A DNA stretch of 17,469 nucleotides from a virus. Positions 1-17,469 of this stretch are shown one piece after another. A program made the position numbers and the translations under genes. Numbering within the stretch: position 1 is the stretch's first letter; every line of letters begins with the position of its first letter. Where the stretch lies: the IMG/VR virus record IMGVR_UViG_3300045988_160567, positions 1-17,469 of that record; one strand, written 5' to 3'. Under the pieces are notes generated by a model. The model saw only the letters and a list, made by a program, of their open reading frames with translations. It was not told the origin of the DNA and ran no database searches.

Positions 1-284
1 GGGGTATATATACAGAAATCGTCACATCTTCCCCATCCGTCACACCTGTAACATCCGTAACATGATCTGCATCACACACCCTCTAGAACGCGTTGTAACC
101 CACCTAGAACGGACGAAAAAATCGGCCTAGGCGTGGACACACACCCACCATGGCGATTGCTTCTAGGGCCCTTACAGCGCGTCTGAGGCCCATCTGGGCG
201 GGCTGGGTTCGGCGTTGTGTCTCGGGATCACCCGCCGGCTGTTTGTGGCCCACGTCACACCAATTCTGGTGAGGCGCATCACAG

Positions 285-450
285 CGGGCGCCTGTCAAGG
301 GCATTCTGTGTGGCGTTGGTCACGCACCCTAATTAACCGATCGGTTAAATGGCGCGCACCACAATCACGGTTTGTCAAGATCGAGCGAGCGTGGCGTCGG
401 TCACAAACTGTCCCTAAATTAACCGGCCGGTCGGTTGGTGACCGACCGCA
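285..450. repeat. Two tandem ~80-86-bp modules inside ITR-L, mirrored at about 17020-17185
   Basis: Each module has four parts in the same order. First, GGCGCATCACA / GCGCGCACCACA (274-284, 352-363). Second, TGTCAA, which is TTGACA on the other strand (293-298, 373-378). Third, GTGGCGTTGGTCAC / GTGGCGTCGGTCAC (310-323, 391-404). Fourth, CCCTAA(A)TTAACCG followed by a palindrome (333-348, 419-438). Confidence 0.7.
333..348. promoter_or_regulatory. Perfect 16-bp palindrome TTAACCGATCGGTTAA, candidate protein-binding site or operator
   Basis: Read directly from the sequence. An identical copy lies in ITR-R at 17121-17136. A related partial palindrome, TTAACCGGCCGGT (419-431), sits in the next module. 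Confidence 0.45.
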
Positions 451-462
451 CACGAAACTTGG

Positions 463-491
463 TTGACATGGGCAGTCGTCGGTGCCATTAT
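463..491 (+). promoter_or_regulatory. Left early promoter (sigma-70/SigA-like)
   Basis: TTGACA (463-468), a 17-nt spacer ending in TGc (extended -10), then CATTAT (486-491). It lies about 50 nt upstream of the first left gene. The same architecture is present in ITR-R. Confidence 0.6.
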
Positions 492-495
492 TAAG

Positions 496-516
496 CCATC
501 ACCACAGAGGTGACGG
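496..516 (+). promoter_or_regulatory. 5' UTR hairpin or operator-like palindrome just downstream of the left early promoter
   Basis: CCATCACC-ACAGA-GGTGACGG, an 8-bp stem with one mismatch. The ITR-R copy (16953-16973) forms a perfect 8-bp stem, CCATCACC/GGTGATGG. Confidence 0.4.
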
Positions 517-540
517 AATCGAACAGAGAGGTACAGAAAG

Positions 541-993
541 GTGATTAGCAAGATTCTGGATGATATGACGCTCGATTGGGATTACGCCAGTGAGAGGAAG
601 GCGATGAGCCGGTCCTATTCCGGCCGAATCGTGTTCGGATGGTACTTTTTCATCATGGCGGGGGAGAATGGTTGGACCGGCTTCGTCGAGAATAAGATCT
701 ATGCCTTCAAGCGCTTCGAAGTCTCTTCGGACGATGAGACGGCCCTCACGCTTATCTTGAATAAGATGAAGGCATTCATCGCAGTTGTTCAGGACTTCCG
801 ATCAGCGGTCGCTCGGGAATCGAGTGATCACATCTATAACCGCATTCCGTCCGATGACGCGATTATCGGATTGTCCGGTCCGTACGGCAGTCGGATTAAT
901 GTTATCGAGGATCGCGTTGGCGGATGGCACGCCATTGGCGGCGGACGGTACTGTGACATGGTTAGCCGTGTCATTACTATGATGGGGCTGTGA
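541..993 (+). CDS. Hypothetical early protein (150 aa), first gene of the left early operon
   Basis: GTG start 6-8 nt after the RBS CAGAGAGGTACAGAAAG. Its stop overlaps the next start (GTGATG). I recognise no motif. Confidence 0.7.
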   Translation: MISKILDDMTLDWDYASERKAMSRSYSGRIVFGWYFFIMAGENGWTGFVENKIYAFKRFEVSSDDETALTLILNKMKAFIAVVQDFRSAVARESSDHIYNRIPSDDAIIGLSGPYGSRINVIEDRVGGWHAIGGGRYCDMVSRVITMMGL

Positions 994-1451
994 TGATTTC
1001 CTTTAGCGACTCTTTGATCAAGTTCATTCTTAACGAGACATTCGGAGTCAATTCTTTCGAACTGGCGGGCGACGTCTATCACTTCAATAACGGTGTCAAT
1101 ACTCATGGTTCCATCACTCGCGATGAGACGGGATGGATTGTTCGATACAATCTCACGCCCGTTGAGATCGTGGTGAACCAGAATGGCGGTGAGGCGGATG
1201 ATTTGATCACTGCTCTTGATCGGGCTAATGCGTTGGCCGATTCCGCGCGCATGATCTTGGAGAGGGTCGCGGACCGTGGTTGGGAACCCGTGAGTCATGC
1301 GAAGCACTCGGTTTGCCGATTCTATAAGGACGGCGTTACTGCGACTCTTTATCAGAACATTTCCCGTACGTGCCCGTTCAGTGTTGTGGGGCCGCACGCG
1401 GCCGTGACCGATTTCGTTGTTGCGGGGAAGGGCATGGTGGATTGGCGATGA
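990..1451 (+). CDS. Hypothetical early protein (~152 aa)
   Basis: The start (GTG 990 or ATG 993) overlaps the upstream stop. The gene is co-oriented and tightly packed. No motif recognised. Confidence 0.7.
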   Translation: MMISFSDSLIKFILNETFGVNSFELAGDVYHFNNGVNTHGSITRDETGWIVRYNLTPVEIVVNQNGGEADDLITALDRANALADSARMILERVADRGWEPVSHAKHSVCRFYKDGVTATLYQNISRTCPFSVVGPHAAVTDFVVAGKGMVDWR

Positions 1452-1867
1452 CGCAGGTTTTCAAGTGGTTTGTCAATGATATTCGCATCGTTTCGGACGA
1501 GCCGAGGGTCGTTCGAGCCGATTTCAACAATTATGACGTTGCGGTGTTCAGTGATGAGAGCGGGTTCTGGCGCGTAAAGATTCTGGGGAAAGATTTTATT
1601 GTCAAGATTCCCGGGACGCCCGGGTTCAGGATCGCCTTTGTTCAGGCACTCAGACTTTCCGAGGAAATGCAAGCGGTTACTGACGCGCTTATGGATGCGG
1701 GGTACAGGAAGGTGGATCCGCTTCATTATGAGTGGGTGATTTTTGAGTCTCCCGACTATAATTGGGTGAGCATCTCCCCCACGGGGGCGAATAGTGATCC
1801 TCGTGGGGAGTGGGGCGTCTACTCCCACAGTGATTCGGTGAGGCGGTCGTTAGAGAGGTTTGCATAA
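1448..1867 (+). CDS. Hypothetical early protein (139 aa)
   Basis: I chose ATG 1448 (MTQVFKWF...), which overlaps the upstream stop as ATGA, over the longer 1370 start that would overlap the previous gene by 82 nt. It shows weak similarity to the 990-1451 product. Confidence 0.7.
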   Translation: MTQVFKWFVNDIRIVSDEPRVVRADFNNYDVAVFSDESGFWRVKILGKDFIVKIPGTPGFRIAFVQALRLSEEMQAVTDALMDAGYRKVDPLHYEWVIFESPDYNWVSISPTGANSDPRGEWGVYSHSDSVRRSLERFA

Positions 1868-1885
1868 GTGTGAGGGGATCGGATA

Positions 1886-2137
1886 ATGTTATCTGAGGTT
1901 ATTGCGGAAGTGGCCGAACACGGCCATGCTAATGTGTCTGATCCGTATGGCGGGCCGTATCTCGCTAGGATATGGGAGGATGATGGTAAGTTGAAGATGG
2001 TCCGCATGGCGAACCATCAGAATGTCATGCTGGTTGTGTGTGATTCTTGGGATGATTTGGCGTGGCATTTCCAGGCTGAACCCACGATCTATCCGCATGC
2101 TCGTCTGTTTCCGTTCCACATCGGAGAGAAACCATGA
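1886..2137 (+). CDS. Hypothetical early protein (83 aa)
   Basis: ATG preceded by the RBS GAGGGGA. The ATGA overlap with the next gene suggests translational coupling. Confidence 0.7.
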   Translation: MLSEVIAEVAEHGHANVSDPYGGPYLARIWEDDGKLKMVRMANHQNVMLVVCDSWDDLAWHFQAEPTIYPHARLFPFHIGEKP

Positions 2138-2460
2138 TCGCACTCTTTTATGACAAGCGGCTTGATCCGCATCGTGTGAAGTGCTCGGTGTACGGGCGCA
2201 ATAGTGGGAAGTTCCGGATCGCATTCCGATTCCGGGGCTGGACTCATATCATGGTGACCAATAGGGTTACTGGGGCCATGTGCCTCGAGTGCCCGGTAAC
2301 ACGATATTTTAGTTACACTAAGGATGATGCCATTAAGGGCATGACGGAGGATGAAGCCGTCTATCACGCCCTGAACATCATGGTCACGGCGGCTTACAAC
2401 GATATCGTCGTGGTCGCGCGTCCGGGGGAGTCCCGGCGCGAGTCTCGGAAGGAGAACTGA
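2134..2460 (+). CDS. Hypothetical early protein (108 aa), basic C-terminus
   Basis: ATG preceded by GGAGAGAAA. The ORF fills the gap exactly. No motif recognised. Confidence 0.7.
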   Translation: MIALFYDKRLDPHRVKCSVYGRNSGKFRIAFRFRGWTHIMVTNRVTGAMCLECPVTRYFSYTKDDAIKGMTEDEAVYHALNIMVTAAYNDIVVVARPGESRRESRKEN

Positions 2461-2462
2461 AC

Positions 2463-2801
2463 ATGTCCATCAATTCTTATGGCGCTCCCCTGTCTTTCGT
2501 GGATCGTCTGGCTCTGCTCACGAATGCTGAGTCGCTTTATCAGGCGGCGCGTAGTGGCGATTCTTTCGTCTGCGTGAGGGCGGTCATCGGTGAGGTGACC
2601 GGGGATGACGGGGAGGCCCGTGACGTCGCCTATTTCCAGGCGGAGGGCGGCGTCTGGTACCGATCGAGCGCCAGTATCCCGTTGGCTGTGGCGCGCGCGC
2701 TGATCGCGTCGGATGATGCTCCGGAGTCTGTGACTCTGACGCCTGGTACGGCGACGTCGAGGTCGGGCCGGGAGTACACTACGTTGAGTGTTTCGGCCTG
2801 A
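2463..2801 (+). CDS. Putative ssDNA-binding protein (phi29 p5-like), 112 aa
   Basis: Strong RBS GGAAGGAGAA. The gene sits just upstream of the terminal protein and polymerase genes. The segments GDDGEARDVAYFQAEGGVWYRSSASIPLAVARALIAS and VTLTPGTATSRSGREYTTLSVSA resemble my recollection of phi29 p5. The function is tentative. Confidence 0.5.
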   Translation: MSINSYGAPLSFVDRLALLTNAESLYQAARSGDSFVCVRAVIGEVTGDDGEARDVAYFQAEGGVWYRSSASIPLAVARALIASDDAPESVTLTPGTATSRSGREYTTLSVSA

Positions 2802-2857
2802 GTCGAGGGAGGTGATGGGCGGCCCGTCAATATTATTGGCGGGTCGTCCGTTATATT

Positions 2858-3823
2858 ATGAGTGAGTTGGATGATCTTCGTGATGCTGTGCGCCGGGAGA
2901 ATCGGCGCGCGGGGAGGAAGTTGGCGTCTATCGCCAAGGGTACGTATGGTCTGCGTGGGCCGCTGGCGTATATGCGCGGGAAGGTCGAGGGTGTGGACGT
3001 TCGGGGCACTGAGTATGATCCTCGTGTGCCGGGCAGGCGCGTGGGGAGGATGACTACTGCGCAGGCTCGGGTCGCGTTGGAGCGTCTCACTGAGTTCAAT
3101 AACTCAAGGTCGGTGGGATTTTTCAGGGGAGTCGGCGGCGCGGTGATTTCTCGAAAGAATATGGCGGCGTACGCGTATGAGACGCGTCGGTATAATGAGG
3201 AACGTGCGGAATATCGTGCGCGGACGGCTAAGGTTCCGACGCCGTGGTCGGGGTTCGGGCGTACGGCTGAGGAAGTGCTGTCTTGGACGCGTCCGTCGCC
3301 GTGGGAGGCGCCTAAGAATCCTTTTGAGGATCATTTTGATCGTAAATTGCCTCTCCCCCAGCAGATCGTATCGGATGACGCCGCTAAGAAGTTGGCGGAT
3401 CATTTGGCGGAGGCTCGGTTGCCGCGTGGGTATGCGCGGCGGGCGGCTTTGGTGCGTGAGAATATTCGGGATATGGTGGCGCGCACGGGTGATAAGGATT
3501 TGCTGGAAACTATTATGGGCATGGACGATGAGACGCTCATGTTCGTGTGGACGGTGGACGGGACGCTCGCACGAAATATTTCATTCCGCTATGAAGCGGT
3601 GAAATATCTTGAATCGCCGCATCCGCGCACGAGTGAAGAAAAGTTGAAGTCGCGCACCGAGAACTTCCTCATGGGAATGGAGGATTCCCGCGCCGAGTTG
3701 GATCAATATTTGAAGGAGCTTTCCAGTGTCCGTGTCCCGTCGGCGCAGTCGTCGCAAAGGCGATCCTCTGGACGGCGTGGCGGTCGCGGATTTCGAGACG
3801 GACGCGGACGTCGCCGCCGATAG
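2858..3823 (+). CDS. Putative terminal protein, the primer for protein-primed replication (321 aa)
   Basis: The gene lies immediately upstream of, and overlaps, the protein-primed polymerase gene, as phi29 gene 3 does with gene 2. The N-terminus is basic. TAQARVALERLTEFNNSRSVGFF...VISRKNMAAYAYETRRYN is weakly similar to the phi29 terminal protein as I remember it. The C-terminal tail is Arg/Gly-rich. Confidence 0.65.
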   Translation: MSELDDLRDAVRRENRRAGRKLASIAKGTYGLRGPLAYMRGKVEGVDVRGTEYDPRVPGRRVGRMTTAQARVALERLTEFNNSRSVGFFRGVGGAVISRKNMAAYAYETRRYNEERAEYRARTAKVPTPWSGFGRTAEEVLSWTRPSPWEAPKNPFEDHFDRKLPLPQQIVSDDAAKKLADHLAEARLPRGYARRAALVRENIRDMVARTGDKDLLETIMGMDDETLMFVWTVDGTLARNISFRYEAVKYLESPHPRTSEEKLKSRTENFLMGMEDSRAELDQYLKELSSVRVPSAQSSQRRSSGRRGGRGFRDGRGRRRR

Positions 3824-5426
3824 TACTCACGTGTGGGCGTGGTGTCTGCGTGAGGTGAATGCTGAGTGCGGGTACCAGTACGGCACGACTATTGATTCGT
3901 TCATGGCCCGCGTCCTGCATTCCGGGCTGGACGTGTATTTCCACAACCTGCGCTTTGACGGCAATTTCATTATCTACTGGGCTCTGACGCACGGTTACAA
4001 GCACATTGAAGTGGATTCGTCGAAGGATATCATCCCGGAGAATCACTTCTCATGTCTCATTGATGACATGGGGATGTTCTACGCGATTCGATTCCCGGAC
4101 GTCATCTTCAAAGACTCGCTCAAAAAACTGCCCATGACGGTCGGGCAGATGGCGAAAGCGTTCGAGTGCGATCAGGGGAAGGGCGAGATCGACTACACGC
4201 TCCCCCGTCCGGTTGGGTATGAGCCGACGGCGGCTGAGTGGGAGTATGTGCGCACGGATGTGAGTATCGTGGTGACGGCGTTGTCTGAGGTGATTCGTGA
4301 GGGTATGCGGGCGTTGACTGTGGCTTCGGACGCCCTGCACGAGTTCAGGGGCCTTTTCGGTTGGAAGAACTTCGAAAAATACTTCCCGCGCCTGCCGCTC
4401 GATATTGACGCGGATATTCGACGCGCATACAGGGGCGGTTTTACGTACGCGGATCGGCGGACGGCGGGGATGCTGGTTGAGAATGGGTCGGTTTATGACG
4501 TTAATTCTTTGTACCCGTATGTGATGCGCGAGCGGCCGCTCCCCTATGGTGTGCCGGTGCGTTTCGAGGGCGGGCCGCCGTCGGATGGTCTGTGGGTGGG
4601 TCATGTGACGCTGACTGCGCGGATCAGGCCAGATCATATTCCGTGCATTCAAGTGAGGTCGGGGTTTCGTGGTTCGTCGTCGGAGTATGCCGATGAGATC
4701 GTGGAGCCGACGACTTTCAGCGTGTCTTCGGTGGACTGGGCGCTGTGGAATGATCAGTACGATATTGAGGTTTACGCTTGGGATGGTGGCTGGCGGTTCG
4801 CGTCGCGACGGGGGTTCTTCGATTCTTATATTGATAAATGGGGCGCGATCAAGGCCGAATCCAAGGGCGGGAAACGGGCCATGGCGAAACTGTACCTTAA
4901 TTCTTTGTACGGGAAGTTCGGCAGTGGCACCGATGCGACGGGTCGCGTGCCCGTGATGGAGGATGGTGCCGTGCGTCTCGTGCAGGGTAGGGCGAGGACG
5001 CGTGAGCCGGTTTATACGGTGTTGGCGGTTTTTGTGACGTCATGGGCTCGGGACTATACTATTAGGACGGCGCAGAAGAATTATGATCGCTTCCTCTACG
5101 CGGATACTGACTCGCTGCATCTTCTGGGCGCTGAGGATCCTGTGGGTGCGGATGTGCATCCGACGCGGTTGGGTGCGTGGGCGCATGAGAGCGACTTTGA
5201 TAGTGCGGTTTTCAACCGGGCAAAGCAATACTGTGAGAGTAAAGACGGCATTAATGATACCCACATCGCCGGCCTGCCCCGCCACCTGGGAGACAAAATC
5301 TCCCCCATTGACATGTTGCGCGATCAATGTTGGGGCGGTAAACTAGTCCCGAAGAGGATTCCGGGCGGCGTGATCCTCCGAGAGACTTATTTCACATACG
5401 CCGCAGTGAGAGGAAGATCATCGTGA
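3726..5426 (+). CDS. Family-B, protein-primed DNA polymerase (phi29 gp2-like), 566 aa
   Basis: All expected motifs are present: ExoI ADFETD, ExoII HNLRFDGNFI, ExoIII YVRTDVSIV, AYRGGFTY, motif A DVNSLYPY, motif B KLYLNSLYGKFG, motif C LYADTDS, and the KxY motif RAKQY. The GTG start at 3726 lies 7 nt after the Shine-Dalgarno sequence AAGGAG (3713-3718). Confidence 0.97.
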   Translation: MSVSRRRSRRKGDPLDGVAVADFETDADVAADSTHVWAWCLREVNAECGYQYGTTIDSFMARVLHSGLDVYFHNLRFDGNFIIYWALTHGYKHIEVDSSKDIIPENHFSCLIDDMGMFYAIRFPDVIFKDSLKKLPMTVGQMAKAFECDQGKGEIDYTLPRPVGYEPTAAEWEYVRTDVSIVVTALSEVIREGMRALTVASDALHEFRGLFGWKNFEKYFPRLPLDIDADIRRAYRGGFTYADRRTAGMLVENGSVYDVNSLYPYVMRERPLPYGVPVRFEGGPPSDGLWVGHVTLTARIRPDHIPCIQVRSGFRGSSSEYADEIVEPTTFSVSSVDWALWNDQYDIEVYAWDGGWRFASRRGFFDSYIDKWGAIKAESKGGKRAMAKLYLNSLYGKFGSGTDATGRVPVMEDGAVRLVQGRARTREPVYTVLAVFVTSWARDYTIRTAQKNYDRFLYADTDSLHLLGAEDPVGADVHPTRLGAWAHESDFDSAVFNRAKQYCESKDGINDTHIAGLPRHLGDKISPIDMLRDQCWGGKLVPKRIPGGVILRETYFTYAAVRGRSS

Positions 5427-5614
5427 CTGAGGACCGGATGTGCAATATTTCCACTACTATTCCGCGCAATCTCTACGATTATGTGGACGACATGCACTGG
5501 CGCGAGCGGCGCAGCATCGCGTCAATCGTGCGTGACGCGATCCGAGACTGGGCACTGGCCCGCGGATGGGAGGATTGTGATACTCTTTTCTCGCAGGATT
5601 CCGAAGCGCAGTAG
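5423..5614 (+). CDS. Small ribbon-helix-helix (CopG/Arc/MetJ-like) DNA-binding protein, 63 aa
   Basis: ISTTIPRNLYDYVDDMHWRERRSIASIVRDAIRDWALARG fits a strand-helix-helix pattern. The GTG start overlaps the polymerase stop (GTGA) and follows the RBS GAGAGGAAG. It is the last gene of the early operon. Confidence 0.65.
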   Translation: MTEDRMCNISTTIPRNLYDYVDDMHWRERRSIASIVRDAIRDWALARGWEDCDTLFSQDSEAQ

Positions 5615-5700
5615 GCGCCCCGTCGAGATCGGCTCGCCGTGATAGGTGCTCGACGGATGTGATCGCAGGCCCCTGCCGCTACTGCGCGCGGGTGATTCTG

Positions 5701-5709
5701 TGTTATATT
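5701..5709 (+). promoter_or_regulatory. Candidate extended -10 element (TGTTATATT) of a late promoter
   Basis: TGn plus TATATT sits immediately upstream of the late operon. There is no recognisable -35 element, so the promoter may be activator-dependent. The call rests on sequence pattern only. Confidence 0.3.
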
Positions 5710-5754
5710 GGGACGGGGAATTGGATTTCAATTCCCCGTCCCGCTCTTTTATTT
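5710..5754 (+). terminator. Rho-independent terminator ending the left early operon
   Basis: Perfect 14-bp stem GGGACGGGGAATTG (5710-5723) / CAATTCCCCGTCCC (5729-5742) with loop GATTT, followed by GCTCTTTTATTT. Confidence 0.75.
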
Positions 5755-5767
5755 GAGAGGAAATGTG

Positions 5768-6076
5768 ATGGCTGAGTTTTCAGATCTCATCGCAGCACTG
5801 CAGTCCGACTCCCCGCCTGAGAGTATTTATGATGACTTGACCGCCGCCTACGGTGAGCGCGCACAGCTGGCCGAGTCGGCTGGCGCCCGTGTGGCCGAGC
5901 TGGAGGCGGCCAATGCCGCGCTCCTGGCGGAGATCGGGGACCTCAAGGCCCGGAATTATGACCTTCTCGTGCGCGTGGGGGATGATTCCCCGGCCGATTC
6001 GGGAGATTCCGGGGCTGGCGAGGATGAACGGGCGGAGACCATTACTGTGGATGATCTTTTCAAGGAGGATGAGTGA
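5768..6076 (+). CDS. Scaffolding protein (phi29 gp7-like), 102 aa
   Basis: ATG 5768 follows the RBS GAGAGGAAA. The protein is acidic with a helical coiled-coil character (AELEAANAALLAEIGDLKARNYDLL). Its C-terminus ETITVDDLFKEDE resembles phi29 gp7 ETITIEDLEAK. The gene lies directly upstream of the capsid gene. Confidence 0.8.
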   Translation: MAEFSDLIAALQSDSPPESIYDDLTAAYGERAQLAESAGARVAELEAANAALLAEIGDLKARNYDLLVRVGDDSPADSGDSGAGEDERAETITVDDLFKEDE

Positions 6077-7476
6077 TCGTGGGACGCAATCCCGGCGTTA
6101 TCATTGACGCCAACAACCAAGATGTACTGAACGCGATTCGGAATGGGGCGTCGTTTGATTATCAGCGGCGTATTCCGGCGGCCACGCAGGCGAATGTCTC
6201 GGAGGTCCTGGGCACGCTGACGCGCTATCGTCCCCTTTACAATGAGTTCTGCGACGCGCTCGTCAACCGAATCGGCCTCGTGGTCGCCCGGAATAACATC
6301 TGGACGAATCCGTTGGCCGTTTTCAAGCGCGGCAATATTGTGCACGGATCGCAGATCGAGGAGATCCAGACGGGTCTTATCGAGGCGCGCGAGTACTCTC
6401 CTCAGCGCGATTATCTTGAGGGCGAGATCTTCGGGCAGAAGCGACTGGACGTTCGCTCCGCATTTCACACGGTGAATCGCCAGAATTACTATCCCGTGAC
6501 CGTGAATGAGGCGATTCTCCGCCGTGCGTTCCTCGAGGACGGCGGCCTCTCCTCGTTCGTCTCCCAGGTCATGTCCGCGCCGACGACGTCGGATCAGTGG
6601 GACGAGTTCCTGCTCATGACGTCTCTTTTCAAGGTCATGGACTCCACAGCGAGTATTTTCCGCGTCAAGTCGCCGAATCTTCAGCCGCTGAGCGCGACGG
6701 CCGAGGATGCCCGGGCTGCGCTCAAGGTCCTACGGGCGACGGCCGGGCGGCTGGGATTCCTGTCCACCAATTATAATCCCGCGAGGATGCCGACTTTCGC
6801 GTCCCCCGAGGATCTTGTCATCTTCGCGTCCCCGGAGTTCGTCGCGAATATTGACGTGGAGGCGCTCGCCGCGGCGTTCAATATGGACCGGGCGGACGCG
6901 CCGTCGCGGATTATTCAGATCCCACAGGAATGCTTCGGGATCACTGAGTGTCAGGCGATTCTGACGACGCGCGATTTCTTCATGGTCGCGGACACGCTCA
7001 TCGAGACGCGTTCGCAGATCAATCCGGTCGGGCTCACGACGAATTATTTCCTGCACCATCACGAGATCATTTCGGCGTCGCGTTTCGCGCCGTGCGTGAT
7101 GCTGACGACGGGAACTGCGACCGTGATCCCGGCCGCCCCGAAGGCGCCGGTCCTGGGCGCGCTGACGGTGAAGCGGCTGGACGGCTCGGATGTGCCGGCG
7201 ACGGGCGCGGTGCCGGGGGAGACGCTTGTCGTGTCCGCTCCCGTGACCGGGGGCGATGGTTTCGAGTGGGGTATTGATTTCGAGGTCAGATACAATCTGT
7301 CCTCGAAGACGCGGATCGATAATGAGGGCGTGCTCACGATTTCCCCGTCGGAGAAGGGTGGTTCGCTCACGATCGTGGCGTCTCTCGCCTACAGGCCCGC
7401 GGATAATCCTCAGGCCGCCCCGAGCGAGAAGAATGCGTCGATCAAGGTCGAGATCGCGAAGGCGATCAAGGAGTGA
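6073..7476 (+). CDS. Major capsid protein (phi29 gp8-like) with a C-terminal Ig-like (BIG2-type) domain, 467 aa
   Basis: Several segments resemble phi29 gp8 as I remember it: DVLNAIRNG, NRIGLVV, IEEI, FHTVNRQNYY, AFNMDRAD, DFFMVADTL and NYFLHHH. The C-terminal ~100 aa are beta-rich and Ig-like. The start is GTG 6073 or GTG 6079, after AAGGAGGA. Confidence 0.93.
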   Translation: MIVGRNPGVIIDANNQDVLNAIRNGASFDYQRRIPAATQANVSEVLGTLTRYRPLYNEFCDALVNRIGLVVARNNIWTNPLAVFKRGNIVHGSQIEEIQTGLIEAREYSPQRDYLEGEIFGQKRLDVRSAFHTVNRQNYYPVTVNEAILRRAFLEDGGLSSFVSQVMSAPTTSDQWDEFLLMTSLFKVMDSTASIFRVKSPNLQPLSATAEDARAALKVLRATAGRLGFLSTNYNPARMPTFASPEDLVIFASPEFVANIDVEALAAAFNMDRADAPSRIIQIPQECFGITECQAILTTRDFFMVADTLIETRSQINPVGLTTNYFLHHHEIISASRFAPCVMLTTGTATVIPAAPKAPVLGALTVKRLDGSDVPATGAVPGETLVVSAPVTGGDGFEWGIDFEVRYNLSSKTRIDNEGVLTISPSEKGGSLTIVASLAYRPADNPQAAPSEKNASIKVEIAKAIKE

Positions 7477-7485
7477 CGATTTCGC

Positions 7486-7517
7486 GGGCGCCCGGGAATA
7501 TTATTTCCCGGGCGCCC
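7486..7517 (+). terminator. GC-rich hairpin after the capsid gene, a possible attenuator or RNA-stability element
   Basis: 13-bp stem GGGCGCCCGGGAA / TTCCCGGGCGCCC with loop TATTAT. No T-tract follows it, so it is probably a partial terminator or a processing/stability element. Confidence 0.4.
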
Positions 7518-7533
7518 GGGAAAGGATTATCGA

Positions 7534-9660
7534 ATGTCTTCGGCTTTTGACCCGGTTAATGATCCCGGCGATTTCGGGCTTGATTTTTCATACGCCACCT
7601 GGACGCCCGGCACTACTGTGACGCTGTGTAATGTGCCGTGGGACATGGGCTACCGCAACGTGGTCTGGTACAAATCCGACGAGGAATGTTTCCGCGATAT
7701 CATCGCGAACGGCCGCAGCATTGAGATCACGGCCATGACGTATTGCGCGCACGGGCGTCCCGTGCGGATTCCGACGTCTTTCACGGACGCCTCGAAGTAC
7801 AATTACTGCGTCGTCCGGAACGGGCGTGAGGGCGGCGCCCGCCCGAAGATGTATTTCTATTTCATCACGTCCGTGGAGTACGTCGCGCCCGGGACTACGC
7901 AGATCACCCTGCAGCTGGACGTGTGGCAGACGTGGGTGCGCACCGTGAAAATGGGCCGCTGCTATATCGAGCGCTCGCATTTCGTCGAGGCATGCCAGCC
8001 GGCCGGCGACGGCGCCGTGGCACTCGATTACATGCGGAAACGGCTCACGGTGGCCGAGGGACTGGACATGGGCTCCGATTATGTGACGCGCGATTTCATG
8101 CGCAAACCGTTGGCCGACCCTCTGGGCGGGGATCCCGCGCCCGTCGTCGTCATCTGCGCGACCACTAATCTCACGACCGCGTACGGCACCGTGGATAAGC
8201 CGGAACTCAAGACGGCGACGGGCTCCAGTGCGGAGATGCTGCCCAATGGGTGCGAGATCTGGGCGGTGAAGATGAAGGATTTCTCACCCATGATCACCCA
8301 CCTGAAGGATTACCCGTGGGTGTCCCAGGGCATCATCTCCATCACCATGGTACCGGAGTCGGCGATCTTCAAGCACGTGTTCCTGTCACAGAATCCGCAG
8401 AAACTCAACGGCGGCGCCGGCCCCGCGTGCCTCTACTCCATGAATGTGAACTCGGGGGAGGAGCAGCACGTCCGCGTGGATATTGATTTCGCCGGCGATC
8501 TCGTGCACTGGATTCGCAGCACAATTCCCGAACGGTACCGGAGGTTCATGAAGTTCGCCTGCTACCCGTACGCGGCGATCGAATTGACGACGTACACGGC
8601 GACGCCCATCGTGCTCAAGCCCGAACTTTTCGGATCGCCGTCATTGCGAGTCACGCAATTGTCCCACGCCGTGCCGCCCAATCCGCGGATCATGTTCTTC
8701 CCCATGTCCTATGGTGACCGGAAGACGCAGTGGGGTAATTTTGACGACGACGCGGGCGAGTACCTGGACATGGCGGTCGGCATTTCTAACTTGCCGACTT
8801 TCAGTGTGCTCAATAACGGGTACCTGTCCTATATGGCGTCCAGCGCGCATTCGATCGCCTATCAGTATCAGGCGGCGGACTGGTCGCAGGCGAAGGCGCA
8901 GATGGCCGCACAGACCGCATACAATATCGCGGGGAATAATATTGCCACTTCGGCGGCGATCACCAACCAAAGCAACGCGAATATGGGGCAGCAACAGCAT
9001 GTCCGCAACATTCAAAACGCCGCTAATACTGGGCTCGGAATGGTGGGCTCGCTGGCAGGCGGGAATATTCTCGGTGCCGTGACCCAGGGTGTTTCCGGGT
9101 ACGTGAATTATGAGGCCGGGAACGCGCTCACTCAATTGTCCCAGCAAAATGCGTCGGCGATCAACGCGATTCAAACCCGGTCCGGGAACCAACAGCGGGA
9201 CATGAACCTCGAATTGGCGAACGCGACGCGGCGCGGGGATTATCAGTCCGCCATCGCGGGAATCAATGCGAAGACCCAGGATGCGCGGCTCATTCAACCG
9301 ACGACGTCCGGTCAGGTGGGCGGTGAGGCATTCGTCCTGGCGGCGGACCAGTGGAAGCTCGTGGCGAAGATCAAAACGATCCCGGATGGGGCGATGCGCA
9401 CCATCGGGGAGTACTGGCTGAGGTACGGGCAGGCGGCGAATGTTTTCGCCCGGCTCCCCGTTGATTTCCTGTGCATGACGCATTTCACGTACTGGAAGTG
9501 TCTTGAGGTGACGTGCACTTCCCAGTCCTGCCCGGAGTCTTTCCGGGCGACGATCTGCGGTATACTGGAGCAGGGCGTCACGGTGTGGCGGAATAAGGCG
9601 CACATCGGGAATATGGATTACGGTGAGAACAGGCCACTGAAGGATTGGAGTGATCAGTGA
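7534..9660 (+). CDS. Tail knob / distal tube protein (phi29 gp9-like), 708 aa
   Basis: The N-terminal region (VTLCNVPWDMGYRNVVW...KYNYCVV...MYFYFITSVEYVAPGTTQITLQLDVWQTWV...CYIERSH) parallels phi29 gp9 (ADVPFSNDYKNTRWF...WFYAFVTELEF...HFEIDVLQTWMF...FIVREH). Its position after the capsid gene also fits. Confidence 0.88.
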   Translation: MSSAFDPVNDPGDFGLDFSYATWTPGTTVTLCNVPWDMGYRNVVWYKSDEECFRDIIANGRSIEITAMTYCAHGRPVRIPTSFTDASKYNYCVVRNGREGGARPKMYFYFITSVEYVAPGTTQITLQLDVWQTWVRTVKMGRCYIERSHFVEACQPAGDGAVALDYMRKRLTVAEGLDMGSDYVTRDFMRKPLADPLGGDPAPVVVICATTNLTTAYGTVDKPELKTATGSSAEMLPNGCEIWAVKMKDFSPMITHLKDYPWVSQGIISITMVPESAIFKHVFLSQNPQKLNGGAGPACLYSMNVNSGEEQHVRVDIDFAGDLVHWIRSTIPERYRRFMKFACYPYAAIELTTYTATPIVLKPELFGSPSLRVTQLSHAVPPNPRIMFFPMSYGDRKTQWGNFDDDAGEYLDMAVGISNLPTFSVLNNGYLSYMASSAHSIAYQYQAADWSQAKAQMAAQTAYNIAGNNIATSAAITNQSNANMGQQQHVRNIQNAANTGLGMVGSLAGGNILGAVTQGVSGYVNYEAGNALTQLSQQNASAINAIQTRSGNQQRDMNLELANATRRGDYQSAIAGINAKTQDARLIQPTTSGQVGGEAFVLAADQWKLVAKIKTIPDGAMRTIGEYWLRYGQAANVFARLPVDFLCMTHFTYWKCLEVTCTSQSCPESFRATICGILEQGVTVWRNKAHIGNMDYGENRPLKDWSDQ

Positions 9661-10550
9661 TGGGCAGGCGCAAGCGCCCCGACCACGTCAAGAATAATAT
9701 CTATGACAATTTCGGCAAGCCTCTTTCTGTAGATAATTCCGCGTCGCGCCGCGACGTCATGGTCACCATGTACACGCGCCTGCTGGAGGACATGGCGCTG
9801 GCGCGGTTCAAATGGCGTAATATGCCGCCCGGGATTGACGTCCGTTATCTTGAGCAGGCCCTCATCCGCAACGGATTGGCGGCCTTCTATTTCGACGCGG
9901 ATTATGATCGATTCATGTGCCTCACCGCCACGCCCGCGGGCGTCGTCAATATGTATGACAATCCGACCGATTTTCAGGTGTACGGCAATTCCATGGTCAA
10001 TAAGGTGATCTCCGGACGCGATTGCATCCCCATCTGGGGCAACCGTACGCGCACTCCCGAACTCGACGCTATCATGATCTTCGCCCAGCGTCTCGCGGAA
10101 ATCGACGTGACATTCGACGTGACCGCGCTCGCACTGCGCCATCCCTACATCATCTCGGCCTCGCAGGATGAGCGCGTGAGCATGATCAATGCTTTCCGCA
10201 GCGTCGCCGACGGCGACCCCGTCATTTTCACGACCGACGCCATGGGGCCCGCGGCGCTCGGTGAGCGGGCCCAGGTCCTGGATATGCGCTTGGAGAAGGG
10301 GACCGTTGCCGATATTCAAGCCGCGAAATCGCGCGTCTGGGACGAGGCCCTCACATATCTGGGCGTGAAAAACGTGAATGACGATAAGCGCGAAAGAATG
10401 GTGGTAGAAGAGGCCGTCGGCAGCATGGGACAGGTCGCCATGATGCGCACCGTGAGCATCGGCCCGCGCCGCGATGCGGCACGGGAGATCAACAGGAAGT
10501 ACGGACTCGACGTTATTGTTGAGTGGGCGCCTCAGGAGGATGAGATCTAA
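9657..10550 (+). CDS. Portal / upper collar connector (phi29 gp10-like), 297 aa
   Basis: FKWRNMPPGID, FAQRLAEID, DPVIFT and VWDEALTYLGVKNVNDDKRERMVVEE match the conserved connector motifs ([45 protein letters not shown]). The start is GTG 9657 or ATG 9660. Confidence 0.95.
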   Translation: MMGRRKRPDHVKNNIYDNFGKPLSVDNSASRRDVMVTMYTRLLEDMALARFKWRNMPPGIDVRYLEQALIRNGLAAFYFDADYDRFMCLTATPAGVVNMYDNPTDFQVYGNSMVNKVISGRDCIPIWGNRTRTPELDAIMIFAQRLAEIDVTFDVTALALRHPYIISASQDERVSMINAFRSVADGDPVIFTTDAMGPAALGERAQVLDMRLEKGTVADIQAAKSRVWDEALTYLGVKNVNDDKRERMVVEEAVGSMGQVAMMRTVSIGPRRDAAREINRKYGLDVIVEWAPQEDEI

Positions 10551-11281
10551 TGGGCGAGTACACGCTCGAACTGCGTGAGATCGTTGAGGTCTGCGACGTC
10601 GCCGGGCTCGCGCTGTCCGATTATCCGATTTGGGATGAGGGGCACCGGGCCGCGCTCAACGGCAAAATCATTGACCATTATTGGTATCATGAGATCGCTC
10701 ATGAGACCTCCGATCAATTCATCCGGCGTCTGCGCACGAAAATGCGTGAGATCATGCCTTTCTACTGCGAGTACGCGAAAACTCTGCCCGACGCCGAGAT
10801 CATGATGGCTGACGTGGATATGACGGTGGCGTCGGACGGGCGCGCCAGTAATAAATCCGGGCTGGACTCGCGCACCACGACTAAGGATGAGTCCTCGCAA
10901 GAGAGCGCGTCCAATACTGACACCGCCTCGAAGACGCGGGCCGTCAATTCGGAGGCGCCCCAATCCCGGCTCGCGGGAAACGCCGATTACGCCACGAGCG
11001 CCGTGGATACTAATTCGTCGGGCGATTCTCGCGCCACGGGCACCCAGAAAAACACCGGCACCGGCGATAATCGCACCAATACCGCCTCAACGGGCGAGGA
11101 CGAATCCCACAATATCACGCGCACCACGGGTCGCGGCAGGCCGGCGGCCGAGATGATCGCCGCCTGGCGTGCGACCATCGCGAATATTGATATGATGATC
11201 GTAGAGGACCTGTCCGGGCTCTTCCTGTCCGTCTGGGGCCTTGACAGTACATTCACCGACCGCTACCCGACCTATTGGTGA
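10550..11281 (+). CDS. Lower collar / tail tube protein (phi29 gp11-like), 243 aa
   Basis: Synteny supports the call. So does the N-terminal pattern DYPIWDEGHRAALNGKIIDHYWYHEIAHETSDQF...KMREIMPFY, which is typical of picovirus lower collar proteins. The central region is rich in Ser, Thr, Asn and Asp. The start overlaps the upstream stop as TAATG, after AGGAGGA. Confidence 0.85.
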   Translation: MGEYTLELREIVEVCDVAGLALSDYPIWDEGHRAALNGKIIDHYWYHEIAHETSDQFIRRLRTKMREIMPFYCEYAKTLPDAEIMMADVDMTVASDGRASNKSGLDSRTTTKDESSQESASNTDTASKTRAVNSEAPQSRLAGNADYATSAVDTNSSGDSRATGTQKNTGTGDNRTNTASTGEDESHNITRTTGRGRPAAEMIAAWRATIANIDMMIVEDLSGLFLSVWGLDSTFTDRYPTYW

Positions 11282-11294
11282 GAGGACCAATACT

Positions 11295-12794
11295 ATGACG
11301 CTCATCCCCGATAATTATTTCATCCGCCCCAGGCGCGTCAATGACATCGTCCCGCTCACGCGCACCGACGGATACACCTACCTCGAGCTACTCGAGAAGG
11401 TACGCGCCGCCGTATCCGACGTAATTGATTACTGCAATAAGTTCGGCGACGACATCGACGATATTATCAAGGACGTGAACAATACTGTTGACAAGTTCAT
11501 CAAGGACGTCGCCGCGAACCTCACCGAATATGACGCGCATATCGACGCGCGCAAGAAGGAAATCGCCGACCTTCACAAGGCCACAGAAGATTTCATTACC
11601 GAGTTCAAGTCCAAGGTTATTACGGCGCATTTCCAGACCGACGCGACCGGCGATAACGCCACGGCACCGACCGCCGACCCCCAGGTGCGCATCAGCATGC
11701 TCACCACGGCCGGCGCCAGCCGGCTCCGAGACGCCCTCACCGCACTCATAGAGGCCGAGCGCACCGCACGAGTCCAGGCGCAGACCGACGCCGCGAGCGC
11801 CGCCGACGCCGCCCACGAGCAGCTGCGCATCTCGATATCCCAGCGACCCACGCGGGAGGAGGGCGCCCGGCTTTACGCCCCGCACACGCGGGACAGGGCG
11901 GTTTTCATCGGGTCCTCGAATGCGACCGTGAATGACAGGTGGACGCAGGATCTGTGCAATCATTTCGGTTGGGCGCACCATAATTTCGCGATCGGCGGCG
12001 GCGGATTCACGTCCTCCGCCAATTCGTCTTTCCTTTATCAGACTCAGAACGCGATTTCGAATATGTCTGAGGACCTTCGACGCGGGACCGGCTATTTCTT
12101 CGTCGCCGATATGCTCAACGATATTCGCGCGAACAATAATGTGGAAAGCCAGGCGGGCACGGTTTTCCGGCTCATCCGGAATAATTTTCCTAACGCGAGG
12201 ATCATCGTCATCCCCGTTTTCCTGAGCACGTCGCCCATGAATAAGTCGGTCCAGACGGCCCATTCCGCGAGCGCGCGCGAGAACGAGGCCGACCGGGCCG
12301 GCCTGCCCTTCGACGTCGAAATCATCCGCGGCTCGCAGTCGTGGTTCTACGCCACGCCCGGAGAATCCTCCGCCACTAATGAACCGGGCGGCGGCGTGCA
12401 TTTCACCGAGGCCGGCTACACGCAGGCCCGCATGTACATCCAGCGCTACATTTACGGCGGGGATACCTGGCGCAATTTCGGCTGGGAGAATCTCTACCCG
12501 CAGAGCACCGATAAGGTGGACCGTAATTTCAATTATCTGCGCGTCAGCCGATTCCACCACTTCGTCACCATTGACGGAAGTTTCCGCGTCGGCGGCGCCA
12601 CCGCCGGATATGACAGCGTGCTCATGAATCTGCCGCTCTGGGCAACACCCTATGAGTCGGCGTATTTCACCGTGTACGGTCGCGACCGCAGCCCTAGGGT
12701 CGTTTATGTTAATGATAAGGGACAACTCGCGTGCCGGGATCAACTTGCCCAGTGGGAGTACTATGACGTGAACGCCACATGGCGCATTTGGTGA
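11295..12794 (+). CDS. Tail appendage / receptor-binding protein with an SGNH (GDSL-type) esterase domain, 499 aa
   Basis: The gene sits where phi29 gp12 does. The N-terminus is helical coiled-coil. The SGNH blocks are VFIGSSNA (block I Ser), FAIGGGGF (block II Gly), ADMLNDI (block III Asn) and GGGVHFTEAGY (block V His). The tail is beta-rich. I preferred ATG 11295, after GAGAGGA, over the 11241 start. Confidence 0.75.
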   Translation: MTLIPDNYFIRPRRVNDIVPLTRTDGYTYLELLEKVRAAVSDVIDYCNKFGDDIDDIIKDVNNTVDKFIKDVAANLTEYDAHIDARKKEIADLHKATEDFITEFKSKVITAHFQTDATGDNATAPTADPQVRISMLTTAGASRLRDALTALIEAERTARVQAQTDAASAADAAHEQLRISISQRPTREEGARLYAPHTRDRAVFIGSSNATVNDRWTQDLCNHFGWAHHNFAIGGGGFTSSANSSFLYQTQNAISNMSEDLRRGTGYFFVADMLNDIRANNNVESQAGTVFRLIRNNFPNARIIVIPVFLSTSPMNKSVQTAHSASARENEADRAGLPFDVEIIRGSQSWFYATPGESSATNEPGGGVHFTEAGYTQARMYIQRYIYGGDTWRNFGWENLYPQSTDKVDRNFNYLRVSRFHHFVTIDGSFRVGGATAGYDSVLMNLPLWATPYESAYFTVYGRDRSPRVVYVNDKGQLACRDQLAQWEYYDVNATWRIW

Positions 12795-12800
12795 GTAAGC

Positions 12801-14147
12801 ATGGCTTTTGACGCGCAGCATAAAGCCTGCATCATCGCAACACTCGCGCAAGTGGAGGCGTCCGGCAATTATGGCACGATTACCGCGCCGGACACGCTCT
12901 CACTGGGCATCGGGCAGTGGACCCAGGGCCGCGCATATGACCTGCTGAAAAGATTCCCCGCGGGCACGGACTTCGGCGCCACGGTCAATTCCTGGCTCGC
13001 CCAGGGCCGGGACTCGTGGACGATTTCCGCACGCAAATACCAATACCTCAATTCAGCGGACCGGGCGGCATTATCCGGCGCACTCGCATCCCAGACGGGC
13101 CACCAAATCCAAGACTCCCAGATGGAAACGGACCTGACAAATGACTATATTCCCCGGTGCGCCGAACTCGGCCTCGACCCCGAAACCGAGACCGAGGCGT
13201 GCATGCTCCTAATAGTGGTCATGCACCGCTGGGGAAATTACGCGCGCATCCTGACCCGCCTCGCTGAAGGCGCCGGCCACCCTGCCACACTCGATTCAAT
13301 GTTCGCCGCCGTAAAAGCCGAAGGCGAATACGCCGCCGTACCCGGCCGCTATGACACGGCCGTCCCCATGATCCGAAACCTCCAGACAAATGGGGTCCAG
13401 ATCACGGGCGGCGACGGCAGCCAGCCCGGCGCCGGCTACAAACCGGGCGACGATTCAGGCGGGAAATCCCCGAAGGATCAAGTGAAATTGGAGAAGAATA
13501 AACTTCCCCTTTACGTCAGTAAATCGGGTTCCAACTTAATTCTCCACTACGCCGACGGGCGCACCATCACAGCCAGCCCCACACCCACAGGAGAGCACTG
13601 GCAGATATCCACATCCCAAGCGATCCACACGGGATCCACCGGCATCGGCACCGGACAGGCCCCGCCCGGCACCGGAGGCCAGCCCGGCGGCGGCGGCGGC
13701 GGCACAGCCGACGAGCGCATCCACAGGATGACCCAGGAGGCGCTGTCCACGCTCGGGAAATACGTCTACCACCAATGGTATCAGCCGCGACTTCATCCCG
13801 ACCAGTCCGGCGTATCCGACTGCTCCGGATGGACCTGGTACCTCATGATGAAATATTTGGGTGTGGATATTGACCCCAATGGCACGGCGGCAATTTGGGA
13901 TTCCCCTACCGGCTATGTAGTCGCCCAAGGTTCGGGGACATTCAACGCCGTGTCCCAGATCAAGGAGGGCGATTTGATCGTCTGCCGATGGTGGAGCGGC
14001 GGCGGCCACATAGAATACTGCCCCCAAACCGCCACCGACCTGTCCGTCGGAATGCGCGGACCCGACGGCGCAATGGGCCCCAACGGGCCATCGCCCGCCA
14101 CGTCACTTTTCACCGGATGCGAATGGAAATTGAAGCGATATGTCTGA
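12801..14147 (+). CDS. Tail-associated cell-wall hydrolase (phi29 gp13 analogue), 448 aa: lysozyme/transglycosylase-like N-domain, Gly/Pro linker, NlpC/P60-type cysteine peptidase C-domain
   Basis: The N-domain QVEASGNYG...LGIGQWTQ is SLT/lysozyme-like. The linker is GIGTGQAPPGTGGQPGGGGGGT. The C-domain has DCSGWTWYLM (catalytic Cys) and WWSGGGHIEYC (His). The position matches phi29 gene 13. Confidence 0.8.
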   Translation: MAFDAQHKACIIATLAQVEASGNYGTITAPDTLSLGIGQWTQGRAYDLLKRFPAGTDFGATVNSWLAQGRDSWTISARKYQYLNSADRAALSGALASQTGHQIQDSQMETDLTNDYIPRCAELGLDPETETEACMLLIVVMHRWGNYARILTRLAEGAGHPATLDSMFAAVKAEGEYAAVPGRYDTAVPMIRNLQTNGVQITGGDGSQPGAGYKPGDDSGGKSPKDQVKLEKNKLPLYVSKSGSNLILHYADGRTITASPTPTGEHWQISTSQAIHTGSTGIGTGQAPPGTGGQPGGGGGGTADERIHRMTQEALSTLGKYVYHQWYQPRLHPDQSGVSDCSGWTWYLMMKYLGVDIDPNGTAAIWDSPTGYVVAQGSGTFNAVSQIKEGDLIVCRWWSGGGHIEYCPQTATDLSVGMRGPDGAMGPNGPSPATSLFTGCEWKLKRYV

Positions 14148-15135
14148 CTACTATGATTTCGGAAATCTGCTCTCACGCAACGGGGTATTCAACATGGTCG
14201 TGGGCGCCCGCGGCGTCGGCAAAACCTACGGCGCCAAACTCATGGTCATGAAGAATGCCATTGAGAAGGGCGAAGAGTTCGTCTACCTGCGCCGCTACAA
14301 AACAGAGATGCGAACCACTCAGACATTCTTCGCCGACGTCGCCCACGAATACCCGCGCCACAATTTCCGAGTCAACGGCGGCGAGGCGCAATATAAGGAG
14401 AGGGGCGCGCGGAAATGGATCACGTTCGGCTATTTCGTGGCACTCTCCACGGCCCAGAAAATGAAGTCCGTGTCCTATCCCAAGGTCACGCGGATCATTT
14501 ATGACGAGTTCATCATTGAGAAAGGATACGTGCGATACCTCCCCGCCGAAGTGGACGCACTCCTATCCTTCTACAGCACTGTGGACCGCTGGCAGGACCG
14601 CACTCGCGTACTCATGCTCGCCAACGCCGTGAGCATTGATAATCCCTATTTCATTAAATGGAATATCGAACCGTGCGGGAAGGAGTTCGTCACGCGGGGC
14701 GACGGTTTCGTGGTCTGCCAGTTCGTCAATTCCGCGAACTTCAGTTCGCGCGTGCGTGAAACGCGATTCGGCCGATTCCTCGAATCAATGGATCCCGTCG
14801 GAGCCGCATACTCCATTGATAATCGCTTCGCCGACTACACCAATGTCTGGGTGGACGATAAACCCGCCGGCGCCACGCCCGTTATCATACTGAGACTACC
14901 CGAGGGGTCGCTCTCGATTTGGACACACAAAGATCTGTGGTATGCTCAGAAACGGCTCCCGAAGACGGACCTGCCACGATTGGCGTTCGATCACGACGAT
15001 TTGCGCGAAGGTGAGGTACAGGTATCCTACAGTGATAAAATCATGGTCATGCTCCGCACGCAATTCCGCCACGGCCGCATGAGATTCGATAGCCCCCAAA
15101 CCCGTTCGATCCTGAAAGGAATATTCCTCAAATAA
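14140..15135 (+). CDS. DNA encapsidation ATPase (phi29 gp16-like), 331 aa
   Basis: Walker A is VVGARGVGKTYG and Walker B is RIIYDEF. FVYLRRYKTE, LANAVSIDNPYF and RETRFGRF parallel phi29 gp16 (FIYVRRYKPE, LSNAVSVVNPYF, RKTRFGRL). Confidence 0.95.
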   Translation: MSDYYDFGNLLSRNGVFNMVVGARGVGKTYGAKLMVMKNAIEKGEEFVYLRRYKTEMRTTQTFFADVAHEYPRHNFRVNGGEAQYKERGARKWITFGYFVALSTAQKMKSVSYPKVTRIIYDEFIIEKGYVRYLPAEVDALLSFYSTVDRWQDRTRVLMLANAVSIDNPYFIKWNIEPCGKEFVTRGDGFVVCQFVNSANFSSRVRETRFGRFLESMDPVGAAYSIDNRFADYTNVWVDDKPAGATPVIILRLPEGSLSIWTHKDLWYAQKRLPKTDLPRLAFDHDDLREGEVQVSYSDKIMVMLRTQFRHGRMRFDSPQTRSILKGIFLK

Positions 15136-15332
15136 TGGGCAAGCACGTATTCAAGCCCGGCGGCCTCACGCCCGCCCAGCGCAAGACGATTTACACCGTC
15201 GCCATCGCCATCACCGCGATCCTCGGAACCCGCGGAATCCTTGACAAGGATATCATTGAGGTTCTCAATCTCATCGTATCCGCGATCCTCGGAATCGCCA
15301 TCGGGAATGCACAGGACAAGACCGATGAGTGA
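15135..15332 (+). CDS. Putative holin (65 aa, two predicted transmembrane segments, charged C-terminus)
   Basis: The hydrophobic stretches are IYTVAIAITAILGT and VLNLIVSAILGIAIG, and the tail is NAQDKTDE. The gene lies immediately upstream of the endolysin and overlaps its start (ATGAGTGA). Confidence 0.55.
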   Translation: MGKHVFKPGGLTPAQRKTIYTVAIAITAILGTRGILDKDIIEVLNLIVSAILGIAIGNAQDKTDE

Positions 15333-16023
15333 CCTCGACTATTTCATCGCGCGCATGCGATGGTGGTGCGAGAGCAGCGACCTCGGATATGGTCAGGACA
15401 CGCGATGGAACATCTATGACGGCGGCGACGCCGACTGCTCCAGCCTCGTGATCCACACCCTCCAGGAGGCCGGCTTCGATACCGGCGACGCCAACTCGAC
15501 CCACGACCTGCTACCAGCCCTCGCAGTACGCGGCTGGACACTCGCCTCCCCGCCGCTCATGGCCGGAGATATCCTCCTGTCCCCCGGCAGTCACGTCGCA
15601 GTATACTTGGGCGACGGCATGCTCGCAGAAGCGAATATCAACGAGAACGGCGATATCATTAACGGCCGACCGGGCGACCAGACCGGACAGGAAACCCGCG
15701 TCACAGAATATTACGATCACCCATGGGACTACATTCTTCGATACACGGAGAATACCGCTGAAATCATTTCCAAGGAGGAAGACGAAATGAAGATCCTAAC
15801 CGATGAGAATGAGATCGGATACCTGCTCAACGGACATTCCTGCAAGAAGATCTCATACCCTCAGGCAGTCGCACTCGCAGAAATCGGTGTCCCGAACCAG
15901 CGGGTTTCCAGCACGACCCTCTACAACATCATGGAGGCCATACACGAAAGCGCCTATGACATGACCGTCACCGCAGAGGCATACAAGGCCGCCGCACAGA
16001 GACTCGCAGCCGCCGGCAGCTGA
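15325..16023 (+). CDS. Endolysin: cysteine amidase/peptidase of the Amidase_5 / NlpC-P60-CHAP clan plus a C-terminal putative wall-binding region, 232 aa
   Basis: GYGQDTRWNIYDGGDADCSSLV (catalytic Cys), GSHVAVYLG (His) and NGRPGDQTGQE are typical of phage peptidoglycan amidohydrolases. I chose ATG 15325, which is coupled to the holin stop, over the 15241 start. Confidence 0.82.
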   Translation: MSDLDYFIARMRWWCESSDLGYGQDTRWNIYDGGDADCSSLVIHTLQEAGFDTGDANSTHDLLPALAVRGWTLASPPLMAGDILLSPGSHVAVYLGDGMLAEANINENGDIINGRPGDQTGQETRVTEYYDHPWDYILRYTENTAEIISKEEDEMKILTDENEIGYLLNGHSCKKISYPQAVALAEIGVPNQRVSSTTLYNIMEAIHESAYDMTVTAEAYKAAAQRLAAAGS

Positions 16024-16033
16024 CCGCACACAT

Positions 16034-16070
16034 GAATAACCCCGGGACCGACTCGGTCCCGGGGTTATTC
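16034..16070. terminator. Hairpin terminator between convergent late (+) and right early (-) transcription units
   Basis: Perfect 16-bp stem GAATAACCCCGGGACC (16034-16049) / GGTCCCGGGGTTATTC (16055-16070) with loop GACTC. It lies in the 57-nt gap between the two convergent stop codons. The A/T-rich ends of the stem could serve both directions. Confidence 0.7.
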
Positions 16071-16080
16071 GCACCCACTA

Positions 16081-16608
16081 TCAGCGCCACTCATCCTCAG
16101 GCAGCAGCTCACAGACGAGGCCCTTAGCGATGGCGTAGTCGTGAGGGTCGCCATACGGCAGATCTGAGATCACGCCATCCTCATCCCGCAGGATATAGGC
16201 GGAGTAGTGTTCCCGATCCACGATCACACCATCCGGACGCACCGTCACAGTGTGGCCGCGATCGGCCAGATACCGCAGATCATCGAGATCCTCAGTGTCC
16301 AGGACGACCCCCACGCGCCTACCGCGCGGCGCATACGCGATCTCATCATCGGGCCCCGCCTCCACGCAGTTGTTCCAGTGACCCGACCTAGAGATATTGA
16401 TCGACTTCCCCCACTGAGCCACAGCGGGACTGTCCAGACCCGTGTCCAGCGTGATACTGATAGCCCCGCAGTTACGATCCACCTTGACGTCCCAGTTGTA
16501 GGGGCAGTCCCGCATGTACGCCAGATACCGCGTGATATCCTCGGCCGTCTTGTTTCGCGGCCAGTTCACGATGAAAGCGTCCCGCGGCTTAGAATAGAGA
16601 GCATACAT
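16081..16608 (-). CDS. Hypothetical right-end early protein (175 aa)
   Basis: Strong RBS AGGAGGAAATGAAATG on the minus strand. GC content is high, like the late genes. No motif recognised. Confidence 0.75.
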   Translation of the reverse strand: MYALYSKPRDAFIVNWPRNKTAEDITRYLAYMRDCPYNWDVKVDRNCGAISITLDTGLDSPAVAQWGKSINISRSGHWNNCVEAGPDDEIAYAPRGRRVGVVLDTEDLDDLRYLADRGHTVTVRPDGVIVDREHYSAYILRDEDGVISDLPYGDPHDYAIAKGLVCELLPEDEWR

Positions 16609-16688
16609 TTCATTTCCTCCTGTCTATATGCTCTTCATGGCGGCATTATCGCCGCCCATCCCCGCTAGCGCAGGGTATACCGGTATTA

Positions 16689-16925
16689 TTACCGAACGGT
16701 GTTCTGGGTCACGGCGGCCCAGAACTCATCGTCCTCCGAGGCGATGAAAAATCGGGTCATGTACCCGTGCCCCTGCCGACCCAGGACGGCGTCGGCGATC
16801 GCGTCGATACCGTAGTCATCGACGTCGCCGCCCGCCTCGGCGATGATATCCCGGATCGCCTTCACCGCATCGTTGCGGGACGTGTAGGCGGCCGTCGCGT
16901 CGTTGGGGTTCACCTGAGTGATCAT
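16689..16925 (-). CDS. Hypothetical small acidic right-end early protein (78 aa)
   Basis: The ATG start follows the ITR-derived RBS CAGAGAGGAACAGAAAG, so its promoter and leader are the mirror of the left early ones. It has about 13 Asp/Glu against about 6 Arg/Lys. Confidence 0.75.
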   Translation of the reverse strand: MITQVNPNDATAAYTSRNDAVKAIRDIIAEAGGDVDDYGIDAIADAVLGRQGHGYMTRFFIASEDDEFWAAVTQNTVR

Positions 16926-16977
16926 CTTTCTGTTCCTCTCTGTTGGGTTGGTCCATCACCTCTGTGGTGATGGGTTA

Positions 16978-17006
16978 ATAGTGGCATTAGTGCTGGCCCG
17001 CGTCAA
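16978..17006 (-). promoter_or_regulatory. Right early promoter, the mirror of 463-491
   Basis: On the minus strand: TTGACG (17006-17001), a 17-nt spacer ending in TGc, then CACTAT (16983-16978). It is followed by the perfect hairpin CCATCACC/GGTGATGG (16953-16973). Confidence 0.6.
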
Positions 17007-17120
17007 GCCGGTTTCGTGTGAGCCTGGTCACCAACCGACCGGCCGGTTAATTTAGGGACAGTTTGTGACCGACGCCACGCTCGCTCGATCTTGACAAACC
17101 GCGAATGTGATGCGCCCCAT

Positions 17121-17136
17121 TTAACCGATCGGTTAA
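17121..17136. promoter_or_regulatory. Perfect 16-bp palindrome TTAACCGATCGGTTAA, ITR-R copy
   Basis: Identical to 333-348 although the flanking ITR sequence differs. Confidence 0.45.
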
Positions 17137-17469
17137 TTTGGGTGCGTGACCAACGCCACATAAAAGGGTCTTGACAAGCGCCGGCTGTGATGCGCCTCAC
17201 GGAAATTGATGTGACGTGGACCACAAACACGCAGTCGGCCACCACGAGACACAGCACCGGACCCAGCCGACTCAGACGGCCCTCAGACGCGCTGTAAGGG
17301 CCCTAGAAGCGATCGGCATAGGTGGGTGTGTGTCCATGCCTAGGCCGATTTTTTCGTCCGTTCTAGGTGGGTTACAACGCGTTCTAGAGGGTGTGTGATG
17401 TAGATCATGTTACGGATGTTACTAGTGTGACTGATGGGGAAATTGAGGCGTTTTCTGCATATATACCCC

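Follow-up and report, generated by a model that had tools for sequence, protein, structure and literature searches.

The annotations of Mycoplasma phage P1, Streptococcus phage Cp-1, and Actinomyces phage Av-1 already include early promoters that are carried by terminal repeats and drive inward transcription units. The first (NC_002515) is a small protein-primed podovirus whose 350-bp repeats take up 6% of an 11.7-kb genome, with a promoter annotated at 227-260 in both arms, two inward gene sets, and a first gene whose start coincides with the final repeat base. Cp-1 (NC_001825) is phi29-like and has an annotated repeat of 236 bp, with similarity extending to 352 bp at 97.7%; its -35 and -10 boxes occupy mirror positions, its mapped early starts (PE1/PE2 at the left, PE4/PE5 at the right) point inward, small reverse-strand genes lie at its right end, and a packaging RNA has been reported for it (PMC6266182). 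Av-1 (DQ123818) has a 210-bp repeat at 94% identity, in which TTGAC falls 206-210 from both ends (the -35 box is annotated at 206-211), together with a -10 of the TGCATTATTAA type and the motifs GTAACAT and CATCAC at 59-69 bp from the end. The repeat of PRD1, of the Tectiviridae, measures about 110 bp, and early operons lie at both ends of its genome. Phi29 itself has protein-primed ends with terminal reiteration and early promoters near both of them, and at these ends complexes of its protein p6 repress the early promoter C2, besides activating replication (PMC4974454).

The DNA that we have analysed (17,469 nucleotides in all, IMG/VR record IMGVR_UViG_3300045988_160567, hereafter the window) resembles these phages in layout and, judging from its sequence, is a complete linear 17.5-kb genome of a protein-primed, phi29-like podovirus. 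Pfam searches recognise a protein-primed family B DNA polymerase (PF03175 DNA_pol_B_2, E 2.9e-50, at 3726-5426), a phi29-type capsid protein (Phi29_MCP PF25622, E 8e-102), a connector (Phage_connector PF05352, E 9e-44), and a full-length gp16 packaging ATPase (Podovirus_Gp16 PF05894, E 8e-59). Directly upstream of the polymerase gene lies that of the terminal protein (2858-3823), which shares 28.8% identity over 250 aa with the terminal protein annotated in Av-1 (E 9e-16) and is without match in Pfam and PHROGs. The gene order agrees with that of Av-1, running from small genes, terminal protein, and polymerase to capsid through gp16, lysis, and reversed small genes at the right. No GenBank phage matched at the DNA level (megablast with the whole genome, blastn with 1-560), and exact-pattern scans of IMG/VR with blocks of the repeat returned no contigs beyond those already known. 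The window belongs to an uncultured lineage of phi29-like phages, probably infecting oral Actinomyces, hence the same probable host genus as Av-1.

An oral Actinomyces is indeed the most likely host. About 35 of the 56 spacers in one CRISPR array (L049) match the phage clade of the window, and the repeat of this array is present only in Actinomyces genomes; its spacer 13 equals 16942-16972 in 31 of 31 positions and covers the leader stem-loop of the right arm described below. None of the spacers taken from cultured Actinomyces genomes matched the window. A scan of metagenomes with the leader pattern returned 41 loci, namely 40 chance matches and one CRISPR array. The DNA derives from dental plaque or saliva, and SAMEA2738017 is the sample given in one record.

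The genome is bounded by inverted terminal repeats (ITRs) with the following extent:

1..545, + strand, left ITR arm, 86.5% identical in alignment with the reverse complement of 16921-17469
16921..17469, - strand, right ITR arm, 549 nt and thus 4 nt longer than the left; also found in two other assemblies, with one SNP

When 1-620 is aligned globally with the final 620 bases in reverse complement, the result is 479 identical columns out of 554 through position 547 (86.5%, 9 gap columns), and BLAST of the arms gives 86.3% over 549 columns (1-545 vs 1-549). Identity then drops to 48% in 548-620, just past the GTG at 541 on the left and the ATG at 16925 on the right. The two arms together make up 6.2% of the genome, in which no other non-coding stretch exceeds about 150 bp. 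The repeat-finding program divides the repeat into the pieces I1, I2, I3, and I5. Since all other inverted repeats in the window are at most 40 nt long at 70-87% identity, short cross-matches between the internal modules of the arms aside, the terminal repeat is far beyond chance. The initial annotation had judged the ITRs by eye to be about 545 bp long, about 6% of the genome, and about 85% identical, as alignment confirms. It had also called them unusually long, which holds against phi29 only, for relatives have repeats of 55-352 bp; the present repeat is nonetheless the longest among the 16 genomes whose ends were compared. The proposed mosaic of perfect and diverged segments is likewise borne out by pairwise alignment: 1-11, 70-131 (within a run of 70-132), and 368-443 are 100% identical between the arms, the last being the longest perfect run (76 nt), and they alternate with the diverged stretches 12-30 (68%) and 190-240 (71%). 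Other perfect runs fall at 48-68, 134-149, 159-188, 269-285, 309-329, 331-352, and 496-513.

In our reading, to which we assign a probability of roughly 70%, the 545-bp ITR serves as a composite control region at either end of a protein-primed genome, most likely of an Actinomyces phage, combining a replication origin, a conserved interior, and an early promoter cassette.

Unlike arms could also result from assembly, if two strains from the same sample, nearly alike in their bodies but with repeats that were perfect within each strain and different between them, had been threaded into one contig bearing the repeat of strain A at the left and that of strain B at the right. Metagenome assemblers do break in perfect inverted repeats, and the related contigs L002-L005 and L116-L123 all end inside the repeat; moreover, the sister genome L001 has perfect arms, and several related strains occur per sample, as L001, L003, and L005 all come from 3300045988. 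However, the same combination of left and right arms is present in a MEGAHIT contig built at k=119 (ERZ27262914 k119_105738, 17,464 bp, both arms checked) and in a separate scaffold (ERZ28660199 scaffold_923, 17,469 bp, right arm checked), both of the same strain. The longest block common to the arms (76 nt) is shorter than this k value, and each arm is therefore unambiguously tied to its own flanking gene. These two contigs differ from the window by a single base (right arm, repeat position 102); with one difference over 11.4 kb, the three agreeing assemblies represent the same strain and may share the same reads, so that a mixed-strain assembly keeps a small probability. Arms that are unlike each other occur also in L005, and imperfect arms in the isolates Av-1 (94%), Transit (96%), and Cp-1 (97.7% over 352 bp). 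We regard a chimera as quite improbable. The imperfection of the arms is probably the reason why this genome was assembled end to end, when relatives with perfect arms are truncated in metagenomes.

We shall describe the composite control region from its outer end inward. The terminus carries these elements:

1..11, + strand, with a mirror copy at 17459-17469, putative terminal origin core GGGGTATATAT, identical in both arms of the window
20..73, + strand, three tandem 18-bp repeats of CGTCAC/CGTAAC units, adjoining the terminus
29..76, + strand, origin-proximal motifs: TTCCCCAT at 29-36, GTAACAT at 48-54 and 57-63, CATCACA at 70-76

The left arm of L001 has GGGGTATATAT at its end too; the right arm is short of its last 8 nt in this locus, and what remains of it matches. 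The GGGG reiteration within 1-11 suits initiation by sliding back, as described for PRD1, in which the template ends in 3'-CCCC, initiation occurs at the fourth base, and sliding back is stepwise (PMC4974454). The outer 80 bp or so would constitute the replication origin, the GGGG serving sliding-back priming by terminal protein and polymerase. This outer segment would further include TTCCCCAT, GTAACAT, and CATCACA as motifs common to distant actinobacterial relatives, for they recur at about the same distance from the terminus in L001, Av-1, Thatch, Transit, Prophecy, and Fairywren, and their positions are kept in phages with capsid proteins only 42-47% identical. Cp-1 and Mycoplasma P1 have a similar C-run. 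Av-1 and Curtobacterium phages are among the carriers of positionally conserved origin motifs.

At the inner edge of each arm lies a cassette of expression signals:

463..491, + strand, predicted left early promoter, TTGACA, 17 nt, TG-c-CATTAT
16978..17006, - strand, predicted right early promoter, TTGACG, 17 nt, TG-c-CACTAT, mirroring the left promoter
496..516, + strand, leader stem-loop or palindrome CCATCACC-ACAGA-GGTGACGG, nearly invariant in 11 copies
16953..16973, - strand, leader stem-loop of the right arm, with a perfect 8-bp stem
526..543, + strand, Shine-Dalgarno GAGAGG (526-531) and GTG start (541-543) of the first left gene
16923..16940, - strand, Shine-Dalgarno GAGAGG (16935-16940) and ATG start (16923-16925) of the first right gene

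In a consensus scan the left promoter is the best sigma-70-type match of the whole window (10/12 plus TG); the -10 of the right arm, CACTAT, is weak and under the scan threshold. Across 11 repeat copies from eight genomes TTGAC, TG, and the A2 and T6 of the -10 are invariant or nearly so, while the promoter spacer is hypervariable in sequence and fixed in length at 17 nt. Further relatives, which were retrieved by protein search and contig look-ups, contribute the inner 25-264 nt only, their contigs stopping inside the repeat. The leader stem-loop is predicted to begin at the start of transcription, placed at about 498 from the position of the -10, and the left arm ends at 545, about 2 bases past the GTG start codon. 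The inner 85 bp would thus hold an extended -10 early promoter, behind which come the stem-loop that opens the transcript at its 5' end, the ribosome-binding site, and the start codon. The presence of all four elements in the repeat, as initially annotated, is found in both arms, although promoter, start site, and origin are predicted from consensus and conservation.

The cassettes open onto two transcription units that face each other:

541..5743, + strand, left inward unit: small genes, terminal protein (2858-3823), polymerase (3726-5426), gene 5423-5614, terminator
5709-5743, left terminator with a 15-bp stem, closing the left unit
16033..16925, - strand, right inward unit: 78-aa gene (16689-16925), 175-aa gene (16081-16608), terminator
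16033-16071, right terminator with an 18-bp stem, bidirectional, closing the right unit

The initial annotation is therefore right that the two ends face inward onto different gene sets, each of which is closed by a strong terminator. With the cassette at both ends, host RNA polymerase would start two early units upon entry of the DNA, the left one yielding terminal protein and polymerase up to 5709-5743 and the right one two small genes down to 16033-16071, and a single regulator could control both. The 63-aa product of 5423-5614 is a candidate regulator, possibly a repressor of the ribbon-helix-helix type that would act on the palindromes of the repeat: It matches RHH_1 below the Pfam cut-off (E 0.016, 15.6 bits against 20.5), and comparison with the syntenic gp9 of Mendel, annotated as ribbon-helix-helix, gives a pairwise E of 2e-7. 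Its single-sequence structural model (pLDDT 66) has an extended N-terminus, helices at 15-28 and 32-46, and a short C-terminal one at 52-60, and is without match in a PDB fold search. From one genome to another the repeat is followed by a different first gene, that at 541-993 lacking a counterpart in each of the relatives compared for it (L001, L003, and L004). The junction between repeat and start codon acts as a slot placing different first genes under the same early promoter.

Between origin and cassette the arms contain a conserved interior:

88..182, + strand, long-range inverted repeat 88-109/161-182, within a block 97% conserved with respect to L001
273..431, + strand, module of about 83 bp, duplicated in tandem, with copies at 273-345 and 353-431
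333-348, + strand, palindrome TTAACCGATCGGTTAA, in the region of the duplicated module

Each module reads ATCAC..TGTCAAG..GTGGCGTYGGTCAC..AATTAACCG-NN-CGGT, and the motif AATTAACCGNNCGGT occurs seven times, six of them inside the repeats, against an expectation of 0.43. Identity to L001 reaches 97% in the repeat window 51-150, 96% in the window 301-400, and likewise 96% in the module block 273-431, whereas the genome mean is 85% with a 95th percentile of 94%; the interior is more conserved than almost all coding sequence. For the outer 400 bp, the comparison covers three distinct sequences (window left, window right, and L001). It is not itself coding, since its variable sites fall 13/16/14 by codon position. 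An open reading frame at 215-466, common to all arms, was rejected as a gene, for it shows no third-position bias and most changes alter the amino acid. The region of about 80-460, with its repeated motifs and palindromes, most likely provides sites for DNA-binding proteins of phage or host that would tune replication or early transcription.

This evidence needs to be weighed against the view that the interior, instead of offering sites to proteins, encodes a non-coding RNA, in two copies per genome, such as a packaging RNA for the gp16-type motor. Long non-coding stretches are confined to the repeats, in a genome that encodes a phi29-type connector along with a full-length gp16 ATPase; the packaging RNA of phi29 is encoded at 147-320 from the left genome end (PMC11476376), and the Cp-1 record has an outward promoter annotated inside the repeat. 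In addition to the conservation just described, the L001 substitutions 93 T>C and 178 C>T leave the helix 88-109/161-182 paired on the + strand only, if G-U pairs are allowed, a weak indication from two sites. However, an Rfam search of the entire window, the covariance model Phage_pRNA included, returned no match at E up to 10, and nothing relevant came up in Reje, Thatch, or Av-1; the structured RNA of Curtobacterium phage left ends (covariance model R1) is also absent from the window, its clade, and Av-1. Folding z-scores in sliding windows along the repeat are no better than -2.5, and alifold on three sequences gives at least as many broken as compensated pairs, hence no net covariation. 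Nor is there a usable promoter for such an RNA: We rejected as promoters the TTGACA boxes that point outward at 298 and 378, since they lack a -10 at 16-19 nt, and TGnTAnnnT was found nowhere. We consider an RNA gene unlikely on these grounds, and we hold with as little confidence the more specific proposal that the blocks at about 80-190 and 245-443 form either a two-copy structured RNA, possibly the packaging RNA of actinobacterial phi29-like phages, or a nucleoprotein array coupling initiation of replication with shut-off of the early promoter at both ends. No homologue of the histone-like protein p6 of phi29 was recognised among the small early proteins with Pfam and PHROGs, searches which distant homologues could escape.

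In evolutionary terms, how did the arms of one genome come to be identical in some segments and so different in others? The differences between them are clustered in arm-specific tracts, and the promoter spacer of the left arm is 94% identical to that of L001 and that of the right arm 82% identical to those of L003 and L005, whereas left and right spacers share only 47%. Because of these tracts and shared spacer alleles, the diverged stretches are largely exchanged alleles and not the product of drift in place. The unlike arms of L005 and the changing first genes speak for recombination as well. It could be maintained that the interior is under no selection whatsoever, the perfect blocks being recent tracts of gene conversion between the arms and the rest neutral drift; L001, the arms of which are 100% identical over 542 bp, shows that complete homogenisation does occur, and the differences in the window are indeed tract-like. 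Yet the same blocks are conserved also between genomes (96-97% with L001, against 85% genome-wide), the inner elements are conserved in eight genomes with a scrambled spacer between them, and the origin motifs hold their positions in phages whose capsid proteins have diverged as noted above, so that we regard this alternative as very improbable. Far from being unrelated or freely drifting in relatives, the perfect blocks, along with the promoter and leader footprint and the recurring origin motifs, indicate that specific elements are under constraint. The initial annotation was right in this respect, but its opposition of selection to homogenisation of the ends poses a false choice, given the identical arms of L001. 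Two processes account for the patchiness of the composite control region, namely constraint and the exchange of repeat segments among related phages. The arms may differ because protein-primed replication needs a match at the extreme termini only; recombination among co-circulating relatives would swap segments of the repeat, while purifying selection would hold the functional elements. The window offers a natural example of repeat evolution, in which termini, promoter boxes, and leader stay fixed and relatives trade the spacer and further segments with one another.

How the window departs from the systems introduced at the outset can now be specified. Phi29 has a repeat of only 6 bp and unrelated control regions at its two ends, and its p6 is without a recognised homologue here; PRD1, which shares the 3'-CCCC template end, infects Gram-negative bacteria, has a virion of an unrelated kind, and carries a repeat that is perfect and also shorter. 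Mycoplasma P1 differs in its 100% identical arms, shorter repeat, and unrelated host and sequence, and its two units span the whole genome rather than early genes only. The repeat of Cp-1 is shorter and far less diverged, with an annotated outward promoter, in a genome of low G+C. Even in Av-1, the capsid protein is only 42% identical, the 83-bp modules are missing, and the repeat stops at the -35, so that -10, leader, and ribosome-binding site are not duplicated. Current understanding is not overturned by these differences, as the architecture is established for Cp-1, P1, and Av-1; the window presents a version of this known layout that is longer and less perfect than usual.

The window, at 17,469 bp, is a complete linear phage genome, identified by the following genes (Pfam, apart from the terminal-protein homologue), with a holin and an endolysin also detected by Pfam.

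Genes identifying the genome
2858-3823, terminal-protein homologue, directly upstream of the polymerase, 29% identity to the annotated Av-1 (Actinomyces phage) terminal protein
3726-5426, family B polymerase, protein-primed
6073-7476, major capsid protein, phi29-type
9657-10550, connector
14140-15135, gp16 packaging ATPase

None of the GenBank phages has DNA-level similarity to the window; the closest capsid proteins (42-49% identity) belong to phi29-like phages of Curtobacterium, Arthrobacter and Actinomyces, and Av-1 has the same gene order, small reverse-strand right-end genes included. The cumulative G-C skew of the whole window climbs to a maximum at 10865 (~10.9 kb) and then declines, despite all genes from 541 to 16023 lying on one strand, a shape that fits strand displacement replication from both ends rather than an effect of transcription. 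Between the capsid and tail genes, a hairpin region (7455-7547; weak, sub-threshold Rfam matches, and a 39-nt inverted match to the related contig L004) is probably a terminator or attenuator downstream of the capsid gene.

The single true match of a metagenome scan was a CRISPR array filling an entire 4,269-bp contig (ERZ772955 NODE-7178), with 57 repeats of 28 nt, GTAACCCCGCGCGAGCGGGGATGATCC-type, and 33-nt spacers. Of the 56 spacers, about 35 have matches in this phage clade, some of them perfect (spacer 54 is 100% identical to L004); their targets include the leader of the terminal repeat (16942-16972), positions 431-454 and many genes. Within the genome collection the 28-nt repeat is confined to Actinomyces (A. 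johnsonii, dentalis, gerencseriae, israelii, oral taxa 170 and 448), which makes this the likely host genus; spacers of those cultured genomes gave no match to the window. The name of the source record suggests an oral/gut microbiome study.

Aligning positions 1-545 with the reverse complement of 16921-17469 gives 86.5% identity with 9 gap columns, perfect blocks (1-11, 70-132, 368-443) being interspersed with diverged stretches (12-30, 68%; 190-240, 71%), which bears out the long, imperfect and mosaic inverted repeat described in the initial annotation. Identity falls to 48% directly past the start codons, GTG at 541 and ATG at 16925, and no other inverted repeat longer than 40 nt occurs in the window, save short cross-matches among the internal modules of the arms. 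Could the two arms come from two strains, joined in a mixed-strain assembly chimera? Two further deposited assemblies, a 17,464-bp contig made by MEGAHIT at k=119, in which both arms were checked, and a 17,469-bp scaffold (sample label ZHAN15-1_SAMEA2738017), have the window's left and right arms except for one base: Position 17368 (right-arm repeat position 102) is A in the window and G in both, leaving one arm-to-arm mismatch in their block 70-132. At 76 nt, the longest stretch common to both arms falls short of k=119, which links each arm to the gene that flanks it. These agreeing assemblies all represent one strain, as a chimera would allow, but the k=119 contig carries both arms, and unlike or imperfect arms recur in the related contig L005 (where they differ from each other as in the window), Av-1, Transit and Cp-1, so that a chimera is unlikely.

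This leaves the question of why the arms differ. IMG/VR holds five close relatives (capsid identity 87-90%), including a 16.6-kb sister genome, L001, with both arms present and ~90% identical to those of the window. Between themselves, the two L001 arms show 100% identity over 542 bp; homogenisation of arms thus clearly occurs in the clade, contrary to the initial annotation, which had set it aside in favour of selection. The part concerning selection stands: In 100-bp windows the genome has a mean identity to L001 of 85% (95th percentile 94%), whereas repeat windows 51-150 and 301-400 reach 97% and 96%, and therefore the blocks without arm-to-arm differences are conserved between genomes too, instead of drifting freely. 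Gene conversion alone, without selection, would produce perfect blocks within one genome, but is contradicted by this conservation and by that among 11 repeat copies described below. With L001 as reference, left-specific changes cluster in 150-240 (15 vs 3), right-specific ones in 241-310 (9 vs 3) and 444-495 (16 vs 3). The promoter spacer of the left arm has 94% identity to L001 and that of the right arm 82% to the related contigs L003/L005, while the two share 47%. The first gene at the repeat junction also varies between genomes; in the window it encodes 150 aa (541-993, GTG start, ~52% G+C), with no family match and without a counterpart in L001, L003 or L004, the three relatives tested, and the boundary between repeat and start codon looks like a gene-swapping slot. 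Because changes are clustered by arm, spacer alleles match different relatives and first genes differ, the mosaic is best read as repeat segments exchanged among co-circulating relatives, atop purifying selection, and not as drift in place. In phi29, protein-primed replication from both ends requires matching termini only (PMC4974454), which would explain why imperfect arms are tolerated. Contigs of relatives (L002-L005, L116-L123) nearly all end within the repeat, at positions ~280-520, as expected if identical arms broke the assembly; complete metagenome genomes may consequently be biased towards imperfect repeats.

Elements of the repeat (left arm, plus strand, unless stated)
Arm ends, terminus GGGGTATATAT, identical in both window arms and the L001 left arm (at its right end the L001 locus is 8 nt short)
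20-73, three tandem repeats of 18 bp
29-36, TTCCCCAT
48-54 and 57-63, GTAACAT
70-76, CATCACA
88-109 with 161-182, long-range inverted repeat
273-345 and 353-431, tandem duplication of a ~83-bp module, each copy ending in AATTAACCG-NN-CGGT
463-491, predicted promoter, TTGACA, 17 nt, TG-c-CATTAT, the top sigma-70-type match in the entire window
16978-17006, right arm, minus strand, predicted promoter, TTGACG, 17 nt, TG-c-CACTAT
From the predicted start site onward, leader palindrome CCATCACC-ACAGA-GGTGAYGG
3' of the leader palindrome, GAGAGG, then the start codon

The promoter, leader hairpin, ribosome-binding site and start codon previously ascribed to the repeat are thus all located in the arms, as predictions with which an alignment of its inner 170 bp (11 copies, 8 genomes) agrees. 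Here the -35 TTGAC is invariant and the spacer scrambled in sequence at a constant 17 nt; the -10 keeps TG, its A2/T6 positions and the following TAA; the leader palindrome is near-invariant, and conservation extends to CACACGAAAC 5' of the -35 and to the AATTAACCG element. Such a pattern is the expected footprint of a functional promoter and leader.

Further out, Av-1 and several Curtobacterium phages share TTCCCCAT, GTAACAT and CATCACA, at near-constant distances from the end. The terminus has a 3'-CCCC template end like that of PRD1, whose initiation takes place at the fourth base and involves stepwise sliding-back (PMC4974454), and Cp-1 and Mycoplasma P1 have a C-run similar to the origin-proximal one here. 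The AATTAACCG-NN-CGGT element is essentially restricted to the repeat (7 matches vs 0.43 expected), and [AG]TCACA has 6 same-strand copies vs 0.6 expected, a count made post hoc. The interior is non-coding, because the sole ORF common to all arms (215-466) has substitutions without codon-position bias (13/16/14). A non-coding RNA gene, for instance a packaging RNA, is an attractive alternative, since the genome encodes a gp16-type motor and has no sizeable non-coding DNA outside the repeats; yet Rfam gave no match, neither fold signal, covariation nor promoter for such a gene was found in the repeat, and the structured RNA of Curtobacterium phage left ends is missing from the window. That conserved motif lies 5' of the first gene (SSB) in Curtobacterium phi29-like phages (L036:415-480, L111:448-513, L112:287-351, L039:378-447, L042:536-596), with a covarying closing helix (GAGTGTG/CACACTC, GAGTATG/CATACTC, AATTGTG/CACAATT) and a core, GCGCGGTGAAA...CCGTACAAAGA, that is invariant; the motif matches no Rfam family and is equally missing from the window's clade and Av-1.

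The two ends face different inward gene sets, as first proposed, each closed by a terminator.

Inward units
541 onward, left unit: terminal protein, polymerase and a 63-aa protein, to the terminator at 5709-5743 (15-bp stem, T-run)
16925 to 16081, right unit: two genes, to the terminator at 16033-16071

The latter hairpin, a perfect 18-bp stem (AATAACCCCGGGACCG / CGGTCCCGGGGTTATT) where the endolysin gene and the right-end unit converge, is likely a bidirectional terminator. Directly 5' of the very strong early-unit terminator, GTGTTATATT resembles an extended -10, and the switch to late transcription may take place here, at 5700-5760. The 63-aa protein (5423-5614), adjoining the polymerase 3' end, is weakly ribbon-helix-helix-like (RHH_1 E 0.016, below cut-off; pairwise E 2e-7 to the syntenic gp9 of Arthrobacter phage Mendel), its structure model had no match in a fold search, and it is a possible candidate regulator acting on palindromes in both arms.

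Terminal repeats of relatives, measured by the same procedure (length, arm-to-arm identity)
Mendel, Tillums: 16 bp, by-eye reading
Prophecy: 55 bp, 100%
Fairywren: 88 bp, 100%
Trapezoid: 95 bp, 100%
Transit: 130 bp, 96%
Thatch: 131 bp, 100%
Voltaire: 176 bp, 100%
Av-1: 210 bp, 94%
Mycoplasma P1: 350 bp, 100%
Cp-1: 352 bp (236 annotated), 97.7%

Published lengths include 6 bp in phi29, 7-16 bp in Bacillus relatives, 25-30 bp in Clostridium phages and 90 bp in the Microbacterium phage Curie. The repeat exceeds those of the relatives measured, but is unusually long, as had been claimed, only by comparison with phi29; the arrangement of a promoter-bearing repeat with two inward units was already known. 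According to GenBank annotations, both P1 repeats contain a promoter at 227-260, and orf1 begins on the repeat's last base; in Cp-1, -35/-10 boxes and mapped early starts occupy mirrored positions at the two ends; and Av-1 has -35 boxes 206-211 from both ends. In Cp-1, terminal inverted similarity (1-352 vs the right end) extends past the annotated 236 bp, which places both mapped early promoters inside an imperfect extended repeat. An early promoter in the terminal repeat, serving two inward units, is thus an established design. In sum, the earlier observation is confirmed and its interpretation partly supported: The repeat of this genome belongs to a known type of terminal control region, with a conserved interior, and differs from its precedents in being longer and less perfect, while reaching, like that of P1, past the leader as far as the start codon.

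Follow-up and report, generated by a model that had tools for sequence, protein, structure and literature searches.

The paired changes in a short stem of the inverted terminal repeats (ITRs) of this phage are best seen as those of a fast-evolving quasi-palindrome, which lies in a single-strand-prone region and adjoins a larger, better-supported ITR hairpin. A first-pass annotation had noticed that several base pairs of the stem differ between the two ITR copies at both partners and had taken them as the mark of a selected secondary structure. The observation was confirmed, and the interpretation was partly supported. The stem is one of several pairings open to a hypervariable patch at 225–239 of a repeat-rich ITR, directly after a long imperfect hairpin (hereafter the rod) at 69–199. 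The explanation that we favor, tentatively, is a mutational footprint left by reverse-complement copying and recombination; the hairpin would be real on single-stranded DNA, and a function of this particular stem is putative.

The window, i.e. the whole stretch of DNA analyzed (17,469 bp), is a complete linear genome of an Av-1-like, phi29-type actinophage (podophage). It codes for a family B protein-priming DNA polymerase (PF03175), a Phi29-like capsid protein, a connector, a gp16 packaging ATPase and an endolysin, with genes from 541 to 16023 on the + strand and from 16925 to 16081 on the − strand. A 321-aa ORF at 2858–3823, 5' of the polymerase gene, sits where a terminal-protein gene is expected and is about 90% identical among clade members; it had no match in Pfam and is by its position a candidate terminal protein. 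Between the capsid gene and the tail gene there is a strong GC-rich hairpin (7481–7520, CGGGCGCCCGGGAAAU...AUUUCCCGGGCGCCCG), probably a terminator or attenuator, which caused weak spurious Rfam hits (SAM-Chlorobi, mir-7177). The nearest isolate is Actinomyces phage Av-1, with a polymerase identity of just 46%, and no nucleotide match to the window was found among GenBank phages by megablast or blastn.

Close relatives (capsid identity 87–90%) are metagenome contigs only. Samples in which the clade is present are IMG 3300045988, 3300009957 and 3300009963 as well as ERZ19590620, ERZ26859076, ERZ25165985 and ERR6178921. The sole one with fully assembled ITRs is L001 (IMGVR_UViG_3300045988_181454), whose two copies are identical over the 542 nt readable in both. 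All other contigs of the clade (L002, L003, L005, L050–L065) stop within the ITR; the longest-reaching is L050, the right end of another relative, which begins at ITR position 222. Because every one of these contigs ends inside the ITR, public assemblies are systematically without the termini of this phage clade. L005 shows the same 55-mer at both ends, as expected if an assembler collapses an inverted repeat. Searches for further ITR copies were unsuccessful. ITR patterns retrieved only L001 or chance matches from IMG/VR; the ITR search retrieved a CRISPR array (see below) and chance matches from metagenomes, and a chance match from genomes. Contigs encoding clade proteins were all cut inside the ITR, and a chimeric query of the ITR reading frames, directed at spurious ORFs on ITR-only contigs, gave no matches. 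The end found for the next clade (P0003) is short and unrelated. One contig of the next related clade (L073) begins at 1–12 with TATACCCC, the reverse complement of the terminal GGGGTATA of the window; this terminal inversion may be a fold-back or an assembly artefact.

ITR-L (1–545, + strand) was delimited by alignment with the reverse complement of the right end and extends to the GTG at 541 with which the first gene starts, and ITR-R (16925–17469, − strand) by alignment with the left end. The two share 86% identity over 549 nt by BLAST, with 70 mismatches in 540 ungapped columns (about 87%) and a 1-nt indel at position 150; given this indel, position x of ITR-L corresponds to 17469−x for x≥150, as the annotation had assumed. 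In each ITR there are an early promoter and the signals that start translation of the adjacent first gene, namely a ribosome-binding site and a start codon. The early promoter-like site, TTGACA-17-CATTAT, lies at 463–491 on the + strand, reads inward and is kept in relatives L002, L003 and L005. Between the terminus and the rod there are three tandem 18-nt repeats (family D1, CGTCACA...CATC, 20–73, + strand), namely CGTCACATCTTCCCCATC, CGTCACACCTGTAACATC and CGTAACATGATCTGCATC, which are iteron-like. The length of the ITR (~545 bp) is unusually great for a phi29-type phage, and its construction is modular: the direct repeat D2 (184–203 vs 270–289) has its copies 86 nt apart, and units GTGGCGTYGGTCAC ... 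CCCTAA(A)TTAACCG recur with an 81–86-nt period (310–345, 391–431; families D2–D4). A perfect 16-bp palindrome TTAACCGATCGGTTAA (333–348) and a hairpin CGGTCGG/CCGACCG (428–448) were also observed in the ITR. The motif TTGTCAAG (292–299, 372–379) is found near the ends of Arthrobacter-type relatives as well, and copies of TTCCCCAT and GTAACAT lie close to the genome ends of Av-1, Mantle, Curie and Mendel.

The stem itself could be read directly from both ends. In ITR-L, GGCGGG (197–202) faces CCCGCC (231–236); in ITR-R, AGTCGGC and GCCGACT stand at 17233–17239 and 17266–17272, so that on the − strand the homologue of the 5' arm (17266–17272) reads AGTCGGC and that of the 3' arm (17233–17239) reads GCCGACT. 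Alignment of the ITRs showed that at the pairs 197:236, 199:234 and 200:233 both partners have changed and Watson-Crick pairing is retained, while 198:235, 201:232 and 202:231 are identical in both. A seventh pair, 203:230, is C:G in ITR-R; in ITR-L it is C.A on the + strand, which equals G.U on the − (outward) strand. With this position included, the 5' arm of ITR-L is GGCGGGC (197–203), the 'up' copy of a 7-nt motif that overlaps the base of the rod, and the 3' arm is ACCCGCC (230–236), an inverted 'mid' copy. The loop core TGGGTYCGGYGYTGTGTCTCG at 204–224 is mostly conserved in the alignment of three haplotypes (ITR-L, ITR-R and L001), with TGTGTCTCG invariant; the loop motif TGTGTCTC (216–223; GAGACACA on the other strand) was likewise invariant, as had been reported. 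The description of the stem as lying in the most diverged segment of the ITR did not hold, for the promoter spacer at ~459–483 diverges more.

Are three compensated pairs more than chance would give? The whole ITR was scanned for stems of at least 6 bp that are Watson-Crick in both copies, with a loop of 3–60 nt, and the reported stem was the only one with any compensatory pair. None of 3000 global column shuffles and none of 3000 block shuffles produced three or more compensatory pairs at any place in the ITR. Of 3000 simulations in which ITR-L was fixed and the mismatches were re-dealt in 20-nt bins according to the empirical substitution spectrum, 2 did so. The three compensated pairs thus exceed what independent substitutions give (P<0.001, ITR-wide permutations). 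With the third haplotype included, 77 of 500 shuffles of the three sequences reached the covariation score of the reported register, which in this comparison is not significant. The window may be a metagenome co-assembly, in which case the two copies are two haplotypes. Both haplotypes were seen independently, L050 carrying the 3' arm of the ITR-L type and L001 the 5' part of the ITR-R type. In the isolate Av-1 the ITRs are 94% identical, so imperfect ITRs are real in this group.

The third haplotype does not keep the reported register. L001 reads AGTCGGC / GCCCGAT, which leaves 198:235 (G.A) and 200:233 (C.C) broken and 199:234 only a U.G wobble. An uncompensated break in a relative is what the annotation had named as contrary to a selected stem, and it was thus found in part. 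Across the three haplotypes, 3 of the 21 cells of the reported helix are unpaired, the third being 203:230 (C.A) of ITR-L. Among the registers compared, no single helix is retained by all three haplotypes. Instead, the patch of L001 carries GACGGCCC, a perfect 8-nt complement of GGGCCGTC at 187–194, and this pairing extends to a 12-bp helix of 187–198 with 221–233. ITR-R can form the same helix by using G.U pairs (17237–17281 on the − strand, ITR coordinates 188–198 with 221–232), in competition with the reported stem; in ITR-L the middle of the helix is interrupted by three mismatches. The pair 192:228 is A:U, G.U or G:C across the three haplotypes. The L001-specific change T228C turns the G.U into G:C and strengthens the helix; it looks adaptive, and counts against the reading in which the patch was rewritten by template switching.

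The 5' arm has further partners. Two of its bases, 197 and 199, show covariation with positions in the base of the rod (72 and 69, respectively) as well: the pair 69:199 is G:C in ITR-L and A:U in ITR-R and L001, and 72:197 is U.G vs U:A. A downstream direct copy of the arm motif at 283–289 (AGCGGGC in ITR-L; AGCCGGC in ITR-R, at 17180–17186) is complementary to the 3' arm. Listed in the order 197–203, 230–236 and 283–289, the three 7-mers are GGCGGGC, ACCCGCC and AGCGGGC in ITR-L; AGTCGGC, GCCGACT and AGCCGGC in ITR-R; and AGTCGGC, GCCCGAT and AGCGGGC in L001. It can be seen that the central base of all three copies changes together between ITR-L and ITR-R. The middle 7-mer of L001 pairs best with the downstream copy, and the pair 233:286 is retained in all three haplotypes. 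Alifold gave two more compensated pairs, 229:268 and 230:267. With three sequences, no helix showed covariation beyond the shuffle control. A second long helix predicted by alifold (201–224/270–296) was rejected, its stability being no better than that of shuffles.

The 3' arm of the stem belongs to the 15-nt hypervariable patch (225–239), which has three unrelated versions in the three haplotypes. ITR-R and L001 differ at 5 positions in 61–224 and at 7 of 13 positions in 225–237, differences that are too clustered for point mutation. Directly after the patch the T-rich motif TGTTTGTGG (240–248, + strand) is again conserved. At informative sites, ITR-R equals L001 over 61–~230 and ITR-L equals L001 over 241–545, and the switch in grouping, a recombination breakpoint, falls inside the 3' arm. 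Since L050 carries the L-type 3' arm, the two types could be circulating ITR lineages of which the window joins one of each; alternatively, two strains could have been co-assembled. The mosaicism of the ITR thus points to recent recombination between ITR lineages or to strain co-assembly. In each version of the patch one tract is the exact reverse complement of sequence lying upstream, and its flanks are non-complementary. The tract is 6 nt in ITR-L (source 197–202), 7 nt in ITR-R (197–203) and 8 nt in L001 (187–194, a different register). Shuffled patches reached such lengths with P=0.33 for ITR-L, 0.018 for ITR-R and 0.022 for L001.

Folding energies gave no sign of extra stability around the stem. 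Over 185–250, on both strands and with RNA and DNA parameters, z-scores ran from +0.15 to −1.6; when 198–300 was considered as well, folds on either strand were shuffle-like (+0.38 to −1.6), and the minimum-energy fold of the + strand of ITR-L takes another register than the reported stem. The only robust structure in the region is the rod (69–199, + strand, 47 predicted pairs by alifold; ITR-R copy 17270–17401), which is 130 nt long and has a z of about −5.5. Its predicted fold is unbranched, and 97% of its cells are paired in the three-haplotype test. On the inward strand (stretch 66–203) the RNA z-scores were −5.5 for ITR-R, −5.9 for L001 and −2.4 for ITR-L, and the DNA z-scores −4.5 for ITR-R and −4.7 for L001; the outward strand was weaker (−3.3 and −4.2, with −0.7 for ITR-L). 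The copy in ITR-L carries several disruptions, and its stability is degraded. Wobbles in the rod and in the helix 187–198/221–233 are mostly tolerated on the inward strand only, and in the latter helix G.U is tolerated solely on that strand. The annotation had favored the outward strand; the G.U evidence points instead to the strand that reads inward. Of its selected structure, then, non-random complementarity and a hairpin physically possible on single strands stood, whereas a fixed register, added stability and a unique covarying partner did not.

The rod has counterparts in related phages. Av-1, Mantle (Curtobacterium), Curie (Microbacterium), Voltaire (Glutamicibacter) and Mendel (Arthrobacter) have a strong hairpin 30–170 nt from the terminus, and the rod occupies the same place; in the window, Av-1 and Mantle, the hairpin is preceded by TTCCCCAT, GTAACAT and CATCACA. 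It is far longer than its counterparts (130 nt vs 26–42 nt) and imperfect, and unlike the hairpins of Mendel, Curie and Mantle it is not followed on the outward strand by a T-rich, terminator-like run. In Av-1 the hairpin is followed by TTTGTTTGTGTGG, which resembles TGTTTGTGG at 240–248 of the window. The likeness to these ITR hairpins therefore belongs to the rod and not to the reported stem, which is separate, weak, variable and adjoining. In the Mantle-type ITR hairpin, covariation was absent, the stem being invariant in the three available phages.

How, then, could paired changes have arisen in the arms? Protein-primed, strand-displacement replication would leave the ITR repeatedly single-stranded, and in that state short GC-rich inverted repeats may fold. 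From time to time the polymerase would switch template, and the patch would be overwritten with the reverse complement of sequence a short way upstream; which segment is copied would vary with the lineage (197–202 in the L-type, 197–203 in the R-type, 187–194 in L001). Recombination between ITR lineages would then mix the arms, and the three pairs would look compensated because one terminus of the window has an ITR of the L-type and the opposite terminus one of the R-type. The phi29-type family B polymerase and the putative terminal protein of the window fit this mode of replication. Template switching is known to yield multi-base compensatory changes in one step, without selection (Ripley model; Monttinen and Loytynoja 2022, PMC8794818). 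As in those systems, the differences between close relatives are clustered and multi-base, the new sequence is the reverse complement of a segment nearby (in ITR-R and L001), and the outcome resembles several simultaneous compensatory substitutions. Unlike them, the tracts in the window are 6–8 nt and unpolarised, and they lie in the ITR of a protein-primed phage rather than in a cellular RNA gene. phi29 DNA polymerase readily makes inverted chimeras and junctions on displaced strands in vitro (PMC1855051), the MDA chimera data having been obtained in a system free of phage infection.

Clustered replacement, short reverse-complement tracts and a shifting register together point to a template-switch (quasi-palindrome) footprint. 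From these, and from the breakpoint and the lack of extra thermodynamic stability, we infer both the mechanism and the absence of a function for the stem. Against it, the copied tracts are short, and more than one event is needed because both arms differ between the L-type and the R-type; ancestral states and the direction of the switch are unpolarised in a comparison of three haplotypes without an outgroup. Selection for 'some hairpin' on the flanks of the conserved core 204–224 is compatible with these data too; of the two, template switching is the more likely.

Selection would act, in that case, on a stem of free sequence around the core 204–224 followed by UGUUUGUGG, on the inward strand, as displaced single-stranded DNA or as RNA. 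We consider this a real, if rather doubtful, possibility. Apart from the ITR-wide permutations, it draws on the ability of all three haplotypes to close a helix of 6–12 bp around the same core, on the strand preference of G.U pairs in the helix 187–198/221–233 (and mostly so in the rod), on the improvement of that helix by T228C, and on the similar arrangement in Av-1 of an ITR hairpin followed by TTTGTTTGTGTGG. It is weakened by the failure of any single register to be kept across haplotypes, by z-scores near zero, and by the number of shuffles that reach the observed covariation in three sequences. Possibly the element is terminator- or attenuator-like, with the 5' arm (187–203) pairing with either the rod (67–83) or the patch (221–236). 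In having a U-rich tract after a GC-rich stem whose sequence is free, the element is indeed like a rho-independent terminator, and in having two mutually exclusive partners for its 5' arm it is like an attenuator. But the loop of 26–31 nt is too large for a canonical terminator, the U-tract is interrupted and lies 3–6 nt past the stem, there is no known upstream transcription unit, and the scan for promoter-like sites gave none upstream of the rod. By the usual definition (3–8-nt loop with the U-tract directly after) the reported stem is not a terminator, having a loop of 26–28 nt and TGTTTGTGG beginning 3 nt past the stem; it was also absent from the output of a terminator scan of the ITRs, which gave other, weak sites at 448–424 (−) and 194–212 (+) in ITR-L and at 17246–17230 in ITR-R. 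A different way to obtain apparent compensation without base pairing is concerted evolution of a double-stranded motif, RGYSGGC, present as a direct copy at 197–203, an inverted one at 230–236 and a direct one at 283–289, each a putative site of one protein and each following lineage-specific versions. Positions 200/233/286 are G/C/G in ITR-L and C/G/C in ITR-R, as this would predict, and the ITR modules (the 18-nt iterons at 20–73 and the 81–86-nt repeats D2–D4) are as expected for arrays of protein sites. Yet only 1 of the 3 changes is mirrored in the direct copy, against 3 of 3 in the inverted copy; the one protein must accept both versions, which occur in one genome; and the middle copy of L001 (ATCGGGC) fully matches neither. 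Such a motif is unlikely to be the explanation.

Plain coincidence, in a GC-rich, recombination-scrambled, hypervariable region with palindrome-like motifs (GCCGGC), we judge quite unlikely. The 6-bp stem of ITR-L is by itself unremarkable (P=0.33), many alternative pairings exist, and the stem was noticed in a whole-genome look for anything notable; but three nulls put three compensated pairs, at any place in the ITR, at P<0.001, and complementarity to the upstream sequence is higher in the patches of ITR-R and L001 than in shuffled ones (P about 0.02). Finally, the ITR may encode a structured RNA of ~180 nt, made up of the rod, the variable hairpin and the U-rich 240–248, in two copies per genome and analogous to the prohead RNA of phi29. 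To our knowledge, ITR structure has not been described for the protein-primed group, and we know of no prohead RNA outside Bacillus phages. The window has genes for a phi29-type gp16 ATPase, connector and capsid, and a non-coding structured region near the genome end, in which the rod is highly structured; by eye, the apical loop of the rod (ACACA) is complementary to the loop of the hairpin (UGUGU), although CA/GU-rich motifs are found all over this ITR. In phi29 the pRNA is encoded at 147–320 of the left end, and prohead RNA has been described only for Bacillus phi29 relatives (PMC11476376). The covariance model of phi29 pRNA (RF00044) had no match at E≤10 in the whole window or in each ITR alone, the rod is unbranched and without a three-way junction, and the better-folding strand is the inward one, opposite to that of phi29 pRNA. 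No outward promoter was found in the ITRs: the consensus scan, by which actinobacterial promoters with a weak −35 could be missed, gave only the inward site at 463–491. Such an RNA is very improbable. The Av-1 record (L066, NC_009643.1) annotates a 'packaging RNA' at 16295–16402, near the right end and antisense to ORFs B and C; this segment had no Rfam pRNA match, and its predicted fold is weak.

Other explanations were considered and set aside. Nothing relevant among known RNA families was found in Rfam for the whole window or each ITR (E≤10). All three haplotypes retain an open frame of ~99 codons (167–466 in ITR-L); in it nearly every substitution of the stem region is non-synonymous, its predicted product is an implausible R/W-rich peptide, and a coding explanation was rejected. 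The CRISPR array mentioned above lies at ~60–5550 of contig ODJB01001022.1 (L046); its 28-nt repeat, GTAAACCCCGCGCGAGCGGGGATGATCC, is type I-E-like, and its spacers number 90. Forty of the 90 match the phage clade at 27 or more identical bases. The window is matched by 18, of which at least four are exact (33/33); protospacers in the window include 408–440, 12312–12344, 13791–13823 and 13964–13996, and the 5' flank is mostly NAA or NGA. That at 408–440 (+ strand, 33/33) lies within the ITR and has a second copy at 17029–17061. These spacer matches link the phage clade to a host, probably the organism of this contig, and show that the clade, its ITR included, is heavily targeted. One spacer covers 175–207, matching ITR-L and L001 at 29 of 33 positions and ITR-R at 28 of 33 (hand alignment). 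CRISPR escape as the driver of the change in the 5' arm was not supported: neither the seed nor the PAM is enriched in the changes, and the flank still fits the inferred RA PAM.

What these results would mean depends on the reading. If template switching made the paired changes, 'covariation' among a few sequences can be a mutational footprint in genomes copied by strand displacement, and is then no proof of structure. If the changes were selected, they would point to a single-stranded element with a function in the repeats that bear the origins of a protein-primed phage. If the ITR does encode an RNA, the changes would reflect selection on its 3' hairpin, and actinobacterial phi29-like phages would have in that RNA their counterpart of prohead RNA, or else a different essential non-coding RNA. 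Firmer than these readings is the anatomy around the stem: a modular 545-bp ITR that contains iterons, the conserved hairpin of 130 nt and an early promoter, from a phage clade known only from metagenomes.

Follow-up and report, generated by a model that had tools for sequence, protein, structure and literature searches.

A CRP/FNR-type box at the early promoters of Av-1/phi29-like podophages and its array in long terminal repeats: a candidate site of host-read transcription control

The control of early transcription near the ends of small linear phage genomes is best described for phi29. In its switch region, p4 sites 1–4 and a p6 complex between the promoters A2c, A2b, and A3 spread the sites of a small phage-encoded regulator over about 200 bp at early promoters, at a fixed distance from the polymerase site. 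In phi29 and Nf, sites for a host global regulator, the Spo0A "0A boxes", are found both at the early promoters and close to the ends of the genome and couple the phage to the state of its host (PMC2731898). In the tectivirus GIL01, LexA boxes place early promoters near the linear, TP-capped end under the control of a host factor and small phage proteins (PMC4551915, PMC6182141).

Among bacterial transcription factors, the CRP/FNR operators (of E. coli CRP, Corynebacterium GlxR, Mycobacterium Rv3676, and Gardnerella CRP) are 16-bp inverted repeats whose half-sites are separated by 6 bp. Their GTG/CAC cores are conserved, as are the T and A of TCACA, whereas the spacer is free, and the operators stand at a set distance from the −35 element of a sigma-70-type promoter. 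Those of E. coli CRP are centred at −61.5 (class I) or −41.5 (class II), and −71.5 also counts among the canonical activating positions. Dimeric host-factor sites also occur in another protein-primed linear genome, that of adenovirus, whose inverted terminal repeats (ITRs) carry sites for NFI and Oct-1. On regulation in the branch of the phi29 family that comprises the Av-1-like phages of actinobacteria, a literature search found no paper.

The window analysed here, a stretch of 17,469 nucleotides, represents the complete 17.5-kb genome of such an Av-1/phi29-like podophage, which resembles Actinomyces phages. With its ITRs, a match to DNA_pol_B_2 (2.9e-50), and a homologue of the TP of Av-1 (1.7e-24), it has the features of a protein-primed replicon, and it also encodes a packaging ATPase and a connector of the phi29 type. 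Lysin similarity narrows the host to Actinomycetales/Bifidobacteriales. Neither the first 8 kb nor the ITR has a nucleotide match in the GenBank phage collection, a search of reference bacterial genomes with the polymerase found no relative, and a BLAST search of the ITR against all collected loci returned only known relatives. Both genome ends form an imperfect ITR of about 545 bp, with 86.3% identity over 549 columns of an end-to-end alignment; the left ITR (positions 1–545) and its mirror on the right (16925–17469) extend from GGGGTATATATA as far as the first start codon of either side (GTG at 541 on the plus strand and ATG at 16925 on the minus strand), have counterparts in L001/L059, and are the sole long non-coding stretches of the genome. 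From the terminus inwards, the left ITR comprises an array of boxes and palindromes, the early promoter, a leader, and a ribosome-binding site. The late genes begin near 5768, about 5 kb from the array and behind a conserved hairpin, and do not diverge from the array region; three GTGAT repeats are present upstream of them at 5639–5696.

The best sigma-70-type promoter-like site in a scan of the genome (10/12 matches plus TG) is located at 463–491 on the plus strand, with a −35 element TTGACA (463–468), a 17-bp spacer, TGC (483–485), and a −10 element CATTAT (486–491); in the right ITR, the corresponding −35 and −10 elements lie at 17006–17001 and 16983–16978. An alignment of nine ITR fragments shows that both hexamers and the TG are kept while the 17-nt spacer is variable, and the record of Av-1 annotates the homologous site as a promoter. 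Judged from its sequence, the inward-facing unit that consists of box 5 (see below), 10 bp, TTGACA, 17 bp, TGn, and CATTAT is a real early promoter, here called P(left). Close relatives have retained the control region, but even they do not agree in the first genes downstream of it.

Between the terminus and this strongest promoter-like site, the first-pass annotation had placed two tandem modules and a degenerate third copy, an arrangement that is borne out for the modules themselves, which lie upstream of the early promoter in both ITRs and display phylogenetic footprints of the kind typical of sites bound by proteins. In the left ITR, module A covers 268–349 and module B 350–437; their alignment has a z-score of 7.9 (0 of 500 shuffles reach its score), and the direct-repeat spacings are 81 and 86 bp. 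The array was not called by TRF, because the copies are too diverged. The third, distal copy (186–267), which includes box 1, shows weak similarity to module A and is marginal (z = 2.1; 18 of 500 shuffles). A further claim, the absolute identity of 368–443 with 17026–17101, is exact over 76 bp within arms that are otherwise 86% identical; a perfect run of 76 columns arises in 0.05% of permutations of the whole ITR (p = 5e-4) and in 0.003% of those of its inner part (150–545; p = 3e-5). This block holds an outward-facing TTGACA, box 4, palindrome 2, and half of box 5.

The modules are supported as non-coding. An open reading frame at 215–466 was rejected as a gene, with mismatches by codon position of 12/11/11 and 7/8/9 between the copies and no bias among them, and another on the minus strand (104–304) was rejected because its start is not kept in the right arm. 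Apart from the window and L330, which is the same genome, full modules were found only in L001/L059. The contigs of most relatives stop inside the ITR, and complete ITRs are available for two genomes of the close group, so that the conservation of modules A and B rests on the two arms of the window and on L001.

Two of the four motifs that had been reported from the modules as matching no described system, GTGGCGTYGGTCAC and TGTGATGCGCC, turn out to be instances of a single box, TGTG-N8-CACA, which spans 16 bp and is of the CRP/FNR type (TGTGA-N6-TCACA). The former is restricted to the ITRs, with perfect matches at 310, 391, 17065, and 17146 and five matches at up to two mismatches (0.39 expected); the latter is degenerate in the left module B and by itself not enriched genome-wide (10 matches vs. 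8.6 expected). With at most one mismatch, TGTG-N8-CACA matches the genome at ten sites, five in each ITR and none elsewhere, and the shorter GTG-N8-CAC at 13 (4.5 expected; 0 of 200 shuffles reach 13), ten of which are in the ITRs. The boxes have the form nGTGW-N6-TCACA, and all ten agree with TGTGA/TCACA at 8–9 of 10 positions.

In the left ITR, box 1 (TGTGGCCCACGTCACA, 9/10 to the CRP consensus) lies at 244–259, box 2 (GGTGAGGCGCATCACA, 9/10; TGTGATGCGCC read on the other strand) at 268–283, box 3 (TGTGGCGTTGGTCACG, 8/10; the GTGGCGTYGGTCAC motif) at 309–324, box 4 (CGTGGCGTCGGTCACA, 8/10) at 390–405, and the promoter-proximal box 5 (GGTGACCGACCGCACA) at 437–452, 10 bp upstream of the −35 element. 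The module and ITR alignments reveal an additional degenerate box 2' at 348–363 (AATGGCGCGCACCACA), which agrees at 6/10 positions by hand count and at 7/10 in the right arm and in L001. The right ITR has its boxes at 17210–17225, 17186–17201, 17145–17160, 17064–17079, and 17017–17032. Boxes 1, 3, and 4 carry TGTGG instead of TGTGA, and boxes 3 and 4 have a common spacer (GCGTYG), which indicates duplication rather than independent selection. The half-sites of box 4 are retained in L005 (TGGCATCGGTCACA), where the linker to palindrome 2 differs. Outside the boxes, TCAC words show no clear enrichment in the window.

Several other operators were considered for the boxes. The Rex box, TTGTGAA-N4-TTCACAA, was rejected because positions 6 and 11 of the boxes are not A and T, and the dre site of DasR because it fits only the left half of box 3 of Av-1; the actinobacterial LexA box, parS, and the DtxR/IdeR boxes were set aside because their sequences do not fit.

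Three boxes per arm stand 10–11 bp from a TTGACA, forming one inward and two outward units. On the minus strand of the left ITR, the outward hexamers lie at 293–298, 10 bp from box 3 and with GCCTCA at 17 bp, the −10 position, which is occupied by box 2, and at 373–378, 11 bp from box 4, with GCGCCA at 17 bp and CATTTA only at 21 bp; their counterparts in the right ITR are at 17171–17176 and 17091–17096. The outward TTGACA hexamers noted in the first-pass annotation are thus conserved in the right arm and in L001 and are real, yet they are parts of a box–10 bp–TTGACA unit that is laid out as in the real promoter. Neither is followed by a −10 element (an A2/T6 hexamer) 16–19 bp downstream, and both are absent from the list of the promoter scan. 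Modules A and B accordingly read as two outward-facing, diverged copies of the upstream half of the early promoter that lack its −10 element, in whose place each has a further box (2' behind the box 4 unit, 2 behind the box 3 unit). The composite of a box, a short linker, and TTGAC occurs six times in the window and four times in Av-1, always within the ITRs, at an expectation of 0.04 per genome.

A box exactly 10 bp from TTGAC, together with a −35/−10 pair, is found at the early promoters of five lineages (the window group, L007/L008/L018, L016/L017, L324, and Av-1), whose polymerase identity extends down to 46%. The box of L007/L008/L018 is a single one and belongs to an internal promoter far from any end, and Av-1 has two of its three boxes next to the terminus, at 22–69. 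Among the 16 promoter-proximal boxes from these lineages, position 12 is T in 15 and position 16 is A in 13; the search pattern partly imposed positions 2–4 and 13–15 but not positions 12 and 16, which nevertheless fit TCACA. Positions 12, 14, 15, and 16 carry 1.1–2.0 bits, compared with at most 0.15 bits at positions 8, 9, and 11. Half-sites are kept while linkers and spacers change between the genomes. Conservation across the lineages does not extend to the accessory early genes but only to the TP, the polymerase, and a ribbon-helix-helix (RHH)-like protein.

Each module also contains a palindrome of the form ACCG-NN-CGGT flanked by TTAA. The previously reported perfect 16-bp palindrome, TTAACCGATCGGTTAA, is present at 333–348 and at 17121–17136; its core in the left arm (ACCG-AT-CGGT) lies at 336–345, and it extends to an imperfect palindrome of 34 bp (324–357). 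The region of palindrome 2 (412–437, CCCTAAATTAACCGGCCGGTCGGTTGG) has the core ACCG-GC-CGGT at 422–431, where ACCGGCCGGT is found, as it is at 17038–17047; in L001, palindrome 2 is a perfect 16-bp palindrome (AACCGACCGGTCGGTT). Conservation covers the ACCG and CGGT arms but not the dinucleotide between them (GC, AC, TA, AT). The word TTAACCG occurs seven times in the genome (1.25 expected), six of them in the ITRs. The 16-bp palindrome was encountered in about 40 other viral contigs, some 30 of which belong to one unrelated phage family of about 46% GC with a homologous context, and the others are singletons; these occurrences are near the chance level, and nothing is concluded from them. Scans of the collections with GTGGCGTCGGTCAC and TTAACCGATCGGTTAA (viral contigs) and ATCACCACAGAGGTGA (metagenome contigs) returned mostly chance matches.

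The small RHH-like protein of 63 amino acids encoded at 5423–5614 (plus strand), directly after the DNA polymerase gene, is the sole recognisable sequence-specific DNA binder of the phage and a candidate regulator. Its matches are weak but concordant (Pfam RHH_1, E = 0.016; RHH domain of NikR, E = 0.024), the top matches of a PDB profile search are mostly RHH proteins (E = 0.007–0.1), and the gene in the corresponding place of the Arthrobacter phage Mendel genome carries an RHH annotation; an AF2 monomer model was uninformative (pLDDT 69). The gene position is conserved in every relative examined, and the beta-strand MCNISTTIPR is invariant in 16 homologues. Among lineages with the common box, however, the DNA-reading strand differs (NISTTIP, NLTARVP, SVGANIP, TVSLALP), and a lineage with 48% polymerase identity (L009–L017) has kept ACCG-NN-CGGT with a different strand. 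Perhaps the RHH protein reads the palindromes, a candidate pairing suggested by their co-occurrence.

The modules are probably best explained, at a likelihood of about 0.5, as a transcription-control array that serves the early promoters in both ITRs and whose boxes would be read by a dimeric helix-turn-helix regulator, most probably a CRP-family protein of the host. Two arguments favour a host reader: transcription from the early promoters has to begin at a time when no phage protein is yet present, and lineages with different phage regulators have the box in common. The fixed spacing between box and −35 element suggests a direct contact with RNA polymerase, whatever the sign of its effect; box 5 would thereby set the activity of the early promoter at both ends. 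The upstream boxes with their −35-like hexamers could act as cooperative or looping sites or hold polymerase non-productively, and the lineage-specific palindromes may be operators through which the phage RHH protein shuts down the early promoters later in infection. Actinobacterial CRP proteins have one common DNA-binding signature (PMC10187061), and the CRP of Gardnerella binds TGTGA-N6-TCACA without cAMP (PMC11445507).

The putative sites share with CRP/FNR operators the 16-bp inverted repeat with its 6-bp spacer, the pattern of conserved positions, and the fixed relation to the −35 element. They differ in that the distal half-site is often GTGG or GTGT, that five copies are packed into 210 bp, and that the promoter-proximal box is not at a canonical activating position: its centre is at approximately −53 to −56 from the predicted start (about −53.5, or −56.5 if the −10 element is TATTAA), not at −41.5 or at −61.5/−71.5.

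As in phi29, regulator sites extend over about 200 bp at early promoters, a small phage-encoded regulator is available, and the sites are at a fixed distance from that of polymerase. The analogy to p4 and p6 drawn in the first-pass annotation is nonetheless functional at best. The open reading frames scanned had no match to p4 or p6 in Pfam, PHROG, or NCBIfam, positions 1–545 contain no site of the p4 operator type (5'-AACTTTTT-15 bp-AAAATGTT-3', i.e., CTTTTT-15 bp-AAAATG), and the distant late genes offer no divergent late promoter. Moreover, the region is duplicated within long ITRs, whereas the ITR of phi29 measures 6 bp (PMC4974454). The 0A boxes correspond in principle, as sites of a host global regulator, but belong to another regulator family with another motif, and Spo0A represses the early promoters. 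GIL01, in turn, is temperate and has SOS boxes, another promoter architecture, and sites outside any ITR array.

The strongest competitor of a host CRP-family reader, still an improbable one, is the phage RHH protein, which would bind the boxes, alone or together with the palindromes, as a p4-like late repressor of both early promoters without any host factor. Its singular status as a recognisable DNA binder and its conserved gene position speak for this assignment. Heptads that contain ATCAC, in more than one orientation, are the targets of RHH proteins such as omega; TCAC words are likewise present in a near-invariant everted repeat (498–514, ATCACC-ACAGA-GGTGAC) that coincides with the predicted start of the transcript, and GTGAT forms the three repeats at 5639–5696. 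By contrast, the box is common to lineages whose RHH beta-strands differ at most positions, a fixed spacing to the −35 element of early promoters would be unusual for a protein made only later, and an inverted GTGA/TCAC pair at 11 bp centre-to-centre is the classic geometry of a helix-turn-helix dimer.

Much less probable is a role of the array as an auxiliary replication element of the protein-primed origins, with factor sites that stimulate or gate initiation at the ends, comparable to NFI/Oct-1 or p6/Spo0A. Such a role would be in keeping with the presence of the array in the ITRs of both ends, with the terminal location of two of the three boxes of Av-1, and with the block of replication initiation by Spo0A sites at the ends of phi29, where the same boxes repress early promoters (PMC2731898). 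The boxes of the window, however, are 244–452 bp away from the terminus, and the sole feature conserved throughout the clade is the fixed spacing to the −35 element, which is found also at the internal promoters of L007/L008/L018. The auxiliary-origin sites of adenovirus abut the core origin and act on replication, whereas the conserved relationship here is to a promoter.

It is similarly improbable that the modules are a neutral, functionless relic, i.e., tandem or inverted duplications of the promoter region that are kept alike only by homogenisation of the ITRs. The descent of modules A and B from the upstream half of the promoter is recognisable, their box spacers are similar (CCGACG, CCAACG, CCGACC), unit B continues as CATTTAACCGATC, comparable with CATTATTAAGCCATC of the promoter, and the assemblies of relatives break here, which points to arm-to-arm identity. 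Yet the block with box 4, palindrome 2, and TTGACA is 100% identical in arms that have diverged by 14% (p = 3e-5 to 5e-4), and half-sites are kept between genomes while linkers and spacers change.

Finally, the outward units may be activator-dependent promoters directed towards the termini, which would produce a non-coding RNA from the ITR, such as a packaging RNA, or activate the origins by transcription. The pRNA gene of phi29 is situated at the left end and transcribed outward; its coordinates are 147–320 (PMC11476376). Both outward units share the box-to-(−35) geometry of the real promoter, the ITRs are the only long non-coding stretches, and no pRNA was found despite the packaging ATPase and connector of the phi29 type. 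An Rfam search for pRNA or other structured RNA found nothing relevant in the window, a silence that is uninformative because the model also misses the pRNA annotated in Av-1. A structured RNA at 105–270 was rejected: the predicted fold of the region is no more stable than that of shuffled sequences (z = −0.5 and −1.3), and the three copies show no compensatory pairs. With no −10 element 16–19 bp downstream of either hexamer, transcription towards the termini is the least likely of these explanations, and it is hardly more credible that the units work without a canonical −10 element to yield such an RNA or to open the origins.

The comparison across lineages points to a clade-wide design of early promoters, in which exactly 10 bp separate the −35 element from an upstream CRP-type box; in the long ITRs of this phage, the box appears to have been amplified into a five-box array and joined by a second, lineage-specific class of palindromes. 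Were the boxes read by a CRP-family regulator of the host, the onset of transcription at both ends of these strictly lytic-looking phages would be coupled to the metabolic state of the host, in parallel to the control of phi29 by Spo0A, and mutations in the boxes or host crp mutants would provide a handle on how phages of actinobacteria from the mouth and the gut control their early genes. Should the outward units be promoters after all, a single CRP-type signal of the host would gate early transcription, replication, and packaging together. The everted repeat at 498–514 may be either a leader hairpin or an operator; as a hairpin, it has a predicted folding energy of −9 to −18 kcal/mol, with z-scores from −1.1 to −5.0.

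The window (17,469 bp) comprises the whole linear genome of a podophage of the phi29 type, and GGGGTATATATA is read directly at both ends. Besides a protein-primed family-B DNA polymerase (3726-5426; Pfam DNA_pol_B_2, 2.9e-50) and a terminal-protein homologue (2858-3823; 27% identity to that of Actinomyces phage Av-1, 1.7e-24), it encodes a phi29-type major capsid protein, tail knob, connector, and gp16 packaging ATPase. Av-1 is the nearest annotated isolate (46% polymerase identity), and an independent ENA assembly (L330) has 15,426 nt identical to the window. The host probably belongs to Actinomycetales or Bifidobacteriales, because the N-terminal domain of the lysin shares 53-57% sequence identity with proteins from Actinomyces MAGs, Trueperella, and Bifidobacterium. 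A tail/antireceptor-like protein with an NlpC/P60 C-terminus (12801-14147) is better conserved (53-56%) than either the capsid protein (48-49%) or the polymerase when distant lineages are compared, which hints at common host surface targets.

The inverted terminal repeats (ITRs) are imperfect and about 545 bp long; their arms are 86.3% identical over 549 columns in an alignment of the genome ends and, at either end, extend through the promoter, leader, ribosome-binding site (RBS), and initial codons of the first gene. A 76-bp block of absolute identity between the arms, reported in the first-pass annotation, was recovered at 368-443 and 17026-17101; its length exceeds the expectation from mismatch density both for the whole ITR (p = 5e-4) and for positions 150-545 (p = 3e-5). 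Every motif listed in that annotation was located, including a 16-bp perfect palindrome at 333-348 (palindrome 1), the core ACCGGCCGGT at 422-431 of palindrome 2 (412-437), GTGGCGTYGGTCAC at 310 and 391, and TGTCAA, the plus-strand reading of an outward TTGACA, at 293 and 373. The proposed repetition holds for modules A (268-349) and B (350-437), which are significantly similar (z = 7.9), whereas the "third copy" distal to them (about 186-267) is marginal (z = 2.1). An 83-codon open reading frame across the modules (215-466, plus strand) is open in both arms of the window and in the relative L001; a coding role was rejected, as substitutions are spread without bias over codon positions and an RBS is lacking.

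The ITR part best conserved between the arms is the terminal 150 bp (1-150 and 17320-17469; 93% identity over 1-149, 96-98% from 51 to 150). Its short direct repeats (CGTCACA, GTAACAT, and CTAGAAC, twice each; TRF period 9 at 34-63) are probably origin elements; the words GTAACAT and CATCACA are present also in Av-1, about 60-70 bp from the ends. The genome body strongly avoids CTAG and TTAA, but the ITRs contain them (CTAG: 4 observed, 0.18 expected from body frequency).

The motifs were searched again (REINTERPRETING the motifs) across the whole genome with the patterns GTG-N8-CAC and TGTG-N8-CACA. GTG-N8-CAC has 13 matches against 4.5 expected, a number reached by 0/200 shuffles, and 10 of the 13 lie in the ITRs. 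With at most one mismatch, TGTG-N8-CACA matches ten times, always in the ITRs and five times per arm (boxes 1-5 at 244-259, 268-283, 309-324, 390-405, and 437-452, with mirror images in the right arm). All ten copies are 16 bp long and fit the CRP/FNR consensus TGTGA-N6-TCACA at 8-9 of 10 positions. The motifs TGTGATGCGCC and GTGGCGTYGGTCAC are the same kind of element, because both are boxes of this type. Box 2' (348-363), a degenerate sixth copy, makes module B complete.

Three boxes per arm stand 10-11 bp from a TTGACA hexamer. The inward unit (box 5, 10 bp, TTGACA at 463-468, 17 bp, TGC, CATTAT at 486-491) is the top sigma-70-like promoter in a scan of the whole genome. The outward units B (box 4, 11 bp, TTGACA at 378-373) and A (box 3, 10 bp, TTGACA at 298-293) lack a -10; at 9 bp downstream from their TTGACA stands another box (2' or 2), and next comes palindrome 1 in unit B or box 1 in unit A. 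Because the three -35-linked boxes have similar spacers (CCGACC, CCGACG, CCAACG) and the continuation of unit B, CATTTAACCGATC, resembles CATTATTAAGCCATC of the promoter, modules A and B appear to be inverted duplicates of the upstream promoter half that have diverged.

The composite GTG-N8-CAC, N, TTGAC, expected 0.04 times per genome, occurs six times in the window and four times in Av-1, always within the ITRs. The imperfect ITR of Av-1 (about 245 bp) holds its annotated early promoter, and TGTGGTCTAGTTCACG ends exactly 10 bp before the -35. Among all loci related by polymerase, five lineages have the composite with a gap of 10 bp and a good -35/-10 pair behind it: the window group (L001, L002, L005, L039, L040), L324 (56% polymerase identity), L007/L008/L018 (50%), L016/L017 (48%), and Av-1 (46%). 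In L007/L008/L018, a single box belongs to an internal promoter, which lies about 970 nt into the contig; the preceding 330 nt or so, read as coding sequence, contain no second box, palindrome, or TTGAC, save one unrelated TTGAC in L008. The composite was not found at the ends of Arthrobacter, Curtobacterium, Glutamicibacter, and Microbacterium relatives. Glutamicibacter phage Voltaire (L326) has one box-12 bp-TTGACC composite (4793-4826), just on the 3' side of the post-polymerase small gene and upstream of the late genes, which may be due to chance.

In 16 promoter-proximal boxes, the T of TCACA is present in 15 and the A in 13, neither being imposed by the search, and the spacer positions carry almost zero information. 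An alignment of nine ITR fragments from six genomes retains the GTGA/TCACA half-sites, -35, TG, and -10, with variable box and promoter spacers. In palindrome 2, the ACCG/CGGT arms are kept around a changing central dinucleotide (GC, AC, TA, AT), and its linker to box 4 differs in L005 and L332. ACCG-NN-CGGT lies about 20 bp upstream of the box also in the 48% lineage (L013, L017). Judged from sequence, these patterns are signatures of two predicted classes of dimer-binding sites and a real promoter.

The sole ACCG-NN-CGGT outside the ITRs, ACCGAACGGT (16691-16712), overlaps a GTG-N8-CAC (16699-16712) as well as a weak promoter-like site, where the right-hand first gene ends and upstream of gene 16081-16608. 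TTAACCGATCGGTTAA recurs exactly in an unrelated phage family (L161-L199; IMG/VR contigs, ~46% GC), between 'accaaa' and 'aaaggag' just 5' of an RBS; the match looks like a coincidence at chance level, but the element may have an operator role in that family as well. Behind each early promoter, the leading genes have been exchanged, lost, or replaced in relatives at about 90% polymerase identity (541-2137 compared with L001, L002, L003, L005, and L332; 16689-16925 with L039 and L040). This region is a mosaic of accessory genes, and the control region upstream stays conserved.

The array is real, non-random, and evolutionarily constrained, and is best read as a regulatory one that controls early promoters. 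Because such promoters must work before phage proteins exist and the box is built in at fixed spacing, a host factor is suggested as its reader. The box has the sequence of a CRP/FNR operator, but its centre, at about -53.5 relative to the predicted start, fits neither class I nor class II, the canonical activator positions of CRP; with binding a prediction, it is called CRP-type in form only. Actinobacterial CRP proteins have one common DNA-binding signature (PMC10187061), and the CRP of Gardnerella (Bifidobacteriaceae) binds TGTGA-N6-TCACA without cAMP (PMC11445507).

The only early-region proteins common to box-carrying lineages are the terminal protein, the polymerase, and the small post-polymerase protein (5423-5614). 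The latter is a probable ribbon-helix-helix (RHH) protein, with weak matches to Pfam RHH_1 (E = 0.016) and the NikR RHH domain (E = 0.024) and mostly RHH proteins among the top matches of a PDB profile search; the gene at the equivalent position in phage Mendel is annotated RHH. It is unlikely to read the boxes itself, because its predicted DNA-reading strand varies between lineages (NISTTIP, NLTARVP, SVGANIP, TVSLALP) while the box is constant. As a reader of the lineage-specific palindromes, it is a natural candidate; at the equivalent place, Av-1 carries a different palindrome, of 38 bp.

The other alternatives also rank below early-promoter control. An origin-auxiliary role of the array in replication is improbable, as it accounts neither for the constant distance between box and -35 nor for the occurrence of this unit at internal promoters. 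Neutral duplication of the promoter region is slightly less credible still, leaving a perfectly conserved block unexplained at 14% arm divergence. Least plausible are outward units that act as true promoters, possibly for pRNA, given that they lack a -10, a folding signal, and covariation.

In function, the array most resembles the A2c/A2b/A3 control region of phi29 and the boxes for Spo0A or LexA in protein-primed phages; in phi29, Spo0A boxes repress early promoters and prevent initiation at the genome ends (PMC2731898). The array does not belong to the p4/p6 system, since the window phage has no p4/p6 homologues among the ORFs scanned, no p4 sites in 1-545, and no divergent late promoter. 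Factor-binding sites at phage early promoters are already known as a kind; three features appear to be undescribed, namely a 'box-10 bp-(-35)' promoter design shared across the clade, the multiplication of this design into outward pseudo-promoters that lack a -10, and its location within long ITRs.

Two adjoining CCCGGGCGCCCGGG palindromes between the capsid and tail-knob genes (7482-7526) are probably a terminator; a sub-threshold Rfam match to SAM-Chlorobi (E = 0.11) rests on these palindromes and was taken as chance. A strong hairpin with a 16-bp stem and a T-tract (5709-5743) directly precedes the RBS of the scaffold/late genes. It occupies the same position in every relative (L322, L332, L323, L324, Av-1) and its stem sequence differs from one to the next, implying compensatory change; it could act as a terminator of the early operon, as an attenuator, or as a 5' element in late mRNA. 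In most aligned relatives (the window group, L323, and weakly L324, not Av-1), the hairpin is preceded by a TGn-TATATT-like -10. In the RHH-scaffold intergenic region (5639-5696), the word GTGAT occurs three times in the same orientation (5639, 5659, 5692). These copies are conserved in close relatives and may represent operator half-sites close to the late promoter.

Follow-up and report, generated by a model that had tools for sequence, protein, structure and literature searches.

A predicted three-way-junction RNA gene at the early/late boundary of a phi29-like phage, a probable counterpart of phi29 prohead RNA

Genome context of the early/late gap

The window analyzed here, i.e. the whole stretch of DNA of 17,469 nt, is a complete genome of 17.5 kb and carries inverted terminal repeats at its ends. 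It belongs to a phi29-like podovirus with protein-primed replication, whose host is of the high-G+C (actinobacterial) type. The genome codes for a gp16-type ATPase that is essentially full-length (Pfam Podovirus_Gp16 covering residues 2-330 of 331, E=8e-59), and further Pfam matches were obtained for a connector (Phage_connector, E=9e-44), a major capsid protein (Phi29_MCP, E=8e-102), and a DNA polymerase (DNA_pol_B_2, E=3e-50). Pfam linked the scaffold protein only weakly to the phi29 scaffolding protein. Close DNA relatives were not retrieved among 50,697 phage records.

A gap of 153 nt (5615-5767) separates the last early gene, coding for a small RHH-like protein, from the scaffold gene, which is the first late gene. 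The initial annotation had pointed to this gap as a sizeable internal non-coding region; indeed, it is the largest one within the + strand gene block, all others being at most 74 nt. The upstream ORF of 63 amino acids plausibly encodes an RHH protein, with a match to Pfam RHH_1 below the cutoff (E=0.016) and a homologue in Arthrobacter phage Mendel that carries an RHH annotation.

The gap had been interpreted as a switch between early and late transcription, and the sequence elements on which this interpretation was built were all recovered at the positions given. They encompass an 8-bp hairpin, CCGTCGAG (5620-5627) / CTCGACGG (5649-5656); copies of GTGAT at 5639, 5659, 5692, and 5765; the sequence TGTTATATT at 5701-5709; a perfect 14-bp stem (5710-5723 / 5729-5742) followed by GCTC TTTTATTT; and the scaffold RBS GAGAGGAAA (5755-5763) ahead of an ATG at 5768. 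The scaffold start itself has to be moved from the GTG at 5765 to this ATG, which is conserved in all relatives, whereas the GTG is not. The most plausible interpretation of the region 5615-5767 is an RNA gene, and not a set of protein-binding sites (Table 1).

Table 1. Features of the predicted RNA gene and its flanks, from 5' to 3'
Feature	Positions	Strand	Remarks
Extended -10 element TGATACTCT (TGnTAnnnT)	5578..5586	+	Within last codons of 63-aa RHH-like ORF
Closing helix, 5' strand (A-helix-like)	5592..5617	+	RNAalifold: 23 pairs with 5677-5702
C-like helix, 5' strand CCGUCGAG	5620..5627	+	Partner 5649-5656; compensatory changes in 4/8 pairs
5'-side bulge AUCGGCU, 7 nt (CE-loop-like)	5628..5634	+	Most conserved segment, identity 0.955
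E-like stem-loop: 4-bp CGCC/GGUG, 6-nt loop GUGAUA	5635..5648	+	2/4 pairs compensatory
C-like helix, 3' strand CUCGACGG	5649..5656	+	Directly after E stem, no 3' bulge
Single-stranded junction AUGUGAUC	5657..5664	+	Second GTGAT copy; identity 0.648
D-like hairpin GCAG / loop GCCC / CUGC	5665..5676	+	4 pairs, 1 compensatory (GC:13 AU:2)
Closing helix, 3' strand	5677..5702	+	Third GTGAT copy and TG of proposed late 'extended -10'
A/U-rich linker UUAUAUU, 7 nt	5703..5709	+	Hexamer TATATT 5704-5709, candidate late -10
Predicted terminator hairpin, perfect 14-bp stem, 5-nt loop	5710..5742	+	3' domain of RNA
GCUC, then U-tract UUUUAUUU	5743..5754	+	Predicted RNA 3' end ~5750-5754
RBS GAGAGGAAA and scaffold ATG (5768)	5755..5770	+	ATG kept in all relatives

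Fold and conservation of the RNA

Positions 5592-5702 fold as a three-way junction that consists of a 23-pair closing helix, a bulged hairpin, and a second small hairpin. The 8-bp hairpin mentioned above (5620-5627/5649-5656) is one arm of this junction, and the TAG (5612-5614) that ends the upstream ORF lies within the 5' strand of the closing helix. RNAalifold applied to a MAFFT alignment of 17 relatives yielded 49 pairs, with compensatory changes in 14 of them. In a MAFFT alignment of 15 sequences, 95.2% of the cells were paired, versus 35-47% when the partners were slid, and 12 pairs varied on both sides, versus 5.7 ± 1.4 upon shuffling (0/500). Both sides change in five pairs of the closing helix, for example in columns 11/103 (AU:7, CG:6, GC:1, UG:1). 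The minimum free energy structure of the single sequence recovers the same fold (z = -5.8). The predicted three-way-junction fold is supported by covariation in both clades of relatives, as the second clade, which includes Mendel, produced the same fold independently, with compensatory changes in 17 of its 34 pairs.

The paired cells contained 78 G-U against 3 A-C combinations, which assigns the RNA to the + strand. A minus-strand RNA was rejected on the same grounds and because it folds 12 kcal/mol worse. A coding function of the gap (ORFs 5646-5756 and 5659-5775, and ORF 5522-5731 on the minus strand) was rejected too, since the relatives display loop indels of 1-3 nt and substitutions that track base-pairing. 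Identity to the relatives amounted to 0.775 across the RNA region, versus 0.59-0.62 at third codon positions, and conservation peaked in the unpaired bulge (0.955) and the E loop (0.917), versus 0.60 at third codon positions. The E-like loop holds the first GTGAT copy, and loops of its form, nUGAnn, recur across all lineages as well as in phi29, where the sequence is UUGAGU. In the junction 5657-5664, GTGTT, GAGTT, or GAGTA replaces GTGAT in the relatives.

The initial annotation had offered, as an alternative, a small structured RNA of 5615-5754 ending at the terminator. The covariation bears out such an RNA, but its start has to be shifted approximately 22 nt upstream, to 5592/5593, inside the end of the ORF. 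The preferred interpretation had been a switch between early and late transcription, whereby the terminator insulates the two operons; in such a switch at the DNA level, the GTGAT repeats would serve as operators for the RHH protein. This is in line with the RHH-like nature of the upstream ORF and its Mendel homologue, and with the local clustering of GTGAT, as a fifth + strand copy at 5577 brings the number of + strand copies to five in 193 nt. Genome-wide, GTGAT is mildly enriched (65 copies versus 44.7 ± 6.5 expected). A comparable arrangement exists in phi29, whose early/late switch, with promoters A2c, A2b, and A3 under the control of p4 and p6, is likewise located where the early genes meet the scaffold gene (gene 7), next to a gene for a small DNA-binding protein. 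The early and late promoters of phi29 diverge, and DNA-bound proteins regulate them, whereas the genes are co-directional here and the conserved signal is an RNA structure. Conservation in the gap tracks RNA pairing, with G-U wobble on one strand, and not DNA motifs. Moreover, two GTGAT copies vary among the relatives, in which only the copy at 5639 and, mostly, that at 5692 are conserved. A role as repeated operator was rejected, as the copies fall in a hairpin loop (5639), the variable junction (5659), and the closing helix (5692). The full switch thus fails as an explanation of the whole region.

Promoter and terminator of the RNA gene

The sequence TGnTAnnnT occurs at the same offset in 17 of the 17 members of the window clade, while the encoded amino acids vary, and it ends 6 nt before the first paired base (5 nt in L081). 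This extended -10 element without -35 (5578-5586) predicts a transcript start at 5592-5594, coinciding with the first paired base. The lineage L084 possesses its own copy, TGGTACTGT, with identical geometry; its gene order consists of a separate terminator of the early operon, the -10 element, the RNA, and the RNA's own terminator. In the second clade, no promoter was evident just upstream of the RNA element.

At the other end, 5710-5742 was the best-scoring site in a terminator scan (free energy -26.7 kcal/mol), with 9 G-C among the 14 pairs of the stem and UUUUAUUU starting 4 nt after it. It is among only three long intergenic hairpins genome-wide; a strong hairpin occurs at 7480-7523 as well, after the capsid gene. 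The sequence of the terminator hairpin is near-invariant in the relatives, and four of its pairs show compensatory changes. The stem-loop and U-tract at 5710-5754 together constitute a predicted intrinsic terminator by definition. Its supposed task of insulating the early from the late genes is weakened by L084, in which a terminator ahead of the RNA gene belongs to the early operon itself.

It had further been proposed that the sequence TGTTATATT (5701-5709) is a late promoter without -35, whose transcripts would begin within the 5' arm of the terminator stem, around 5716, and so escape termination. Such a promoter, taken alone, could coexist with the RNA gene. In each of the 17 close relatives, a hexamer nATAnT lies directly against the stem, and hexamers are found there in L084 (TAATAT) and Av-1 (TATTGT) as well, while there is no space for another promoter ahead of the scaffold gene. 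A transcript starting at 5716 would keep an 8-bp hairpin of -16.6 instead of -28.3 kcal/mol, approximately 9 nt away from the U-tract. Yet, the TG of the 'extended -10' makes up the final two paired positions of the closing helix and is lost in L078 and L079, and single-stranded linkers rich in A and U are common to the RNA family at this position. Moreover, no -10-like hexamer occurs in clade 2 (including Mendel), Pize, and Reje, which share the RNA and the terminator and must express their late genes too. Both copies of TGNTANNNT hold their position in the relatives, a significant feature, but the motif is not enriched in the genome (16 copies versus 14.2 expected). On balance, we regard this late promoter as doubtful.

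Distribution of the RNA among phi29-like phages

A syntenic element precedes the scaffold gene in phages of Curtobacterium, Microbacterium, Actinomyces, Arthrobacter, and "Rhizobium", and it is unannotated in the GenBank records of these phages that were examined. Several public CDS starts overlap the RNA element and are probably over-called. A covariance model built from the window clade alone matched the syntenic element of Mendel over its full length (E=2e-5) and gave further matches at E-values of 0.004-0.5. In the reciprocal search, models of the second clade matched RHph_N3_8 (7e-11) and L006 and L008 (7e-5); they reached the hairpin of the window clade at E=0.03-0.9, all eight matches of the last search lying on the element. 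Window-clade members were thus retrieved only marginally by these models, and the sequence under study was not matched at E<=5.

The bulged hairpin motif was present in the syntenic gap of 11 lineages, versus a background of 0.06 per 200 nt, and the motif finder recovered phi29's own hairpin as well. With strict settings, it found no hairpin in Transit, BadAargau2, Voltaire, L007, L012, L006, and L085. Hairpin variants were recognized by eye in Voltaire and RHph_N3_8, and the covariance model found RHph_N3_8 and L006. A scan of IMG/VR with the loop motif GATCGGCTCNCCGTGAT returned 12 extra matches, all of which were dismissed as chance occurrences in unrelated coding sequences. The RNA element co-occurs only with phi29-type packaging genes and always adjoins head genes.

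Likeness to the prohead RNA of phi29

According to reviews of 2016 and 2024 (PMC5066667; PMC11476376), no phages other than phi29 and its relatives infecting Bacillus are known to have prohead RNA (pRNA). Sequence identity among the known examples amounts to only about 12% (PMC5066667). The pRNA of phi29 (RF00044) counts 174 nt, with domain I (1-117), a linker of 13 nt, and domain II (131-174) (PMC5066667). An element-by-element comparison, for which the Rfam structure line of phi29 pRNA was used, revealed a shared element order, A-C-bulge-E-C'-D-A'. In both RNAs, the paired ends form a long helix that closes the three-way junction, the bulge lies on the 5' side only (7 nt here, 9 nt in the CE bulge of phi29), the E stem has 4 bp and a 6-nt loop containing UGA, and the D hairpin is stacked directly on the A' strand. 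The E loop of L084, UUGAGU, is identical to that of phi29. Domain I measures 110 nt here and 117 nt in phi29, and a linker and a 3' hairpin come after it (PMC5066667), the terminator hairpin at 5710-5742 being comparable to domain II. The small pRNA of phi29 is transcribed from a promoter of its own up to its own terminator; here, both signals are predicted from the sequence.

The gene content points in the same direction, as counterparts of the phi29 gp16 ATPase, gp10 connector, terminal protein, and type-B polymerase are encoded here too. The connector starts with MGRRKRP, compared with MARKRS in phi29, in which the RKR residues of the connector bind pRNA. The two RNAs differ in several respects, as the present element is G+C-rich, its C-to-D junction counts 8 nt instead of 3, its D hairpin has 4 bp and a 4-nt loop instead of 6 bp and 5 nt, and its A helix lacks a 3-nt bulge on the 5' strand. 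The location differs too, since the pRNA genes of Bacillus phages lie at the left genome end and are transcribed with the early genes, whereas the gene described here occupies 5592-5754 of 17,469 nt, between the early and late genes and on the same strand as both.

Searches with RF00044 gave no match in 5400-5900 or in Mendel 2380-2680, whether the gathering score or a permissive limit of E<=10 was applied, whereas phi29 scores 145 bits. The Rfam search of the genome found no pRNA elsewhere and no matching family, 6S included; permissive matches of miRNA and scaRNA models on the terminator were discarded as noise. Conversely, the covariance models built here from the window clade and clade 2 failed to match phi29 pRNA. 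With no model match in either direction, the case for homology to pRNA is purely architectural.

As to an interaction between loops, complementary runs of 3-6 bp exist between bulge and D loop, namely GGCU/GGCC here, with GGCC (5668-5671) able to pair with the bulge GGCU, GCAGCU/AGCUGC in Mendel, and GCAA/UUGC in Pize. Across 11 lineages, cognate combinations were no better than non-cognate ones (permutation p=0.68) in what is a low-power test, since the known AACC/GGUU of phi29 is not the best run by the same crude complementarity score.

Weighing of the possible functions

Taken together, the early/late gap is, in our judgment, probably a + strand gene whose product, a non-coding RNA measuring about 160 nt, is the counterpart of phi29 pRNA; a pRNA-like function is the most likely one in view of architecture and gene content. 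Alternatively, the element may act in cis on the late operon, as its leader or attenuator, with 5578-5586 as the late promoter and with the junction RNA controlling read-through past 5742-5754, either by binding a phage protein or by modifying RNA polymerase (put/nut-like or as a protein-controlled attenuator); the short terminated RNA would then be a by-product. The order promoter, structured RNA, intrinsic terminator, and operon is that of HK022 put, lambda nut, and riboswitch-type leaders. The order promoter, structured RNA, terminator, and first late gene is found in every lineage, including L084 and L085 despite their different upstream genes. A fixed position directly upstream of the late operon fits a role in cis, the stretch 3' of the terminator is too short to accommodate a separate late promoter, and the hairpin at 7480-7523 would need read-through as well. 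Base-pairing is, moreover, possible between the C-rich stretch 5618-5624 and the terminator's 5' arm.

This pairing was considered as a riboswitch-like antiterminator (5618-5624, CCCCGUC, with 5712-5718) and rejected, as it is lost in L090 and L002 and thus not conserved, and as C and G runs make such matches cheap. No conserved mutually exclusive pairing was found, and the junction is closed by its own 23-pair helix, with a linker between it and the terminator. HK022 put and lambda nut differ from the present domain, which is self-closed and has no conserved alternative pairing to the terminator. Likewise, put RNAs are two simple stem-loops, whereas the element described here has another architecture and no Rfam match. 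A leader would leave the pRNA-like architecture, the UGA loop, and the near-invariant sequence of the terminator hairpin unexplained, and is considered quite unlikely.

Still less probable, and in our opinion very unlikely, is another trans-acting phage small RNA (a 6S-like decoy, an antisense RNA, or an anti-defence RNA) that only shares the three-way-junction shape. The evidence, a conserved structured RNA with a predicted promoter of its own, is silent on the binding partner, and a pRNA match at the sequence level is lacking. Against this stand the absence of any matching Rfam family, 6S included, the occurrence of the element only alongside phi29-type packaging genes and always beside head genes, and the agreement of specific element sizes with those of pRNA.

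Proposed mechanism and significance

The RNA would be transcribed from the extended -10 element at 5578-5586, starting at 5592-5594, up to the 14-bp terminator and U-tract, where transcription would stop around 5750-5754. If the RNA is the counterpart of pRNA, copies of it would assemble into a ring at the portal vertex of the empty prohead, where the connector, through its basic N-terminus, and the capsid would hold them in place. The long helix would dock the gp16-type ATPase, which would pump the terminal-protein-capped DNA into the head, and the RNA would depart from the finished virion. The terminator of the RNA would end early transcription too, so that late mRNA would have to arise either by read-through or by initiation at the -10-like hexamer of the linker.

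A more far-reaching version, which we deem rather unlikely, is that a single RNA gene provides the packaging RNA and at the same time gates all late transcription (head, tail, lysis, and ATPase genes), with pRNA being ancestral to all phi29-like phages instead of peculiar to those of Bacillus. Such a gate might work via a leaky terminator, a promoter nested between RNA body and terminator stem, or both. If so, the output of the motor RNA would be hard-wired to the production of the proheads to which it binds.

The literature leaves open whether phi29-like phages other than those of Bacillus package their DNA without pRNA. What is new is the predicted conserved, pRNA-shaped RNA in phages of Arthrobacter, Curtobacterium, Microbacterium, and Actinomyces and in related uncultured phages. 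If it is a leader of the late operon instead, it would represent a new class of phage regulatory RNA. If it is a packaging RNA, the RNA component of the motor would be ancestral to the lineage, and several cultured, tractable phages would become test systems. In addition, these phages would then offer very G+C-rich natural three-way junctions for RNA nanotechnology, which has so far relied on the phi29 junction.

Genome organization and relatives

The window represents a complete linear phage genome of 17,469 bp that is presumably protein-primed, because its ends (1-200 and 17270-17469) are imperfect inverted terminal repeats, perfect over the first 11 of 11 positions and identical at 138 of the first 150. 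Almost all genes are encoded on the plus strand and arranged in the phi29 order (see table); two leftward genes are located at the right end (16608-16081 and 16925-16689). Capsid-based scans of IMG/VR and metagenome contigs retrieved six close and about 30 distant relatives, and a scaffold-protein search followed by look-up of the encoding contigs added two distant relatives and eleven with scaffold identities of 72-87%. The nearest cultured relatives, phages of Curtobacterium, Arthrobacter, Actinomyces (Av-1), Glutamicibacter and Microbacterium, display less than 50% capsid identity. A gap of approximately 150-160 nt, longer in distant phages, lies directly upstream of the scaffold gene in all relatives.

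Features of the phage genome, with positions in the window
Feature	Position	Strand	Remark
Candidate terminal protein		+	Assigned by position alone, without family match
Type-B DNA polymerase	3726-5426	+	
63-aa ORF	5423-5614	+	RHH_1 match below threshold
TGnTAnnnT, predicted promoter motif of the RNA	5578-5586	+	Position conserved in 17/17 sequences
Scaffold-like protein	5768-6076	+	
Phi29-type major capsid protein	6073-7476	+	
Tail knob, connector, lower collar, two tail enzymes		+	
gp16 packaging ATPase	14140-15135	+	Full-length
Endolysin		+	

As listed, the polymerase ORF shares 98 nt (3726-3823) with the 321-aa ORF before it; its true start is probably further downstream, since alignments with relatives begin only at polymerase residue 11-13. 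The RHH_1 match of the 63-aa ORF (E=0.016; 15.6 bits versus a cutoff of 20.5) was sub-threshold, and the C-terminal third of this ORF is poorly conserved among relatives, save for the stretch bearing the predicted RNA promoter and a helix strand. A G+C-rich 19-bp hairpin (7480-7523), located between the capsid stop and the tail gene (7534), is likely a partial terminator or mRNA stabiliser through which late transcription must pass. A perfect 18-bp hairpin (16034-16070) lies where the plus-strand late operon, ending at 16023, meets the leftward genes, and probably terminates convergent transcription from both sides. Near the genome ends, palindromes with CCGATCGGTTAA-like halves, plus two copies of TCTTGACAA...TGTGATGCGCC, occur at 324-357 and 17085-17200; these could act as early promoters or as operators, possibly recognized by the RHH-like protein.

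A structured RNA upstream of the scaffold gene

Inside the plus-strand gene block, no gap is larger than that at 5615-5767. The initial annotation had listed a small hairpin, four GTGAT copies, an extended -10 element, a terminator stem and the scaffold ribosome-binding site there, all of which were recovered at the positions given. The hairpin at 5710-5742, one of the genome's three long intergenic hairpins, was its best terminator-like site in a terminator scan. GTGAT was mildly over-represented genome-wide (65 copies versus 44.7 +/- 6.5 expected), with a fifth plus-strand copy at 5577, and TGNTANNNT occurred at chance expectation, without enrichment.

The secondary proposal of that annotation, namely a small structured RNA, was right in substance, as the gap folds with covariation among relatives. 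A six-sequence alignment displayed paired substitutions in both hairpins, with G-U pairs on the plus strand. RNAalifold applied to a plain MAFFT alignment of 17 sequences returned a long helix (5592-5617/5677-5702) around two hairpins, the 8-bp one noted initially and another small one, with the terminator downstream; 14 of the 49 pairs carried compensatory changes. For the 39-pair junction domain in a MAFFT alignment of 15 sequences, 95.2% of the cells were paired, versus 35-47% with partners slid by 1-3 columns, and 12 pairs had changed on both sides, versus 5.7 +/- 1.4 in shuffles (0/500 reaching 12) and 0-6 in slid controls. The paired cells contained 78 G-U and only 3 A-C combinations, indicating that the RNA is read from the plus strand. 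Region 5592-5754 alone folded into the same shape (-81.2 kcal/mol, z = -5.8; reverse strand, -69.3 kcal/mol). Identity to relatives was 0.775 for the RNA versus 0.59-0.62 at third codon positions, and was highest in two unpaired elements, a bulge (5628-5634; 0.955) and a loop (5639-5644; 0.917). Small ORFs in the gap were rejected as coding, as loop indels of 1-3 nt leave them unconserved among relatives.

The predicted promoter motif ends 6 nt (5 nt in one sequence, L081) before the first paired base. It overlaps the last codons of the upstream ORF, and the residues encoded differ (CDTL in the window, PAIM in the relative L001), which indicates constraint on the DNA. Transcription would start about 7 nt downstream, at 5592-5594, where the closing helix begins. 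In the distant relative L084 (Logan SRR27294585; 2241-2500), the early genes end at their own terminator; TGGTACTGT, the RNA, a TAATAT linker and a second terminator, belonging to the RNA, come next. In this phage, the RNA gene clearly forms a unit of its own. In the Mendel clade, no promoter was seen immediately upstream of the element; possibly, the RNA is excised there from the early transcript's 3' end. Altogether, the gap very likely encodes a conserved, independently promoted structured RNA on the plus strand.

Distribution among actinobacterial phi29-like phages

A covariance model built from the junction domain of the window clade alone retrieved full-length, syntenic elements in Arthrobacter phage Mendel (28.6 bits, E=2e-5) and in several uncultured phages (E=0.004-0.5). 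RNAalifold predicted the same architecture for the 13 sequences of clade 2, to which Mendel belongs, with 17 of 34 pairs compensatory. Models of this clade matched "Rhizobium" phage RHph_N3_8 (E=7e-11), the relatives L024, L058 and L006, the Pize-like L008 (E=7e-5) and, in members of the window clade, the bulged hairpin (E=0.03-0.9). The final search returned eight matches at E<=5, all of them on the predicted element; the window itself was unmatched at E<=5. By these models, the two clades are firmly linked in one direction and only marginally in the other. A descriptor (stem of at least 4 bp, 5' bulge of 5-10 nt, stem of at least 3 bp, loop of 6-7 nt nUGAn(n), without 3' bulge) matched the syntenic gap in Pize, Reje, PineapplePizza, Av-1, Mendel and the relatives L008, L009, L029, L034 and L084, at a background of 0.06 per 200 nt, and recovered the phi29 pRNA as control.

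None of the GenBank records examined carried an RNA annotation at the element. In Microbacterium phage PineapplePizza (L095 1484-1620) and Curtobacterium phage Reje (L051 2408-2560), the annotated starts of gene 7 (L095 1501) and of a CDS (L051 2503), respectively, overlap the predicted RNA and terminator and are probably called too far upstream. In Actinomyces phage Av-1, GenBank-annotated -35/-10 signals (L053 1826-1853) lie inside the bulged hairpin of the predicted RNA. A more distant phage (L085/L086 2195-2505) has a holin gene upstream of the scaffold gene instead of a polymerase or RHH gene; its 298-nt gap contains a promoter-like stretch rich in A/T, a structured G+C-rich segment whose hairpin has a 5' bulge and the loop UUGC, and a terminator.

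Late transcription

The main proposal of the initial annotation, a late promoter nested against the terminator, is compatible with the RNA gene but seems rather unlikely. The linker hexamer (TATATT in the window, CATAAT or TATAGT in relatives) directly adjoins the terminator stem, with A2 and T6 invariant across the 17 close relatives, L084 (TAATAT) and Av-1 (TATTGT) being similar. There is no space for any other promoter before the scaffold gene, and a transcript from 5716 would be left with a 5' hairpin of only 8 bp, at a distance from the U-tract. However, the TG forms the last bases of the closing helix, A/U-rich linkers recur throughout the RNA family, and nothing resembling a -10 hexamer stands at this place in clade 2, Mendel, Pize or Reje, although these phages also have to transcribe the same late genes. 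Late transcription could equally result from read-through of the terminator by polymerases initiating at the early promoter (463-491 being the best candidate) or at the predicted promoter of the RNA.

Comparison with the phi29 prohead RNA

The predicted RNA was compared with the pRNA structure that the Rfam model returned for phi29. In both, an A helix (23 pairs in the window) closes the junction, the bulge is on the 5' side only (9 nt in phi29, 7 nt in the window), the E stem has 4 bp (CUGA/UCAG in phi29), the E loop has 6 nt (UUGAGU and GUGAUA, respectively) and the D hairpin returns directly to A'. The C helix comprises 9 bp in phi29 and 8 bp in the window, the A-to-C junction 1 and 2 nt, the C-to-D junction 3 and 8 nt, and the D hairpin 6 bp with a 5-nt loop and 4 bp with a 4-nt loop. 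Other E loops were UUGAAU (Mendel clade), CUGAUA (Reje), AUGAAC (Av-1) and UUGAGU (L084), the latter identical to that of phi29. In addition, the order of domains agrees: in the window, the junction domain (110 nt) precedes a 7-nt linker and then a 3' hairpin, and the phi29 pRNA consists of domain I (1-117), a 13-nt linker and a domain II hairpin (PMC5066667).

Potential partner proteins are encoded as well, namely a full-length gp16-type ATPase and a gp10-type connector. The N-terminus of the latter (MGRRKRP) resembles that of phi29 (MARKRS), whose basic residues have been reported to bind pRNA. Unlike the pRNA gene, the RNA gene lies away from the genome end. Further, RF00044 matched neither the window nor Mendel, even with a permissive threshold, and the models of both clades left the phi29 pRNA unmatched. 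Pairing between bulge and D loop is possible over 3-6 bp in most lineages, cognate combinations being no better than mismatched ones (p=0.68).

A cis-acting leader or attenuator of the late operon would be consistent with the fixed location in front of the scaffold gene, but shows no conserved alternative pairing and leaves the pRNA-like details unexplained; an unrelated trans-acting small RNA is a further alternative. The literature searched contained no report of prohead RNA outside Bacillus phages, and reviews of 2016 (PMC5066667) and 2024 (PMC11476376) limit it to phi29 and related phages of Bacillus; the Ayka paper does not mention RNA, and a Clostridium phage paper notes only a pRNA-dependent ATPase. 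On a modest balance of probability, this RNA is the counterpart of the phi29 prohead RNA, with a wholly putative function in packaging.
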